From contig CAYXKK010000008.1 in assembly GCA_964465685.1 (NCBI GenBank), positions 4,121 to 68,120 on the forward strand: DNA of 64,000 nt. The letters run 5' to 3'. Under the pieces are notes generated by a model, which ran no database searches, was not told where the DNA came from, and saw nothing but the letters and a program-made list of their open reading frames with translations. Each line of letters begins with the position of its first letter. Position 1 is the first letter of the stretch. The stretch comes from an uncultured Melioribacter sp. (GTDB taxonomy: Bacteria; Bacteroidota; Ignavibacteria; Kapaibacteriales; Kapaibacteriaceae). Of this stretch, positions 1 through 64,000 are shown one piece after another. The position numbers were made by a program, and so were the translations under genes.

Positions 1-1
1 C

Positions 2-2095
2 GATCCAGCAGGTCCACAAGTCGACGATTTGAACGTTCAGTTCGTTGCAAACCTCACAGACTCTCTCCGTTTCCGTCTCGACGTAAACACAGACGATGAG
101 TTCGAGGATCTTGCAGCTATCGACACAAATCGTGCAGTCGTTAAGAAGTACGGCGTTTGGGACTTCCGCTACGGTAAGACATCGTACGGATTCCTTTCGA
201 CATCGATCCGTCAATCACCAGACGATGTGTCTGTGGAAGATATCGTACAAGCTCGTCCAAGCTGGATGGCCACGCAGTTCATGCGTCGCTATGAGAACGC
301 AGGACAGGCTGATATCTTCGGTGAAGATTTCACAACACGCGGTCGTGTAGAAATCCGTATCCCACGTACACAGGCTATCGAGCTTCTCAAGCCGGTTAAC
401 GACTTCGATCCAGGCCGTCCTATCAATGGCGATTTGAATACTGACACACTTGCAACTATCGTTGTTAACGATGGTCACGGTGGAATCAATTCAATCACAC
501 GTCGTCTCTTCGTGAACGTTGTACCAACGCTTGCTGAACAAGCAGCGCTTGAATTCAATGCTATCGAAGATGAAGACTACAACGTTGATCTTCTCGATTC
601 AGCACGCCGTATCAAGGTGTACGATCCGAACTTCGGTCAAGCCCACACGTGGGAACTGATCTATGGTGACGACACACGTGATTCGATTGCAATTGACCCT
701 TACTTCCCAGAAGCTGGTCAACTTGTACTTGATGCGACTCGCAAGACAACTCCAGCATGGTTGAAGATCAATCCTACAAGCGGTCTACTGTACGGTACAC
801 CTCGTGTAACTGATCTTCCATATCCAGACACAACTGTTAAGGTAACAGTAGTTGTGACTGACGCTGGTGGCCTTAAGGATATGCGTACATACGATCTTCG
901 TATCGAAGCACGCAACCATGACCCACGCCTTCTCTCGTCACCTATCGTAAAGTGTGTTGAGCAAGGTCGTCCATACTCGGACACAATCCGTGTAACGGAC
1001 ATTGACTTGCGTCGCACGCAAGCGGACAACGAACAATTGACGTTTGAAGTAATTGAGCCTGCAGGCAGCTGGACGTTCACGCCAGATCGTCTGTCGAGCC
1101 CGATCGCTGACACACAGAAGGTAACAATCGGCACAACTGATCTCCAGGGAACAATTGTGAATGGTCGTATCACTATCCGTGTCGTTGTAACAGATCGTCA
1201 AGGTGCAAAGGATACACTTTCGTATCAGGTTGCAGTTTCAGCAAAGACGAAGTTCGTAGCTGATGTAAAGGTTGAAAACAATCTTGGTGCATTCCAAGTA
1301 CTTCAGTTCGGCCTCAATGACGTCGAAATCGCTACACGTGGTGATGAAGACGGTGCATATGGTAAGCTTGACTCGAACTATTGTGAATACGAATTGCCAC
1401 CAGTTCCATACATCGATGTATTCGATGCACGCTGGACAATTCCAAATCGCAATGGTATCCTGCGCAACATCTTCCCATTCTCGACAACAGCTGGTGAAGC
1501 AGTCTACGGTGCACGCTTCCAAGCTGGTGGTGAAAACAGCCAGAGCTCAGCATACTACCCAGTACGCATCTCATGGTGCCGCAATCAGATTCCAGAAAAG
1601 GATGCAGCGAACCCAGGTTCATACTACATCCGTGACGATGCGTCGAATGGAAGCGTGTTTGCGTACAACATGAAGACAGGCGAAGGCCGTTCAACTGCAA
1701 ACGTTCAGCACAAGGAAGCTAACGGCTGTGATACGATCATCATCAATAACACAGCAGTTCAAGGCTTTGTGATTGTGTATGACTACACAACGAGCGTGGA
1801 CGGTGAAGAGGTCAGTGCGAATGAACTTGCTATCACAAAGACGGCGCCAAATCCATTCACAACATCGACGCAAATCACATTCAATGTTCCAACAACATCA
1901 ACTGTTGCTGTTGAACTCTACGATGCGATTGGCACACGTGTAGCAACTCTTGCAAAGGATCTCTTCGCAACAGGAAGCCACACGATCGAATGGAATGGCT
2001 TGGCAAACGGTGCTGTTATGCCTTCAGGCCTCTACACGATCCGTGTAACTGATGGTGTGAAGTCATCGACACAGCAAGTTGTGTTCGTCCGCTAA
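2..2095 (+). CDS. Large secreted surface protein, 5'-truncated by the window edge; He_PIG/cadherin-like Ig repeats plus a type-A T9SS C-terminal sorting domain
   Basis: The frame is open from base 2 with no stop before the TTG at 29, so the N-terminus lies upstream. WLKINPTSGLLYGTP is typical of putative-Ig (He_PIG) repeats. The last ~85 aa (NPFTTSTQITFNVP..VELYDAIGTRV..GLYTIRVTDG..VVFVR) fit the T9SS type-A CTD pattern. Confidence 0.75.
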   Translation, partial: DPAGPQVDDLNVQFVANLTDSLRFRLDVNTDDEFEDLAAIDTNRAVVKKYGVWDFRYGKTSYGFLSTSIRQSPDDVSVEDIVQARPSWMATQFMRRYENAGQADIFGEDFTTRGRVEIRIPRTQAIELLKPVNDFDPGRPINGDLNTDTLATIVVNDGHGGINSITRRLFVNVVPTLAEQAALEFNAIEDEDYNVDLLDSARRIKVYDPNFGQAHTWELIYGDDTRDSIAIDPYFPEAGQLVLDATRKTTPAWLKINPTSGLLYGTPRVTDLPYPDTTVKVTVVVTDAGGLKDMRTYDLRIEARNHDPRLLSSPIVKCVEQGRPYSDTIRVTDIDLRRTQADNEQLTFEVIEPAGSWTFTPDRLSSPIADTQKVTIGTTDLQGTIVNGRITIRVVVTDRQGAKDTLSYQVAVSAKTKFVADVKVENNLGAFQVLQFGLNDVEIATRGDEDGAYGKLDSNYCEYELPPVPYIDVFDARWTIPNRNGILRNIFPFSTTAGEAVYGARFQAGGENSQSSAYYPVRISWCRNQIPEKDAANPGSYYIRDDASNGSVFAYNMKTGEGRSTANVQHKEANGCDTIIINNTAVQGFVIVYDYTTSVDGEEVSANELAITKTAPNPFTTSTQITFNVPTTSTVAVELYDAIGTRVATLAKDLFATGSHTIEWNGLANGAVMPSGLYTIRVTDGVKSSTQQVVFVR

Positions 2096-2107
2096 TGCTT
2101 AAACGAT

Positions 2108-2131
2108 GGGGTCGGGCTTCGGTCCGACCCC
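2108..2131 (+). other. Intergenic stem-loop with a UUCG tetraloop between two cargo genes
   Basis: GGGGTCGGGC-TTCG-GTCCGACCCC forms a 10-bp stem (one G-U pair) 12 nt after the stop at 2095. No U-tract follows, so it is not a classical terminator. Confidence 0.4.
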
Positions 2132-2177
2132 ACTCTACCGAACCGCAAAAAAACAAGTTGTAAATCTTGGAGTCTCT

Positions 2178-4229
2178 ATGAAGAAACAGGTATTAATTGC
2201 CTCGGCGATTGTACTCTGTTCGTTCGCGATCGGTGCAGTAGATGGTATGGCGCAACAGATCTTTAACCAGTTCCGCCAACCTGAACTTGTCGTTGGTCAC
2301 CCTTATCGTGACCTCGATGCCTGCCCACAGTCGCGTTTGAACAAGAGGATCATCTCTCCGGCGCAATTCACACTGCCCCCAACCTTTGTCAATGATCTTG
2401 ACGATGGTTATGCGTTCATCCAGTTTCCATCTGGCGTAGTGTACAACTACAATGGTGCTAACTACGGTGGCGTTTACGTGTCGATTAACGGTTTCGTCAC
2501 GTTCGACAATACGAAGCTTGTTCCTGCAAAGCAGTCACAAGGTTTGTTCATCAATTCATCATCGTACCCAGACAACGTTATTGCGCCGTACTGGGGTGAT
2601 CACCGTTTCCGTACAGCAAATGATATTATCGGCGGCTATATGCCTTCGGAAATCTCGTGGGCTGTTGACGTTGATCGTGATGAAAACTGCGATACAATCA
2701 AGCCGGTACGTCGTTGCATCATCATTCAGTGGAAGAATCTGAATATTAATGATGCAAGCGTCAACTCGAGCGTTGCAAATTTCCAAGCTCGTCTATACCT
2801 CGGTGGTGACACTCGCAACAACCAGGGCGAAATCGAACTCGCTTATGGTCAAATTGCTGGAAACCCGAACACGTCCAATACAACGGTTGTGACACGTGGT
2901 GCAACAGTAGGTATTAAGGGCAACGGTGGTTTCCCTGGATTCCTCGCTGACTTCTGGAACGGCCTCATGTGGGTTCCGGCAGCAGGTGCAAATGCTCGTA
3001 CAGATTCGACGTCAATCTGGCAGCCTTCGGGTGGCCGTTCGGATGCTCGTATCCGTTTCAACTCAATCATCTATTTGACATTTGACGTTTGGGGCTTTGG
3101 TGATGCTGATACTTCAGCAGCACAGGGTGAGCGTCACGACAATCTCCCACAGAACCGTCGTGTAACAGCTAACGACGCGCGTGTGATCATGCGCTCTATC
3201 GTGACAAAGCGTCCGCTCGACTCTGTTTGGAAGCGTCAAGCATATCAGGGTGATGTAAACCACTCTGGCCGCTACTACTTCACAAAGTTGAAGCGTGACT
3301 TCTCAGGTGATTCGATTGTAGGAAACCAGATCATCATCTGGCGTCGTACGATCGACATGGAGCAATTCTTCCCAGGTCAAGGCTCGTCCATCACAACAGG
3401 TAAGCAAGTTGTTCGCGTGATGTACGAAGGCGACGGTCTGTATGGTGTTGGTGGCAAGGCTCCAGACGTATCGAGTCTCAACCAGATTTATTACGAAGTC
3501 ACAGAGTATGATGCAGCCCTCATCATGCGCTATATCTCAGGTCGTCTCCCGTATCTCCCATGGATTTACGATGTCGACACAGTAGGTCCAGGCGCTGGTA
3601 AGGTGACGGTCAATACTGTTGCGGACAACGTAAGCTTCGGCAACCCATCGTCGATTGGTAATGGTCTTGTACGTGTTCCTGTCTATGTGAATGCTCTTCA
3701 CACAGGCGCGTTTGGTGTGCGTTTTGAAACAAACACTGAAATCACGGAAGTAACACCGGTGATGAACGATCGCAACACGATGATGGCAGACTTTGGTACT
3801 GACGTTGCAGTAGTTGGTGGCAACGGTACATTCGATCCTTCAACACCTGTCGCGTATGTGACGATGAAGGAAGGCGCTGTACTGGAGTTCTCGAACATTC
3901 GCTTCAACGAAAGCCTCGTTGGTTCACAAACCATTTCGATGGTTGAAAACAACGGTGGTTCAGCAGTATCAATCTATCCAAACCCTACGACTTCAAATGC
4001 TTCGATGGCTATCACACTTCCTGAAAATGGAAATGTGACGGTTCGCGTGTTCGATACATTTGGAAAGTTCGTTGCTATCGTTCACGATGGCTACGCAACA
4101 TCTGGCACGTTCACAGCTACATGGAATGGTATGGATGCTACTGGCACTCCAGTTGTTCCTGGTACATATGTGATTCGTGTTGAGGGTGCTGGTATGAGCT
4201 CATCAAACATGGTTACGGTACTCCGTTAA
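2178..4229 (+). CDS. Secreted T9SS cargo protein with dockerin-like and cohesin-like segments
   Basis: The ATG at 2178 gives the signal peptide MKKQVLIASAIVLCSFAIGAVDGMAQQ; the track ORF starts upstream at 2106. CTD: IYPNPTTSNASMAITLPENGNVTVRVFDTFGKFV..GTYVIRVEG..VTVLR. Internal segments are GDADTS..VTANDARVIMRSIV, GDVNHSG, VTEYDAALIMRYISGRL and LVRVPVYVNALHTGAFGVRFETNTEITEV. Confidence 0.75.
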   Translation: MKKQVLIASAIVLCSFAIGAVDGMAQQIFNQFRQPELVVGHPYRDLDACPQSRLNKRIISPAQFTLPPTFVNDLDDGYAFIQFPSGVVYNYNGANYGGVYVSINGFVTFDNTKLVPAKQSQGLFINSSSYPDNVIAPYWGDHRFRTANDIIGGYMPSEISWAVDVDRDENCDTIKPVRRCIIIQWKNLNINDASVNSSVANFQARLYLGGDTRNNQGEIELAYGQIAGNPNTSNTTVVTRGATVGIKGNGGFPGFLADFWNGLMWVPAAGANARTDSTSIWQPSGGRSDARIRFNSIIYLTFDVWGFGDADTSAAQGERHDNLPQNRRVTANDARVIMRSIVTKRPLDSVWKRQAYQGDVNHSGRYYFTKLKRDFSGDSIVGNQIIIWRRTIDMEQFFPGQGSSITTGKQVVRVMYEGDGLYGVGGKAPDVSSLNQIYYEVTEYDAALIMRYISGRLPYLPWIYDVDTVGPGAGKVTVNTVADNVSFGNPSSIGNGLVRVPVYVNALHTGAFGVRFETNTEITEVTPVMNDRNTMMADFGTDVAVVGGNGTFDPSTPVAYVTMKEGAVLEFSNIRFNESLVGSQTISMVENNGGSAVSIYPNPTTSNASMAITLPENGNVTVRVFDTFGKFVAIVHDGYATSGTFTATWNGMDATGTPVVPGTYVIRVEGAGMSSSNMVTVLR

Positions 4230-4244
4230 TCACGTTTGACAACG

Positions 4245-5387
4245 ATGAAGATCTTGGTGACGATAACGCTGGCCGCCCTTGCGGCGGCCAGCGGAGTCAC
4301 CGCTCAGGACACGTTACTCATTCGAAGCTTTCGGACGATTGATGTGTGTTCCTCTGAACGTCGATGGCTGATCGCCCCGTATCTCGGGAACATCCGTTCT
4401 ATCGACAGTCTAGCGTCCTTTGACATTACGATTGGATTTGATACATCGTTGGTTCGACCAACTGATGTATTGACTGAGAATACACTTTCGTTTGGTGCTA
4501 ACTATCCAGCACAAATGTCTCTTGTTGTCCCTGGTGAAATGAGAATCGCAGGATTCAATATCACTCGCAACATGGTTGGTGATAAGCCAATCTTTGCTGT
4601 CGCAGGATCGTACACCGGAGATTGTGTTGACTCTATTAGGTTCACTTTTCCATGGCCTCCTACATTCAATGAGGAGTTCAAAAAGAAGGTGACCGTCCTA
4701 ACGAGTGAAGAAGTGGGGATTGTTGCTCTTGCTAAAGTTGACAAGTTGCTTGGTCCAAGGTTTAGTGCGGATACAGTGGCGATTGACGGTAAAGATTCGC
4801 TGCGCTCCATCACAACGACCGTGTCATTCGGAACGAGTAACGTGAGCCGAGGAGTTCTAACATGGTCCTTACCTGACTCAACTACAGCGGCAATCGATAC
4901 TGTCATGGCGGATGGAGTAACTGTTGATAGCTTGATTTTGTCAACGATGACTGCAACAGCATATGTCTCGTTTCTCAAAGGTCAGACACCAACAATGTCT
5001 GTCCGATTACGAAACACGACAGTCGAGGCTGAGACACGAACGGTGTTATACACGTCAATGGAAATAGCCGACTCTTGCGCGTGTGTCCGAAGTGGTACAA
5101 GCGATACGCTTCTGGTTGTTCTTACAAATCCAATTGTTTCGATTTCATCTCCTGTCGACGACAACAATGAACGTCTCGATGTAACGAATACATCAGTAAC
5201 GTGCCATTGTCATCATGGGCAGACGAATGAAATCAATGTGTTTACAGTTGCAGGTGAGCGTGTTGCTACGCAACTCTCTTCTTCAACAACAATGAACACG
5301 ATGTCAATCGAAAACCTGCCACCTGGACCGTACATAATTGTTGGGTTCTGTGGTAAAAGAAGCTTTGTGAAACTGAAATTGAAATGA
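4245..5387 (+). CDS. Secreted hypothetical protein with a cohesin-like N-terminal segment and a divergent T9SS-like C-terminus
   Basis: The ATG at 4245 gives the signal peptide MKILVTITLAALAAASGVTAQ. SIDSLASFDITIGFDTSLVRPTDVL resembles the cohesin core. The C-terminus is INVFTVAGERVATQL..LPPGPYIIVGF..VKLKLK. Confidence 0.6.
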   Translation: MKILVTITLAALAAASGVTAQDTLLIRSFRTIDVCSSERRWLIAPYLGNIRSIDSLASFDITIGFDTSLVRPTDVLTENTLSFGANYPAQMSLVVPGEMRIAGFNITRNMVGDKPIFAVAGSYTGDCVDSIRFTFPWPPTFNEEFKKKVTVLTSEEVGIVALAKVDKLLGPRFSADTVAIDGKDSLRSITTTVSFGTSNVSRGVLTWSLPDSTTAAIDTVMADGVTVDSLILSTMTATAYVSFLKGQTPTMSVRLRNTTVEAETRTVLYTSMEIADSCACVRSGTSDTLLVVLTNPIVSISSPVDDNNERLDVTNTSVTCHCHHGQTNEINVFTVAGERVATQLSSSTTMNTMSIENLPPGPYIIVGFCGKRSFVKLKLK

Positions 5388-5422
5388 AGAATCTCTTGAT
5401 CAACTCATCTGAGGAGTTTTCT

Positions 5423-8400
5423 ATGAATCGTCGATATGCTCTCTGGGGTAGCGGCGCCAAGATTGGCGTTGTGCTCCTGCTTGCAGCATTGATCGGCCTC
5501 GGCTCGAACGTGCTTCACGCACAAAACAAGCCAGAGTTGCCGACGCTTTCGCTGACCGGCCTTGCCGGTGGTTGGGAAACAAGGTATTATCCTGATGGTC
5601 GTATTTGGACTTCAAAGCGTGGTCCGAATGGCGATCGTGAACTCTTGGTTCCAGTGTTCATTAAGAACTGCTGGCGCTCAACAGAGATCTTTGATGCCTT
5701 CCCAATTTTTAGCTTCAAGTTTAAGGTGCAGTTCGACTCAACTGCTCTTCAGCTGATTGGTGTTGACAAGAACGGTCCGAAGCGTGGCGTACAGTTTGCA
5801 CCGCTTTCATGCCTTGGTAAGGACTTTGAGTACACTGTAGACGTTGCTCGTGACACGACATTCCAGCGTGTTATCAATGCTCCAGTGCAAAACCGCCTTC
5901 GCGGTAAGCGCGCTATCGTTACAGCGATCTCATCAAAGCCGCTTCCACAGACTGGCGACATTACTCAGCCTTGTGATCAGCGTCCGTTCCAGGAACTCAT
6001 CTATCTCCGCTTCCGCGTAATAGCTGATCCATCGATCGATGTTGAGTCTGCTCGTACACCGATCATCCTCACGAACGACACACTGTTCTACAACGACTTC
6101 CAAATGGGTAAGGCGATTGCATTTCCAGGCGACGGTGTGCCGGGTGAATTCGCTGGTATTGGTGGTGTAGACAACTTCTTCATCGACAACCTCGGTCAGG
6201 AACAAGTCCGCGATCCACTTCGTCCTTCGAAGCCAGGTATGATCTGGCTGGAAGTAACTGACCTTTCGCCACGTCTTGCGTTCAACTTGAACGCAGATCC
6301 AACGAGCCGTCTCGCTGACTCTGTCAACGGCTCAAACGGTACACAGTGGTTCATCGTGGACCCAATCACAATCGACTACGGCAGCTCATTTGATGATCAG
6401 CCGAATGGCATTGGTACACGTGACATCGACTTCATCAACATCGCTCCTGGTACACGTGCGTACGAAATCCTCGTACAATCAGACAAGAGGTGGTTGAAGT
6501 TCAAGTCGTTCAAGAAGGGTGGAGCTGGCGAGAACGATCCGTTCCCACAGCCAGTACGTGAAGGTTATGTCCAGTTCATGGACAAGGGTATCCTTGGTAC
6601 TACACTCGGTGTGACACCATTCGGTGATCCAACAGTTGGTACACGCGACATCAACCTTCGCATCATCTGCGATCCGAACGAGCTTCCGAATGGTGACGAG
6701 CAAGAAGTATGCGGAACATACGTTGGCACACTTTCATTCAAGTCGCCATCACTTGAAGTATCACCTGTACACATCAAGGTGACCTTCATTTACTTCCGCA
6801 CTCCATACGAGCCAAACGTATTCGACGAGAATAACAACTGGCAGCGTAGCCAAGAATTCCTTGGTCGCGGTATCACTGTTCAAGTGCGCAATTCGAATTC
6901 ACCAGTTGAGCGTACGTATCTCACATTCGGTGTTGGCAATCGTGCTACAGACCAAGTGGACACGCTCTTCGGCGAAACTGTTTATACCTCGGCACTCAAC
7001 TCATTTGGTGCTCGCTGGTATCCGCGCAACAAGGAAGGCGTAGATATTTATCAGAATGGTCTCGGCGATCTCTGGGCTGGCACAGCACAGCGTCCAAGGA
7101 GCTCATCACGTGATATCCGTTCCATCTACTCAGACACAACACTTCTCTACACATGCCGCTTCAATGCAGGCAGCGACCTCAACTATCCAGTTGTTGTTGA
7201 ATGGGATGTTGATGAATTCATTCCTGGCTCAGACCTCTTCATTCGTGACACGCTGAACGGTTCACGTTTCAACGTTAACATGCGTGAAGGTACTGTTCTG
7301 TCGCCAACGAACCGCCGTTCATTCACGCTTCGTGATGCTGACATCAAGGCGTTCACAATTGAGTACACTCTTCCTAAGGTTGCTCAATTCCCAGTTATCA
7401 ACAAGGGATGGAATCTCCTTTCGGTTCCTGTGAATCCATCATCAAGCAATTGGAAGAGCATCTTCCGCAATGCTCTTACAGAGCCTGTGCGCTTCTCCCA
7501 GAACATTTACCAGCAAGCTGGTAATGACATTGCACCGGGCGTTGGTTACTTCGTGAAGTATTCTGACGAACTCGACCGTACAATTGCTGGTTCACGCATC
7601 CGTAAGATCGACGACCAAATGTTCTCAACACGTCTGTATGATGGTTGGAACACTATTGGCTCGCTGTCATCGCCGACATCAACTGAGAACGTTACACTTC
7701 TGCCGTTCGGCTCTGGTGCATTCCCAGCTATCACAGGTGACATCTACGGCTACGTTACAAACCGTGGTTATCAAGCAGTGACAGAAATCGAGCCAGGTCT
7801 CGGTTACTGGATCAAGATCTCAGGTCAAGCATATCTTTCATTGTGCTGCGGTACTCTCGGCAAGAGCGGTATCAATGTCTCAACTGTTCGTGAGACAGCG
7901 AAGGCAAATGCAATGCGCGTAACAGTTAGCGATAATGCTGACAACGTTGGTGATGTGTTTGTTGCAAGCCGTGGTTCGATCGAAACACGTACTGTGTTCG
8001 AACTTCCACCGGTACCACCAAATGGTCTCTTCGATGTACGTTTCTCAGATCAAACGTATATCAACGATGAAGTAAACCCAACGATCCAACTCCAAGGCGC
8101 AACATTCCCTGTGACACTCACAGTGAACAACCCAGGTCGTTCGTACGTTGTTACGAACCCTATCTCGGGTGCTGTCCTCGGAACAATCGTTGCTGGTCGT
8201 AGCAACAACATCACGATCACAGATGCACGCACACCGTACATCCGTCTGATGGGTCAAGAGGCTGATCTTACAGCTCTCACAGTTTCTGTTTCTCCAAACC
8301 CTGCTTCTGCAGTTGGAATGGTGAACGTTACAGTCCCACAATCAGGTCGTGTAACTGTTGCCCTCTTCGATGCTATGGGTCAACTCGTATCGACAATCGT

Positions 8401-8530
8401 CGATGAAGAGAAGACAGCAGGTATCTATGGCTTCGACATGAACGCAGCTTCACTTGCACAAGGTCGCTACATCGTGAAGGTCACGACGAACGGCGCAACA
8501 GCAACAAGCTCGGTCACGGTCGTCCGCTAA
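5423..8530 (+). CDS. Large secreted T9SS cargo protein with a cohesin-like N-terminal segment
   Basis: The ATG at 5423 follows GAGGAG and gives a signal peptide (..GVVLLLAALIGLGSNVLHAQ). LLVPVFIKNCW..IFSFKFKVQFDSTALQLIGV is cohesin-like. CTD: VSPNPASAVGMVNVTVPQSGRVTVALFDAMGQLV..GRYIVKVTT..VTVVR. Confidence 0.75.
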   Translation: MNRRYALWGSGAKIGVVLLLAALIGLGSNVLHAQNKPELPTLSLTGLAGGWETRYYPDGRIWTSKRGPNGDRELLVPVFIKNCWRSTEIFDAFPIFSFKFKVQFDSTALQLIGVDKNGPKRGVQFAPLSCLGKDFEYTVDVARDTTFQRVINAPVQNRLRGKRAIVTAISSKPLPQTGDITQPCDQRPFQELIYLRFRVIADPSIDVESARTPIILTNDTLFYNDFQMGKAIAFPGDGVPGEFAGIGGVDNFFIDNLGQEQVRDPLRPSKPGMIWLEVTDLSPRLAFNLNADPTSRLADSVNGSNGTQWFIVDPITIDYGSSFDDQPNGIGTRDIDFINIAPGTRAYEILVQSDKRWLKFKSFKKGGAGENDPFPQPVREGYVQFMDKGILGTTLGVTPFGDPTVGTRDINLRIICDPNELPNGDEQEVCGTYVGTLSFKSPSLEVSPVHIKVTFIYFRTPYEPNVFDENNNWQRSQEFLGRGITVQVRNSNSPVERTYLTFGVGNRATDQVDTLFGETVYTSALNSFGARWYPRNKEGVDIYQNGLGDLWAGTAQRPRSSSRDIRSIYSDTTLLYTCRFNAGSDLNYPVVVEWDVDEFIPGSDLFIRDTLNGSRFNVNMREGTVLSPTNRRSFTLRDADIKAFTIEYTLPKVAQFPVINKGWNLLSVPVNPSSSNWKSIFRNALTEPVRFSQNIYQQAGNDIAPGVGYFVKYSDELDRTIAGSRIRKIDDQMFSTRLYDGWNTIGSLSSPTSTENVTLLPFGSGAFPAITGDIYGYVTNRGYQAVTEIEPGLGYWIKISGQAYLSLCCGTLGKSGINVSTVRETAKANAMRVTVSDNADNVGDVFVASRGSIETRTVFELPPVPPNGLFDVRFSDQTYINDEVNPTIQLQGATFPVTLTVNNPGRSYVVTNPISGAVLGTIVAGRSNNITITDARTPYIRLMGQEADLTALTVSVSPNPASAVGMVNVTVPQSGRVTVALFDAMGQLVSTIVDEEKTAGIYGFDMNAASLAQGRYIVKVTTNGATATSSVTVVR

Positions 8531-8562
8531 GACGGCAATCGTAATGGTTGAAATCAAAGAAA

Positions 8563-8592
8563 GGGCAGCAGGTAACTGCTGCCCTTTTTTGT
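8563..8592 (+). terminator. Rho-independent terminator after the 5423..8530 cargo gene
   Basis: GGGCAGCAG-GTAA-CTGCTGCCC is a perfect 9-bp stem followed by TTTTTTGTT. Confidence 0.8.
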
Positions 8593-8612
8593 TAACGGCT
8601 ACAGGAAAAGTC

Positions 8613-9389
8613 ATGAGATTGCTCGTAATCATCTCGCTACTAACTCTATCCATCGCAACAGCGATGGGTCAGGAAGTAGCATTTACAATGACTGTCACAA
8701 ACATTACTCCTGGTTCGCGCCCATCAGGTACGTTTACCTTCGGTGCTCATCCTGAGGCTACGAACGGGCTCGATGTTACACTTGGTGAACGTGAGATTCC
8801 TTCGTTGCCCCCTCCAGCAGGTGTGTTCATAATCTACACCATACCACCAACTCCCGATCGAATCTGGCTCAGTCCCAAGGATCTACGCAAGCTCTCAGTG
8901 GATTCATCTGTGCGTCATGATTACGACTTGAACATCACGTGGACTGGTGGAAGGCTTGAGTTGTCAATGAACCAGCGGCTTCCGTCAGGGATCGATTCAG
9001 CGTACATCGTAGATGCTATCACAGACTTTCCGGACAACTTCATCAAGGCTCGTGTTGATTCCGGCATGGTCTATTCTACCGACAATCGTGCGATCACACG
9101 TCTGAAGCTGCTCGTCTGGTACCGACGAACAACTTCGAGCGTGGATGAATCACACGGGTCGTCCGTAGTGATCGCTCCGAATCCATCTACAGATGTTATT
9201 TCCGTAAGTGGATGTGAACCAGGGTCGAATGTGGACATACTTACAGTCGTCGGACATCGTGTTCGATCGTATCAGACTGAGTCAGAGAGTATTCGTCTGC
9301 AAGTGCACGATCTTCCAATCGGTGCGTATGTAATTCGTGTTGTTGACCCACGTGGTCGTGCAACAAACCGTATCATGCTGCGCCAATAA
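8613..9389 (+). CDS. Small secreted T9SS cargo protein, function unknown
   Basis: The ATG at 8613 gives the signal peptide MRLLVIISLLTLSIATAMGQE. CTD: VVIAPNPSTDVISVSG..ILTVVGHRV..IGAYVIRVVD..IMLRQ. Confidence 0.65.
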   Translation: MRLLVIISLLTLSIATAMGQEVAFTMTVTNITPGSRPSGTFTFGAHPEATNGLDVTLGEREIPSLPPPAGVFIIYTIPPTPDRIWLSPKDLRKLSVDSSVRHDYDLNITWTGGRLELSMNQRLPSGIDSAYIVDAITDFPDNFIKARVDSGMVYSTDNRAITRLKLLVWYRRTTSSVDESHGSSVVIAPNPSTDVISVSGCEPGSNVDILTVVGHRVRSYQTESESIRLQVHDLPIGAYVIRVVDPRGRATNRIMLRQ

Positions 9390-9403
9390 CTCCGCAATAC
9401 CGT

Positions 9404-10450
9404 ATGAGCGACGAACAACAAGGACATGAAGGATCACAGCAGCGTCGACCACGCCGCAGGTATCCACGCAACCACCGTCATGAACGAGGTGGCAACCAGC
9501 AGCGACACAGTCGAATTCAAGGTTCGATATCTGTCGTTGTACCACTGTTAAACGAAGAGGAATCACTTCCTGAATTGGCGCGCCAGCTTGAGAATGTTCT
9601 TGAGCGTGTCGCTCGTGGTAACTACGAAGTGCTGTTCATTGATGATGGATCGACAGACGATTCCTTCCGTGTCATTCAGGATATCAATGCCCGTAATCAA
9701 CGATTTAAGGCCATACGCTTCCGTACGAATCATGGTAAGTCTGCAGCACTTGCCATAGGATTCGCTGAGTGTACTGGTAACATCGTGATTACGATGGATG
9801 CGGATCTTCAGGATGATCCCAACGAGATACCATCGCTCGTCGCAAAGCTCGATGAGGGATATGATCTTGTTTCGGGATGGAAGCGGAAGCGACATGATCC
9901 TTGGCACAAGACAGTTCCATCTAAACTCTTCAATGCAGTTACGTCACGAATGAGCGGTATACGTCTTCACGACTTCAACTGTGGACTCAAGGGATATCGT
10001 CGCGAGGTGATTGAGAACGTCCAGGTGTACGGCGAGATGCATCGTTACATCCCTGCGCTTGCACACTGGGAAGGCTTCCGCGTGACAGAGATTCCAGTGC
10101 AACACCGCGCACGCCAGCATGGCGTGTCGAAGTTTGGTATGAGCCGCTTTCTCAAGGGATATCTCGATCTGCTCACCGTGATGTTCACAACGCGCTACAT
10201 CAAGCGACCGTTGCACTTCTTTGGCGCTGTTGGATCACTCTTTGCAGTGATTGGCTTTATCACAGACCTTTATCTCGTCATCGAATGGTCACTCGGCAGA
10301 ACGTCTCTGAGTAATCGACCCTTGGCCCTGTTTGGTGTTGCGATGATTATTGTTGGTGTCCAGCTCATCTCTATCGGACTGATTGGTGAGCTCATCGTAA
10401 AGAACAATCTTGCACAACAGAAATTCAGCGTTCGTGAGCGTCTCGGGTAA
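9404..10450 (+). CDS. Family 2 glycosyltransferase, polyprenyl-phosphate glycosyltransferase type (GtrB/ArnC/DPM1-like)
   Basis: Motifs VVVPLLNEEESL, YEVLFIDDGSTDDS, NHGKSAAL and ITMDADLQDDPNEIP, with two C-terminal TM helices. An unusual ~40-aa Arg/Gln/His-rich N-terminal extension is present. Confidence 0.85.
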   Translation: MSDEQQGHEGSQQRRPRRRYPRNHRHERGGNQQRHSRIQGSISVVVPLLNEEESLPELARQLENVLERVARGNYEVLFIDDGSTDDSFRVIQDINARNQRFKAIRFRTNHGKSAALAIGFAECTGNIVITMDADLQDDPNEIPSLVAKLDEGYDLVSGWKRKRHDPWHKTVPSKLFNAVTSRMSGIRLHDFNCGLKGYRREVIENVQVYGEMHRYIPALAHWEGFRVTEIPVQHRARQHGVSKFGMSRFLKGYLDLLTVMFTTRYIKRPLHFFGAVGSLFAVIGFITDLYLVIEWSLGRTSLSNRPLALFGVAMIIVGVQLISIGLIGELIVKNNLAQQKFSVRERLG

Positions 10451-10503
10451 CATTACCCTCTCCACATTGTTGATTGTCTACAGAACAGCCTTGGAATATC
10501 ATC

Positions 10504-11259
10504 ATGCGTCTTCTCCTTGTCATCATCGCCTGCACATCCCTCGTTTCGACCAGCGCGGTAGCGCAGATTCGATATCGTGTTGCTGCCGGTCTTTCGACGG
10601 ACTGGATCACGAATGATAATGCAGCCGTATACCGTCTGGCCAGTAGCCAAAATGCCTCGCCAGACGAAACCTATGGCGGTGCGTTCGATGGTGCACAGAT
10701 GGGATGGGGATTCCGTGGTTACATCGATCTCGACAAGCAAAAGAAGTTTCGTATTCCGGTTGGACTCGATTACTTCATGTACAAGGGCGCGCAGAGTATT
10801 GTTGGTGAGACATACTCGATCCGAGTCACACACGAAAACAACCTCGCAGCTGGTCTGGCTGGTTTCGAATGGTCATTCGTGGAGTTTCCGTGGGCGTTCG
10901 CGCGCGCATACGTAGGCGCAGAAGCACGCCTGCTCTTCGTTGGCGAAAACACGATTACACGCGATAGCAAGACACTTGTTGCAGACTCAATCATTCAACG
11001 CGTTGAAGTGTTCAATGGGAAGACATCTGCCACGCGCCTCGGTGCTATGGCCCGCCTCGGTATCGAGGGTGAAATCTACTACCCGGTGTTCGTCAACACG
11101 AGCGTTGGTTGGGGTGCCATGAACTTGCTTGGACGTGATGCACGTTCAACAGCAGAAGGCGGACGTGGCGAGTTGCTCACTCCAGTGTCGCAGAACGAAG
11201 CAGGGGAAGGCATGCTGTACCATCTGAACTTCACGTTCATGGTGCAGGTGCGACTGTAA
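10504..11259 (+). CDS. Hypothetical outer-membrane beta-barrel protein
   Basis: The ATG at 10504 gives the signal peptide MRLLLVIIACTSLVSTSAVAQ. The sequence has an alternating amphipathic pattern and an aromatic/hydrophobic C-terminus (FTFMVQVRL). Confidence 0.5.
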   Translation: MRLLLVIIACTSLVSTSAVAQIRYRVAAGLSTDWITNDNAAVYRLASSQNASPDETYGGAFDGAQMGWGFRGYIDLDKQKKFRIPVGLDYFMYKGAQSIVGETYSIRVTHENNLAAGLAGFEWSFVEFPWAFARAYVGAEARLLFVGENTITRDSKTLVADSIIQRVEVFNGKTSATRLGAMARLGIEGEIYYPVFVNTSVGWGAMNLLGRDARSTAEGGRGELLTPVSQNEAGEGMLYHLNFTFMVQVRL

Positions 11260-11274
11260 TCACGTCACACGCGA

Positions 11275-12279
11275 TTACTTGTAGAGCGTTGCCTCGAATG
11301 CCCCTTGTTCGGGCTTGTTGAGGATGATGCGCCAGATGATTCCGCGCATAAAGCCAAGTCCGTACGCCGTTAGCTGCACAAGAGATGCCGCTATGCAGCG
11401 CAATCCCAGAACCGGTGAACGATACTGTGCAGCAGCAGTGATGAACAGCGCGAAGAGATAGAGCGCCATAGGCGCGAGCCCAACCCAACCCATAGGTTCG
11501 ATGATCGCAGTTCCGAGTGCGAGGACCAAATAGGTCGTAAAGACCGCAGGGAAAAAGTGCGTCGGCTTGAGCGTGTGTTGATGACGTAGCGTAATGTTGA
11601 TGCGCGCAATGCCGCTGTTATGGACCTGCTTGAAGAACTTCCAGAGGTCTGTGCGACGCTTGTGATAGACCCAGGCATCAGGGATAAGTCCGACCTTGTA
11701 TCCGCGCTCAATCATGCGGATACTGAACTCGACATCCTCGCCGAACCGCATCCGTGCGAATCCGTCGGTTTCATTGAAGACGTCACGTGAGATACCCATG
11801 TTGAACGACCGTGGATGAAAGCTCCCACCTACGCGGCGCTTGCCCCCTCGAATACCTCCCGTTGTGAGAAACGACGTCATTGCAAAGCTGATGGCCTTCT
11901 GCGTCGGCGTAAACGAGGCGTCCTCGCGATCTGGTCCACCAAAGGCGTCGTACCCATGCTCGACCACATCTCGATCAATGGTAGCCATGTAATGGGGCGG
12001 CACGGTACAGTCGGAATCGATGAACATGAAATAGTCGCCGGTTGCACGACGACACCCATAATTCCTCGACGGACCGGGTCCGGTGTTTTCCTTGCTGAAA
12101 TACTTGATGTCCAGCTGGCCAGACATGGAGGTGCATACGTCCTTCGACGAGATTGTGGAGCCATCCTCTACGATGACCACTTCAAAATCGCGGTATGTCT
12201 GCTCGGCAAGACTCGCAAGGAGTTCGCGGAGCTCGTCTGGGCGGTTATAGACCGCAACGATGATCGAGTATTTCGCCAT
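11275..12279 (-). CDS. Family 2 glycosyltransferase with C-terminal membrane helices
   Basis: Motifs KYSIIVAVYNRPDELRELLASLAEQTYRDFEVVIVEDGS, FIDSDC and GEDVEFSIR. Confidence 0.85.
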   Translation of the reverse strand: MAKYSIIVAVYNRPDELRELLASLAEQTYRDFEVVIVEDGSTISSKDVCTSMSGQLDIKYFSKENTGPGPSRNYGCRRATGDYFMFIDSDCTVPPHYMATIDRDVVEHGYDAFGGPDREDASFTPTQKAISFAMTSFLTTGGIRGGKRRVGGSFHPRSFNMGISRDVFNETDGFARMRFGEDVEFSIRMIERGYKVGLIPDAWVYHKRRTDLWKFFKQVHNSGIARINITLRHQHTLKPTHFFPAVFTTYLVLALGTAIIEPMGWVGLAPMALYLFALFITAAAQYRSPVLGLRCIAASLVQLTAYGLGFMRGIIWRIILNKPEQGAFEATLYK

Positions 12280-12327
12280 AGAGAACGCAAAGATACGGTC
12301 GCGCCACGTGCTATCTTTGAGATCTCT

Positions 12328-13164
12328 ATGAACTCACAGCAGCACCATAAGGGTGATCTCTCGGACAGCGTAGCGCGCATGAATCTGCTGCCACGTACAA
12401 TCCGTAATGTGCGTATGCAGTACCAACTTGGGGTGCATACGATTATCCCATGGCTTCAGAAGTACAATCTGTGGAAACAGGGTGCGGCCGTATGCGAAAT
12501 CGGCTGTGCGGAAGGGGGCGTTCTGGCCGCATTTGTAGAGCAGGGAACATCCTATGCGCTCGGGACAGATATTCAAGGTGCGCTTCTAACACAGATCAGT
12601 GATCCCGTGTGGAAGTCTCAGGAACTTGCAATTGAGTTCTCTCAGCATGATGTGATCTACGAAGACATCCCTGATGCATGGCGCGAGCGCTTCAACATTG
12701 TGCTGCTCCGTGATGTGATTGAGCATTTGGATGACGCAGGCATTGCCTTGCGCAACATCCAGCGATTGCTCAAGCCCGGAGGAGTTGTTGTCGTGACCTT
12801 CCCTCCGTACACATCACCATTTGGTGGACACCAGCAGTTGCTGGGTACGAAGGTCGGAGCAATTCCATTTGTTCACCTGCTTCCCTGGCCAATCTTTTCG
12901 TCGATCATCAAGCAAGGCGATCCTGTAAATCAAGAAGAGCTGGAGCGACTTCATCGTATTCGCCTCTCAGTACACGATGTGCGACGTGCAGCGGCATCAG
13001 CACACTTAACGATTGTTGATGAACGACTATTTGCACTACGACCTGTGTTTCGATGGAAGTATCAACTTCCAATCCCAAGTTTTGATGTCAGCGCATTACG
13101 TTCCGTTCCAGGCGTACGAGCCCTTGCTATGGAAGCCGCGTTCATTCTCCAACGTCCTGCATGA
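12328..13164 (+). CDS. Class I SAM-dependent methyltransferase
   Basis: Motif I is VCEIGCAEGGVLAAF; LLRDVIEHLDD and LLKPGGVVVVTFPP are also present. Start is set at the first ATG past the divergent GT2 start, because the track ORF from 11815 overlaps that gene antisense. Confidence 0.75.
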   Translation: MNSQQHHKGDLSDSVARMNLLPRTIRNVRMQYQLGVHTIIPWLQKYNLWKQGAAVCEIGCAEGGVLAAFVEQGTSYALGTDIQGALLTQISDPVWKSQELAIEFSQHDVIYEDIPDAWRERFNIVLLRDVIEHLDDAGIALRNIQRLLKPGGVVVVTFPPYTSPFGGHQQLLGTKVGAIPFVHLLPWPIFSSIIKQGDPVNQEELERLHRIRLSVHDVRRAAASAHLTIVDERLFALRPVFRWKYQLPIPSFDVSALRSVPGVRALAMEAAFILQRPA

Positions 13165-14474
13165 AGTCTGTTCTCGTCATCGCCTATCACTTTCCGCCAG
13201 GGGGTGGTCCGGGTGTACAACGTGTGCTCAAGCACGTTACGTACCTGCGTGAGCACGGATGGCGTCCGATCGTAATGACCGTCGAGAACGGTGATTTCCC
13301 TGCACGCGATGAATCACTGCTCGCAAAAATCCCCGCCGATGTGCACGTTATACGTGTGCCAATCCTTGAACCGTATGACATCTATCGTTCGTTCATGGGA
13401 CGTGGCAATGCAGCAATCGATGTGAACGTAAACAAGTCTGGTGATCAGCGAAGGGGCTGGAAAGAACGCCTCGCTGAATGGATTCGTGCAACGTTTTTCA
13501 TACCTGATGCGCGTATCGGATGGATGCTCACTGCTGTGAAAGCAGCGAAGCAGTTGGTCGCTGAACACAACATCTCGGCTATCTATTCATCATCACCACC
13601 ATACACATGTGCACTGATCGCACGCTCTGTCAAGCGTGCCACAGGATTACCATGGGTAGCGGGCTTTCGTGATCCATGGACGGAGTTTCTCACAACGCCA
13701 GATCGATGGTTCTTGCCAGCAGCACTCGATCGATCGTTGGAGCGCTCAGTGTTTACGGAAGCAGATCTCGTTGAATGTGCATGGACAGGTATCATCGATG
13801 ACGCTGTGCGCAAGTATCCAACGCTTCCGCGCTCGAAGTTCTTTCACGTTCCGAACGGTTACGACGCCTCAGACTTCCCACGGGTGACGTATACACGAAA
13901 CGAACGCTTCACGATCACCTACACGGGGTCGATGTACGGACGTCGTACGCCAAAGGCATTTCTTGATGCGCTGGAATATCTTGCTGATGCTGGACGAATC
14001 CAACCAAGCGATCTACAGCTGCGCTTTGTCGGACGGTTTGGCGACGAGGTACATGCGATGATGGACACATCGCGATTTGCTTCATCGATTGAACGCATTG
14101 GCTACGTCCCTCACGAGGAGAGCGTCGGCTACGTGATGACGAGTGAGGCATCATTGCTTATTGTCGACGATGCAAAGGAGAGCGCGGAAATTGTCCCTGG
14201 CAAGGTATACGAGTATCTTGGTACCGGACGTCCGGTGATTGCGCTTGCGCCTCGCGGTAGTGCTATTGAAGACCTCATCATGCACACGCGGGCTGGAGGA
14301 TGTGCCCCACAGTCGGATATTCCCGCAATTGCAGAGATCATCGGCACGCTTCTTGACAGGTGGAAAAGGGGCGAAGAAATGACATCTCCGGATGCACATC
14401 TCATCGCCTCATATGAACGTCGTAATGCAGCACAACAGCTGGCAGAGCAGTTACACCAACTCACAACTGTATGA
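13161..14474 (+). CDS. Glycosyltransferase, GT4/group 1 type
   Basis: The N-terminus MKSVLVIAYHFPPGGGPGVQRV and the C-terminal KVYEYLGTGRPVIAL (E-x7-E region) fit GT4. Its start overlaps the upstream stop by 4 nt. Confidence 0.75.
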   Translation: MKSVLVIAYHFPPGGGPGVQRVLKHVTYLREHGWRPIVMTVENGDFPARDESLLAKIPADVHVIRVPILEPYDIYRSFMGRGNAAIDVNVNKSGDQRRGWKERLAEWIRATFFIPDARIGWMLTAVKAAKQLVAEHNISAIYSSSPPYTCALIARSVKRATGLPWVAGFRDPWTEFLTTPDRWFLPAALDRSLERSVFTEADLVECAWTGIIDDAVRKYPTLPRSKFFHVPNGYDASDFPRVTYTRNERFTITYTGSMYGRRTPKAFLDALEYLADAGRIQPSDLQLRFVGRFGDEVHAMMDTSRFASSIERIGYVPHEESVGYVMTSEASLLIVDDAKESAEIVPGKVYEYLGTGRPVIALAPRGSAIEDLIMHTRAGGCAPQSDIPAIAEIIGTLLDRWKRGEEMTSPDAHLIASYERRNAAQQLAEQLHQLTTV

Positions 14475-14647
14475 AAAAAATTCTGGCAGTGATTCTCTCC
14501 CTTGGTGTCGCCTACGTGGTGATCAAGGTAGCGTGGTGGATCGTTCGCAATGCGTTTTCGCTTGCCTTTGATCTTGTTGGTATCATCTTGCTGCTGGTCA
14601 TCGCAGCTCCGATCTATCTCATTATTCGTCGCAAACTGCTTTCATGA
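14471..14647 (+). CDS. 58-aa two-helix membrane peptide (below the ORF-track length cutoff)
   Basis: Hand translation: MKKILAVILSLGVAYVVIKVAWWIVRNAFSLAFDLVGIILLLVIAAPIYLIIRRKLLS. The ATG overlaps the upstream TGA (ATGA), and its own TGA overlaps the downstream ATG at 14644 (ATGA). Confidence 0.5.
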   Translation: MKKILAVILSLGVAYVVIKVAWWIVRNAFSLAFDLVGIILLLVIAAPIYLIIRRKLLS

Positions 14648-15936
14648 AGAAGCTTCTTGTTCTTGTCGCTGTGTTCGTGATGACTGTAGTCGTGGGTTCG
14701 GCACAACAGTCGCCGTTCTACAATCCGCTTGCAGTTGATCTTGCGCGTGGTCTGTTGAAGAACGTGTTCGAAACGAATGCAACACCGTTTATTCAGCCGA
14801 TGGTGAACACCATCAATGCAACGTCGAATACGCGCTTTTATACCAATGCCTACATCCCAACCGACACCGACAAACCATACGTGCGGGTCTCTGCAAACGG
14901 AATGGTTGGTTACATCACGGAAGATCAGCGCTGGTACACCCCGCAGATAAGCTTCGGTGATTCGGTCAACATTATTCTTGAGCTCACAAAGTACGGTCGT
15001 ATCGTCATCACGCCTACGGGTCCGCGATACGAGATCGGCGATACGTATGAGGACACACTCGGACTAGCTACAATGCTCGTGACGGAGCTCCTTCGTAGTT
15101 CGAACGACAGTGGATTTGTTGTGTTGCCTGATAGCGCAGCAACATTGTTTGGATCGAAGCCCGACAACAAGGTAGTGCTTCCAAACACATCACAGCTGCT
15201 GTCAACCTTGCGCGGCTTGCCTGCGTTTGCATTATTGGATAGCGCAGGAAGAGCTTCGATCGAGGGACTCCTCACCAACGTCAAGTTCGTCGGATCCATC
15301 ACACTTCCTCCGGGTGCGAACATGTCGACGATCGTCGCCGCTGTTCCGCAGATCGAGATTGGTGCACTGTATGGCACGGAGCTGATGATTCGCTACATCC
15401 CACCGGTAGAGTTTGACCGCAACGTGGGCGCGTTTTCATTCTGGGGCGTCGGCCTGCGTCATAGCCTGTCGCAGTACTTCCCAGAGCGATGGTTTGATCT
15501 CGCGGTTCAGGGTGTCTACCAGGGTACGTGGCTGCGCAACACGGTCGGCTTTACAGAGTCGAAGCTTGATGCCAATGCATCGATCTTCAGTGGCAATATC
15601 CATGCAAGCAAGAACCTGTGGGACAATCTTGATATCTATACGGGCATTGCCTACGAGTATATCGATGTGAACAGCTCGTACACCTACGTCCTACCACAGG
15701 AAATGCAGATCGAGTTGGGTCTACTGCCGAAGCCAATTGTCGATGGCACACCGTCAATTCCTACGGCTGATCAGCCTGGTGATCAACGGCCACAGACATC
15801 TTCTGTACGTGCACACAACACAAACGTGAAGTGGACGATTGGCGCGACGTATAGCATTGGTCCGCTCCGTATTGCTGTGGACTATAACGTTAGCTACTTC
15901 AACATCCTCTCGGCTGGCCTTTCGTATCGCTTCTAA
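14644..15936 (+). CDS. Hypothetical outer-membrane protein
   Basis: Signal peptide MKKLLVLVAVFVMTVVVGSAQQ and a C-terminal beta-barrel-like LSAGLSYRF. Confidence 0.55.
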   Translation: MKKLLVLVAVFVMTVVVGSAQQSPFYNPLAVDLARGLLKNVFETNATPFIQPMVNTINATSNTRFYTNAYIPTDTDKPYVRVSANGMVGYITEDQRWYTPQISFGDSVNIILELTKYGRIVITPTGPRYEIGDTYEDTLGLATMLVTELLRSSNDSGFVVLPDSAATLFGSKPDNKVVLPNTSQLLSTLRGLPAFALLDSAGRASIEGLLTNVKFVGSITLPPGANMSTIVAAVPQIEIGALYGTELMIRYIPPVEFDRNVGAFSFWGVGLRHSLSQYFPERWFDLAVQGVYQGTWLRNTVGFTESKLDANASIFSGNIHASKNLWDNLDIYTGIAYEYIDVNSSYTYVLPQEMQIELGLLPKPIVDGTPSIPTADQPGDQRPQTSSVRAHNTNVKWTIGATYSIGPLRIAVDYNVSYFNILSAGLSYRF

Positions 15937-16814
15937 TCTGCAAGACAAATACGTCCGCGAGTTCGAGTCACAACATTATCACGCTCCAATGCGCTGATGA
16001 CAGAGTCGAACCAGGCACGCTCATCGGCCGTGAGCTCTGTGGCTCCAGATGTGTTCGCAAGTGCCCGTGGCGTAAGTCCACGTGGAGCATCACGAAGCGC
16101 GTTCACGAAACGCCCCCTCCATATTCGCTGAGGTTCCCCGCGGAACATGGGCTCAGTTCGCTTTAGTCGTTGAGCCGGTTGAAGCACGTGTGCAGACGCA
16201 CAGATATCAGCCATCGGACACGACGTGCAGAGCGGCGATCGCGCGGTACAGATTGTGGCGCCAAGATCCATCACGGCGTGATGCCACGTTGCGGCAGAGC
16301 GTTGCGGTATCACCTCGAGCGCAAATTGCATGAGGGTTTCATCGCGCTCAAGATCAATGGTTGTTCGTTGACGGCGCATCCAACGCGAGTATACTCGTCG
16401 TACGTTGACGTCTAGCACGACAACGCGCTTGTTGTAGGCAAACGTTGCGATCGATGCAGATGCATACGGACCAATACCCGGTAGCGCACGAAGTGCATCG
16501 ATATCTCGTGGGACAATCCCATTGTGCTGTGCAACAATCACGCGGGCCGCATCGCGAAGTCGTAGTGCACGCGAGTTGTACCCCATGCCTTTCCACTGAC
16601 GTATCATCTCTGCATTCGATGCGGCTGCCAATCGTTCAACAGAAGGGAACTGTTGAAGGAATCGCGGAAGCGCTTCGGCAACACGCTGTGCTTGTGTCTG
16701 TTGCAGCATGATTTCCGAAACGAGCACTGTGTATGGATCAACATCGACAGTACGCCAGGGGAATGGTCGCGCGTTTCGACGATACCAACTCAGCAGTGAA
16801 CGTGTGAATTCCAT
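15933..16814 (-). CDS. mutY: A/G-specific adenine DNA glycosylase (MutY-like, short C-terminus)
   Basis: Motifs FPWR..DPYTVLVSEIMLQQTQ and LPGIGPYASASI (HhH), catalytic Asp in VLDVNVRRV, and an Fe-S loop CTARSPLCTSCPMADIC. Only ~85 aa follow the cluster loop. Confidence 0.8.
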   Translation of the reverse strand: MEFTRSLLSWYRRNARPFPWRTVDVDPYTVLVSEIMLQQTQAQRVAEALPRFLQQFPSVERLAAASNAEMIRQWKGMGYNSRALRLRDAARVIVAQHNGIVPRDIDALRALPGIGPYASASIATFAYNKRVVVLDVNVRRVYSRWMRRQRTTIDLERDETLMQFALEVIPQRSAATWHHAVMDLGATICTARSPLCTSCPMADICASAHVLQPAQRLKRTEPMFRGEPQRIWRGRFVNALRDAPRGLTPRALANTSGATELTADERAWFDSVISALERDNVVTRTRGRICLAD

Positions 16815-16823
16815 ACGTAGATT

Positions 16824-17240
16824 GTGCCCATGTCACGAGAGATATCCCCCGAGCGCATAGAAGAAGCCGTCGCCGCGGCATTGCGTGTCCGTGAGCATGC
16901 ATATGCACCGTACTCGCAGTTCCACGTCGGTGCAGCAATCATCGACGCTGATGGAGGAATTCACGTTGGATGCAACGTGGAGAACGCAAGTTATGGGTTG
17001 ACGAATTGTGCCGAGCGAGCAGCTGTTGCCGCGGCAACAAGTTCCGGTCGACGTGACATCATGCTTTGCGTTGTGGTGACGCAGACATCGCCCCCTGCCG
17101 CTCCCTGCGGGGCCTGCCGGCAGGTCCTGTCGGAGTGTAATCCTACCATGCGTATCCTCACTACGAACCCGCAGCGCGAAGACACGTGGTTTACGCTTGC
17201 AGACCTGCTTCCCAATGCCTTTGGACCGACATCTTTCTAA
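16824..17240 (+). CDS. cdd: Cytidine deaminase
   Basis: Motifs HAYAPYSQFHVGAA, CAERAA and PCGACRQVLSE. The start is GTG 16824 or ATG 16830. Confidence 0.9.
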   Translation: MPMSREISPERIEEAVAAALRVREHAYAPYSQFHVGAAIIDADGGIHVGCNVENASYGLTNCAERAAVAAATSSGRRDIMLCVVVTQTSPPAAPCGACRQVLSECNPTMRILTTNPQREDTWFTLADLLPNAFGPTSF

Positions 17241-17243
17241 CCG

Positions 17244-18518
17244 ATGAGGCAACCGACTCGTATGGTGCAAACAACAGAACAACAGTATTCAACACGCAAT
17301 ATCTGGCTCACCGTGATTGTGTGCGGACTTGGATACTTCGTTGATATCTACGACTTGATCTTGTTTTCGATTGTGCGCATTGAATCACTCACTGCTATCG
17401 GTGTGTCAGCGCTCGAAATGCAGGATGCTAGCGAGCTGATATTGAACGCGCAGATGATCGGTATGCTCCTTGGTGGCGCACTGTTCGGTGCCCTGGCCGA
17501 CAAGCGTGGACGTCTATCAGTCCTGCTTGGCAGTATTCTCATGTACTCCATCATGAACATTGCCAATGCCTTTGTGTCGAGCGTCGAAATGTATGCCGTG
17601 TTCCGTTTCTTCTCGGGCATTGGTCTTGCTGGTGAGCTTGGCGTAGCCATAACTCTCGTCAGCGAAGTCATGCCGAAGCACTCACGTGGCTACGGCACAA
17701 CAGTTGTAGCGAGCCTTGGCATTCTTGGTGCCGTTGGTGCATATCTGGTGCATGCCATTACCGACTGGCGCGTTGCGTATATCATCGGTGGTGTGCTGGG
17801 TCTGTGTCTGTTAGTGATGCGCGTACGCATTCGCGAGTCTGGGATGTTCCACCGCGCCGAAGAGGAAAAGGTATCGCGTGGTAACATTCTGATGTTGTTT
17901 CAAAAGGGGCGTATCGGACGGTACCTCGCCAATGCTGCTATCGGCGTGCCGGTGTGGTACGTGATCGGCATTCTCGTGACCTTTGCGCCCGAGTTTACAC
18001 GCCACGGTGGCGGTGCAACGGATGTCTCGGCCGGACAAGCGGTGATGTGGGCGTATGTGGGTCTGGCGGCTGGCGACCTTACCAGCGGCTTTATCAGTCA
18101 ATGGCTCAAGAGCCGTCGAAAAACCATCATGCTCTTCCTGAGTCTCACAGCTGTCTGCGTAGTCTGGTACCTGTTCACACCGGAAAAGTCTGCCTCATTA
18201 ACGTATCTCCAGACCGGACTCCTAGGGTTCTCGGTGGGGTATTGGGCGGTGTTCGTGACAACTGCCGCCGAGCAGTTTGGTACCAATATTCGTGCAACCG
18301 TAGCAACGACGATTCCCAATGTTGCGCGAGGCGCACTCGTGCCTGCACTCCTGCTGTTTGGATTTCTACGCAAGGAGGTCGATGGGGTGGTCGATGCCGA
18401 CTCATTGATCACGAGCGCATTGATCGTGGGTGGCATAACACTCTCGATTGCAGCCATTGGCGTAGCGGTATTGAAGGAAACCTACGGCAAGAGTCTCGAT
18501 TACTTCGAACCTGCATAA
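17244..18518 (+). CDS. MFS transporter
   Basis: About 12 TM segments and the MFS loop signature GALADKRGRL. Confidence 0.85.
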   Translation: MRQPTRMVQTTEQQYSTRNIWLTVIVCGLGYFVDIYDLILFSIVRIESLTAIGVSALEMQDASELILNAQMIGMLLGGALFGALADKRGRLSVLLGSILMYSIMNIANAFVSSVEMYAVFRFFSGIGLAGELGVAITLVSEVMPKHSRGYGTTVVASLGILGAVGAYLVHAITDWRVAYIIGGVLGLCLLVMRVRIRESGMFHRAEEEKVSRGNILMLFQKGRIGRYLANAAIGVPVWYVIGILVTFAPEFTRHGGGATDVSAGQAVMWAYVGLAAGDLTSGFISQWLKSRRKTIMLFLSLTAVCVVWYLFTPEKSASLTYLQTGLLGFSVGYWAVFVTTAAEQFGTNIRATVATTIPNVARGALVPALLLFGFLRKEVDGVVDADSLITSALIVGGITLSIAAIGVAVLKETYGKSLDYFEPA

Positions 18519-18559
18519 CGAGTGCAAGTCAACTGTGCGCGGTGTGGTAACTTTGCACC

Positions 18560-20101
18560 ATGACGCACGCAGAACGCATTATCATCCTCGACTTCGGCTC
18601 ACAGTACACGCAGATCATCGCGCGAAAGGTGCGCGAGGCTGGTGTCTATGCTGAGATTCACCCATACTCCATAACTCGTGACGCGCTCGCACAGTTAGCG
18701 CCGAAGGGCATCATCCTCTCGGGTGGACCCTCGAGTGTGTATGCAGAAGGGGCCCCCATTCCGTCGTTTGATGTGTTCGCGATGGGTGTGCCGGTGCTCG
18801 GTATATGCTACGGACTTCAACTGATTGCGCATACGCTTGGTGGTGCTGTTGATAAGGCGGCACGACGTGAGTTTGGTCGCGCTGTCGTGAACATCGACGA
18901 TACGAGCGATCTCTTCCGTGGTATGTCTGCCACAACAGAAGTATGGATGAGTCACGGCGATCACGTGACGCAGATTCCAACCGGCTTCGAGCGCATCGGA
19001 CATTCCGAGAACGCCGATATCTGCGCGATCCGCAACACGGAACGTCGCATCTGGGGTATCCAATTCCATCCGGAAGTCCATCATAGCGTTGATGGCAAGA
19101 CTATCCTTAGCAACTTCGTCATTGGCATCTGCGGCTGCTCAGCAACGTGGAATGCATCGTCGTTTATCGAATCTGCAATTGCAGACATACGTCAGACCGT
19201 GGGTGATGGTGGCGTTATCTGTGCGCTGAGCGGTGGTGTTGATTCAACAGTTGCTGCGGTGTTGTTGCATCGTGCAATCGGTGACAAACTTCATTGCATC
19301 CACATCGATAGTGGATTGATGCGCAGCGGCGAGAGTGCAAACATCATTGAGATGTTCAAGACGCACTTCTCGATGTCTGTTGACCTTGTCGATGGTTCAG
19401 ACATGTTTCTCTCGCGTCTTGATGGCGTCGAAGATCCTGAGCGCAAGCGCAAGATCATAGGTGGTGCCTTCATTGATTTGTTCGACGTTGAAGCGAAGAA
19501 GTTCTCTGATGCGAAGTTCCTTGCACAGGGCACGCTCTACCCAGACGTGATTGAATCGGTCAGTACAAAGGGTCCGTCGGCCACTATCAAAACACACCAC
19601 AACGTTGGTGGCTTGCCAGAGAAGATGAATCTGAAACTCATCGAGCCATTCCGTGAGCTCTTCAAGGATGAAGTACGTGCGGTTGGACGTGAGCTTGGTA
19701 TCCCTGAGTGGTTTATCGAGCGTCATCCATTCCCCGGACCAGGTCTGGCAATTCGTATTCCCGGGGCAATAACACGTGAGAAGCTGGATATCCTCCGCTC
19801 TGCAGATGACATCTATCTCGACGAAATCCGCAAGGCCGGACTCTACACGCAGATCTGGCAGGCATTCGCCGTGTTGCTACCTGTCCGTACCGTTGGTGTG
19901 ATGGGTGATGAACGTACGTACGAACATGTGTGCGGTCTGCGCGCGGTAACAAGCACCGATGGTATGACGGCCGATTGGTACCACATGCCCTATGATGTAC
20001 TTGCCCGCATGAGCAACCGGATTATCAACGAAGTTCGTGGCATTAATCGCGTCGTCTACGACATTTCATCGAAGCCCCCTGCCACCATTGAATGGGAATA
20101 A
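18560..20101 (+). CDS. guaA: GMP synthase (glutamine-hydrolysing)
   Basis: GATase motif [11 protein letters not shown]-PPase loop SGGVDSTV, and a C-terminus ending ..PPATIEWE. Confidence 0.97.
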
Positions 20102-20103
20102 TC

Positions 20104-20574
20104 ATGGATCCACTGCAACTGCACTTGTTGGTGAATCATCTTCCGATCATCGGCGCGTTCACTGCGCTCATCGTTGTTGTGATCGGTATGATCCGAAAGG
20201 ATGCAACAATTCGTACTGTTGGCCTCAGCGTGTACGCTGTGATGGCACTCGCAGTGCTGCCAACGTACTTTTCTGGTGAGGGTGCTGAGGAGCGTATCGA
20301 GAACATCGCGGGGATTAATCACGATGTGATCGAAGAACACGAAGAGTCAGCCGAGCTATCGCTCACAGTGATGCTTATTGCTGCAGCAGTAGCAATCGGC
20401 GCACTCTACTCGCATTGGAAAGGTCTGTCACTTGCACCAACGCTCACGACGCTCTTTGCCGTGATTGCGTTGCTTGCGATGATTCAGACAGCTCGCACCG
20501 GACATGAAGGCGGAAAGATCCGACGTCCGGATCTTGGATCGTCGGCACCGGCTCAGCAGATCAAGAACGACTAA
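20104..20574 (+). CDS. Hypothetical membrane protein (4 TM)
   Basis: The ATG at 20104 lies just after the guaA stop. The protein starts MDPLQLHLLVNHLPIIGAF.. and has hydrophobic segments; no family was recognised. Confidence 0.55.
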   Translation: MDPLQLHLLVNHLPIIGAFTALIVVVIGMIRKDATIRTVGLSVYAVMALAVLPTYFSGEGAEERIENIAGINHDVIEEHEESAELSLTVMLIAAAVAIGALYSHWKGLSLAPTLTTLFAVIALLAMIQTARTGHEGGKIRRPDLGSSAPAQQIKND

Positions 20575-20592
20575 GAAGAAAGTACCTCCCCT

Positions 20593-21147
20593 ATGCCGCA
20601 CGTTCTCGTGCCAATCTCCAACGGAACCGAGGAGATGGAAGCCGTCATCATCATCGACATGCTCCGTCGCGCCGGTATCACGGTGACGGTAGCTGGTGAT
20701 GGCGACGTGATCATTTGTTCGCGCGGTGTGAAGTTGGTGCCTGATGCCATCCTCGAAACACTCACTGACGATGATACCTTCGACGCCATCGTCCTGCCAG
20801 GGGGCATGCAAGGCGTCGAATCGCTGTCGGCAAACCCGAGCGTGGTCCACATCCTCGAACGTCATGTGGCATCGAAGCGACTCATCGCAGCCATCTGTGC
20901 AGCGCCGCTGGTGTTGCACGATCATGCACTGATGCCAAAGGGTGCTACGATCACATCACATCCAGGGGTAGCATCGTCGCTGCAAGACAAGTACACGTAC
21001 ACGCTTGATCGTGTGGTGGAGGACGGAACACTGGTGACCAGTCGTGGCGCAGGGACGGCGTTTGAGTTCAGTCTGGCGCTGATTCGACGTCTTACGTCAG
21101 ACGCGGTAGCTACGCGAGTGGCAACCGACATCGTTCTCTACGAATAA
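20593..21147 (+). CDS. DJ-1/PfpI family protein (YajL/ThiJ-like)
   Basis: Motifs GTEEME, DAIVLPGG and the nucleophile elbow AAICAAP. Confidence 0.85.
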   Translation: MPHVLVPISNGTEEMEAVIIIDMLRRAGITVTVAGDGDVIICSRGVKLVPDAILETLTDDDTFDAIVLPGGMQGVESLSANPSVVHILERHVASKRLIAAICAAPLVLHDHALMPKGATITSHPGVASSLQDKYTYTLDRVVEDGTLVTSRGAGTAFEFSLALIRRLTSDAVATRVATDIVLYE

Positions 21148-21194
21148 GCTGATTTTCCGTCCTGTACGTAGCCTCAGGGGCGGTAAATTGCGGC

Positions 21195-23303
21195 GTGAAA
21201 CGCTATCTCATTACCTCAGCCCTGCCGTACGCCAGTGGTGTTACGCATTTGGGCAACGTTGTCGGATCGACTCTACCAGCCGACATCTACGCACGCTACT
21301 GTCGTCTTGCAGGACGTGAGACACTTTCGATCTGTGGCTCCGACGAACATGGTGTTGCAATTACGATTGCCGCCGAGAAGGAAGGTGTTTCCCCTCGCGT
21401 AGTTATTGACCGATACCACGAAGCGAATGCTCGAGCTCTGAACGGACTCGACATAGTTTTCGATTGCTACGATCGTACATCGAACCCTATCCATGCTGCA
21501 ACAGCGCAAGAGTTCTTTCTTGTATGGCGAGATAAGGGGCTCCTCGTTGAACGCGAAGAGAATCAATTCTACGATGACGACGCAAAGATCTTTCTTCCCG
21601 ATCGCTACGTCGAGGGTACATGTCCGAACTGCGGACACGATCGTGCACGTGGAGATCAATGCGATAGTTGCGGCGCGTACTACGACCAGCTGGATCTGAA
21701 GAATCCTCGCTCACTTGTGAGTGGGAAGCCCCCTGTCGTACGCAAGACAAAACACTGGTACTTCCGTCTTGATGCATTTCAAGCGTGGTGCGAAGACTAC
21801 ATCCAACAGCACGCTGGCGTTTGGAAGGACAACGTCTTGCAACAAAGTCGATCGTGGCTCACGCAAGGCCTAGCCGAACGCTCTGCTACACGCGATATGT
21901 CATGGGGCATTCCCGTTCCACTCGATGGAGCCGAAGGCAAGGTGCTCTACGTATGGTTCGAAGCAGTACTTGGCTACATCTCCATCACCAAGCAGTGGGC
22001 GCAACAACAAGGCACGCCCGATGCATGGAATGCATGGTGGCGTAGTCCTGACACCACCTACACAGCATTTCTCGGCAAAGACAACATCGTATTCCACACG
22101 ATCATCTTTCCTATCCTATTGCACACGCGCGCCGACGAAGGGTACATCCTTCCTGAGAATGTTCCTGCCAATGAGTTTCTGAATCTCGAAGGAAAGAAAT
22201 TCTCGAAGAGTCGCAATTGGGCGATTGATGTTCTTCAATACCTCAATGATTTTCCGGAGCCACAACACCGCGACGTGTTGCGCTATGTGCTCACGATGAA
22301 CATGCCTGAAACACGCGACAGTGATTTCACATGGCGCGACTATCAGGCACGCACGAACAACGAGCTTGCCGCAATTCTCGGCAACTACGTCAATCGCGTG
22401 ATGCAGTTCACGCAGAAGAACTTCAACGGCGCTGTACCGGCATATGATGCGACAGTAGAACCTGATGAACACGAGCGTGTGCTTCGTGCAGCTCTCGAGA
22501 ATGGACTTCGTGCTGTTGGTGCAAGCTTGGATGCATATCGCTTCCGCGATGCAGGCACAGAGGCAATGAACATAGCGCGTGCCGCCAACAAGTACTTCAA
22601 CGACAAAGCACCATGGAAGGCTATTGCGAGCGATCCAACTGACTGCGCACGGACGATGCATGTGTGTATTCAAGCGATACGCACCTTAGCAATTGCGTTC
22701 GCACCGCTGTGTCCGACTGCATCCGCAACGATTCAGCGCATGCTCGGTGAAGTGCCTATTACCGGTGCGCCCGGTGAGTGTACAATCGGTGATGATCGTT
22801 GGACAGGGGGCGCTGCATTTACGCTACCGGTTGGCCGTGTACTCGGCGAGCCGACAATCTTGTTTACAAAAGTGGAGAACGACATCGTGGAGCGTGAAAT
22901 CGCCAAGCTTGGAACTTCGGAAGATCAAGCAGCACCGGCATCTACACCACCAGCTGCTTCTGTAGCAGAAGACGGTGTGATCACCATTGATCAGTTTGCT
23001 GCTGTGCGTCTGCGTACCGGTGTGATCCTCGAAGCAGAACGCGTCGCGAAGTCAGAGAAGCTTCTCAAGCTCCAGGTAGATATCGGTACAGAGAAGCGAC
23101 AGATCCTTGCGGGCATTGCTAAGCACTATACGCCTGAGGAATTGATCGGTCGTACAATCTGTGTTGTTGCGAATCTCAAGCCTGCGAAGTTGATGGGTAT
23201 GGAATCTCAAGGCATGGTGCTTGCCGCTTCAAATGCTGATGGAAAGCTTACGTTGATGACGCCGATGGATCCGTCTGTTGGTCCTGGCGCAGAGGTTCGC
23301 TAA
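21195..23303 (+). CDS. metG: Methionine--tRNA ligase with a C-terminal tRNA-binding (EMAP-like) domain
   Basis: Motifs ITSALPYASGVTHLGN, zinc knuckle CPNCGHD..CDSCG and KFSKS. The C-terminus has VANLKPAKLMGMESQGMVLAA. The start codon is GTG. Confidence 0.95.
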   Translation: MKRYLITSALPYASGVTHLGNVVGSTLPADIYARYCRLAGRETLSICGSDEHGVAITIAAEKEGVSPRVVIDRYHEANARALNGLDIVFDCYDRTSNPIHAATAQEFFLVWRDKGLLVEREENQFYDDDAKIFLPDRYVEGTCPNCGHDRARGDQCDSCGAYYDQLDLKNPRSLVSGKPPVVRKTKHWYFRLDAFQAWCEDYIQQHAGVWKDNVLQQSRSWLTQGLAERSATRDMSWGIPVPLDGAEGKVLYVWFEAVLGYISITKQWAQQQGTPDAWNAWWRSPDTTYTAFLGKDNIVFHTIIFPILLHTRADEGYILPENVPANEFLNLEGKKFSKSRNWAIDVLQYLNDFPEPQHRDVLRYVLTMNMPETRDSDFTWRDYQARTNNELAAILGNYVNRVMQFTQKNFNGAVPAYDATVEPDEHERVLRAALENGLRAVGASLDAYRFRDAGTEAMNIARAANKYFNDKAPWKAIASDPTDCARTMHVCIQAIRTLAIAFAPLCPTASATIQRMLGEVPITGAPGECTIGDDRWTGGAAFTLPVGRVLGEPTILFTKVENDIVEREIAKLGTSEDQAAPASTPPAASVAEDGVITIDQFAAVRLRTGVILEAERVAKSEKLLKLQVDIGTEKRQILAGIAKHYTPEELIGRTICVVANLKPAKLMGMESQGMVLAASNADGKLTLMTPMDPSVGPGAEVR

Positions 23304-23686
23304 TGACTCGACGGATTCTTCCTCCCGATGAAGAGCCCCTTGAGGATGTCGTTCCTCAGCGCGAGCCCCTTCCCACAAAGGAAGCACCATCGCTTGTCAA
23401 GCAGCGTAGACTTCTCAATCGGTGGAGCATGTTTGCACTCTTCTTTGTGAGTGCTATCTCGACCGTGTTGTATGTAAGTAACGTGATTGCTGTGAAGAAT
23501 CTGCTTTTGGAGTCGGAGACATTGCGTCGACGTATCGATTCGTTGCGATGGGTGAATGAAAGTCTTCGCACGGAGTCGTATCGACTCCAATCATCGGAGC
23601 GTATTACACGCATCGCACAAGAACGTCTCCAGCTGATACCTCCGCCCAAAGCACCAACAATAGTTGAAGAGACCACGTCGAAGTGA
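23303..23686 (+). CDS. ftsL: Cell division protein FtsL-like
   Basis: A single TM helix (WSMFALFFVSAISTVLYVSNVIAV) is followed by a coiled-coil and SERITRIAQERLQL. The gene sits directly upstream of ftsI. Confidence 0.65.
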   Translation: MTRRILPPDEEPLEDVVPQREPLPTKEAPSLVKQRRLLNRWSMFALFFVSAISTVLYVSNVIAVKNLLLESETLRRRIDSLRWVNESLRTESYRLQSSERITRIAQERLQLIPPPKAPTIVEETTSK

Positions 23687-25749
23687 GCACACCGGAACAG
23701 CCATATGAACCGATACGCTGGAAATCAGGGCTACTAACGCTCCTGTTTTCTATCGCATTTCTGCTGATCATCGGTCGACTGTTCTGGGTGCAAGTTGTGC
23801 AAGGGGCACACTATCGCGACCTTGCAAAGAAGCAATATGAGAGCAAGGTGCCGTTGCGCGCAGAGCGTGGCAAACTTGTCGACCGTTCAATGCGCGATAT
23901 CGCCTCAATGATGCAGACAACCTCGTTTGCAGCCGATCCACAGATGATCGAGCATCCGGATATGTGTGCGCAGCTTCTCTCTGCTGCAGCAGGTGAACCA
24001 GCAGCATCCTACCTTCAACGGCTACGTCGCAAAGACACGCGGTTTGTATGGTTGGCGCGAGGCGTCAATACCGTGATGTTTCCTGTGCTCGACACGTTGC
24101 AGGATCGCGGACTTATCAGAGTCAAGGAGCCAAAGCGTCTCTTCACTCACGGTCCGTTGGCAGCGCAACTTGTTGGCACAACTGATGTCGACAATAATGG
24201 CCTGACCGGACTTGAATTGCAGTATGATGCGTTGCTACGAGGTACGAGTGGCTTTGTCATCATGCAGCGTGATGGACGTGGACGTCTGCGTCCGGGCGTT
24301 GATCCAGAGCGTGAAGCACCGAAAGACGGTCTCGGATTGCAGCTGACGATTGATCTTGAAATGCAGCGCGTAGCCGAGCAGGAACTTGCGTATGGCGTAC
24401 GATTAGTTGGTGCGAGCTCAGGAACCGTTATCGCGATCGAGCCCTCGACCGGTGAGATTCTCGCCATGGCATCATATCCATCGTTTGATCCAACGCGTCT
24501 TGATCGTGCGACAGATGATGCGATTCGCATTCGGTCGATCACGGATCAATACGAACCTGGATCAACCATGAAGGCGATCACAGCAGCAGCATTGCTTGAT
24601 CGACGCGTCATCGGTCCAAACGATGTGGTCGATGGAGGTACAGGAGTGCTTTCGCTTCCAGGGGGCGTGCAGATTCGTGATGATCATCCGGTTGGACAGA
24701 CAACGTTTCGCGAAGCGATGGAGCAGTCATCGAACGTTGTATTTGCAACGCTATCACGAAAGCTCGACGATCGGGTGTACTACAAGTACGTGCGAGATTT
24801 TGGATTTGGTATTCCAACGGGGATTGATCTTCCGGGGGAAGTCCGCGGTCGGTTAAAGAAGCCAAGTGAGTTCGATGCTACGTCGAAGCTCTACATGTCC
24901 TTCGGCTATGAGTTGAGTGCGACTGCACTGCAAGTAGTTGCTGCGTACGCTGCAATTGCAAACGGCGGTGTATTGATGCAGCCACGTGTTGTGAAGAGTA
25001 TCCTCAACGACGACGGTACTGTTCACACAGCGTTTGAGTCGCAGCGGATTCGACAGGTGATTAGTCAGCAGACGGCAACAACATTGTCTGACATTCTCGT
25101 TGGCGTTGTAGAGCGCGGCACTGGAAAGGAAGCACGCATCCCTGGAGTCCGCATAGCGGGCAAAACGGGCACAGCGCAGCAGCTTACCGATGGTGTGTAT
25201 AACCGCCAGAATTACACCGCATCATTTGTTGGCTTTTACCCAGCGGATCAACCTCGTGTTGCGATGATCGTCATGTTGGATCGTCCAACGCTCAGCATCT
25301 ACGGTGGCGGAACCGCTGCGCCAATCTTCAAGCGCATTGTGCAGAAGACAATGACGATGCTCCAGCTGGATGCAGGAACGCAGAAGAAGATCGCCGCATC
25401 AACTCAGGCCGACACTGTACTCGTGCCCGATGTACGCGGTTTAACCGTTGCCACTGCCGACAGTGTACTTCGACGTCTTGGTCTGCGCTCTGAAATGGCT
25501 TCTGGCGAAGGAGTAATCACCAAGCAGGAGCCACAGGTTGGCACTCGACGTGAGCGTGGCAGCGTGATCATTGTTCACGGACAGCCACAGCAGGGTGCAG
25601 CGCCGCAGCGTCCCGACGTTGTTGGGTTCCCATTGCGGAGAGCAGTTACCGTACTTCATGCAGCCGGTTATGAAGTCAAGATCAAGGGAAGTGGTCGAGT
25701 TACCCAACAGCAATGGGTTGGATCGACATGTGTCCTTGTTGCACAGTAG
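23683..25749 (+). CDS. ftsI: Peptidoglycan D,D-transpeptidase FtsI/PBP with two C-terminal PASTA-like repeats
   Basis: Transpeptidase motifs are STMK (YEPGSTMKAITA), SSN and KTGTA. The C-terminal PASTA-like segments are VPDVRGLTVATADSVLRRLGL.. and RPDVVGFPLRRAVTVLHAAGYEV... Confidence 0.9.
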   Translation: MSTPEQPYEPIRWKSGLLTLLFSIAFLLIIGRLFWVQVVQGAHYRDLAKKQYESKVPLRAERGKLVDRSMRDIASMMQTTSFAADPQMIEHPDMCAQLLSAAAGEPAASYLQRLRRKDTRFVWLARGVNTVMFPVLDTLQDRGLIRVKEPKRLFTHGPLAAQLVGTTDVDNNGLTGLELQYDALLRGTSGFVIMQRDGRGRLRPGVDPEREAPKDGLGLQLTIDLEMQRVAEQELAYGVRLVGASSGTVIAIEPSTGEILAMASYPSFDPTRLDRATDDAIRIRSITDQYEPGSTMKAITAAALLDRRVIGPNDVVDGGTGVLSLPGGVQIRDDHPVGQTTFREAMEQSSNVVFATLSRKLDDRVYYKYVRDFGFGIPTGIDLPGEVRGRLKKPSEFDATSKLYMSFGYELSATALQVVAAYAAIANGGVLMQPRVVKSILNDDGTVHTAFESQRIRQVISQQTATTLSDILVGVVERGTGKEARIPGVRIAGKTGTAQQLTDGVYNRQNYTASFVGFYPADQPRVAMIVMLDRPTLSIYGGGTAAPIFKRIVQKTMTMLQLDAGTQKKIAASTQADTVLVPDVRGLTVATADSVLRRLGLRSEMASGEGVITKQEPQVGTRRERGSVIIVHGQPQQGAAPQRPDVVGFPLRRAVTVLHAAGYEVKIKGSGRVTQQQWVGSTCVLVAQ

Positions 25750-25791
25750 TCTGAGTTGTAACCACACCATAGGTTGGGGAGTTCTATCCCT

Positions 25792-27537
25792 GTGATCACT
25801 ACTCGATACATCCTTGCGGCATTCGTAGCTCTGCTACCACTGATTCTTTCGGCACAACCCATCCGTTCCGAGCGCTTGGACTTTCCTCCGACTGCGATCG
25901 GCACTGGCGACGAACGTGAGGTGCGCATCGACAACCTGCGGGATGGTATCACGTTTGTCGTCGTCGACACCTGTGATGCCCCTTTTCGTGTCATAACACC
26001 ACTCAACGAACTTGTGAGCAAGAGCGGTGAACTTCGTATTCGAATCGAATTTCTTCCGACGCAGGCAGGATCGTTTCGCGACGAGATCATTCTCGAGCAT
26101 CGTCCTCCCTCGTTTCCTCCGGGCGAGCGCATCCGTATTCGCGTGAGTGGAACAGGATTCCGCATTGAACGCAGTGATCGTATTGAATTCGGTAGTGTGT
26201 TGATCGGTGACTCCGTGCAACGGATGATTCTGATTCGCGACAATCTTGTGCGTGACGTTAACTGGAGTGTCTCACGACCTCCCTCTGCTCCGTTTGCAAC
26301 ACCCGACAATTCCTCGCCGTACCGACCGAATCGCGATACGGTTGGGTTCCGTTTCTCGTATGCGCCTGTAGCGACTGGTCGATCGGTAGACACGATAGGT
26401 CTGATTCGGACCTATATCCCGACAGGCAAAGCGCTCGATACAATTCAGGTGATTCTCGACGGTTCAGCTATCGCGATGAAGGACAGTGCGATGATCCAGT
26501 TTCGTGATCTCACACAAGGCATGACGGTATCGCAGGATCTTGTGCTTCAGTTACCTGCTTCACCCAAGACTCGAGAGTTTCGGTACAGTCTCACACCACG
26601 GATTACATCGGAAAGCATAACCGGGTCGATTAAGGATCCAACAGGTGTATCGCGCACGTCGTTAATCGCAATGTCATTTACGGCTCGTCCGCGTACACCT
26701 AGGGATATCCGAGAGCAATTCGTTCTGGTGCGCTCGCGTGCAGATGGTCGTCGCATCGACTCCACAATCATCACTGCAATCGTGACACTGCTCCCACAGC
26801 CAGTGGAGCTACGTGCCGCATACGTTGCTGATACACTTCGACATCGCATCGGCGATACGGTACAGTTCGATATCGTTGCTACGTCGAGGGAGCCCCTTGC
26901 CGATGAGCTTGTGCTTCGGGACGTAGTAGCTGAGTGCGCTATCAATGGTACAGTGCTTGTACCAATCATTGATGACCAGACTTCAATGTTCACGCGTGAT
27001 GATCGAACGTTTGTGCGTGTTGCAACCCGTGAACCCGTTACCGTCAACACCTCCGGTGATGTGATTGTGCGATGGACAGGAGTCGTTGTGCTTGGTGATG
27101 CTGCATACTCACCGCTCACACTAGAGTCGGTATCGGCCACGCTCCAAGACGGTACACGTATCACGCTCGAACCATCATCATCGGTCCTGCTCGTGACAAA
27201 CGTCTGGACGATGCCGGATGGCACACAGCGGCTTGTGAATCCTCGTGGCACACAGTTGGACGTAACAATTACACCGAATCCAATTGAGAGCACAGGAATC
27301 ATCACCATTGCGAACGTTCCAACTGGCGTGGGTCGACTCGAAATCGCAGACACGCGTGGTATCGTCGTGAGTGATCTCACACAGGCGATACGCTCCGGAC
27401 GCACGGAGTTTAGCGTTGCGTCTAGTGGTGCAGTTGATGTGCAGCTGCAACCGGGCATATACTATGCGCGCCTATCGGCTCAGTTATCCCCAACTGCGGC
27501 TCTTTCAACAGTCGTGCGCGCTTTCGTCATTCGCTAG
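25792..27537 (+). CDS. Secreted T9SS cargo protein with choice-of-anchor-D/ASH-like beta-sandwich repeats
   Basis: The GTG at 25792 (or TTG at 25774) gives the signal peptide ..ILAAFVALLPLILSAQP. Repeats: LDFPPTAIGTGDEREVRIDN..RIEFLPTQAGSF and IEFGSVLIGDSVQRMILIRDN... CTD: ITPNPIESTGIITIANV..GIYYARLS..AFVIR. Confidence 0.6.
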   Translation: MITTRYILAAFVALLPLILSAQPIRSERLDFPPTAIGTGDEREVRIDNLRDGITFVVVDTCDAPFRVITPLNELVSKSGELRIRIEFLPTQAGSFRDEIILEHRPPSFPPGERIRIRVSGTGFRIERSDRIEFGSVLIGDSVQRMILIRDNLVRDVNWSVSRPPSAPFATPDNSSPYRPNRDTVGFRFSYAPVATGRSVDTIGLIRTYIPTGKALDTIQVILDGSAIAMKDSAMIQFRDLTQGMTVSQDLVLQLPASPKTREFRYSLTPRITSESITGSIKDPTGVSRTSLIAMSFTARPRTPRDIREQFVLVRSRADGRRIDSTIITAIVTLLPQPVELRAAYVADTLRHRIGDTVQFDIVATSREPLADELVLRDVVAECAINGTVLVPIIDDQTSMFTRDDRTFVRVATREPVTVNTSGDVIVRWTGVVVLGDAAYSPLTLESVSATLQDGTRITLEPSSSVLLVTNVWTMPDGTQRLVNPRGTQLDVTITPNPIESTGIITIANVPTGVGRLEIADTRGIVVSDLTQAIRSGRTEFSVASSGAVDVQLQPGIYYARLSAQLSPTAALSTVVRAFVIR

Positions 27538-27553
27538 AGGTAGTTTTGCCCCT

Positions 27554-29491
27554 ATGCGCATTCTGACGTTGATGGTGCTGCTTCTGTCGACTACAACGCT
27601 GTGTTGGACTCAAGAGTCAGACACATGGTCGTGGAACGTTCAAGGTGCATGGATACGCCCTATCACGTCGAGTGATTTCACCGAGATCCCCGGCGTGCCG
27701 ACGCCCGGCGAACTACTCTACACCAACACGTCGAACCCACCCACTGCTCAGATTGCAATCGGAGTTGACGGTACAATCCTTTCACAGCTTCGTATCGGTG
27801 GACGATTGCGATATGCGTCGATGACGCTTCGCTACGGTGCTGATGAGCGCATTCCGATTGCAAACCCCGATGGACCCGGTATCTATCTCGCGACGATAAC
27901 GCACAATCTCGAAGCGCACAGCGCGAATGTTGACGTCGTTCCATATCTGCGATACGAACCGCTGTCGTGGCTTGCACTTGAAGTAGCTACACCCATTATC
28001 GTGCCGCTTTCATCTCGGTATCAGCAACGAATGTTCTTCGCAGATCCTGTGAACTACCCGTTTCTTGATGGATCAACAGAGCGCATTACTGGACAAGGCG
28101 CAATACCTTCGCTTGCTGTTGCATCGCTTGCGATTCAAGGACGGGTAGAAGGCATCATTCCGCTCACGTCAACGGGCGAGATCTCGCTCACGCCATTTGT
28201 AGCGCTTCAGCAGTCAATCACATCACCTGCATCGAACAATGCACTGGGATCAACCGTGCTCTCAATTGGTATGGGGCTGCGTCGATCGTTCAATGTAGGG
28301 GGCGAGGCAGCGCTCGCACCACCCACGATAGAGCGACGGGAGACGATCTTGCGCGACACAACAGTTGAGCTCAGTCGACTTGTCAAGCAACCTCAAACTA
28401 TTCTGATGAGTAGGGTCACAGACTCAACGCTTGAAGACAACATCGTCTCGGTGATTACGCGTGAGATGTACACAACATTCTACCCGAAGCCACCTGCTAT
28501 TCTACGTGCGTCCATGAAGCTTGCCTTTGTGCACAATGATGGCACCATATCGGATGATGCTTCTGTGTCTGCACTACGTGTTCGTACAACGCACGTCGCA
28601 CAACTCTTGCCGCTTATCGTGTTTGACGAGGAAGCGACAACCCTTCCACAGCGATACACAAGCCTTTCATCAGCTGAAGCGGCCATCTGGAAGCCGACAG
28701 CACAACTCCTCGATGCCCATACGCACTGGCAGTACACCGTGCATAACATCATCGGATCGCGACTGCGTTCGACGCGCGGTGTGTGTAGTTTGTTGGTGTA
28801 CCACAATGGTACAGAGCCAGGCAAACAGCAAGCGGAGCAACGCGTGCAAACGATACGTCGGTACATGCGTGAGACCTTCGGCATTGACGAGCGTCGATTG
28901 CCTGCTCGACTTGGAACTGCCCAGGGTATTCTAGCACAGTCTGTCGTTTTTGACCCAACGTCGGCTGTGGTTGCACCGATTACATCAACGCAGATGCTCA
29001 ACGACACCGAGCTGCCAAGCGTGCGTGTAATTCCAGATGTTGTGAGTGAGATCGGCGTCGAGCGCTGGGCTGTAACGGTCCAGACAAACGGTCGCACTGT
29101 ACGTGTGATATCGGACTCGGGTGCCGTTCCAGAGTTCGTGCCATGGAACATGAACGCTGATCTTCAGTCGGAAGCACGACAGCAAGATGTTGACATCTAT
29201 CTCGAAGTAGTTGATCGCGATAGTGCGTGGGCACGAAGCGAGCCTGCAACGATTCGCCTTCGTTCGCAGGCAACGTCTGATAGGTCGATGATACCCCTTG
29301 AACGCACCGACTACCTTGATCTATCGAGTGCAATTGATGGTGTATCATTACCACAGCAAGCTCACAAGGAGGCTGTGCGAGTCTCGTCCCTAGATAATAC
29401 CATCCAGTGGTACTTGCGTGGACTTGTTGAACCCGAACTATCGGTATACCAGCGCGCTATACTCTGGAGAAAACAAGAACGGCGTCCGTAG
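27554..29491 (+). CDS. Hypothetical envelope protein (signal peptide, beta-rich N-terminal half)
   Basis: The ATG at 27554 gives MRILTLMVLLLSTTTLCWTQE; the track ORF from 27371 overlaps the previous gene. There is a weak OmpA-C-like stretch (QAEQRVQTIRRYMRETFGIDERRL). No firm family was recognised. Confidence 0.5.
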   Translation: MRILTLMVLLLSTTTLCWTQESDTWSWNVQGAWIRPITSSDFTEIPGVPTPGELLYTNTSNPPTAQIAIGVDGTILSQLRIGGRLRYASMTLRYGADERIPIANPDGPGIYLATITHNLEAHSANVDVVPYLRYEPLSWLALEVATPIIVPLSSRYQQRMFFADPVNYPFLDGSTERITGQGAIPSLAVASLAIQGRVEGIIPLTSTGEISLTPFVALQQSITSPASNNALGSTVLSIGMGLRRSFNVGGEAALAPPTIERRETILRDTTVELSRLVKQPQTILMSRVTDSTLEDNIVSVITREMYTTFYPKPPAILRASMKLAFVHNDGTISDDASVSALRVRTTHVAQLLPLIVFDEEATTLPQRYTSLSSAEAAIWKPTAQLLDAHTHWQYTVHNIIGSRLRSTRGVCSLLVYHNGTEPGKQQAEQRVQTIRRYMRETFGIDERRLPARLGTAQGILAQSVVFDPTSAVVAPITSTQMLNDTELPSVRVIPDVVSEIGVERWAVTVQTNGRTVRVISDSGAVPEFVPWNMNADLQSEARQQDVDIYLEVVDRDSAWARSEPATIRLRSQATSDRSMIPLERTDYLDLSSAIDGVSLPQQAHKEAVRVSSLDNTIQWYLRGLVEPELSVYQRAILWRKQERRP

Positions 29492-29532
29492 TGCACTATG
29501 AACGCCGTCTCGTGAACATGGTAACCAGGCGG

Positions 29533-30399
29533 TTACTGTTGTAGTGTTTCGAGTTCTTGTGTCCAACGGACCACATTGCGCTTGTGCGTGCGACCGATTT
29601 CGATAGCGCGTTCGAAGGAACGTGTTGCGCGATCGAGATCACCGCGAGACTTAGCGAGCAGACCCAACTCTCCATGCGCATCCATTTCGTAGTCGACAAG
29701 ACGAACTGTCTGTGCGTGACGAACAGCGGATTCCAGATACGTGCGTGCTTCAGCGGCATTTCCATCAGAACGGAATCGACGGCCTAGAAGCAGTGCATAC
29801 TGTGCGCATCGAACATGATCACTCGTCGTATTGCACTGTTCGTACTCTGCGATGAGCTGCTTCAATACAGGATCGGGTGCCGTGGTCTTCGCATCGATTG
29901 TGATCGGTCTGTCGGCAACTGGCGGTGGAGCTGTAGGAGTTGACACTGCCGTTGGCGCACCATCGTTCACAGGATGCTCAGCGACTGGCAGTTCGACGGT
30001 TGGACGAACAGGTGCCGATTGAATACGCTCGTGAACAGGTTGTTGCGGTGCTGGTTCATCACTCTGTGTAGCGAGATACAATGCGCCACCTGAGATTGCC
30101 ACAGCGGCAGTACCGCCAACAATCCACGTCCATGTGCTATGTGCGAGGAAGCCAAGCACGCCCCCGCTGGCAGCGCCCACGGCGATCTTTGCTGCAATGT
30201 TCGATTCAATCGTTGCGAGAAAGCCCACAGGATAGTCGACGCGCGGAGGATCCTGCTGAAGCAGACGCTCAACGGTGAGCATCTCCTTCACCTCTTGTGC
30301 AAATGATGGGTCTGCTATCTGTCGAGCCTCAAACTCGAGCAGTTGATCCTCGCTCAATGAGCGATCAAGAAACCCTGCTAGTAATTCGTGATTTGTCAT
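29533..30399 (-). CDS. Anti-sigma factor with one TM helix and a periplasmic TPR-like domain
   Basis: Its start overlaps the stop of the ECF sigma gene by 4 nt. Features are the N-terminus LLAGFLDRSLSEDQLLEFE, a TM helix GGTAAVAISGGALYLA, and C-terminal TPR-like helices. Confidence 0.6.
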   Translation of the reverse strand: MTNHELLAGFLDRSLSEDQLLEFEARQIADPSFAQEVKEMLTVERLLQQDPPRVDYPVGFLATIESNIAAKIAVGAASGGVLGFLAHSTWTWIVGGTAAVAISGGALYLATQSDEPAPQQPVHERIQSAPVRPTVELPVAEHPVNDGAPTAVSTPTAPPPVADRPITIDAKTTAPDPVLKQLIAEYEQCNTTSDHVRCAQYALLLGRRFRSDGNAAEARTYLESAVRHAQTVRLVDYEMDAHGELGLLAKSRGDLDRATRSFERAIEIGRTHKRNVVRWTQELETLQQ

Positions 30400-30944
30400 C
30401 GTAGTTCGTCGAGAATCGTGGACATCGTTTGTTGAATGAGTTTCTTGGCTCGAAACACGCGGACTTTTGCGAGAGCGACTGTGATGCCGAGTGTTGCTGC
30501 GATGTCTTCATAGGGAAGATCATCGAAGTACTTCATCGAGAGTGCTTCGCGAAACTCATCCGGGAGTTGACCAATTGCTTTGTGAAGTGCCTGACGGAGA
30601 AGAAAGTCTGAGCTATGTGTGTCTTCGGGTTCGACAGTGACGACCTCATCAGTGATCTCTACCGTATGCTTGCGTCCGCGAATCGTCTTCAAACAGAAGT
30701 TGCGTGCGATCGTGAACAACCAGGCAGCAAACGATCCATCCTGAAACGATGCTCGTTTATCGAATACCGTCATCTGAATTGTCTGGAACACATCCTGAGC
30801 ATCATCATGAGAAGCCAGTGCTCGCAGGCAGTATGCATACACACGCTTGTCATAGCGCTTGAACAGGGTCCGAAAAGCCTGTTCATCGTTCTGATCGCGA
30901 ACCATCGCAAACAGTTCTTCGTCGCTGAGAAGGGTGTAGGGCAT
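30396..30944 (-). CDS. ECF-type RNA polymerase sigma-70 factor
   Basis: Region 2 is YAYCLRALASHDDAQDVFQ..WLFTIARN. Region 4 is LPDEFREALSMKYFDDLPYEDIAATLGITVALAKVRVFRAKK. Confidence 0.9.
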   Translation of the reverse strand: MPYTLLSDEELFAMVRDQNDEQAFRTLFKRYDKRVYAYCLRALASHDDAQDVFQTIQMTVFDKRASFQDGSFAAWLFTIARNFCLKTIRGRKHTVEITDEVVTVEPEDTHSSDFLLRQALHKAIGQLPDEFREALSMKYFDDLPYEDIAATLGITVALAKVRVFRAKKLIQQTMSTILDELR

Positions 30945-31020
30945 GTGTGATCAACTTCGGTAGACAGAGACAAGAATCCCGATACTTGGGCGCGGTTACA
31001 TCACTGCCGTATCTTTTCGC

Positions 31021-32151
31021 ATGAGATCGTATTGGGACATCACCTCGTGGCAAACCTACGACGTTGTAATCGTCGGAGGGGGCATTGTTGGAATCAGTAC
31101 GGCGCTCTCCTGTGCTGAGCGCTATCCTGGACGTCGAATCGTAGTACTTGAGCGTGGGCATGTACCATCGGGTGCCACCACCCGTAATGCCGGCTTTGCG
31201 TGCTTTGGCTCGTTGAGCGAGGTCGTGTACGATATCGATATGATGGGCGCAGATCCTGCGCATGCCCTTGTGCAACGCCGCTGGGACGGACTTCGTCTGC
31301 TCACACAGCGATGTGGTGTTGAGGACATGCGATATGTGCACGACGGAGGGAATGAGGTATTCCTCGATGAACATCCATCACTTGCTCGCATCGACGAAGT
31401 GAATGCGCTTCTACGCGATGTGATTGGTGAAGATCCATTCCATCATCGGTTGGATCTGCGCGATGAATACGGTTTGTCGACGAACATTCATGCGCTCATT
31501 CACACGCCACACGAAGGCACAATTCACTCCGGCATGATGCTACGAGCGCTGTGGCGACGCGCAACTGCTATGGGTGTAGAGATTCGCACTGGCACGTTGG
31601 TCACAAGTATTGATGCGCATGAGTCGGGAGTCACCATTCATTGTGACAGTCCCCAACAACGTCTCGATATCACAAGTGCATATGTGGTCGTTGCAACGAA
31701 TGCGATGATCCCTTCGCTCGTTAACTCACCGACTATCCCACACATAACACCTGGTCGCGGACAAGTTCTTGTGACAGAGAAGATACCAGGGCTAGCACTG
31801 CGGGGGTCATTCCATTACGACGAAGGCTACTACTACTTCCGCGAACTTGACGGTCGCGTGTTGTTAGGGGGCGGGCGTAACCTCGACTTCGCCGGAGAGA
31901 CAACAACATCGCACGACGTCACGGAGTCGATTCAAACCGCGCTCGATAATCTCCTGCGCACGATAATCTTACCGCACCATCACCACATCGCGATTGAACA
32001 CCGCTGGGCAGGGACCATGGCATTTACTGATAACAAACAGCCAGTAGTTGCAAATGCGCAGCCGCGCGTCGTAGTAGCGTTTGGATGCAACGGAATGGGC
32101 GTAGCACTCGGCTCCAGTATTGGCGAAGAAGCCGCAGAGCTTATAGCCTAA
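31021..32151 (+). CDS. FAD-dependent oxidoreductase (DAO family)
   Basis: N-terminal dinucleotide fold YDVVIVGGGIVGISTA. The length and C-terminus (GCNGMGVALG) fit DAO-type enzymes. Confidence 0.8.
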   Translation: MRSYWDITSWQTYDVVIVGGGIVGISTALSCAERYPGRRIVVLERGHVPSGATTRNAGFACFGSLSEVVYDIDMMGADPAHALVQRRWDGLRLLTQRCGVEDMRYVHDGGNEVFLDEHPSLARIDEVNALLRDVIGEDPFHHRLDLRDEYGLSTNIHALIHTPHEGTIHSGMMLRALWRRATAMGVEIRTGTLVTSIDAHESGVTIHCDSPQQRLDITSAYVVVATNAMIPSLVNSPTIPHITPGRGQVLVTEKIPGLALRGSFHYDEGYYYFRELDGRVLLGGGRNLDFAGETTTSHDVTESIQTALDNLLRTIILPHHHHIAIEHRWAGTMAFTDNKQPVVANAQPRVVVAFGCNGMGVALGSSIGEEAAELIA

Positions 32152-32162
32152 GCTCGAAAGAG

Positions 32163-32199
32163 AAACGGGCACTCATCTTGGAGGATGAGCGCCCGTTTT
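32163..32199. terminator. Bidirectional terminator between the convergent oxidoreductase and rhodopsin genes
   Basis: AAACGGGCACTCATC-TTGGAG-GATGAGCGCCCGTTT forms a 15-bp stem with one mismatch, and both strands have T-rich flanks. Confidence 0.7.
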
Positions 32200-32220
32200 C
32201 ACGTCAACTGCAGATGGTGA

Positions 32221-32994
32221 CTACTTCGAGTCGTTGATTGCCATCACATAGACAACCAGGCCGAAGCCGATCTTGTTTACAGCATCACCGATGTTGTAGA
32301 TAAGGTCCATGTTTGTCACTGGCATCATACCAGCGAGGAGATTGCCTGGGAGCAACATGTATCCAATCGGATAGATTGCCCAACCGACCAATGCGAACCA
32401 GCGGAGACGAACGAAAGCTGTCTTAACGCCTGCGTTGTCGGATGCATCAACACGCTTGCGTGCTTCACCCATGTAGATTTCATAGATGATGATCGCCCAA
32501 CCGATAGTTGAGATCACACCCCACAAAACGTTTGACTCAGGTTGGACGGCTTCTCCCATGTAGCCAGCGACCAGCATGAGAATCGCACCGCCGAACAAGC
32601 GCCACAGCATTGAGGAGGAAGCACCGGCAGGCCGGAGCAAGAGGTAGAACTCAATACACATCAACGGAACGGTCAGGATCCAGTCGATATACCGGAACTG
32701 TGTTGGTGACGTACCTGTATCGAGCCACACACCACGCATGTAGAAATAGTGTACAGCGGCGATCATCGTGATCAACCCTGACACGAGCATTGATGTCTTC
32801 CACTTATCCGAGACGCGACCGCGCTCGAAGAAGAAGAACACCGACGCGGCGAACATCGCCATGTACCCGATAAAGAACGTGAATCCGATGTAGTCGCCAG
32901 CGGCGAGTGTACCATCGGAGGCCAGTGCTGTGCTTGAACCAAGCAGAGCTACTGACAGAGAAAGAGCTGCAAAACGCAGGGTAGCAGAGACCAT
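32221..32994 (-). CDS. Proteorhodopsin, DTE-motif light-driven proton pump, predicted green-absorbing
   Basis: Near-collinear with green proteorhodopsin: VFFFFERGRVSDKWKTS, HYFYMRGVW, RYIDWILTVPLMCIEFY (D97/T101/M105/E108 equivalents) and Schiff-base Lys in IGDAVNKIGFG. The start at 32994 is preceded by GAGGGAGGA, and the N-terminus is a signal peptide. Confidence 0.92.
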   Translation of the reverse strand: MVSATLRFAALSLSVALLGSSTALASDGTLAAGDYIGFTFFIGYMAMFAASVFFFFERGRVSDKWKTSMLVSGLITMIAAVHYFYMRGVWLDTGTSPTQFRYIDWILTVPLMCIEFYLLLRPAGASSSMLWRLFGGAILMLVAGYMGEAVQPESNVLWGVISTIGWAIIIYEIYMGEARKRVDASDNAGVKTAFVRLRWFALVGWAIYPIGYMLLPGNLLAGMMPVTNMDLIYNIGDAVNKIGFGLVVYVMAINDSK

Positions 32995-33040
32995 AGGTCC
33001 TCCCTCGTAATTCAGAATAACCGCACAGCCGTTAGTCGGC

Positions 33041-33079
33041 ATATCGCGGAGTCACATCACTGTTGATTGACCTCGCGAT
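33041..33079 (-). promoter_or_regulatory. Imperfect inverted repeat 47 nt upstream of the rhodopsin start codon
   Basis: TATCGCGGAGTCA-N13-TGACCTCGCGATA has 13 positions with one mismatch and one G-T. It could be an operator or a 5'-UTR hairpin. Confidence 0.35.
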
Positions 33080-33266
33080 ACAACGAATACTACTTCGTTG
33101 TTCCTGGCGTTGATTCTCTTGCAAGCGTTTGTCTTGATCCTGGCGTGTCAACAGACAACCAATGAACCGATCTGATCAGTTCCCCGACCCCGTAAAATAT
33201 ACCCTTTCGGATGGGAATCAAGTGTTTTCAGGCTGCTGCTGGCCCGCCTGACCGTATTTTTGTGAC

Positions 33267-34373
33267 GTGGCAATAGCAAAACGTGATATCGTGGCCGGTC
33301 CGCCCGAGCTAAAGGGGCACCCCCTCAGTGACTTAGAGCACATGTTTCTGGAGCGTGGCGAGAAGAAGTATCGCGCTCAGCAGGTCTACGATGCGCTGTA
33401 CATCCATCGTATCGACGATGTGGCTGGGATGAACCTTCTGCCGCAGCAGCTTCGCGATTCCCTGCAGGCTGATTATCGCACCGAGAGCGTTCGACTTCAG
33501 ACAGTCCAGCATTCTGAGGACGGCACGAAGAAGTTCCTCTTCGAGCTCCACGACGGTCGTGCGGTCGAGAGCGTCCTCATCCCAAGTGAGATGCGAGAAG
33601 CTGACGGTGGACCACGTCGACTTACGCTGTGTGTATCTACGCAGGTTGGATGCAACCTTGGATGTGTGTTCTGTGCAACTGCATCGCTGAAGCTTACACG
33701 CAATCTCACGTCAGGTGAGATCGTTGACCAGTTCCTCCAGGCGCAGAAGTATTCAGAGAAACCGATCACGAACATCGTGTTCATGGGCATGGGCGAGCCG
33801 ATGAACAACTACGACGCAGTGATGCGTGCAACGCAGATCTTTAATGACCAGCGCACCAAGATGGTGGCGCCACGTCGCACGACGCTTTCAACGGCAGGTG
33901 TTATTCCGGGCATCATTCGCATGGCGGATGAAGGACAGATCATCAAGCTTGCTGTGTCGCTGCATGCAACCACGCAAGATGTACGCGCCGAACTCATGCC
34001 GATTGCGAAGAAGTACACACTGCCGGAACTCATCGAAGCACTCGAGTACTACTATCGTGCTACGCGAAAGAGTGTGACGTACGAGTACATTCTCTTTGAT
34101 GGGATCAACGATTCTATCGACGATGTGCGACGCCTTGGCAAGCTTGCACGACGCATGCCGACGAAGGTGAATGTGATTCCATTCCATGACATCGACTTCA
34201 CACAGCCGCAGGGATTTGCGAAGACATTGAAGCCGTCGCCATCGGAGCGCTTCGAGTGGTTCCTGCAGAAGCTGCGAGAGGAAGACGTTCAGGTTCTCGT
34301 ACGTTCATCGAGTGGTGTCGACATTGATGCAGCGTGCGGACAGCTTGCGCTTTCCAAGGAGCAGGCAGCATGA
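33267..34373 (+). CDS. rlmN: 23S rRNA/tRNA (adenine-C2)-methyltransferase RlmN (radical SAM)
   Basis: Motifs GEKKYRAQQVYDALY, radical-SAM CNLGCVFCAT, MGMGEP and CGQL near the C-terminus. Confidence 0.92.
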   Translation: MAIAKRDIVAGPPELKGHPLSDLEHMFLERGEKKYRAQQVYDALYIHRIDDVAGMNLLPQQLRDSLQADYRTESVRLQTVQHSEDGTKKFLFELHDGRAVESVLIPSEMREADGGPRRLTLCVSTQVGCNLGCVFCATASLKLTRNLTSGEIVDQFLQAQKYSEKPITNIVFMGMGEPMNNYDAVMRATQIFNDQRTKMVAPRRTTLSTAGVIPGIIRMADEGQIIKLAVSLHATTQDVRAELMPIAKKYTLPELIEALEYYYRATRKSVTYEYILFDGINDSIDDVRRLGKLARRMPTKVNVIPFHDIDFTQPQGFAKTLKPSPSERFEWFLQKLREEDVQVLVRSSSGVDIDAACGQLALSKEQAA

Positions 34374-35314
34374 TGCGCTTCGTTGTTCTGATAATGTTGC
34401 TTGTTGGCTCTATCTGCGTGTATCCCCAGCAGATATCGGCACAGCCAAGCGGAATTGGTGATCATGCGCTTGACGCAATGGAGTACGACACGGACGCCGA
34501 GTACTATGTGCGATTGATTAACGGCGATGTCGTCACAGGTCAGATCGTCGAAATCTCCTCTGATTCGTTGGGTTCGTTTTTGCGAATCGCAACATCGTTT
34601 GGTCGTGCCCGACTCTATGCACGCGAGATATCGTGGATAGGACCGCGAGAAGCATCCTATCGTGCGCGTCATCGTGGAATTCTGTTGCCAACAGCGCAGC
34701 CCATTGGCAACGACCACTATCTCGCACTTGTCGAGGGCGTGATGCCAACGATTGGTGTTGGTATAGGCTCAATACTGAGTATCACCGCCGGACGTACGGT
34801 TGTGCCGGGGATTGGTTGGTCGAATCAGTTCAGCACGGTCAATGTCAAAGGCACGATTTACGAAGGCCCGAATGGGCTTGTGGAGCAAGGCAAGCAGGTG
34901 TACGCGCTTGGTGTAAACGGCGCATGGATAAACGATGTGAACTTCATCGGTCATGTGTACGGTGTGGCCACATACACAGGCAAGCGTACAAGTGTAAGCA
35001 CGCTTGTCCACGCCAAGGTTTCAGGGAAGGACGATTACACGATAAGTGGTGGGACGTTGTTTAGCCCCTTCCGATTTCCGTACGCAAATGGTACGATTGG
35101 TATCGCATTCATGATGGATGTGCGATTTCCTGAAATGCACGACCTGCATTTCATCGGTGAGTTATGGAACTCAGACATACTCCGACCATCAAACAGTGCA
35201 TTGTTTATGGGTTTGCGTCAAGGCAACACCACCCTCACGTTCGACTTCGGTGTGGCGGTATTGCCCGGACCCAATGTTGCGCCTGCGCTCGTAGTGCAGT
35301 GGACGCCGTTTTAG
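34370..35314 (+). CDS. Hypothetical outer-membrane protein
   Basis: The ATG at 34370 overlaps the rlmN stop (ATGA). Signal peptide MMRFVVLIMLLVGSICVYPQQ and a beta-rich sequence ending ..VVQWTPF. Confidence 0.5.
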   Translation: MMRFVVLIMLLVGSICVYPQQISAQPSGIGDHALDAMEYDTDAEYYVRLINGDVVTGQIVEISSDSLGSFLRIATSFGRARLYAREISWIGPREASYRARHRGILLPTAQPIGNDHYLALVEGVMPTIGVGIGSILSITAGRTVVPGIGWSNQFSTVNVKGTIYEGPNGLVEQGKQVYALGVNGAWINDVNFIGHVYGVATYTGKRTSVSTLVHAKVSGKDDYTISGGTLFSPFRFPYANGTIGIAFMMDVRFPEMHDLHFIGELWNSDILRPSNSALFMGLRQGNTTLTFDFGVAVLPGPNVAPALVVQWTPF

Positions 35315-36081
35315 AGTGTAGGCGGGAAGACGGTAACGGGGATTTCTTTCCCCGACTTCGTGAACAGATGGACGCCAACTAAGCCGTACTTATGGTTCGT
35401 GACGTACACGATCTTCTGGAGTACGGGATCGCCATCAACAACGCTCTCTGTCTTGTACACCGTAAGCCTCCAGAACGCAACAGGGTAATCATCAGTTGAT
35501 GAGTGATGTGTAACGGTCCGACGAGTGGTCACACCCTTACTATCGGTGAATGTCCAGCTATCACCAACCTTCATGTTGTACTTGATGATCGTGAATGGCT
35601 TGCTGAGATCGCCCTTTGATGCCATGAATTCCTGGATTCCTTGATCTGTGGCTTTGACCTTGATATCGGCCTTGATCTTCAAGCGTTGTGGTGTTGAGAG
35701 ATCGATTGTCGCGCCGTATGTATCAAGAATCCAGTTCACAACTTCCAGCTTTGCTGCCAGTGGCAGGTCCTGTGTGCCGAGCAGGGTATCGAACTCATGT
35801 ACAAGATCAAATGAAGCATCAAGGTTGACCGAAACCGTGGTTATCCCGTTCTCGCGCTTGGTGACGACACTGGAATCCTTGTAATCATACTTCCAACCGC
35901 TGTTTGGGAAGAGTTGAGACAAGTTCAACGACGCATCAAACTGCTGTCCGACCTCAGTCAGCTCAAGATTAGTGTTACCGTTGAGGTCGTTTGGGCCCTC
36001 CTCTGTGGAGTCAAGAAGTCCGCATGAGGGAAGTACAACGCTTACAAAACACGCTACGAGAAGGAGTCGAAGAGTCGACAT
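35311..36081 (-). CDS. Hypothetical lipoprotein
   Basis: The ATG at 36081 gives MSTLRLLLVACFVSVVLPSCG, which contains a lipobox. No family was recognised. Confidence 0.55.
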   Translation of the reverse strand: MSTLRLLLVACFVSVVLPSCGLLDSTEEGPNDLNGNTNLELTEVGQQFDASLNLSQLFPNSGWKYDYKDSSVVTKRENGITTVSVNLDASFDLVHEFDTLLGTQDLPLAAKLEVVNWILDTYGATIDLSTPQRLKIKADIKVKATDQGIQEFMASKGDLSKPFTIIKYNMKVGDSWTFTDSKGVTTRRTVTHHSSTDDYPVAFWRLTVYKTESVVDGDPVLQKIVYVTNHKYGLVGVHLFTKSGKEIPVTVFPPTL

Positions 36082-36238
36082 GGTGATGCTCCTGTTACGA
36101 AGATGAAGTGATATCTGCACCGCAATCTCCCCAGGTCCGACGGCGAATACTATGACAAATGTCAGGTTGGGCTGCAAACTTGGCCGTAGCTCGAATAAGA
36201 AAATTCCCTCGTGTTCGTATATTTGTCGCTCGCTACAC

Positions 36239-36311
36239 GGTTCGGTAGCTCAGTTGGTAGAGCAATGGACTGAAAATCCATGTGTCGGGGGTTCAACTCC
36301 CTCCCGAACCA
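36239..36311 (+). tRNA. tRNA-Phe (GAA)
   Basis: GGTTCGGTAGCTCAGTTGGTAGAGC..anticodon loop CTGAAAA (GAA at 36272-36274)..GGTTCAACTCC T-arm..CCGAACCA. The acceptor stem GGTTCGG/CCGAACC pairs perfectly. CCA is not encoded. Confidence 0.95.
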
Positions 36312-36319
36312 CAACAAAA

Positions 36320-36360
36320 ACGACCCCTTGTACCTCGCGGTTCAAGGGGTCGTTTCGTTT
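36320..36360 (+). terminator. Rho-independent terminator after tRNA-Phe
   Basis: ACGACCCCTTG-N12-CAAGGGGTCGT is a perfect 11-bp stem followed by TTCGTTT. Confidence 0.75.
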
Positions 36361-36385
36361 ACGCGGTTGCTGGGGGGAGCCCCCT

Positions 36386-36422
36386 ACAGAACAAACGCTC
36401 TCGCACCAGGGGCACGAGAGCG
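36386..36422 (-). terminator. Putative terminator of the small minus-strand peptide gene
   Basis: CGCTCTCG-N11-CGAGAGCG forms the stem. On the minus strand it is followed by TTTGTTCTGT, 24 nt after the peptide stop. Confidence 0.5.
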
Positions 36423-36445
36423 TGAGAAATCGGCGGTGTGTCTGC

Positions 36446-36565
36446 TTATGGGCAGACTTCGCACGATGGACACTCGGCAGGGGCGCTTGTGGTATAAGCG
36501 CTAACACCTGCTGCGACGAGTGATACCAAAACGAGTGCTGCTACGATGATCTTTGTGATCTTCAT
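36446..36565 (-). CDS. 39-aa secreted or membrane-anchored Cys-rich peptide
   Basis: Translation: MKITKIIVAALVLVSLVAAGVSAYTTSAPAECPSCEVCP. GGAG lies 6 nt upstream of the ATG, and a hairpin with a T-tract lies downstream. The C-terminus carries a CxxCxxC motif. Confidence 0.45.
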   Translation of the reverse strand: MKITKIIVAALVLVSLVAAGVSAYTTSAPAECPSCEVCP

Positions 36566-36697
36566 ACGTGCTCCGTTGATTCGTTGGTGAAGTGTACGGT
36601 GAGTTGGAGTGAGAAAAGATACGCGGATCACAGACGTTTCCAAAATCGGGAATATCTTGACGGCGTTGGGCTGATTCTTTAGGGGGAGATGCTACGT

Positions 36698-38056
36698 ATG
36701 TCGTCACGAACTGGACTTGACAGGGTGCTCAATCTGCCACCCTTTTGGCTCGCATTTGCCTTCATGGCGCTTGTTAGCCTACCGATGTCATATGTGGCAC
36801 TGCCCATCTCGGCAGCCCCACTAGGCCCCCTACCGTCCATCGCGATCATCGTTGTTGTGACGACCATCATGTGTGTGAGCACATCGGCGATAGCGGAAGC
36901 AGTTGTTTCGATATCTGCTGATGTTCGACCAAAGAATCTTCGTGACTTGGTTGTTGTGTACCTCGGCAGACGCATAGGAACAATCACAGCAATTGCTGTT
37001 GCGATTGTGTTCTTCGCCGTCCTTGTTGCATGCCTCGTGTCGATAGTATCGACGCTTGCCTTCTACACCGGAATGACGGAAGAACTGTGGCTTGGTATCG
37101 TGAGCTGTCTTGTACTTGTTGTGATTTCGATTGGTTCGGTAGAACATAGTCTATCACTTGTTGCAGGTGCTGTAGCACTTGTGTTGATCATTGCGATCCT
37201 GATTGCACTCGTACCCTTTCTCAATCCCGAGCACGTGCTGTTTGCGCAGCTACCTTTTACGGATAATCGCGGAGCAGCACCTGAATTGTGGTCTGGTTTC
37301 CTTGGTGTGAGTATACTCTCGTTCATTGGACCGCTCCTCCTTGTTCCTTCGGCAACCTATGTTCTGCCTAACAACCCCAAGGCCCGGCAGTATATCACGG
37401 GCAGTCTTTGGGGCATTGTGTTTCAGGGCGTATTGATGATCCTCTGGATCACATTAGTTGATATGTCGGTGTTACCAACAGAGCTTATCGGACTTCATGG
37501 AACGGTGTTTCTGAAGCTTGCAGAGGCAACAGATGGATTTATTGCGACAGCAGGAACGATGCTTGTCTTCATTCTTCCTGGCCTTGCAACCATTCGTGCT
37601 GCTGGGCAATTGGGTGGCCTCATACGTCTCGCTCTGCGTCCGTCATCGGAGCCACTTTCAACCGTAGACAACTTCAAGTGGAATGTGGTTGTGCCTGCTC
37701 TTCCTTCTCTTGGAGCTATGCTGTTAGTAGCGCTGTTGATTGAAGAGAATGCGGCCGACGTGTCAGTGTTTCTATCAATCGGCGGCATTCTAGGATCTTC
37801 GATTGCTACAGGTATAGTACCAGCGATGTTGTACAAGCGTGTTCAACAGCAAGCAGCTGAGCCAGAGGTACGTGTACTGCACATCTTCCGGACAACTACG
37901 GCGATACTGCTGAGCTCATTGTTCTTCTCAACAGTTCTCCTCCTCTATGGAATTCTCGTATGGCATTCATTGCCCATCCAGATCCTGGCGTGTGGTATTG
38001 CGGTGGTGAATCTTGCGTGGGTGTTGCGACACTGGATCAATACGACTAAGAAATGA
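36698..38056 (+). CDS. Polytopic membrane transporter, amino-acid-permease-like
   Basis: About 11-12 hydrophobic segments over 450 aa. The second ATG (36698) is better spaced from GGGGGAG than the ATG at 36689. The family assignment is tentative. Confidence 0.6.
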   Translation: MSSRTGLDRVLNLPPFWLAFAFMALVSLPMSYVALPISAAPLGPLPSIAIIVVVTTIMCVSTSAIAEAVVSISADVRPKNLRDLVVVYLGRRIGTITAIAVAIVFFAVLVACLVSIVSTLAFYTGMTEELWLGIVSCLVLVVISIGSVEHSLSLVAGAVALVLIIAILIALVPFLNPEHVLFAQLPFTDNRGAAPELWSGFLGVSILSFIGPLLLVPSATYVLPNNPKARQYITGSLWGIVFQGVLMILWITLVDMSVLPTELIGLHGTVFLKLAEATDGFIATAGTMLVFILPGLATIRAAGQLGGLIRLALRPSSEPLSTVDNFKWNVVVPALPSLGAMLLVALLIEENAADVSVFLSIGGILGSSIATGIVPAMLYKRVQQQAAEPEVRVLHIFRTTTAILLSSLFFSTVLLLYGILVWHSLPIQILACGIAVVNLAWVLRHWINTTKK

Positions 38057-38176
38057 TAGCTCGTCTTGATAGTTAGGGAAGATTACATCTGGTACCATTT
38101 TTAAGGGGCAGGTCACCTTGCACTCGGCCTCGCACTTGTGATTCTGTAACACGACATTTCATTGGACGGTCAAAAA

Positions 38177-38206
38177 GGAGCGAGTATCTTCACTGATGCT
38201 CGCTCC
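38177..38206 (+). promoter_or_regulatory. Hairpin pairing the Shine-Dalgarno with codons 2-4 of the esterase gene
   Basis: GGAGCGAG (38177-38184) pairs perfectly with CTCGCTCC (38199-38206). The 14-nt loop contains the ATG at 38196. Confidence 0.35.
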
Positions 38207-39137
38207 CGAATTTTTAGCCCTCCTCGAACAACGCAAGCTGGCGCAGCTACCGATTGTTGGTATTGCTTCGACAGATGAACTCCGCGCACAAACACCAGCA
38301 CGTATTGCATTGGCTGGACCCGTTCCATCTGGTGTGGTGATCACGCAATGCTCGATGCTCACCCGTGATGGTGCGTTGCTTGATGCACACGTGTTGCGGC
38401 TCGCAACGGCGACAACTGAGCCTTCCCCATGGCTGATGTACTATCACGGTGGTGGTTGGGTGCACAACACAATCGACATCTACGACGCGTCGCTTGCACA
38501 GCTAGTTCTCGACACGGGAATGACCGTGGTGAGTGTGAACTACCGCAAAGCACCGGAGCATCCGTTCCCGATTCCACTTGATGATTGCTGGGATGCACTC
38601 ATGTGGTGTATCACACACGCGAACGACCTGCGCATTGATGCGCTTCGAACTACGGTAGCTGGTGACAGCTCGGGTGGCAATCTAGCTGCAGCTGTTGCGC
38701 TGCGCGCACGCGACGTCGTACCGCTGCAGGCGCAAGTTCTGATCTATCCGTGCCTCGATCCGTCACTCACAACAGCATCATCGTATGCGTATGCAACGGG
38801 GTACGGACTCGAGCGAACGGCAATGGAGTGGTATTGGCAGCAGTATGTTCAGGATCACTCGTTGCGCACCAATCCTCTCGTCGCACCTGCGCATGCAGAG
38901 GATGTGTCGAGGTTGCCTCGAACATTGATTATCACTGCGGAGAATGATCTACTTCGTGACGAAGCGCACGACTATCATGGGCGGTTATCGGCAAGTGGTG
39001 TGAATACATCATACACATGCTACGACGGTACGATCCATGGCTTCTTCACGTACGGATCGATCAGCGATATTCCTCGTCGCGCCATTGGCGATATTGCAGC
39101 ATGGATCAGTACCTCAAACTCGCCATCGATGTCCTGA
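38196..39137 (+). CDS. Alpha/beta hydrolase, hormone-sensitive-lipase-family carboxylesterase
   Basis: Oxyanion motif HGGGW (YYHGGGWV), nucleophile elbow GDSSGG, and C-terminal DGTIHGF. Confidence 0.85.
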   Translation: MLAPEFLALLEQRKLAQLPIVGIASTDELRAQTPARIALAGPVPSGVVITQCSMLTRDGALLDAHVLRLATATTEPSPWLMYYHGGGWVHNTIDIYDASLAQLVLDTGMTVVSVNYRKAPEHPFPIPLDDCWDALMWCITHANDLRIDALRTTVAGDSSGGNLAAAVALRARDVVPLQAQVLIYPCLDPSLTTASSYAYATGYGLERTAMEWYWQQYVQDHSLRTNPLVAPAHAEDVSRLPRTLIITAENDLLRDEAHDYHGRLSASGVNTSYTCYDGTIHGFFTYGSISDIPRRAIGDIAAWISTSNSPSMS

Positions 39138-39523
39138 AATCGTCCCATTCAATTGCGGTCGTCGGTCTATCGAAAAACCCTGGTAAATCTGCTCACGATA
39201 TCCCGCAGTTGCTTCCACAATGGGGATATGATGTCGTCGGTGTGAATCCGTATGCAACACCAGCCGTTGGACCAATACCTGTCGTAGCATCAATTGCTGA
39301 CGTACCATTCACGATCGACATCCTCAATGTGTTTCGTCCATCGTCCGATACTGACGCAATCATCGACGATGCTTTGGCGCGACACGCCACACACGGCGAT
39401 GTGCGATGCATCTGGCTACAACTTGGGATCACGAGCAAACAAGGTGCTGCAAAGTGCGCTGCCGCAGGCGTCACGTACATCGATGATACGTGCATCTATG
39501 TCGTGCAGCAGTACGTGAAGTGA
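39101..39523 (+). CDS. CoA-binding domain protein (YccU-like)
   Basis: Motifs SIAVVGLSKNPGKSAHDIPQLLPQWGYDVVGVNP and NVFRP. The start at 39101 overlaps the esterase 3' end by 37 nt. Confidence 0.8.
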   Translation: MDQYLKLAIDVLKSSHSIAVVGLSKNPGKSAHDIPQLLPQWGYDVVGVNPYATPAVGPIPVVASIADVPFTIDILNVFRPSSDTDAIIDDALARHATHGDVRCIWLQLGITSKQGAAKCAAAGVTYIDDTCIYVVQQYVK

Positions 39524-39532
39524 AACGTGATT

Positions 39533-40390
39533 CTACGCCTGGCCCACATACACTCTGTGGAATAGCCTGCTGTGCGGTAGCGTGAGTGCACTGAGTGCGA
39601 TGAAGAGCAATGAGAGCAGTGACATGCTGGGAATGATGAGTGCAGCAGCAGCGATACCGATGAGGGATACGAGAGTAAGAGGTGCTGCCGCCTTTAACAG
39701 CTGCGGCCATGTCCTTGGTGTATCAGTGTGCATGTGGTAGCGCAGCGCATTCATGCTCGTGAACGCATGAATCATCGCGAAATAGAACGTGAATGCGATC
39801 AATGACGACGTACACGCGGCAACGACGACGATGCAGGATCCGCGTAGGAAGCTGTTCGTCCAGGTCGCACGAGACTGAGCAAACGGTATGAGCAGAACAA
39901 TGCCACCAGCTACGATGCGAAGAGGTAGGCTACTCACTTGCTGTACAGTCTCAATAGGAGTCGACATGAGCTGCGCGATAATCCAGCTCACAGACGGATC
40001 TGCTGGATCAATGAGCACAACCAGCATTGCGATTCCGTACACCATAGCAAGAGGTGCCTTCCATCGCGACGTCATCTGAAGGTCGCAGTCGCCGAAGTGC
40101 CACGCTGAGTTGAGAAGAAAGAACACAAGCATGAATGACGGTGCGATCATCCACGCTGCGATTACGAACGCGATGGACGCGAGATAGATGCCGAGTTCGA
40201 CTGTGCGCTGTGCTCGCCCCGTAATCATGTGCAGGTCGAGTGCTCCATGTGGTATGCCGAGCAATGCGATACACACGCCCGCTATGATCATGTTCTGCTC
40301 TCCTGTGAGGAGAAGCTGGAGCACAACAAACACGAGCGCTGCTGCCAACGGTACTACCGTCGGAAGAGTGCGCGGAGGAAGGGATTCCAT
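39533..40390 (-). CDS. blh: Brp/Blh-family beta-carotene 15,15'-dioxygenase (retinal synthesis)
   Basis: A polytopic membrane protein with GIPHGALD near the N-terminus and further conserved His residues (AWHFGD, MIHAF, PHSRL). Confidence 0.8.
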   Translation of the reverse strand: MESLPPRTLPTVVPLAAALVFVVLQLLLTGEQNMIIAGVCIALLGIPHGALDLHMITGRAQRTVELGIYLASIAFVIAAWMIAPSFMLVFFLLNSAWHFGDCDLQMTSRWKAPLAMVYGIAMLVVLIDPADPSVSWIIAQLMSTPIETVQQVSSLPLRIVAGGIVLLIPFAQSRATWTNSFLRGSCIVVVAACTSSLIAFTFYFAMIHAFTSMNALRYHMHTDTPRTWPQLLKAAAPLTLVSLIGIAAAALIIPSMSLLSLLFIALSALTLPHSRLFHRVYVGQA

Positions 40391-41433
40391 GGGAGACTCC
40401 AGAATAGGCGTATCTCTTCGCGAAGCGTTGTCTGCTCGTCAAGAAAGCGAAGAATCACTTCGACAGGATTGCGCTCGAATAATGTCCATAGGATGTGCGA
40501 TACGTGCTGCGGCTCATCACGAATGATGCGCAGAAGCAAGCGATCGTAAAAGTCGAAGCGTCGATGCGCGCGCGGCGGTACTGACCACTCACCGGTCGCA
40601 CGAACGCCATCAATCATCTGTTCGGCGTCGCGAATGCAACGTGCTACGGTATACCCTGTGGTTGGCTTTGTGAGGCCTGCCGCAGAGCCGATAGCGAGCC
40701 ATCGGTGACCGCGCTCACGCACGGGAATCGCATCGCACATCGGGATTGCACCAGTCTCAGTCGAGAGTACATCGTAGGAGTCACACTTGAGAACATCAGC
40801 GATGTAGGTAACAAGATGTCGCTCGTAGTCTTCGATGTCCCACTCGTGTGCCGAGAACACCGTGCACTCAACTAACGCTTCGTCGTCTGCATAGGGAAGC
40901 ACGTACACAAAACAGACACCATGTTGTTGGTCTGTTCGAAAGTCCATCATCGTCATGACGTGTGGTTCGAATACAGGTGTTGCTGTACGTATTCTCCATC
41001 CGTGAAAGTGTTGAACGAGGGAAATCGATGCAGGACGGTGGAATGCGGCATTTGGCCGACTGTCAAGCGATACGTCACTCGCTTGCTCTGGAGTATCGGC
41101 ACGTGCGACGATGCGACGAACATCGAGTGTGCGATCAACAACACGACGAATCGACTGCGCGCTATAATGTCGGTAGCTCACATGTGTGAGATCGCGTACA
41201 ATCGTTGCATTCCCGTAGCCGAATCTCAGTGTTCGCCACTCTGCAAGGACAGCATCATCGAGCATGGGAAGGGGCTCGCCCCATACACACAGATTGCGAT
41301 CGGGTGCGTGCTCTGCAGGGTCGACCATTGTTACGTCGATGTTCGACGCTCCCCAGCGCGAGGCGGCCACAAGGGCATAGAGGTGTGCTGCCACACCACC
41401 ACCCATGAAGAATATCGAAGTGCGTTCTGCCAC
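40354..41433 (-). CDS. crtY: Lycopene beta-cyclase (CrtY type)
   Basis: The N-terminus FFMGGGVAAHLYAL is nucleotide-fold-like, and CFVYVLPYADDEALVECT matches the cyclase FxYxLP..ALVE.T block. The 3' end overlaps the blh start by 37 nt. Confidence 0.75.
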   Translation of the reverse strand: MAERTSIFFMGGGVAAHLYALVAASRWGASNIDVTMVDPAEHAPDRNLCVWGEPLPMLDDAVLAEWRTLRFGYGNATIVRDLTHVSYRHYSAQSIRRVVDRTLDVRRIVARADTPEQASDVSLDSRPNAAFHRPASISLVQHFHGWRIRTATPVFEPHVMTMMDFRTDQQHGVCFVYVLPYADDEALVECTVFSAHEWDIEDYERHLVTYIADVLKCDSYDVLSTETGAIPMCDAIPVRERGHRWLAIGSAAGLTKPTTGYTVARCIRDAEQMIDGVRATGEWSVPPRAHRRFDFYDRLLLRIIRDEPQHVSHILWTLFERNPVEVILRFLDEQTTLREEIRLFWSLPWNPFLRALFRR

Positions 41434-41480
41434 GTACGCACAACATACTTGCGACTGCGCAATAAATACGCTACGAATCC

Positions 41481-42203
41481 TTAGCGGAGGTAGTTCGAGG
41501 TCGAGAGGACAGATTCCACGATCATCGGAGATCCCTTGCGCACGATGAACTCACTCAGCCCCTGCTCGCCGTACTGAAGGTTCCAGTCGTAGGTATAGCC
41601 GAGGCGCGTCCAAGGAGCAGTCTTGGGATAATACGAGTAGATGATACTCGCATTGAACCATGTTCGATATGCCGAGTCAACGTTAGCGGCTAACTCGGGT
41701 CCTGCAGTCGCATCATCGATCTCCGGATCACCTGCTGGACGAAACACATCCTGTGGACGCACCCAGATCGAGAGAAATGCAGTTTTCTTTCGTCCCGGCG
41801 ACAACCCCAGAAGCTGCTCCAATCGTAGTGTCGTATCTGTACGTCCATCGTATCGCGTCTTCCACCAGGTGCGCAGCTCGGGTGCTGCTGTAACCCACAT
41901 ATCGTACTTCGCTGCGGCTGTCTCACCCACTGTATAGCTTGTGTCCCAGCTTGTCCACGCTGTAACCAACACGCGACGTTCCGTAGCAAAGGTCTTCCAG
42001 ACCGTAGCAGAATTGTCTTCTCGCAGTGCAATCAGACTCGTGGAGCGTTCATTATCATCAGCTACCATAGCATCAACGATCGCCGCTGCGTAGCGTTCCG
42101 CATCCGTCGGCTCGGGAATAGGTGCAACATCACTGCTACAGCTCGCTAGGATGAGCGCAGCAACGGCAATGGTGAGTACAAACGGAATGTGATAACGATG
42201 CAT
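41481..42203 (-). CDS. Hypothetical lipoprotein
   Basis: MHRYHIPFVLTIAVAALILASCSS contains a lipobox. No family was recognised. Confidence 0.55.
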   Translation of the reverse strand: MHRYHIPFVLTIAVAALILASCSSDVAPIPEPTDAERYAAAIVDAMVADDNERSTSLIALREDNSATVWKTFATERRVLVTAWTSWDTSYTVGETAAAKYDMWVTAAPELRTWWKTRYDGRTDTTLRLEQLLGLSPGRKKTAFLSIWVRPQDVFRPAGDPEIDDATAGPELAANVDSAYRTWFNASIIYSYYPKTAPWTRLGYTYDWNLQYGEQGLSEFIVRKGSPMIVESVLSTSNYLR

Positions 42204-42223
42204 GCTATGATCCTCGAGAAGTG

Positions 42224-43312
42224 TTACAAAGTGAAGTCAACACTCAGGACCGCTTCAGTTCGCTCCTTCACGTTTGGATCAGTCTCAATGAACGATCGGT
42301 CGTCAAACGCTGTGAGGTATCGCATGTCGGCACGTACCATGCACCACGGTAGTGGTCTGTACGATACGGTAGCTGTACAGCCCCCTGCCGAGAGCGTGCG
42401 GTAGGGAAGCGGGGCATTGAATCGGTCGTCGGCGAGAATGCCGTCAGGGTCGATCAGCATCTCACCTCGTAGTCCTGCCATAAGCGTCGGGAGTATGTCC
42501 ACGTATCCCGCAATAAATCCCGATACCATTGCTTGAGTGGAAGCTGTTCCGTCGGCAAGTTCGAGAGCGTAATTGATCTCACCCAACACGTGTACGCTCG
42601 GTAGTTCCAATGTGGATTGCAGATTGAAATAGAGCTGCGTCTGATCGATCTCTTCGATCGTTTCGCGACTAACAAATACGTTGCCTGCAAACATGTGCGT
42701 GCTATCTCGCTGCCATGTAACGCCTGTCGTGAACGCAGGTACTCCCTGTTCAAGTGGATAGCCATTGAACGATGTCACAACATCAAATTGCATCTCAACT
42801 GTCTCCGATACGTCCCAGAGATACTTCACGCCGCCGAAATAGTTTGGGTCGAAGAACCCTGGAAGCGAAATGATACCGCTATAGTTCTCTGTGAGAATCA
42901 TTGATTCGACACCGACGTGCGACGAGAACGATCCAGCTTCGAGTCGCATTGCATCGGTAAGATGCACGCCGATGTATGCTTCTTGAAGCCAGAACATATC
43001 GTTCATCCACGAGGCACGCGCGTAATCGCCCGTTTGTAAGGTGAGTGCTCCATACACAGCGTCATAGCGACCACGTACAGAGCCCGAGATGATGTTCAGA
43101 CGTAGGCCATCACGCGGTGCTGAACCAACAAGATCGTGGTCTCCAAGTTGTGTCGCAACGTTCGAGTACCTCGCTCCATACACACCAAGGCTAGCACCAA
43201 ACTCAACCCATCGCGTGGTACTATCATCGTGTGCTGTAGCAGAGATAGACAGACAGATCATGCTGCAAACAAACGTGCTCAGGTATCGAAGTCTCGACGA
43301 CATATGTCTCAC
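42224..43312 (-). CDS. Hypothetical outer-membrane beta-barrel (porin-like) protein
   Basis: Signal peptide ..STFVCSMICLSISATAHD, an alternating beta pattern and the terminal ..LSVDFTL. The start overlaps the stop of the upstream gene by 4 nt. Confidence 0.5.
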   Translation of the reverse strand: MRHMSSRLRYLSTFVCSMICLSISATAHDDSTTRWVEFGASLGVYGARYSNVATQLGDHDLVGSAPRDGLRLNIISGSVRGRYDAVYGALTLQTGDYARASWMNDMFWLQEAYIGVHLTDAMRLEAGSFSSHVGVESMILTENYSGIISLPGFFDPNYFGGVKYLWDVSETVEMQFDVVTSFNGYPLEQGVPAFTTGVTWQRDSTHMFAGNVFVSRETIEEIDQTQLYFNLQSTLELPSVHVLGEINYALELADGTASTQAMVSGFIAGYVDILPTLMAGLRGEMLIDPDGILADDRFNAPLPYRTLSAGGCTATVSYRPLPWCMVRADMRYLTAFDDRSFIETDPNVKERTEAVLSVDFTL

Positions 43313-45294
43313 TGCGTAATGCAGAATGTGGTTGTAACAGACCCTTGTTGCGAAGATGCACAGAGAGCGTACACTCCACGACCAACATCATCACAGGACA
43401 GGCTTACTCGTCCACGCCATACATTTTCGCCAACTCGCTCGAACGACGTACAGCGCGTTGTTGTGACAACACGACCTTGCAGATCCATGACTGACAGGTC
43501 AACAGGTGCGGATGAAGCTGCATCAACAACCAGATCAACACGTGTTCGGAGTGCAGTGACACCAATCCGAAGGGGCGTCCAACGGCGCACAATGCGCAAT
43601 GGCAGTCCGCATGCACGGGTAACAACAACACGCTCATCGACAGGCCACACGCACGACGGAATACTGTCGGGGAACGTAACGCTCGTCGCATGACGAATGA
43701 TTGATATTGTGTCCTGATGAAGAAGACCCAGCAATGGAATTATCGTTGATGTGGTTGAGGGAAGTGTCACGGTGATAACGGCAGTGTCAGGTGCAGGGCG
43801 CTCAAGGCGGACACGAACGGTTGTATCAAAGTCCATTGAATCGATGAGCGGTAGCAGACTCGATCCGATGATGGTTATCGTGTGCGTGATCGATACTGGA
43901 CAGCGAAGTGTGGAATCGCGTGACATGATGCGAAGCGTATCGACCTCGCCAATTGCAAGCTCCGAAGCAGAGGTAAGATTATGCAACGTCACCCTCGCAC
44001 ACAGCGGAACAATGATGCCTGGCTCGCCCGGCATCGCATTGAATGTTGCCGTAGGTCCGCCGTTGACTCCGGTTGCTCCTCCCTCGACATCGAAGCGCAA
44101 TGTGCTGTCGACCCGTTGAAGGAATGAAGGTTCGATGAGGACCCGCCCCCCGCCTCCTCCACCGCCAGGACCATGTCCACCGGCACAGTTACCACCACGT
44201 CCACCTCGCAACGAGGCTTGCAATGGTGCAGTGATTGTGCATGCGTCGAGTACGAGTGTACCACCACCCCCGCCACCACCCCCGCCATCATTTGCAGCAG
44301 CTCGGATATTGCTCTCTCCATCAACACTGATGCGAACGGTGTCGCCTTCGATACGTTCCGCATGGAGATAGATGATGCCTCCTCCAGATACTCCGTCAGT
44401 GCCAACGCCATTATTCTGGTGGCCCCCGCCCCCGCCCCCGCCGAAAACTAGGCGAGCAAACGTAGTATCACGAATTGCGCAGCCAGGCATACCGTGCATG
44501 CCAAGGGGTAACCCACAGCTCCACTGATCACCACCACGTCCGCCAGCGCCGCCGTTGCCTCCACCGCCGCCACCGGAGTTGTGAGCATCACCACCACCGC
44601 CGCCTGAGGCCCACGGTGTATGACCCGACCAGCACTCCGGATCGCGGATAACTATGGACTCGCCCTTCTCGGCTGTGCGAGCGCTGAGCGCTGGATCGCA
44701 TGCCTGTGTAATCGAACACGAACCACCATCAGCAGAGCGACGTCCCCCACGGTTTCCGCGCGCGGATGCATCCACACGACCACTATCGAAGATGATGACC
44801 GATGCTGCGTGCAATTCGATCACACCGCCTCGTCGACCATTCCATGCCTCGCACGTGAGCGTTGAATCAATCGTGATCGTATCCGCTCGTATAGGAAGTA
44901 CGACTTGATAGATGGCAGATGGATCGATAGGCGTTGTTGACCAAGGCTGAAGAAGCACAACAGAGTCTATCCGACTGAGAACTGTAACTGGTATGCGAGT
45001 ACCAACTACACCAGGGACGTCGACGACAGGAATCACTGCGCTATCGAGCACTGCGCGTACCTGCATGCAGTACAGCACGGCATCGAGTGTTGAATCAGGA
45101 AACGTTGAATCAACAACAGCACGGATGTACACAAAACTCGGTGCATCGACGATGCGCACAGGATAGCACTGCGTGAGCGTTCCACGCACGCGACGATGTG
45201 ATGCACGATCACCATCCTGTGCGACGCTCATCCCGACACCCATGCACATCAGTATTGCGATAACGCATATACGGCTATGGAAGGTATGGGTCAT
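43309..45294 (-). CDS. Poly-glycine-rich secreted protein with a T9SS C-terminal domain
   Basis: The ATG at 45294 gives the signal peptide ..VIAILMCMGVGMSVAQDG. It has five uninterrupted Gly runs of 5, 6, 7, 9 and 7 residues, interleaved with beta-strand-like segments. CTD: ..VDLSVMDLQGRVV..GVYALCASS..TFCITQ. Confidence 0.7.
   Translation of the reverse strand: MTHTFHSRICVIAILMCMGVGMSVAQDGDRASHRRVRGTLTQCYPVRIVDAPSFVYIRAVVDSTFPDSTLDAVLYCMQVRAVLDSAVIPVVDVPGVVGTRIPVTVLSRIDSVVLLQPWSTTPIDPSAIYQVVLPIRADTITIDSTLTCEAWNGRRGGVIELHAASVIIFDSGRVDASARGNRGGRRSADGGSCSITQACDPALSARTAEKGESIVIRDPECWSGHTPWASGGGGGDAHNSGGGGGGNGGAGGRGGDQWSCGLPLGMHGMPGCAIRDTTFARLVFGGGGGGGHQNNGVGTDGVSGGGIIYLHAERIEGDTVRISVDGESNIRAAANDGGGGGGGGGTLVLDACTITAPLQASLRGGRGGNCAGGHGPGGGGGGGRVLIEPSFLQRVDSTLRFDVEGGATGVNGGPTATFNAMPGEPGIIVPLCARVTLHNLTSASELAIGEVDTLRIMSRDSTLRCPVSITHTITIIGSSLLPLIDSMDFDTTVRVRLERPAPDTAVITVTLPSTTSTIIPLLGLLHQDTISIIRHATSVTFPDSIPSCVWPVDERVVVTRACGLPLRIVRRWTPLRIGVTALRTRVDLVVDAASSAPVDLSVMDLQGRVVTTTRCTSFERVGENVWRGRVSLSCDDVGRGVYALCASSQQGSVTTTFCITQ
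44421..44443 (-). repeat. (GCCCCC)x3 microsatellite-like tract inside the poly-Gly gene
   Basis: The plus strand reads GGCCCCCGCCCCCGCCCCCGCCG. On the minus strand it encodes the G7 run in VFGGGGGGGHQNN. Confidence 0.9.
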
Positions 45295-45467
45295 GATAGC
45301 GCGGGTCTCGCTGCGCTGTGTTGAATCCACATCAACTTCTACCCCCTGTAGAAACGGCACGATACCCTATAAGAGGCAATTGCCGCCCAAACATACGTGA
45401 TTCTTACGTGTGTTGGGGAGGGGGCGCGTTGAGTCATACCTCACGACTGCGCTAGCATTGCTTCAGG

Positions 45468-45513
45468 CTATCAAACAACAAACGGCCCGATATGCAATGC
45501 ATGTCGGGCCGTT
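45468..45513 (-). terminator. Rho-independent terminator after the 45588..46076 gene
   Basis: AACGGCCCGA-N13-TCGGGCCGTT is a perfect 10-bp stem, followed on the minus strand by TTTGTTGTTTG. Confidence 0.7.
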
Positions 45514-45587
45514 TATGTTTGTCCTCTCAATGCTGCCGAGAGTGAACGTCGTTGTTGTCCATCACAAATGTACGAAGTCGATCATAT

Positions 45588-46076
45588 TCACGATTGAAAG
45601 ATTGTCCACGACGGAACGTAGATCGTGCACCACGCGAATACAAATGCAATGATGACAAGCACGAGGATGCCGACGTTTTCCATTACTGCTGATGGTTGCC
45701 GATTCGCAATGCGATCATGCATGAGCGATGCGATCCAACATGCGACGCCATACAATGCGATATCTACGACGACCACCGATGTACCAATGACCGCCTTATA
45801 CGAATAGAACCCGACGACGATGACGATGTTCATCACGATGATGCCAACTGCACGACCCAACACAGATGCGTGTTGCTGTCGACGCAGTGAACGCCACGCG
45901 TCTTGCACCATAAGCACAAGTGTTGCTCCATACCCCAACTTGAGATGCTCCCATACACTTTCGTTTACTGGTGCAATCAAACCCACGACGTCATTGAAAC
46001 CGGTTGCTGCATAGATCATGTGCCAAATCCATCCAGCGAAGAATAGTATCCAGAAGTCATCGCGTTTGTTCGTCAT
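45588..46076 (-). CDS. Hypothetical membrane protein (about 5 TM)
   Basis: Starts MTNKRDDFWILFFAGWIWHMIY..PVNESVWEHLKLGYG.. and is hydrophobic throughout. The start abuts the stop of the upstream MFS gene. Confidence 0.6.
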   Translation of the reverse strand: MTNKRDDFWILFFAGWIWHMIYAATGFNDVVGLIAPVNESVWEHLKLGYGATLVLMVQDAWRSLRRQQHASVLGRAVGIIVMNIVIVVGFYSYKAVIGTSVVVVDIALYGVACWIASLMHDRIANRQPSAVMENVGILVLVIIAFVFAWCTIYVPSWTIFQS

Positions 46077-47419
46077 TACTTCACCTCGGATGGTTGCAAT
46101 GCACGCGACAATCCGCGTGTTGCTAGGATGATGAACCCGATTCCTACTGTGGCGATGGCTGCAAGGGCATAGAACGCCCCTTGCTCACCCCAAGAACTAG
46201 AGCGCATGCGACCAAGCATGTCGGGTCCGATGTGGCCGCCAAGGTTTGTTACGGAGTTAATCAGCGCAATGCCAGCAGCTGCCGCAGAGCCGCGCAGAAA
46301 AATGGGAGGGAGTGACCACAGTGGACCGGCGTAGGAGATCGATCCACAGGTGATGATCGAGAGTGCGATGATCGAGCCCACGGCGTTGCCACGCATCTGC
46401 GCAAGCAGTAACAGACCGATCACTGATGCAGCGAAACTTGCAACAAGATGCCAGCGTCGTTCGCCTGTCCTGTCGGAATGTCGCGCGACAATCACCATGC
46501 TGATGCCTCCAAACACCCATGGTATCATCGTGAGCAACCCGGTCGTGAAGTAGTCACCCCGATCAACGCCCATCTCGTGCACGATCGTTGGCATCCAAAA
46601 GCTCACTGCGTACAGCACGATGATGCCGGAAAGATTAGTGAAACTGATAAACCACAACCGAGGATCTGTGAACGCAGCGCGAACGCTGTGCGTGCTAACA
46701 TGGTGCGATTCTGCATGCGAGCGTTTTACAGCGTCCTCAACATCCTTCCGCTGTGTATCAGATAACCACTTCGCATCCTTGGGTCCGTTCGGGAGCAGGA
46801 ACCACACGACGATACCCATCACGACCGAAGGAATTGCTTCGATGAGGAACAACCATCGCCAGCCATGCCATCCCTGGGTTCCGTGTAACCCTTCGAGGAG
46901 TGCTCCGGAGAGAGGTGCGCCGATAATGTTCGAAACAGCAATAGCCGTCATGAAGGTAGCAACGGTGCGCGCATGCATCTCCCGAGGGAACCAATACGTC
47001 AGGTACAAAATGATACCCGGGAAGAAGCCTGCTTCGGCGAGTCCAAGCAGAAACCGCAACGCATAGAGACTGAACTCGTGATGGGGCAAGCCGAACATTT
47101 CGGGTAGTGGACCCCATGGGATAACATCCACAAAGGCAAACGCACCGGAGATGATGCCCCACGTGACCATGATGCGAGCAATCCATACGCGTGCGCCGAA
47201 GCGTTCGAGCATCAGATTGCTTGGCACTTCGAAGAGGAAGTAGCCGATAAAGAAGATGCCCGCACCAAAGCCATAGACGACATCTGAGTATCCCAACTCT
47301 GCCGACATCTGAAGCTTTGCAAATCCAATGTTTACGCGGTCGAGAAACGACACGACGTAACTGAGAAACAGCACCGGCATAATCCGGCGCATGACGATGC
47401 GAAATACATCACCTGACAT
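46076..47419 (-). CDS. MFS transporter, anion:cation symporter (ACS)-like
   Basis: The N-terminus LSYVVSFLDRVNIGFAKLQM is typical of ACS-family MFS permeases, and there are 12 TM segments. Confidence 0.85.
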   Translation of the reverse strand: MSGDVFRIVMRRIMPVLFLSYVVSFLDRVNIGFAKLQMSAELGYSDVVYGFGAGIFFIGYFLFEVPSNLMLERFGARVWIARIMVTWGIISGAFAFVDVIPWGPLPEMFGLPHHEFSLYALRFLLGLAEAGFFPGIILYLTYWFPREMHARTVATFMTAIAVSNIIGAPLSGALLEGLHGTQGWHGWRWLFLIEAIPSVVMGIVVWFLLPNGPKDAKWLSDTQRKDVEDAVKRSHAESHHVSTHSVRAAFTDPRLWFISFTNLSGIIVLYAVSFWMPTIVHEMGVDRGDYFTTGLLTMIPWVFGGISMVIVARHSDRTGERRWHLVASFAASVIGLLLLAQMRGNAVGSIIALSIITCGSISYAGPLWSLPPIFLRGSAAAAGIALINSVTNLGGHIGPDMLGRMRSSSWGEQGAFYALAAIATVGIGFIILATRGLSRALQPSEVK

Positions 47420-47444
47420 TCAGCCCCCTTTATCCATCAACGTG

Positions 47445-49400
47445 TTATTGCTTAACTACGATGCTGTGCACAGCATGTCCCTCAATGCAGTACACACCAG
47501 GTGCAAGATCAGACAGCTCGACGCGGAGCGACGATTGATGTGCTGCCTCGACTTCGCGGACACACGTTCCAATATGCGACCAAACGCGATAGGTACCTGT
47601 AAGTGATGCAACGCCGTTACGCTGTATGATGACGTAGTCGCTTGTAGGGTTTGGTCCAACCTGTATGTCCGTAGTTACTTCAGCAACGCCAACAGTTCCG
47701 TCGAGTGAGAATGCACCGCGACGATACATGCCATTCGATGCAACCGTGCGTACAATTCCCGTGACGCGAACATCGGGTTGTGAACGCCGCACAACAAATC
47801 CCTGCTGACGTTCCTCAATGGCGCATCCATCGCACTGTTCGAAGTATGTCATTGCTGTTGTGAGGCATTCCGCGGCAGTGTCGGAGACACCGTAAGTGAT
47901 TATAACGCTGTCGACGTGCCGCGTAACACTGAGCGTAGGCACACCTTGACATTCCACAGCGAGGTTCATGCCCGTGACAGCTCCGTAGATCTTTCCCAAG
48001 CTCAGTCCGTCGACCGATCCATACGACCATGCGACAAAGCGCACGTCTGGGTTCGGAGAGGTGATTCGATGTTCACCGGGAAGAAGAGGTCCATCGAATG
48101 ACGTTGTTAGACTGTTCTCAATCGTATGCTTGCGTAGAACCGATGTGATAGGACGACCATCGATCTGAATACTAGCAACATCACGTTCATACGTAACGAG
48201 CGATAGGAAGTTGGCCGTCTCTGAGGGTGTGACAACGATTGCGCGATTCACCCACTGCGACCATGATGGAACAATCTGCAGTTGTGGCATGCCTGCATCG
48301 GTCGACGGATCGTCCAGAGGTTGCGTCGACTGCCATGTGATGTAGGCATAGGACTTGCCATACTGTGCGCAGAGGACAGGAGCCGATGCGTACCAAGACG
48401 TTGTCAGCTCTGTTCGCGGCGCATACCACGACTCACCGGCATTCAGCATGACATCCTCAACCGGTGTTGAAGGTGAAGATTTCCCTGTAATCCATGTACC
48501 GTCTTCAAGCGCGATAAAGCGAATCACATCACCACGATCATCCTCAACATCTATCAGCGATAGATCACGTCCACGCAGACGAGTAGGCGTATAGAGGATC
48601 GGACTCGTGAAAAAGCTCTGACCTGCGTATTTCGTCGGGAGCATTGCATCGTGCAGATTCCCACGGCCTCGCGTTGCAGGGCGCTCGTAGTTGCCAGACT
48701 TCGGCATGCTATTTGGATGACGCAACACGGCCGCCTTCTCATGTCCGCTTACCACCGCAACAGGCTGTGTACTCTCAACGACACACGATCCGGTGTAGTC
48801 TGTTGAATCATTCCGCGAGCGTCCAACCTCTTGATCGAATTGCACATACCACTGCTCACCCGCATTCAAGATTGTATCGCGTTTGCCCGCGGGAAGTGTA
48901 AGCGACACTCTCGTATCGTCAACATCAGCAACAATCGAAATTGCAGAGGTGGTGACGGTTGGCACCTCACTTGCGAGACCATATTCGTCCTGCCACCATA
49001 AGAACGGACGATACGACGTGCCCCATGCATAGCTCGGAAGATGACGCGCTGCTTCACCATGTCCGTATCCGTCTTGCATCGTCAACACAGCAAACGGCTG
49101 CGTGCCCCGTAACTCAACAGGCTCTGTTGAGCTGATCGCGATTTCAACGCTTCGACCTGCTGGAATAATCACTGACGTTCCATTGAACGTCACACGCGAG
49201 CCCGACTCCGATGTAAGGATGCATCGCTGCGTGGATGCAAACGGAGTTTCTCCCGGAGCAATCCGGGGACGTATCGTTGTGATGCGATAGCGGAGGCCTT
49301 CATCTAAGACCATCCGCCCAAGGGTATCAACTTGAGCATTGCCTGCACCTGTGCAGATGAGGAACAGCAACACGCTGAATCCAAGGGCGAACGGACGCAT
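47445..49400 (-). CDS. Secreted T9SS cargo protein, function unknown (possible IgGFc-binding-N-like beta domain)
   Basis: The ATG at 49400 gives the signal peptide MRPFALGFSVLLFLICTGAGNAQ. CTD: VGPNPTSDYVIIQ..GTYRVWSHIGTCV..GVYCIEGH..IVVKQ. Confidence 0.65.
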   Translation of the reverse strand: MRPFALGFSVLLFLICTGAGNAQVDTLGRMVLDEGLRYRITTIRPRIAPGETPFASTQRCILTSESGSRVTFNGTSVIIPAGRSVEIAISSTEPVELRGTQPFAVLTMQDGYGHGEAARHLPSYAWGTSYRPFLWWQDEYGLASEVPTVTTSAISIVADVDDTRVSLTLPAGKRDTILNAGEQWYVQFDQEVGRSRNDSTDYTGSCVVESTQPVAVVSGHEKAAVLRHPNSMPKSGNYERPATRGRGNLHDAMLPTKYAGQSFFTSPILYTPTRLRGRDLSLIDVEDDRGDVIRFIALEDGTWITGKSSPSTPVEDVMLNAGESWYAPRTELTTSWYASAPVLCAQYGKSYAYITWQSTQPLDDPSTDAGMPQLQIVPSWSQWVNRAIVVTPSETANFLSLVTYERDVASIQIDGRPITSVLRKHTIENSLTTSFDGPLLPGEHRITSPNPDVRFVAWSYGSVDGLSLGKIYGAVTGMNLAVECQGVPTLSVTRHVDSVIITYGVSDTAAECLTTAMTYFEQCDGCAIEERQQGFVVRRSQPDVRVTGIVRTVASNGMYRRGAFSLDGTVGVAEVTTDIQVGPNPTSDYVIIQRNGVASLTGTYRVWSHIGTCVREVEAAHQSSLRVELSDLAPGVYCIEGHAVHSIVVKQ

Positions 49401-49474
49401 GATAGTCTCCTTGCGAACGCGTGTAAGATAGGAGAATTTTCGCAGTAGGTTTGCTGACATTCACCACTTCATGA

Positions 49475-49849
49475 ATGCGTATGAAACCACTCACGCTCGT
49501 TCTCGTTACGGCCGCTCTGTTGATCGTCGTTGGTTGCAAGTCGTCAGCACCAGAACAACCAAACTACAAGCCAGTCGGCTCCTATAATGCCGCACCAACG
49601 GATGACGATGTGAAGGCCGCTGCAGACGCCGCCGTGCGCTCAGCGTTTTCCGATGGGAAAGCTGAAATCGTTCGTATTGAGAAGGCTGAACGTCAGATCG
49701 TTGCAGGCTTGAACTACAGGATGACAATCGTGGTGCGCCACAATAGCGTGGAGCGAACCTACGCAACCGTGGTCTGGCGCAAGCTTGATGGAACGCACGA
49801 CGTAGCCTCATGGAGCGAGGTTCGCCCCTTGAAAAAATCTGACGACTAA
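49475..49849 (+). CDS. Cystatin/stefin-like lipoprotein (putative cysteine-protease inhibitor)
   Basis: Lipobox LIVVGC, an N-terminal Gly (PVGSY), and the canonical first-hairpin motif QIVAGLNY (QxVxG, compare stefin QVVAGTNY). About 100 mature residues. Confidence 0.6.
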   Translation: MRMKPLTLVLVTAALLIVVGCKSSAPEQPNYKPVGSYNAAPTDDDVKAAADAAVRSAFSDGKAEIVRIEKAERQIVAGLNYRMTIVVRHNSVERTYATVVWRKLDGTHDVASWSEVRPLKKSDD

Positions 49850-49859
49850 GGGGCGAGCA

Positions 49860-50297
49860 TTACCGCCCGATGATGCGCCCCTCGATACGGCCAGTAGCCG
49901 ATGTCGACTGAACACGCACGGTACCAATGGCACCTTCTGCCCGACCTGTGACGTTCCATGTCGTTGAGTCGGTGGTAAACGTGTGCTGCCACAGCGTCTC
50001 TTCATTCTTCATCACCGATACCGTCACGCTACCGGATGTGAGTCCATTCACACTCCTCATCGTGATGTCGTGGAGTGTCTTCGATGGTTTGAGCATGTAG
50101 ACGGTATATGACCTCTGGAACGTGCTGTTACCCTTCCAGATGTCGATAGATACCGTGTCGCCGACTTGCGACACCAAGGTCGTATCATCGCCACTCACGC
50201 GATTGTCTGGGTTCGGATCCACAGGGTTAGGATCTGATGTTTCAGAACATGATACAAGAGCAAGTGCAGCAAGCAGGGAGAGAGTAATATTCTTCAT
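49860..50297 (-). CDS. Hypothetical lipoprotein
   Basis: The ATG at 50297 gives MKNITLSLLAALALVSCSE, which contains a lipobox. The sequence is beta-rich and about 145 aa long. Confidence 0.5.
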   Translation of the reverse strand: MKNITLSLLAALALVSCSETSDPNPVDPNPDNRVSGDDTTLVSQVGDTVSIDIWKGNSTFQRSYTVYMLKPSKTLHDITMRSVNGLTSGSVTVSVMKNEETLWQHTFTTDSTTWNVTGRAEGAIGTVRVQSTSATGRIEGRIIGR

Positions 50298-50353
50298 GTC
50301 GCAATATTGCACGCTTCTCGAACTCTACAAAGAACAGTGGTGTTATCCACCTC

Positions 50354-51118
50354 ATGAGCACTCAAACAATTCTCGACGCTACAGCTTCTCTTCGCGAGCA
50401 GCTTGAACATCATCCCATGTATGCACGTCTCACAACGGCTGAGGCCCTGGCGACGTTTATGGAGCATCACGTGTGGGCCGTGTGGGACTTTATGTCCTTG
50501 CTCAAAGCGCTTCAACGTCACCTCACGTGTGTCGATCTGCCATGGATCCCCACTGGTGATCCAGAGACACGCTTTCTCATTAACGAGATCGTTGTCGGCG
50601 AAGAAAGTGACGTCGACCGTCATGGCACGCGCATGAGTCACTTCGAAATGTACCGTGCTGCAATGAAGGGGCTCGGAGCATCCACCACTGCAATCGACAC
50701 GTTCATTGCGGATCTTCAACGCGGAACACCATGGCACGACGCACTTACTACTGCTGGTGCACCGCCGGCATGTGCTGCATTCGTGCAAGGAACGATGAGC
50801 ATCATTGAGCGCGGCAAGCCGCATGAGATTGCCAGCGTGTTTACCTACGGACGTGAAGATGTGATCCCAACGATGTTCCTTGGCATGCTTGATCACGTCG
50901 CACAGGGTGGACAGCACGTCGATGTTGAGGATCTGCGGTATTATCTACAGCGCCATATCGACGTCGATGGCGATCACCACGGTCCACTCGCCATTCGTAT
51001 GGTGGAACTCCTCTGCGGTAACGATCCCGTGCGGCTTGAAGAAGCACGCGTGGCAGCACATAACGCGCTGCAATGGCGCGTTGAGCTGTGGGATGCGATA
51101 GAGTGTGCCTGTGGGTGA
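50354..51118 (+). CDS. DUF3050-family protein (haem-oxygenase-like fold)
   Basis: HPMYARL..FMEHHVWAVWDFMSLLKALQ..LPWIPTGDP..INEIVVGEESD..SHFEMY matches my recollection of the DUF3050 (MgoB-like) signature. Confidence 0.7.
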   Translation: MSTQTILDATASLREQLEHHPMYARLTTAEALATFMEHHVWAVWDFMSLLKALQRHLTCVDLPWIPTGDPETRFLINEIVVGEESDVDRHGTRMSHFEMYRAAMKGLGASTTAIDTFIADLQRGTPWHDALTTAGAPPACAAFVQGTMSIIERGKPHEIASVFTYGREDVIPTMFLGMLDHVAQGGQHVDVEDLRYYLQRHIDVDGDHHGPLAIRMVELLCGNDPVRLEEARVAAHNALQWRVELWDAIECACG

Positions 51119-51197
51119 TTATCATTCCATTACAGGCAAGGTAATCCCGCGCTAGCGTCCGAGTTTTGCGAAACAGTTTTTCGCATTTCATCGGGGG

Positions 51198-54100
51198 ATG
51201 CGTATGCATCGTATTGGGGTACTCTTTCTTGCGTTGATCATAGCGTGTACAGGCGTACAAGCTCAGGTGACAACGACTGCTGGTGTGTATGGTGTAGTCA
51301 AGGACGAGGGTGGTCAACCTCTCGCCGGTGCATCAGTCACAATGATCCATGGACCAACAAACACCAAGGTTGGAACCTACGTCCGCAAAGACGGACGTTA
51401 CACACTTACGTCGCTTCGTGTTGGCGGACCGTACACGCTTACCGTTAAGCTCGTTGGTAAGCAGGACTTCTCGCTCACAATTGAGAAGCTTCAACTTGCA
51501 GAGAACCGTCGCGTTGATGTGGTTCTCAAAGAGGGTGCTGTTACTGGTAAGACTGTAACAGTGATTGGTGCACAGTCAGCGATTCAATCGGGTCGCACTG
51601 GTGCATCAACGGAAGTTGATGATCGCGTGATTGCTGCGTTCCCAACAATCTCTCGAAACTTCCAGGACTTTGTCCGCTTTACCCCACAATCTGCTGCAGC
51701 CGGAGCTGGTACTTCTATCGGCGGCCGCAATAACCGCTACAACAACGTGCAAATCGACGGTACGCAGTACAACGATCTGTTTGGTTTGGGATCAAACGGA
51801 ACACCTGGTAGCAGCGCGAACGTCACGCCGATCTCGCTCGATGCTATCGAAGAGTTTCAAGTTCTTGTTGCACCGTATGATGTTCGTCAAGGTCGCTTCA
51901 CAGGCGGCGGTATCAATGCAGTAACGCGCAGTGGTACCAATAAATGGACAGCGTCCGCGTACGGATTCTTCCGCAATCAGAACATGATTGGTGATCTTGT
52001 GTCGACAAACTTTTTGTCACGTGGTACAGACGGTGCAGCATTGCCTGTTGGTGAGTACCGTGATACAACGATTCGCACACCATTCTCATCGTTTTCTGAG
52101 TATCAAGTTGGTGCCCGTGTTGGTGGACCGATCATTCCAGACAAGCTGTTTATGTTTTTGAATGCCGAGAAGACGGGACGTACGCAGCCTCGGCCACAGC
52201 TTGCCTTCCAACAGAATGGTGCACTGAATCCGCTAGTTCGCTCAATCGCAGATACGGTTGGCGATATTCTTCAGACACGCTACGGATACAATCCTGGTGC
52301 CATTGATAACCAGGAAGTCAATCGTCCAAGCACGAAGATCTTTGGTCGCGTCGACTGGAATATTGACGATGCGAATCGCCTCACACTTCGCCACAACTTT
52401 GTCGACGCAAGTGATGATATCTACAATCCGTCGCGCACAGGTGTGCAGTTTGGCAACCGACTTTACACGTTTAACAGTCAGGCCAACAGTACAGTGCTTC
52501 AACTGAATTCGATGCTCTCGCCCGAGATGTCAAATGAAGTGATCGTTGGGTACACGACAATTCGCGACTTCCGGGATATCTCCGGCGATCGGTTCCCATC
52601 TATATCCATCTCAGATTCGCGCATTACAGGTATTAACATCAATGCCGGTTCCGAGAACTTCTCGTTGCGTAATCGCCTCAGCACAGACGTTATTGAAATC
52701 ACGGATAACTTCACGTACACAATGGGAGCGCATACGTTCACAGTTGGTACGCAAAATGAGTTTTTCACATTCGAGAACCTGTTTATCCGCGATAATGCTG
52801 GTACGTGGAGCTTTAACTCCCTGAACGACTTCCGAAATGGAATCGGCGCGCGACTGCAGTATTCGTTTGCACGTCCTGGCTTCGCTTCCGATTGGGCAGC
52901 ACGCTTCTCAACTGCTCAACTTGGCTTCTATGTTCAGGACGAGTGGGAAGTCACGGATCGTCTTCGTCTTACCCTTGGTCTGCGTGCAGACATGCCGCTG
53001 TTCTTCGACAAGGCATCGTACAACCCAACGGCTGACACAATCCGCTACAATGCATCTTCGGCACTGGCAGGGCAGCAACTTGGTCTGAATACGAGTGTTC
53101 TTCCTGGAAGCACAGTACTCTTCTCGCCACGTCTCGGCTTCAACTGGTCGAGTGATGATGAGAAGCCGTGGCAGATCCGCGGTGGTATCGGCATCTTCAC
53201 TGGTCGTATTCCATTTGTGTGGATTTCGAACCAGTACTCAAACACAGGTGTCGAAATCGCTCGACTCGACATTCGTACAACGTCAACGGATACGCTGCGC
53301 TTTGATCCAACCCTTAACCCACTTGACTCAAGCTTCTACAGGCGTGTCGGTAACATCACTGAGCTGAACGTCACAGCTCCTGACTTCAAGATGCCGCAGT
53401 CGCTTCGTATCGATGCCGCAGTTGACAAGGAGGTTGCGGATGGACTCTTCGTCACACTCGAAGGTCTCTACTCGCAAAACATCAACGATATCTACTACCG
53501 TGACATCAATCTTGGTGATCGTCGCGACACAACAGCGTTGGGATCACGTTTGCCAGGAGGTCGTGGTGTCTATGGCACGTATAGCGGCCGTAACACAACT
53601 CCACGTACACAGGTTGGTTCATTCGGAAGCGGTCCGTTCACGAACATCATCCAACTTGGTAACACCTCCCAAGGCTACAGCTATATGTTTTCGGCTCAGG
53701 CAAAGAAGAACTTTGAGAATGGTTGGTTCGCTAGTGTCTTCTATACATACGGTCGTTCGTTCGATCAAAACTCAGGTCTCTCTTCTCAGGCTATCTCGCA
53801 GTGGCGTTTCAACCATACGCCAGATAATCCTAATGAACTCCCTGTCACCCCATCGCTCTTCGATATTCCACATCGCTTCGTCGTGTCCCTTAGCAAGCGC
53901 TTTGAGTATGGTGGTGGTTATGCGACAACGATCAGCGCATTCTATGAACTTCGCTCAGGTCGACCGTTCTCGTATGTATACGATGGTGACTTGAACGCTG
54001 ATGGTCAGACAGAGAACGACCTGCTCTATGTGCCAAAGGACAACAACGATATTCTTCTTGGACGCGTTGTGACGCTCGGTAGCGGTGCGAATCGTCGTGA

Positions 54101-54542
54101 CTCACTCGCACGCGGATCAGCGACAACGTATTCGCAGTTCAATTCGTACATCGAGCGAGATCCATATCTCTCAACCATCCGTGGCCAAGTCGCTGAACGT
54201 TTCTCAGCTCGTGAGCCGTTTGTGCATCAACTCGACCTTCGTCTTGCGCAAGAGATTCCGAATCCGTTTGTCGACGGCCATCGCCTCGAGATAACAGTTG
54301 ACTGTATCAACTTCCTGAACCTTGTAAACAACACGTGGGGTCGCGTACAAACGGTCAATAACAACCGAGAAATGCTCCTTCGTTTCGAGGGATTGGTTAC
54401 GCCGACAATGCTACAAGATGGTACAGCCAATGCCGCAGTTGGTACGCCAATCTTCAGCTACACTGACAAGAAGAACCCATTCGGTTATGATGATTTGCTG
54501 TCACGCTACCAGATTCAGGTGGGTGTGCGGTACTCGTTCTAA
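51198..54542 (+). CDS. TonB-dependent receptor with an N-terminal carboxypeptidase-regulatory-like domain
   Basis: A signal peptide is followed by GVYGVVKDEGGQPLAGASVTM (CarboxypepD_reg), then a plug and a long barrel. The terminal ..VGVRYSF ends in the aromatic residue typical of TBDRs. Confidence 0.85.
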   Translation: MRMHRIGVLFLALIIACTGVQAQVTTTAGVYGVVKDEGGQPLAGASVTMIHGPTNTKVGTYVRKDGRYTLTSLRVGGPYTLTVKLVGKQDFSLTIEKLQLAENRRVDVVLKEGAVTGKTVTVIGAQSAIQSGRTGASTEVDDRVIAAFPTISRNFQDFVRFTPQSAAAGAGTSIGGRNNRYNNVQIDGTQYNDLFGLGSNGTPGSSANVTPISLDAIEEFQVLVAPYDVRQGRFTGGGINAVTRSGTNKWTASAYGFFRNQNMIGDLVSTNFLSRGTDGAALPVGEYRDTTIRTPFSSFSEYQVGARVGGPIIPDKLFMFLNAEKTGRTQPRPQLAFQQNGALNPLVRSIADTVGDILQTRYGYNPGAIDNQEVNRPSTKIFGRVDWNIDDANRLTLRHNFVDASDDIYNPSRTGVQFGNRLYTFNSQANSTVLQLNSMLSPEMSNEVIVGYTTIRDFRDISGDRFPSISISDSRITGININAGSENFSLRNRLSTDVIEITDNFTYTMGAHTFTVGTQNEFFTFENLFIRDNAGTWSFNSLNDFRNGIGARLQYSFARPGFASDWAARFSTAQLGFYVQDEWEVTDRLRLTLGLRADMPLFFDKASYNPTADTIRYNASSALAGQQLGLNTSVLPGSTVLFSPRLGFNWSSDDEKPWQIRGGIGIFTGRIPFVWISNQYSNTGVEIARLDIRTTSTDTLRFDPTLNPLDSSFYRRVGNITELNVTAPDFKMPQSLRIDAAVDKEVADGLFVTLEGLYSQNINDIYYRDINLGDRRDTTALGSRLPGGRGVYGTYSGRNTTPRTQVGSFGSGPFTNIIQLGNTSQGYSYMFSAQAKKNFENGWFASVFYTYGRSFDQNSGLSSQAISQWRFNHTPDNPNELPVTPSLFDIPHRFVVSLSKRFEYGGGYATTISAFYELRSGRPFSYVYDGDLNADGQTENDLLYVPKDNNDILLGRVVTLGSGANRRDSLARGSATTYSQFNSYIERDPYLSTIRGQVAERFSAREPFVHQLDLRLAQEIPNPFVDGHRLEITVDCINFLNLVNNTWGRVQTVNNNREMLLRFEGLVTPTMLQDGTANAAVGTPIFSYTDKKNPFGYDDLLSRYQIQVGVRYSF

Positions 54543-54566
54543 CGTGTAACGTTGCAGTACTCCATT

Positions 54567-54605
54567 GCGGCCATATCCTACAAAGGATATGGCCGCATTT
54601 GCTTT
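54567..54605 (+). terminator. Rho-independent terminator after the TonB-dependent receptor
   Basis: GCGGCCATATCC-TACAAA-GGATATGGCCGC is a perfect 12-bp stem followed by ATTTGCTTT. Confidence 0.75.
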
Positions 54606-54685
54606 GGCCGAAGCTTTGTAAAATCATTGGCCAGTGTCGTGACCCCCGTCACACAGCCTTACTTGCGTGCAACGTAGATTCGCAC

Positions 54686-55288
54686 ATGAACAATCCATGG
54701 GACGAGCGATACTCTACGGCCGACTATGTGTATGGCACTGAGCCAAACGACTTCTTACGCGAGCAAGCACATCGCATTACGCCGGGCGGACGTGTGCTGT
54801 GTATTGCTGATGGTGAGGGACGGAATGGAGTGTATCTAGCCCGTCTGGGATATGATGTCACAAGCGTCGATGCGTCGCGCGTAGGTCTGGAAAAAGCTGC
54901 CGCACTCGCAGCGTCACACAACGTCTCAATAACGACTGTTCATGCTAATCTCGCAGACTTCGGCTTCGGCGTCGAACAATGGGATGCCGTGGTGTCGATA
55001 TTCTGTCACCTTCCCCAAGAACTCCGTTCGCGTGTACACGCCGCAATTCCCGCATCACTCCGTCACAACGGTGTTATGATTCTCGAGGCCTACACGGTCG
55101 ATCAGCTATCGCACCGGACCGGAGGACCACCTGTGCCCGAGTTGATGATGTCGGAAGATCAGCTCAAACACGACTTCACATCGCTACTCGTCATTGCGTG
55201 CGACGAGCGCACACGCATGATACACGAAGGCACACTTCATAATGGTTTGAGCGCCACAGTTCAGTTGGTCGCACAACGAAAGGGATAG
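54686..55288 (+). CDS. Class I SAM-dependent methyltransferase (TehB-like)
   Basis: Start is set at ATG 54686 (MNNPWDERYS..); the upstream part of the track ORF runs through the terminator. Motif I is RVLCIADGEGRNGVYLA. Confidence 0.75.
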   Translation: MNNPWDERYSTADYVYGTEPNDFLREQAHRITPGGRVLCIADGEGRNGVYLARLGYDVTSVDASRVGLEKAAALAASHNVSITTVHANLADFGFGVEQWDAVVSIFCHLPQELRSRVHAAIPASLRHNGVMILEAYTVDQLSHRTGGPPVPELMMSEDQLKHDFTSLLVIACDERTRMIHEGTLHNGLSATVQLVAQRKG

Positions 55289-55292
55289 CATC

Positions 55293-56132
55293 ATGGAAAC
55301 AGCATCAGACATCAAGGAAATGGTTCGTTCGAAGTACGGCGAGATCGCTGCACAGTCGAAAGAACAGAACGCTGCATCCTGCTGTGGCGCCGGCGAATGC
55401 TCTACAGTCGACTATACCATCTTCGCTGAAGACTACTCGAAGATGAAGGGCTACCTCGCTGATGCCGATCTAGCGCTTGGCTGCGGCGTACCAACAGAGT
55501 TCGCGCAAATTCATGAGGGCGACGTTGTTGTCGATCTTGGATCAGGTGCTGGCAACGATGCCTTCGTTGCTCGTGCGATCACGGGAGAATCAGGCAAGGT
55601 GATCGGCATTGATATGACGCCACAGATGATCGACAAAGCCCGCGAAAACGCCGATAAACTGGGCTTTAATAACGTTGAGTTCCGACTCGGCGATATCGAG
55701 AACATCCCGATCACTGCAAACCGCGCCGACGTCGTCATTAGCAACTGCGTGCTCAACCTTGTGCCGGATAAGCGTCGCGCCTTCGAAGAGATGTTTCGCA
55801 TCCTCAAGCCTGGCGGTCACTTCAGCGTAAGCGATGTGGTGTTGCGCGGAGAACTGCCAGACGGACTCCGCAACGACGCCGAGATGTATGCTGGTTGCGT
55901 CTCTGGTGCTATTCAGATTGAAACGTACCTACAACACCTGCATGACGTTGGTTTTGCGACGATCACCGTGCAGAAGCAGAAAGCAATTGAACTGCCTGAT
56001 GACATTCTCGCGAACTACCTCACCACAGAAGAGATCGCTACGATGCGCGCCGGACAGACAGGTATTCTGAGCATCACGGTCTATGGTGAAAAGCCTGCGG
56101 CAACGTGCGCTCCTGGAGCTGGTTGCTGCTAG
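55293..56132 (+). CDS. arsM: Arsenite S-adenosylmethionine methyltransferase (ArsM-like)
   Basis: Cys pair CCGAGEC, motif I VVDLGSGAGNDAF, SNCVLNLVPDK and YAGCVSGA (the three catalytic-Cys contexts), and a Cys-rich C-terminus CAPGAGCC. Confidence 0.8.
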   Translation: METASDIKEMVRSKYGEIAAQSKEQNAASCCGAGECSTVDYTIFAEDYSKMKGYLADADLALGCGVPTEFAQIHEGDVVVDLGSGAGNDAFVARAITGESGKVIGIDMTPQMIDKARENADKLGFNNVEFRLGDIENIPITANRADVVISNCVLNLVPDKRRAFEEMFRILKPGGHFSVSDVVLRGELPDGLRNDAEMYAGCVSGAIQIETYLQHLHDVGFATITVQKQKAIELPDDILANYLTTEEIATMRAGQTGILSITVYGEKPAATCAPGAGCC

Positions 56133-56133
56133 G

Positions 56134-56973
56134 TCAGAACCGCAGTCCGTACCAGACAACATTCGGCAATATCTGCACAGCTGGTGCTGGAAGGTGATAC
56201 AGATGCAACACGCGAGCAATATCACGCAACCATGTCGGGAGGTTGGGAATCCGATGAAGTTGCCAATCGAGCGAGAGTACAACAACATGCTCGCCCCCTC
56301 CACGACCATCAAGATTGCGCACCGAGTGACCGATGGCAACACCAAGCCATGGTGGTAGATATGCTTGTACAGAGCGCGGTGCAAGGTCGTGCACATTCAT
56401 CGCGAGCCAATGGGTTGTCGATGTGTAGTCGTCGATGATGGCGTTGTACGCCCCCTGACGAAATGCATTGGAAGGCCAGAAGGATATCTGAAGGTCGAAC
56501 GCCCGAAGTGCCGGTACATAGTGCTGTGCAACAGGCAGTGCAGCGCCGATGGTGTTGGCTCCGATGTCGCCCCACGAGAATCCATAGTCACGCGAGAATC
56601 CGTCACGCACTTCAATGTAGGTCTGATAGGTCATCGCAACGCCAAAGCCCCACCATGCAGCAGACCCCGAGTCGAGTCCGCACCAACGCATGAGATCACC
56701 ATACACCGTTGAAGCCATATAGGCGAACGTAGCATGTCCATACTTATCGGCGTTCAATGCGTACGTATAGTCTTGCGACGTGTTGATATGGAACGGAACA
56801 CGCTTGCCTTTCCACCAGAGATCATTCAGCATGCCGTGCCCAACGGCAAAGCCACCGACAGTTGCGCCCGCAACTATGCCGACGCGAAGAGGATCAATGC
56901 GTGTTGAGTCGTGCTGTGCAGATATGCTCGATACGCATGCAAGTAGGACAGCGATGATGACGAGTGACCGCAT
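56134..56973 (-). CDS. Hypothetical envelope protein, DUF2279/YfiM-like
   Basis: Signal peptide MRSLVIIAVLLACVSSISAQ, plus LNDLWWKG and NADKYGHATFAY, which resemble DUF2279. The assignment is tentative. Confidence 0.5.
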   Translation of the reverse strand: MRSLVIIAVLLACVSSISAQHDSTRIDPLRVGIVAGATVGGFAVGHGMLNDLWWKGKRVPFHINTSQDYTYALNADKYGHATFAYMASTVYGDLMRWCGLDSGSAAWWGFGVAMTYQTYIEVRDGFSRDYGFSWGDIGANTIGAALPVAQHYVPALRAFDLQISFWPSNAFRQGAYNAIIDDYTSTTHWLAMNVHDLAPRSVQAYLPPWLGVAIGHSVRNLDGRGGGEHVVVLSLDWQLHRIPNLPTWLRDIARVLHLYHLPAPAVQILPNVVWYGLRF

Positions 56974-58304
56974 TAGAGCTTCGCTACAATACCGAGTATC
57001 GCACCAATCCGAAGTAGCTGTCGATTGACACGCGTGCCGGGTGTGAGGTTAATGTAGGCAGCATACTCAGATGGGGGAGCACTGTCGACAAAACCTCCAC
57101 CAACGATTCCCCCTACGGTAATCTCGAGCGGGTCGATCGCGAAGTTCCAGCCTATCGTGCCGTGGTAGAGATCGAAATTCACAATGGCATTCGATCCCGT
57201 ATCCTCTGCGCGGAGGAATGATCCATCGCGAATCAGCGAAATGTAGAACGATGTACGCTCTGAGATCTTCGTCCTCATTCCCACAGCCACGTTGATGATT
57301 GCATATCGATTAATGACTTCGCCATAGGTAAACATCGTATCAGGAATGATCGATCGGAACGGCGCGGGGGAAAGGGGCTTGTAAGGATCCAGTGAAGAAA
57401 ACCACTCCGCTGTGAAGTAGATCGATGTTGTCTCGCTGCGCCAGGCTGCACCGAGAGCAATTGACATCGGTGTACGATATTCCGCTGATAGATTCTGCTG
57501 AATGTCACCATACAGAAGCGACATAGTATCTCCACGTTGCGCGTATTGCGAGGTGCGCGTCTCTCCGCGTGTGGTGAGGACATGCAACGCAGGAGTTGTG
57601 ATGGTGACTCCGATACTCACTGGATGGCCGTCATAGTAGTATCCGAGCTTAGCAAGCACACGAGCTGTACCGTATACTTCGTACTCAGCAAGGCTCGCAG
57701 TTTCAGCTCGACCACTTGTAAGTTTGGCAGATGTGAGAATCGAGGAATACTCCGAGCTTACGGTCGAAACATACGTCGTGATTCCAACCGCGTGAACACG
57801 ATCGAGTGTGCGCGACCATGTAAGTCCAAACCACGAGTCGTTGAGGTCACGAAGAATCGTACCCGATACGCTGTAACCCGTCATCGGACCTGTCTTGCTC
57901 GTCGCCGTGCCGTCAAGATCGAGTGAAACATCTGTTCGCTTCAGGTACGATAACACGAGAGATCGTGAACCAAACAATCGCACAGGAAGATTGATGGCAA
58001 CAAGCGTTGGAAGTGGCTCGGCATTGCCTGATCGAAGTCGGAAATCGTAATCAGTGGTTGTGATAGTAGAGCGTGTCCAATTCAACGAGATAGCTGATTG
58101 TACGGCACTTGTATCGGGGTATAGCGCCAGCGATCCTGGATTGTAAAACGTCGACGAAAGGTCAGTTGTTGAACCGACGACAGCACCACCGAGCAGCCAT
58201 GACTCCGCGCCGTATTGATTTGTCCAATAATGCGCGTCCTGCGCTACGAGTGACGTCGTGCAGACCATGAGCACAAGCAGATAGCGCGTGATGTATTGCA
58301 TCAT
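56973..58304 (-). CDS. Hypothetical outer-membrane beta-barrel protein
   Basis: The ATG at 58304 overlaps the upstream TGA (ATGA). Signal peptide MMQYITRYLLVLMVCTTSLVAQD, a beta-rich sequence, and the terminal ..ILGIVAKL. Confidence 0.5.
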   Translation of the reverse strand: MMQYITRYLLVLMVCTTSLVAQDAHYWTNQYGAESWLLGGAVVGSTTDLSSTFYNPGSLALYPDTSAVQSAISLNWTRSTITTTDYDFRLRSGNAEPLPTLVAINLPVRLFGSRSLVLSYLKRTDVSLDLDGTATSKTGPMTGYSVSGTILRDLNDSWFGLTWSRTLDRVHAVGITTYVSTVSSEYSSILTSAKLTSGRAETASLAEYEVYGTARVLAKLGYYYDGHPVSIGVTITTPALHVLTTRGETRTSQYAQRGDTMSLLYGDIQQNLSAEYRTPMSIALGAAWRSETTSIYFTAEWFSSLDPYKPLSPAPFRSIIPDTMFTYGEVINRYAIINVAVGMRTKISERTSFYISLIRDGSFLRAEDTGSNAIVNFDLYHGTIGWNFAIDPLEITVGGIVGGGFVDSAPPSEYAAYINLTPGTRVNRQLLRIGAILGIVAKL

Positions 58305-58888
58305 TCGTTCAGGATGGCGAAGTTCTCCCATCCACGAAGATCAAAGTGCCACCACTCGCTTGGTAAAACATCGAAGCCTGCTGCATTCATGATCTGCTCG
58401 AGCAGACGGCGGTTTGCGAGGACGTGCTCCGGAAGATCCGTGTACGTTGCTGCCGCACGGTCCGTGAACTCGTCGTAGCCGGTTCCCATGTCGAGCTCAA
58501 CACCGGTGCTGTCGCAGAGCGTCAGATCGAGTGCACAGCCACGGTTGTGCCGTGATCCCTTGTCTGGATCTGCGACGTATCGCTCGTCGGGTACAATGCT
58601 CCACATCAACCGCTGAATGCTGAGCGGACGATATGCATCGTAGACTTTGAGTTGGAGTCCGCGTGAACGCGCGTCGCGCTGAGCCACGAGCAATCGCTCT
58701 GCCATTGCACGGCGAGCATAAAGCGTATCCGATGTGTAGAGGATGCGCTTCGTGAAGTTATCAGACGTAGCGTACCGAACATCGGTCAGCAGATCAGGTA
58801 CAACGTCGTGAATGCGAACCAGCACGGTGTCGCGTGGTTCAGTCTCAAAGGTCATGGACATTACGGCTAGTACGAGAAACGAGAGCAT
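58301..58888 (-). CDS. ddpX: D-alanyl-D-alanine dipeptidase (VanX/DdpX, peptidase M15D)
   Basis: Motifs YDAYRP, zinc-site SRHNRGCALDL and EWWHFD. An N-terminal hydrophobic leader is present. Confidence 0.85.
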   Translation of the reverse strand: MLSFLVLAVMSMTFETEPRDTVLVRIHDVVPDLLTDVRYATSDNFTKRILYTSDTLYARRAMAERLLVAQRDARSRGLQLKVYDAYRPLSIQRLMWSIVPDERYVADPDKGSRHNRGCALDLTLCDSTGVELDMGTGYDEFTDRAAATYTDLPEHVLANRRLLEQIMNAAGFDVLPSEWWHFDLRGWENFAILNE

Positions 58889-58901
58889 GCTCGAAACTAC
58901 G

Positions 58902-60212
58902 TTACTGCTTTACAATCAGCGACCTCGAAGTTGTCGTTGCTGTTGATGACTCAACCGTATAGACGCCGCTTGGCAGGTTGCTGATGTCCACCGATGAGGA
59001 TACCTCGCTTCGTACTACACGTCCGTCAATGGTGCGAACAACAACAGAAGTGCCTCGGTGATGAAGCACATCCACGACGGGATTCGGCCATGTGAGTGGC
59101 ATATCTACATCATTCGCTTCGGTAACGGACGTAGCACATGGCAGTGCTGATATCAATTCCCACATCTGACGGTCGTACACAACCTGCATCGGCTCGCTTC
59201 CCGTCGGTGCATTGCCCATGCGAATGATCACCATGTTCTGACTCGGTATCACGTAGAGCTTTTGATCGTTCTTCCCGAGCCCCATGTACATATCGGAGGG
59301 GGCCTGTGGGATCAATGGACCCGGCAGGGATGCCTCAATGCCAGGGAGCATCATGCGATCCTTACCATTAAGCCAGAAGAGATACCCGTATGATGGATTG
59401 AGGTTCTGTGATGTTGATACCATGTCGGTGATATACGACTGATCGCGGATCACCGTATCGCCGTTCCACACGCCCTTCGCGAGCAGCAGCAGACCAAATC
59501 GTGCCATCGAACGAGGCACTGACCACAGCACGCCATTGATAAAGATGCCGCCCATACCAATCGGTCGCGCAAGATTCTGCGTGTAGTAGCTTGTGAAGCT
59601 CGACTTCGATGCAGCGGCAACGATGTCTTGAAGCTTAAGGTAGGCTGGGTTGTAGTAATCCCAGATCGTGCCAGGGGGCGCGCGATATGTGAAACAGTCT
59701 GGTGTGCGACAATCAGTATCATCAGGACCACGTCCTTCCACGCCTGTTGTCATCGTGAGATGATGCCACACAGTGATTGTATCTTCCTGCGCAGGCGTCA
59801 TCATGCTCCATCCATTGCCGAGATAGCGTGAACTTGGAGCTTCGATATCAAGGAGCTTCTGTTGCTGTGCAATGCCAACGAGTGCAGCCGTTACTGTCTT
59901 TCCTGCTGATGCCCAGTACCATAGGCTATCGCGCTGAAAGGAGCCGAAGTACCACTCTCGAACGATCTTACCGTCCTTGAGAACGATGAACGCTTTCGTG
60001 TAGGTCTTCTCGAGGAATCTGTACAGTGAATCCATCCGATCGCTACACCAGTTTAGCTCACTCGGCGACATAGTCTCCCACACGCCAGTGCTTTGCGCTG
60101 GCGGGAAATACAACTGCTGTGCTGGAGCTGATACACTCACGACGAGCGTGAGAAGAAGCGCAAGAATACCGCTATGGCTTTGCGTATTTCGGATTCGTGA
60201 GATAAGCTTCAT
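58902..60212 (-). CDS. Beta-lactamase/DD-peptidase-family serine hydrolase with a T9SS C-terminal domain
   Basis: The ATG at 60212 gives the signal peptide ..GILALLLTLVVSVSAPAQQ. Motifs are SxxK in WASAGKT and YxN in DYYNP. CTD: LTWPNPVVDVLH..VRTIDGRVV..GVYTVES..LIVKQ. The 5' end overlaps the upstream gene by 41 nt. Confidence 0.75.
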   Translation of the reverse strand: MKLISRIRNTQSHSGILALLLTLVVSVSAPAQQLYFPPAQSTGVWETMSPSELNWCSDRMDSLYRFLEKTYTKAFIVLKDGKIVREWYFGSFQRDSLWYWASAGKTVTAALVGIAQQQKLLDIEAPSSRYLGNGWSMMTPAQEDTITVWHHLTMTTGVEGRGPDDTDCRTPDCFTYRAPPGTIWDYYNPAYLKLQDIVAAASKSSFTSYYTQNLARPIGMGGIFINGVLWSVPRSMARFGLLLLAKGVWNGDTVIRDQSYITDMVSTSQNLNPSYGYLFWLNGKDRMMLPGIEASLPGPLIPQAPSDMYMGLGKNDQKLYVIPSQNMVIIRMGNAPTGSEPMQVVYDRQMWELISALPCATSVTEANDVDMPLTWPNPVVDVLHHRGTSVVVRTIDGRVVRSEVSSSVDISNLPSGVYTVESSTATTTSRSLIVKQ

Positions 60213-61254
60213 CGGTGAGCGTCCTGAGGAATGCAACAAGATCGGCAACGTCAGACTCACTAAGACCGAGACCAGGTTTAAGACTGAACTGCAAAAGAAT
60301 GTCGACTGTCGATGACTGCTTCACACCAGAGGAGTAGTGGCGCACCACGTCTTCGAGATTTGTAAAGCGTCCATCGTGCATGTAGGGGGCTGTCACTGCA
60401 ACATTGCGAAGGGTGGGTACCTTAAACTTTGCACGGTCATACGGGTTCATTGTGACGCGCTCACGACCGATGTCTCGGAACGATGCATCATCGTCGAGAC
60501 CGTTGTTCATGTACCGATCATTGGTGAAGTTCGGTCCGCCATGGCAATGAAAACACTCGCCAGATTTCACCTTACCAGTCGGATCGAACTCATTGAAGAA
60601 CAGATCCTGTCCGCGCCTCTCTTGTGCCGTGAATGTGGCTTCACCACGCTGCACCTTGTCCCACTTGCTGTTGCCAGAGACAATCGTAAGCATGAACTGC
60701 TCCATTGCAATGCCAATGCGTTCGGCAGTAACCGTATCTGAACCGAATGCACGGACAAACTGATCACGATAGGCGGATTTCGACGACAGTGTACGCACGA
60801 CATTCTCGAGTGTGTTATCCATTTCGAGTGTGTCCTCAATCGGGATCAGCGCTAGCTGACGCAGTGTCGATGCGCGACCATCCCAAAAGAAGCCGCGTCG
60901 GTGCCATCCGAGGTTTGCAATCGACATTGCCTGACGTGTTCCTTCAAGACCACGAATGCCGACGCTATAGGTGCGTCTGTCGGACAACCCATCGGCTTGA
61001 ACATGGCACGACGCACAACTCTGCGAGCCGTCGCGAGAAAGCGCAGGTTCGTAAAACAACATCCGTCCAAGCTCAACGCGTTGCTGCGTAAGTGGATAGT
61101 CGGTTGGAAGTGGCATCGTTTGAAATCCATACGGAAAGGTCGATGCATCCAACATGTATGGCGTTGGATCATACTCCGGCGTTGGCAGTGGTGCCGACGT
61201 ATCGGTACACGCCGTAAGCGCGCATGCGAGCGATAGTGCCAGGAGGAACTTCAT
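60172..61254 (-). CDS. Di-haem cytochrome c peroxidase family lipoprotein, MauG/MbnH-like (paralogue 2)
   Basis: Lipobox LACALTAC, two CxxCH motifs (CASCH, CFHCH), and the family block FKVPTLRNVAVTAPYMHDG..LEDVVRHY. Confidence 0.85.
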   Translation of the reverse strand: MKFLLALSLACALTACTDTSAPLPTPEYDPTPYMLDASTFPYGFQTMPLPTDYPLTQQRVELGRMLFYEPALSRDGSQSCASCHVQADGLSDRRTYSVGIRGLEGTRQAMSIANLGWHRRGFFWDGRASTLRQLALIPIEDTLEMDNTLENVVRTLSSKSAYRDQFVRAFGSDTVTAERIGIAMEQFMLTIVSGNSKWDKVQRGEATFTAQERRGQDLFFNEFDPTGKVKSGECFHCHGGPNFTNDRYMNNGLDDDASFRDIGRERVTMNPYDRAKFKVPTLRNVAVTAPYMHDGRFTNLEDVVRHYSSGVKQSSTVDILLQFSLKPGLGLSESDVADLVAFLRTLTDEAYLTNPKYAKP

Positions 61255-62249
61255 TCACGAAACCGCGGATCGTTCGAAAAACCTTCATCGGTGAGGCTGC
61301 GCAGAAAGGCCTCGAGGTCGTCACACTCGTCGTCGCGAAGTCCCAATGGAGCAATGCGTGCGTCGGTTGCGGGGTGACCCATCCCGCCGCGATTGTAGCG
61401 GTCGATCACCTCGCGTAGCGAAGATATCGAGCCGTTGTGCATATACGGTGCGGTAATCCCCACATTACGCAGTGATGGCACCTTAAACATGTAGCGGTCG
61501 GACTCCTTGTTTGTCAAGCGATACCGTCCTACATCGGTGTAGGTTTCCAGTGCGCCATTGTTTGTGATTTCGTGATTTGTGTACAAGAAGCCGCCATGAC
61601 AGGATGTGCATCCAGCGCGACTGCTCATAAACAGTGTTCGTCCACGTTCTTCCTGTGCGGTGAGGCGGTTCACGTCTGCACGTGAGCGTCCACTCACCAG
61701 TGTTCGCTCAAAGCTTGCAATGGCGCGTGTGATCACATATGCATCAATGTCACGTTGGTATGCGCTCCGACTCAACGTCTGCACCATCGAGTCCTTCTTG
61801 AGTCTCGCAACCACATCGAGCATGTTCATATCGAACTCATTGTGCTCCTGCACTGGAACCAATACTTGCATTTCGAGTGTGGGGACGCCCCCTTCACGCA
61901 TGAAATAGGGCTGATAGCCGACGTTGGCCAGTGACGGAGCATTGCGTGTTCCAATCCGCTCCTCAACACCGATACTCGTAGCACGTCCGTCGGTGAACGC
62001 CAGCGACGGGTTGTGGCATGAGGCACAAGACAGCGTACGTGTGCGGGATAGCTCCTTCGAGAAAAACAGGAACTTCCCGAGGCGCACACGCTCGGGCGTT
62101 GGTTGATTATCGGACGGGTACACTTGCTCCGTGAAGCCCGGAGGGACATCTACAAGTGCGATAGGAGGCTCTGTGCTGTGCTCTGTCGAACAACCTATTG
62201 CAACCAGCGCGAGCGCTATCAGACTACCGAAGAATAACAACCGGTGCAT
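61251..62249 (-). CDS. Di-haem cytochrome c peroxidase family lipoprotein, MauG/MbnH-like (paralogue 1)
   Basis: Lipobox LVAIGC, two CxxCH motifs (CASCH, CTSCH), and the block FKVPSLRNVGITAPYMHNG..LREVIDRY. Confidence 0.85.
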   Translation of the reverse strand: MHRLLFFGSLIALALVAIGCSTEHSTEPPIALVDVPPGFTEQVYPSDNQPTPERVRLGKFLFFSKELSRTRTLSCASCHNPSLAFTDGRATSIGVEERIGTRNAPSLANVGYQPYFMREGGVPTLEMQVLVPVQEHNEFDMNMLDVVARLKKDSMVQTLSRSAYQRDIDAYVITRAIASFERTLVSGRSRADVNRLTAQEERGRTLFMSSRAGCTSCHGGFLYTNHEITNNGALETYTDVGRYRLTNKESDRYMFKVPSLRNVGITAPYMHNGSISSLREVIDRYNRGGMGHPATDARIAPLGLRDDECDDLEAFLRSLTDEGFSNDPRFRE

Positions 62250-63186
62250 GGTGTGTTGTGCCCGAAGCGGTCGTAACCACCAATGTGTATGTTCCCGCAG
62301 CTACAGACGAAAGATCCCACGAGGTCCGATGATCGTTCGGAAGGTGGAGCGGTAGAGCTGTTCCACATGCATCAATCAACTGAGCATGTGTTAGCTGCAT
62401 GTTCTGTGCGGCAAGCGTAAGCTGACCAGATGTTGGCGTCGGCCAAACGAGTAATTCTTGCGATTCCGCGTACTCAGCGACCCCTGTGGTCGGCGAGGTG
62501 AAGACGCGAGTTGCCATGTTATCCGACATCACAACCGTCTCTTCGCCATAACCGTGGAAGATTAGTCCGAAGGACACATCGAGATTGCGAAACAGCGCGC
62601 TATAATCAGCTGCCAAGATGATATCGACTCCCGTAGCAGTCTCACGTGTGGCTACAGGTAACGTGACCTTGCGGTAGAGCTCGTTGCCTACTGTGTGCAC
62701 CTGAACATCTGTTGAAATCACGTCTCTCGTAGTTCCCGACGATCCCTCGACTGCGAGGAAGCGATATCCCGCCGCCCAACCCCAGTGCATTGTCGGGTTC
62801 TTCAATGCGAGTGGATGTTCAGGAGGGTAGAGTGTTGGATCGAGGTGATTGCGCTTTTTGTCGACACCGACGTGGAATTCCAGCGCTTCGATCCGTGTGA
62901 CATCAAGTGATCCGAGCACATATCGGTCTTGACCCAGCGCGTCGACGAGCACGTAGACATCGCTAAGGGGCGTGCGCTTCCCACCATCGTGGATCACGGT
63001 AAGCTCAGCCAGGTAGTACTTCAGGAATCGTGGCTTGAAAAACCAGCTGCCGTCATCCATGGAGTACGTTGCACCTGATCGGAGCGCCTGACCCTGCATG
63101 GAGTGGTTGATCAACAGGGAAATCTCGCCGGCTTGAGCAGTGAACAAGCCAAGGAGGAACGCTACTAGGATTGTGGTTGTTCGCAT
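62224..63186 (-). CDS. MbnP-like (WxW motif) protein fused to a T9SS C-terminal sorting domain
   Basis: Signal peptide MRTTTILVAFLLGLFTAQA; FLKYYLAELTVIHDGG and MHWGWAAGYRF (WxW). The gene sits directly upstream of the di-haem MbnH-like genes. CTD: LVWPTPTSGQLTL..GTYTLVVTT..VVILR. Confidence 0.55.
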   Translation of the reverse strand: MRTTTILVAFLLGLFTAQAGEISLLINHSMQGQALRSGATYSMDDGSWFFKPRFLKYYLAELTVIHDGGKRTPLSDVYVLVDALGQDRYVLGSLDVTRIEALEFHVGVDKKRNHLDPTLYPPEHPLALKNPTMHWGWAAGYRFLAVEGSSGTTRDVISTDVQVHTVGNELYRKVTLPVATRETATGVDIILAADYSALFRNLDVSFGLIFHGYGEETVVMSDNMATRVFTSPTTGVAEYAESQELLVWPTPTSGQLTLAAQNMQLTHAQLIDACGTALPLHLPNDHRTSWDLSSVAAGTYTLVVTTASGTTHHAPVVILR

Positions 63187-63242
63187 AGGGCTGTTCTGAC
63201 GGTGGGTGCGGGTGAAAAGTTACGGTATTTCACTTCACAAAT

Positions 63243-63269
63243 CACGTGTTGGAAAGCCCTTAAACACGT
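63243..63269. promoter_or_regulatory. Inverted repeat in the divergent promoter region between the MbnP-like operon and the desaturase gene
   Basis: CACGTGTT-N12-AACACGT matches at 7 of 8 positions and is centred about 70 nt from the minus-strand ATG (63186) and about 55 nt from the plus-strand ATG (63311). Confidence 0.3.
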
Positions 63270-63310
63270 AGTTTGCAACTCGAATTCCAGGTCAACAAAA
63301 GGGATAGTGC

Positions 63311-64000
63311 ATGTTTTTGCGTTACGCTGCAGATTGGCGAACAGTTGCCTATATGGCCGTCACCACGGCTGTGTTCATCCTGCAATGGACAGTCGTTGGG
63401 TTTCATCCAGCACTCTACGTGCTCTATCTGTTCCTCTCGATTGCGGTTACTGTGATCGCACATAACCACAATCACCTTCCGATGTTCAAGACACCGCTCT
63501 TGAACTCGCTGACTGATTACTGGCTGACGGTGTTTTACGGGTTCCCTGCTTTTGCATGGATTCCGACGCACAACATGAACCACCATCGTCTGAACAACAA
63601 GGAAGGCGATTACACGATCACGTATCGTATCACGGAAAACAACACGCTGCTCATGCTGCTGCTTTATCCAACGATGAGCTCATACTATCAGCAAAAGCCA
63701 ATCCGTGACTATCTCAAGAACCTCTGGCGTGGCGACCGTCGCAAGTGGGCGCTCGCGGCTGGACAGTATGCATTCCTCGGCATCTGGATCGCAGCGTTTC
63801 TGATCCTCGACTGGCAGAAAGCCCTCCTCTACGTCATCATCCCGCAGCAGGTTGGTCTCTTCGCAGTGCTCGTCTTCAACTATGTCCAGCACGTGCATGC
63901 AGATGAAGAGTCAGAGTTCAACCACTCACGTAACTTCACGGGATGGCTGAACCTCCTGCTGTTCAACAACGGTTACCACACTGTTCACCATGATCGTGCG
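63311..64000 (+). CDS. Membrane fatty-acid-desaturase-family protein, 3'-truncated by the window edge (not in the ORF track)
   Basis: Hand translation from ATG 63311 is open to base 64000 (230 codons). Three His boxes are present: HNHNH, HNMNHH and HTVHH (in NNGYHTVHH), with TM segments between them. Confidence 0.8.
   Translation, partial: MFLRYAADWRTVAYMAVTTAVFILQWTVVGFHPALYVLYLFLSIAVTVIAHNHNHLPMFKTPLLNSLTDYWLTVFYGFPAFAWIPTHNMNHHRLNNKEGDYTITYRITENNTLLMLLLYPTMSSYYQQKPIRDYLKNLWRGDRRKWALAAGQYAFLGIWIAAFLILDWQKALLYVIIPQQVGLFAVLVFNYVQHVHADEESEFNHSRNFTGWLNLLLFNNGYHTVHHDRA

Follow-up and report, generated by a model that had tools for sequence, protein, structure and literature searches.

The closest described counterparts of the locus are found in methane-oxidising bacteria. 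In MbnP, the kynurenine Kyn174 sits in a WxW motif and corresponds to its first tryptophan, and Trp174 is the sole MbnP residue reported to be modified, by a single MbnH (PMC11951088). Two further kynurenine-copper proteins, MopE and CorA, are found on the surface or secreted, and their genes are transcribed together with those of di-haem peroxidases (PMC3912023). In function, the pairs MopE/SACCP of Methylococcus capsulatus and CorA/CorB of Methylomicrobium album are earlier examples of an oxidised copper protein outside the cell that has a MauG-like di-haem partner. MauG is a His/Tyr di-haem enzyme that oxidises tryptophan of a separate periplasmic protein, pre-methylamine dehydrogenase, via bis-Fe(IV). 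BthA of Burkholderia thailandensis (6NX0) has the CCP_MauG domain and a tyrosine ligand and forms a stable bis-Fe(IV) state, yet has Ser257 instead of the inter-haem tryptophan.

The three-gene cassette described here lies in a 64,000-nt stretch of DNA that was analysed as a whole (the window) and is a variant of the system known from methane-oxidising bacteria. It shares with Methylosinus trichosporium OB3b the substrate fold of MbnP (7L6G), an M-x-W-x-W motif with conserved N-H and His positions, and an MbnH-type di-haem partner (6E1C) that has tyrosine at the sixth-ligand position and is encoded by an adjacent, co-oriented gene. It differs from the OB3b system in that the substrate is ~16% identical to 7L6G, has a Cys-free MbnP domain with extra invariant histidines, and has its C-terminal third replaced, with a T9SS sorting domain added. 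There are two distinct enzymes, both lipoproteins and one without the inter-haem tryptophan, and the cassette contains neither an MbnT transporter nor methanobactin genes. MopE and CorA are unlike the cassette substrate in fold, in ligand set (two His plus kynurenine) and in their non-T9SS export; each is served by one enzyme, and their hosts are methanotrophic Gammaproteobacteria. Neither protein (2VOV and 4BZ4) was matched in PDB sequence searches or among the top 50 Foldseek matches of the substrate model. MauG resembles the cassette enzymes in ligation, and one of them in its inter-haem tryptophan, but its substrate and product (TTQ) are unrelated.

Organisation, distribution and neighbourhood of the cassette

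The cassette consists of three overlapping ORFs, and all of their features lie on the minus strand. Gene 1 (62224..63186, 320 aa) encodes a protein predicted to be secreted, with an MbnP fold and a C-terminal T9SS sorting domain (CTD); the prediction draws on the ORF, Pfam, hhalign, AF2 and Foldseek. Gene 2 (61251..62249, 332 aa) and gene 3 (60172..61254, 360 aa) encode predicted MbnH-like di-haem lipoproteins, termed T1 and T2, respectively, and were assigned using CCP_MauG, TIGR04039 and 6E1C. Gene 1 overlaps gene 2 by 26 nt and gene 2 overlaps gene 3 by 4 nt; the ORF list agrees with the coordinates, strand and overlaps given in an earlier note on this DNA. Between gene 1 and a divergently oriented fatty-acid desaturase gene lies an intergenic stretch (63187..63310) that is the presumed cassette promoter region. 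Six-frame translation places a His-box desaturase ORF on the plus strand from ~63310, continuing past the window end. A desaturase neighbour of gene 1 was seen again at one other locus (L001).

An MbnP-CTD protein is encoded in at least 580 species genomes of the FCB group, and in a large FCB family fusion to a CTD is the usual architecture. The earlier note, which proposed such a survey, had listed a T9SS tail on the putative substrate as unusual; the predicted tail is no oddity of this genome. The three-gene cassette occurs in hundreds of Bacteroidota-group genomes. Of the 84 loci seeded with MbnP, 63 contain two complete di-haem genes, in a further 4 the second copy is cut or broken, and the T1+T2 pair is kept in ~80% of informative loci. 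Seeding with the T1 signature, which is independent of MbnP seeding, yielded 120 loci (104 informative), with MbnP directly upstream in 88. Seven loci have a single enzyme, which is T1 in six. Flanking genes vary by lineage, and apart from the cassette no gene is common to more than 22 loci.

Copper or heavy-metal genes occur within 6 kb of the cassette at 27 of 84 loci, with none at the other two thirds. Recurring genes code for a copper P1B-ATPase (TIGR01511 at 570 bits), CusA/CzcA, HMA-domain proteins, an HMA-AraC regulator and HYC_CC_PP. Their proximity gives independent support to the proposal that the gene 1 product may be a surface-displayed, oxidised, metal-binding protein. Within the window, no copper gene adjoins the cassette. 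The absence of adjacent methanobactin genes and of a TonB-dependent transporter was noted previously; neither is present in the cassette, and across loci no gene for a TonB-dependent transporter or for any other uptake function is conserved beside it. Two methyltransferase genes lie 4–5 kb from the cassette in the window, one for an arsenite methyltransferase and one for a TehB-like enzyme.

The MbnP-like protein and its export signals

The MbnP-like domain of gene 1 spans residues 20–232 (62491..63129). It matched Pfam MbnP PF20243 with 91.2 bits (1e-25, residues 20–204), above the GA of 27, and profile-profile comparison with proteobacterial MbnP gave 99.3% and E=4e-20 over 184 columns (hhalign, residues 15–207). 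The score against NCBIfam TIGR04052 ('four-Cys motif protein') was 39.5 bits, below the equivalog cut-off of 140, and this match was confined to residues 90–154. The expected similarity to MbnP-like models was found with Pfam and fell short with TIGR04052. Because none of the three proteins reaches its strict NCBIfam equivalog cut-off (39.5 vs 140 for gene 1; 244 and 232 vs 363 for the enzymes), the cassette proteins are assigned on sequence to a divergent subfamily, and gene 1 is placed there as a relative of MbnP and not as an orthologue. The AF2 model of gene 1 has a pLDDT of 89. The six chains of 7L6G take the first six Foldseek places (E~1e-8, probability 1.00, TM 0.43–0.47) and are its only significant structural matches, the next having E 1e-3. 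Sequence-only PDB searches with gene 1 or its family profile did not reach 7L6G.

The segment MHWGWAAGYRF that first drew attention to gene 1 occupies residues 133–143 and includes the WxW motif M133-H134-W135-G136-W137 (62776..62790), which was located by alignment to Methylosinus MbnP. The position of its tryptophan had been set beforehand as a test, and W135, the first of the two, aligns with Trp174 (7L6G numbering checked). Residues M133/W135/W137, N113-H114 and H164 align with M172/W174/W176, N156-H157 and H207 of the Methylosinus protein, and are invariant or nearly so among 37 FCB family members. By this alignment, W135 is predicted to be converted to kynurenine, and M133 is a candidate for binding Cu. 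Other invariants in the 37 members are D116, P117, H134, Y141, F143 and H211, and also H66; in the alignment, H66, H134, Y141 and H211 are absent from proteobacterial MbnP. Cys is absent from the MbnP domain of gene 1, and the 37 members have no conserved Cys column, whereas Methylosinus MbnP has six Cys residues. Given the lack of MbnP-type Cys and the extra invariant histidines (H66, H134 and H211), the metal site of the FCB proteins may differ from that of proteobacterial MbnP.

The signal peptide reported earlier is of the Sec type and was read directly from the sequence as MRTTTILVAFLLGLFTAQA followed by G (residues 1–19, 63130..63186), with predicted cleavage after AQA; the AF2 model has a helix of low pLDDT at the N-terminus. 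The putative type-A CTD covers residues 245–320 (62227..62454) and was delimited with the family profile and the model tail. It had been described as clear, which does not hold for the single sequence (22.2 bits against PF18962, cut-off 27; 21.5 against TIGR04183, cut-off 23); the evidence is convincing at the family level. A search with the gene 1 family profile retrieves solved T9SS CTDs (8GLK_D at E=1e-7), most homologues have a precomputed PF18962 match, and the C-terminal beta-sandwich of the model resembles the RemA-CTD 8GL6_D (TM 0.76). Although the single-sequence scores are just below the cut-offs, all lines together make a convincing case for a predicted T9SS CTD. Other T9SS cargo in the window scored above threshold: 5384..8530 with PF18962 (29.1 bits) and 58902..60260 with TIGR04183 (25.3 bits).

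The two di-haem enzymes

Genes 2 and 3 encode paralogous predicted lipoproteins with two CxxCH motifs each, as originally described. The lipoboxes are AIGC (Cys20) in gene 2 and LTAC (Cys16) in gene 3, and a lipobox occurs in 53/64 and 55/64 members of the two clades. T1 and T2 clade members have 1.5–2 acidic residues directly after the lipobox Cys; the two window proteins show this motif weakly (C-STEHSTE and C-TDTSAP). The haem motifs are C75ASCH and C214TSCH in gene 2 (62013..62027 and 61596..61610) and C80ASCH and C234FHCH in gene 3 (61003..61017 and 60541..60555), and two such motifs are found in 127 of 128 T1/T2 clade members.

Both proteins carry the tyrosine noted earlier, in PYMHNGSISSLREVIDRY of gene 2 (Tyr285, 61395..61397) and PYMHDGRFTNLEDVVRHY of gene 3 (Tyr307, 60334..60336). 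HMMER alignments place it on the Tyr of MbnH 6E1C (VIDIY) and on the Met of classical peroxidases (AVNTM in 3O5C, AVKIM in 2C1U, VKLM in 9QDT), which confirms the alignment given in the earlier note. In each clade, at least 90% of the members have Tyr at the position of the Met ligand. A classical bacterial cytochrome c peroxidase with His/Met ligation is ruled against for both genes by this substitution. CCP_MauG scores were 150 bits for gene 2 and 173 bits for gene 3. MbnH TIGR04039 was the best model for both (244.2 and 232.1 bits) and its cut-off of 362.85 was not reached, so the MbnH-like assignment stands as best model and not at equivalog level; MauG model scores were lower (177 and 180 bits). 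MbnH 6E1C was the best PDB match of each protein, which together with the Tyr ligand sets them apart from ordinary peroxidases.

T1 and T2 are ~38% identical and about equally distant from MbnH. Two paralogues are present, as the description of a duplicated enzyme implied, but their sequences and their pairing across loci identify them as two ancient orthologous clades and not as the result of a local duplication. Gene 2 has zero Trp residues. The inter-haem tryptophan (MauG Trp93) is not kept, and REGGVPTLEMQ (61866..61898) stands in place of FWDGR; the T1 clade has the inter-haem segment rEGGVPTLEMQ, and many members are without any Trp. Gene 3 keeps the inter-haem tryptophan as W124 in FWDGR (60874..60888). 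Since BthA forms bis-Fe(IV) without this residue, its absence from T1 is compatible with such a state. As a precedent BthA is distant (E about 1e-14): the tryptophan is replaced by a different residue than in T1, no protein substrate is known and an MbnP partner is missing.

Proposed mechanism and alternatives

The best explanation, to which we assign a probability of about 0.55, is that the cassette is an FCB three-gene version of the MbnP/MbnH 'metallo-mystery pair', with tryptophan oxidation followed by T9SS export. The gene 1 product would be exported by Sec and then fold in the periplasm to an MbnP-type beta-sandwich. There, the two lipid-anchored His/Tyr di-haem enzymes, presumably with some division of labour, would oxidise Trp135 via high-valent haem derived from H2O2 or O2. 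The product would be kynurenine, by comparison with MbnH acting on MbnP Trp174, and would complete a metal site shared with Met133 and with one or both of the conserved histidines H164 and H114. The type-A CTD would then route the folded, modified protein via T9SS to the cell surface or medium, where the metal bound would presumably be copper, taken either for import or for exclusion from the cell. The results support the interpretation in the earlier note overall, and none of the contrary outcomes it had named (no match to MbnP-like models, a misaligned WxW tryptophan, or Met ligands and clustering with ordinary peroxidases) was observed.

The same parts and chemistry could serve copper tolerance, with the exported kynurenine protein sequestering copper at or beyond the outer membrane alongside efflux and feeding no importer. 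We regard this as possible but doubtful. The recurring neighbours are of efflux and resistance types (P1B-ATPase, CusA/CzcA RND, HMA chaperone-like, HMA-AraC), no TonB-dependent receptor is conserved, and the two methyltransferases in the window point the same way. However, proteobacterial MbnPH pairs adjoin MbnT importers (PMC3621798), MopE and CorA are copper-repressed acquisition proteins (PMC3912023), and neighbourhood is weak evidence on the direction of copper flow, with two thirds of loci having no metal gene within 6 kb. The preferred pathway has both enzymes acting on Trp135; a single Trp oxidase, with its paralogue as an electron- or peroxide-handling partner, heterodimer subunit or protective peroxidase, is unlikely. 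Classical bacterial cytochrome c peroxidases work as dimers, the 4-nt overlap of genes 2 and 3 suggests translational coupling, and T1 lacks the Trp that carries haem-to-haem hole transfer in MauG. Against such a split, the Tyr ligand and the pair of haem motifs are retained in T1 and T2 alike, the lone enzyme is usually the Trp-less T1 (6/7 loci), and BthA makes bis-Fe(IV) with Ser at that position.

Different chemistry by each enzyme, giving more than a single kynurenine (for example, use of both WxW tryptophans, or a cross-linked or quinone-type Trp cofactor) and a surface redox enzyme as product, is improbable. It would fit the age and divergence of T1 and T2, their unlike inter-haem segments, the invariance of both W135 and W137 and the extra invariants H66, H134, Y141 and H211, and MauG is a precedent for multi-step Trp cofactor synthesis in this enzyme class. 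The invariant WxW is also found in proteobacterial MbnP, though, where a single MbnH is reported to modify only Trp174 (PMC11951088), and seven loci manage with one enzyme. Somewhat less improbable, and still speculative, is a reading in which two non-redundant MauG-type enzymes, one of them Trp-free, together build a Trp-derived cofactor into an MbnP-fold protein that is then exported by T9SS to act outside the cell as a protein 'chalkophore' or on its surface as a redox centre. The cofactor could be kynurenine or a more elaborate product using both WxW tryptophans. If true, this would be the first protein-derived cofactor known from a T9SS cargo protein, and environmental Bacteroidota would share a widespread route for handling copper. 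The periplasmic order of events in the preferred pathway would be reversed if the di-haem lipoproteins were surface-exposed and acted after T9SS export, a long shot in our estimation. Both clades are predicted lipoproteins, and acidic residues after the lipobox Cys loosely resemble Bacteroidota surface-lipoprotein export signals, but the motif is weak in the window proteins and haem c is attached in the periplasm. SACCP and MopE do co-localise on the cell surface (PMC3912023). Finally, a reading of the two enzymes as ordinary cytochrome c peroxidases that detoxify H2O2 in the periplasm, beside an unrelated secreted protein, is strongly disfavoured: the CCP_MauG domain is common to peroxidases and PDB peroxidase matches reach E 1e-43, but Tyr replaces the Met ligand in both clades, MbnH and MauG are the best-scoring models, and synteny with the MbnP-fold gene is tight across lineages whose flanks are unrelated.

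Gene 1 and its relation to MbnP

The cassette consists of three ORFs on the minus strand: gene 1 (62224..63186, 320 aa), gene 2 (61251..62249, 332 aa), and gene 3 (60172..61254, 360 aa), with overlaps of 26 nt between genes 1 and 2 and 4 nt between genes 2 and 3. Gene 1 has a typical Sec signal at its N-terminus as read from the sequence (MRTTTILVAFLLGLFTAQA|G), the motif MHWGWAAGYRF at residues 133–143, and a C-terminal tail of ~75 residues. Genes 2 and 3 start with the lipoboxes AIGC (Cys20) and LTAC (Cys16), respectively. Each carries two CxxCH haem motifs (C75 and C214 in gene 2, C80 and C234 in gene 3), followed by PYMH[ND]G and then VIDRY (Tyr285, gene 2) or VVRHY (Tyr307, gene 3). The earlier note had described these ORFs, overlaps, signal, lipoproteins, and motifs (including DRY/RHY) in the same way, and re-reading the sequence found that description accurate. 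A scan of the cassette for promoters and terminators gave no signal exceeding that of shuffled sequences, using a sigma-70 consensus that is unsuited to the host phylum.

The Pfam MbnP model (PF20243) matches residues 20–204 of gene 1 with 91.2 bits (threshold 27). With the more stringent NCBIfam equivalog model TIGR04052, the score is 39.5 bits for a cut-off of 140, and the match is limited to residues 90–154. The structure of Methylosinus MbnP (7L6G) was not reached in the PDB by phmmer with gene 1 or by hmmsearch with a 37-member family profile. The link to MbnP rests on Pfam, on an hhalign comparison with MbnP proteins adjoining proteobacterial mbnH, and on Foldseek. For the hhalign comparison, 80 loci were retrieved using most of the sequence of MbnH (6E1C), rebuilt from a printed alignment, and the genes upstream of mbnH were taken as the MbnP set (W.W..G..F present in 70). 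Alignment of this set with 37 gene 1 homologues yielded 99.3% probability over 184 columns (E = 4e-20). An AlphaFold model of gene 1, with the family alignment as input, was confident (mean pLDDT 89), and its sole significant Foldseek matches in the PDB were the six chains of 7L6G, from Methylosinus trichosporium (E ~1e-8, probability 1.00, TM 0.43–0.47; next match E = 1e-3). Together, PF20243, hhalign, and Foldseek uphold the original reading of gene 1 as MbnP-like.

When MbnP is co-expressed with MbnH, Trp174 of its conserved WxW motif becomes kynurenine, and this residue lies in a copper site that also contains a His, a Met, and a solvent ligand (PMC11951088). We placed the modified residue by combining this review statement with a check of the numbering of 7L6G, whose chain begins at residue 26 of the 325-aa Methylosinus protein and is gap-free to the motif. 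The motif there reads M172-A-W174-N-W176, which places the modification on the first Trp of WxW. In the hhalign alignment, M133, W135, and W137 of gene 1 correspond to M172, W174, and W176, N113-H114 to N156-H157, and H164 to H207; W135 thus occupies the position of the modified Trp, as had been anticipated. All of these gene 1 residues are invariant or nearly so across the family in Bacteroidota-group (FCB) bacteria. In contrast to proteobacterial MbnP, which has six Cys, the MbnP domain of the FCB proteins has none; the FCB proteins also differ in having extra invariant His residues (H66, H134, H211), a different C-terminal third, and an added C-terminal sorting domain.

The tail of gene 1 had been called a clear type-A type IX secretion system (T9SS) domain. 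As a single sequence it scores slightly under the curated cut-offs (PF18962, 22.2 versus 27; TIGR04183, 21.5 versus 23), so "clear" overstated that evidence, but the assignment itself stood. The family profile matches solved T9SS C-terminal domains (CTDs), including 8GLK_D (E = 1e-7), 8GLJ_D, and gingipain CTDs; PF18962 is precomputed in most gene 1 homologues; and the modeled tail superposes on the translocon-bound RemA CTD (8GL6_D) with a TM of 0.76. We accept the tail as a predicted type-A CTD on the basis of these profile and model comparisons. About 10 further ORFs in the window bear T9SS-type tails, some above threshold, and the host is, judging by these tails, a heavy user of type IX secretion. 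Five genes in a row at 29..9389 (plus strand) have tails of this kind (FlgD_ig, He_PIG, Por_Secre_tail).

Two clades of di-haem enzymes

Both enzymes contain CCP_MauG (150 bits in gene 2, 173 bits in gene 3). Their best NCBIfam model is MbnH (TIGR04039), ahead of MauG (177 and 180 bits), with scores of 244 and 232 bits that fall under the cut-off of 363. The best PDB match of each is MbnH 6E1C (2e-42 and 2e-47). Classical peroxidases would be the ordinary explanation for such proteins, but HMMER alignments place Tyr285 and Tyr307 on both the MbnH Tyr (VIDIY) and the Met ligand of those peroxidases (AVNTM, AVKIM, VKLM), in agreement with the Tyr-for-Met substitution first read by eye. Ordinary peroxidases were rejected on the Tyr at the Met-ligand position and the tight synteny with MbnP, and by these alignments genes 2 and 3 are predicted MauG/MbnH-type enzymes.

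When 128 cassette enzymes were placed in a neighbor-joining (NJ) tree together with MbnH, MauG, and peroxidases, they fell cleanly into two clades; because this fast distance method is rough, only the two-clade split was used and the deeper order was disregarded. The clade of the first enzyme gene, here gene 2, is T1 and that of the second, here gene 3, is T2; the order is reversed in three loci of the tree sample. The earlier note had remarked that the enzyme is duplicated. There are indeed two paralogues, but a recent tandem duplication is excluded by the ~38% identity between clades and by orthologues of each across the phylum; the duplication is ancient. That identity is the same as that of either clade to proteobacterial MbnH (40% and 38%). 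Both clades retain the two haem motifs, the Tyr, and the lipoprotein Cys (lipobox in 53 of 64 T1 and 55 of 64 T2 proteins), and in single-enzyme loci the enzyme is T1 in six out of seven.

The clades differ between the haems, where T2 has FWDGR, as in peroxidases and MauG, and T1 has rEGGVPTLEMQ, with no Trp. Gene 2 is Trp-free throughout, as are 19 of the 64 T1 proteins, and the T1 median is one Trp. A Trp-free T1 is odd in a family whose proposed chemistry depends on hole-hopping through Trp. In MauG, the haems are in charge resonance through the inter-haem Trp93, and BthA, which has Ser at that position, still forms bis-Fe(IV) (PMC6405878). By analogy with BthA, T1 enzymes lacking the inter-haem Trp need not be inactive.

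Distribution and genomic neighborhood

Homologues of gene 1 with equal length and domains occur in Ignavibacteria, Kapaibacteria, and Saprospiraceae, and the closest named relative is from Candidatus Kapaibacterium (68%). A scan of one genome per GTDB species with the pattern P[TS]MHWGW[AT] identified relatives in at least 580 species-level genomes, nearly all FCB; carriers of the MbnP-CTD fusion span Ignavibacteria/Kapaibacteria, Saprospiraceae, Flavobacteriales, and Chitinophagales. The trio recurs in four loci whose flanks are unrelated. Across 84 MbnP-seeded loci, two full di-haem genes lie directly downstream in 63, the second copy is broken or cut by a contig end in a further 4, one di-haem gene is present in 7, and none in 3. 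The neighborhood survey that had been proposed for MbnP-CTD fusions thus finds the fusion recurring with di-haem genes. A second, independent sample was seeded on the T1 signature EGGVPTLEMQ (~0.07 chance hits expected) and gave at least 120 loci. Among the matches listed, all are FCB, MbnP is directly upstream of T1 in 88 of 104 informative loci, and the enzyme order is swapped in 8.

When all flanking ORFs of the 84 loci were clustered, nothing was general except MbnP (83 loci) and the di-haem enzymes (76 loci, 140 genes). The next-largest cluster (22 loci) reflects lineage synteny, which takes in the beta-lactamase-CTD and M15 dipeptidase genes downstream of the cassette in the window; these recur in at most 20–22 loci of one lineage and were rejected as parts of the system. 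The beta-lactamase-fold protein (58902..60260, minus strand) has its own T9SS tail (TIGR04183, 25.3 bits, above cut-off), and its ORF and the 3' end of gene 3 share 41–89 nt, depending on the start codon chosen. In Ignavibacteria/Kapaibacteria this gene comes after the cassette in 20 loci; it does not do so in other lineages. The run continues on the same strand (56134..58888) with a D-Ala-D-Ala dipeptidase (NF007557, 184 bits), a 452-aa protein (56973..58331) with no Pfam or NCBIfam match, and DUF2279, a set that is syntenic in close relatives only.

Six-frame translation of the window upstream of gene 1 revealed a divergent fatty-acid desaturase and no transporter. A CarboxypepD_reg-type TonB-dependent receptor of 1114 aa (51198..54542, plus strand) was considered as a partner and rejected: it is 5.6 kb distant, on the opposite strand, and not conserved elsewhere, and the clustering of the 84 loci found no conserved TonB-dependent transporter. 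The earlier observation that none is adjacent holds. A DUF3050 gene (50354..51118, plus strand) precedes the receptor; 10 related loci have DUF3050 at most 6 kb from the cassette, and the receptor is not recurrent. No metal gene adjoins the trio in the window, where an arsenite methyltransferase and the large receptor lie 4–9 kb away on the other strand. The former (NF008823, 361 bits) follows a TehB-like methyltransferase, and the pair (54599..56132, plus strand, 4–5 kb from the cassette) may represent a metal(loid) detoxification context.

Of the 84 loci, 27, mostly in Bacteroidia and Saprospiraceae, have at least one metal gene no farther than 6 kb from the cassette. These genes code for a copper-translocating P1B-ATPase (TIGR01511, 570 bits), a CusA/CzcA RND pump, HMA-MauE, a double-HMA protein, an HMA-AraC regulator, or an HYC_CC_PP protein, and are of efflux or tolerance types. 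Their presence is support, separate from homology, for a role in copper or heavy-metal biology. The small HYC_CC_PP genes (NF047658) are found within 6 kb in 13 loci, mostly immediately 5' of MbnP, including L120, L133, L143, L150, L154, and L160, with copper ATPase and HMA genes alongside.

Proposed pathway and known relatives

In the proposed pathway, gene 1 would be exported by Sec and fold, the lipid-anchored di-haem enzymes would oxidize W135 to kynurenine in the periplasm, the folded and modified protein would leave through the T9SS, and copper would be bound on the cell surface or in the surrounding medium. Within the reach of sequence analysis and structure prediction, the earlier interpretation as a surface-displayed, oxidized metal binder of the MbnP/MbnH type is supported. 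The closest functional precedent is MopE/CorA, kynurenine-copper proteins, on the surface or secreted, whose genes are transcribed together with those of di-haem peroxidases; one of the peroxidases, SACCP, is a surface protein as well (PMC3912023). The fold of MopE/CorA is unrelated to that of gene 1.

The cassette is a divergent, widespread FCB variant outside the strict MbnP/MbnH equivalogs, and its predicted T9SS address, its pair of ancient enzyme paralogues, and its Trp-less enzyme clade are new. To our knowledge, MbnP/MbnH has so far been proteobacterial and periplasmic, associated with methanobactin and TonB transporters. We found no description of the FCB cassette in the searchable literature and no match for T9SS, copper, and cytochrome c peroxidase together, and some members already carry the database names "MbnP family protein" or "T9SS type A sorting domain-containing protein." The cassette represents a large sister system of MbnP/MbnH, with a predicted surface-addressed substrate and two distinct enzymes kept paired. 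If the chemistry holds, it would link protein-derived cofactors to type IX secretion, provide a candidate extracellular copper-handling protein of abundant environmental and wastewater bacteria, and, through T1, which has no inter-haem Trp and is often Trp-free, offer a natural experiment in MauG-type catalysis.

A different arrangement occurs on a plasmid of Chondrinema litorale (L087, NZ_CP111054, 6938..11273), where two MbnH/MbnP pairs are mirrored around a small Cys/His-rich gene. The enzymes are T2-like or intermediate, and the MbnPs have no T9SS tail and are lipoproteins in which the Cys is followed by DDDD(D), resembling a Bacteroidota surface-lipoprotein export signal. These lipoproteins hint that surface display of MbnP may be general in the phylum. 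The complete cassette (MbnP-CTD, T1, T2) is present at 4190..7435 of NZ_KB903551 (L246) from Lewinella cohaerens DSM 23179, a cultured carrier and potential experimental model in which the cassette is therefore directly testable.
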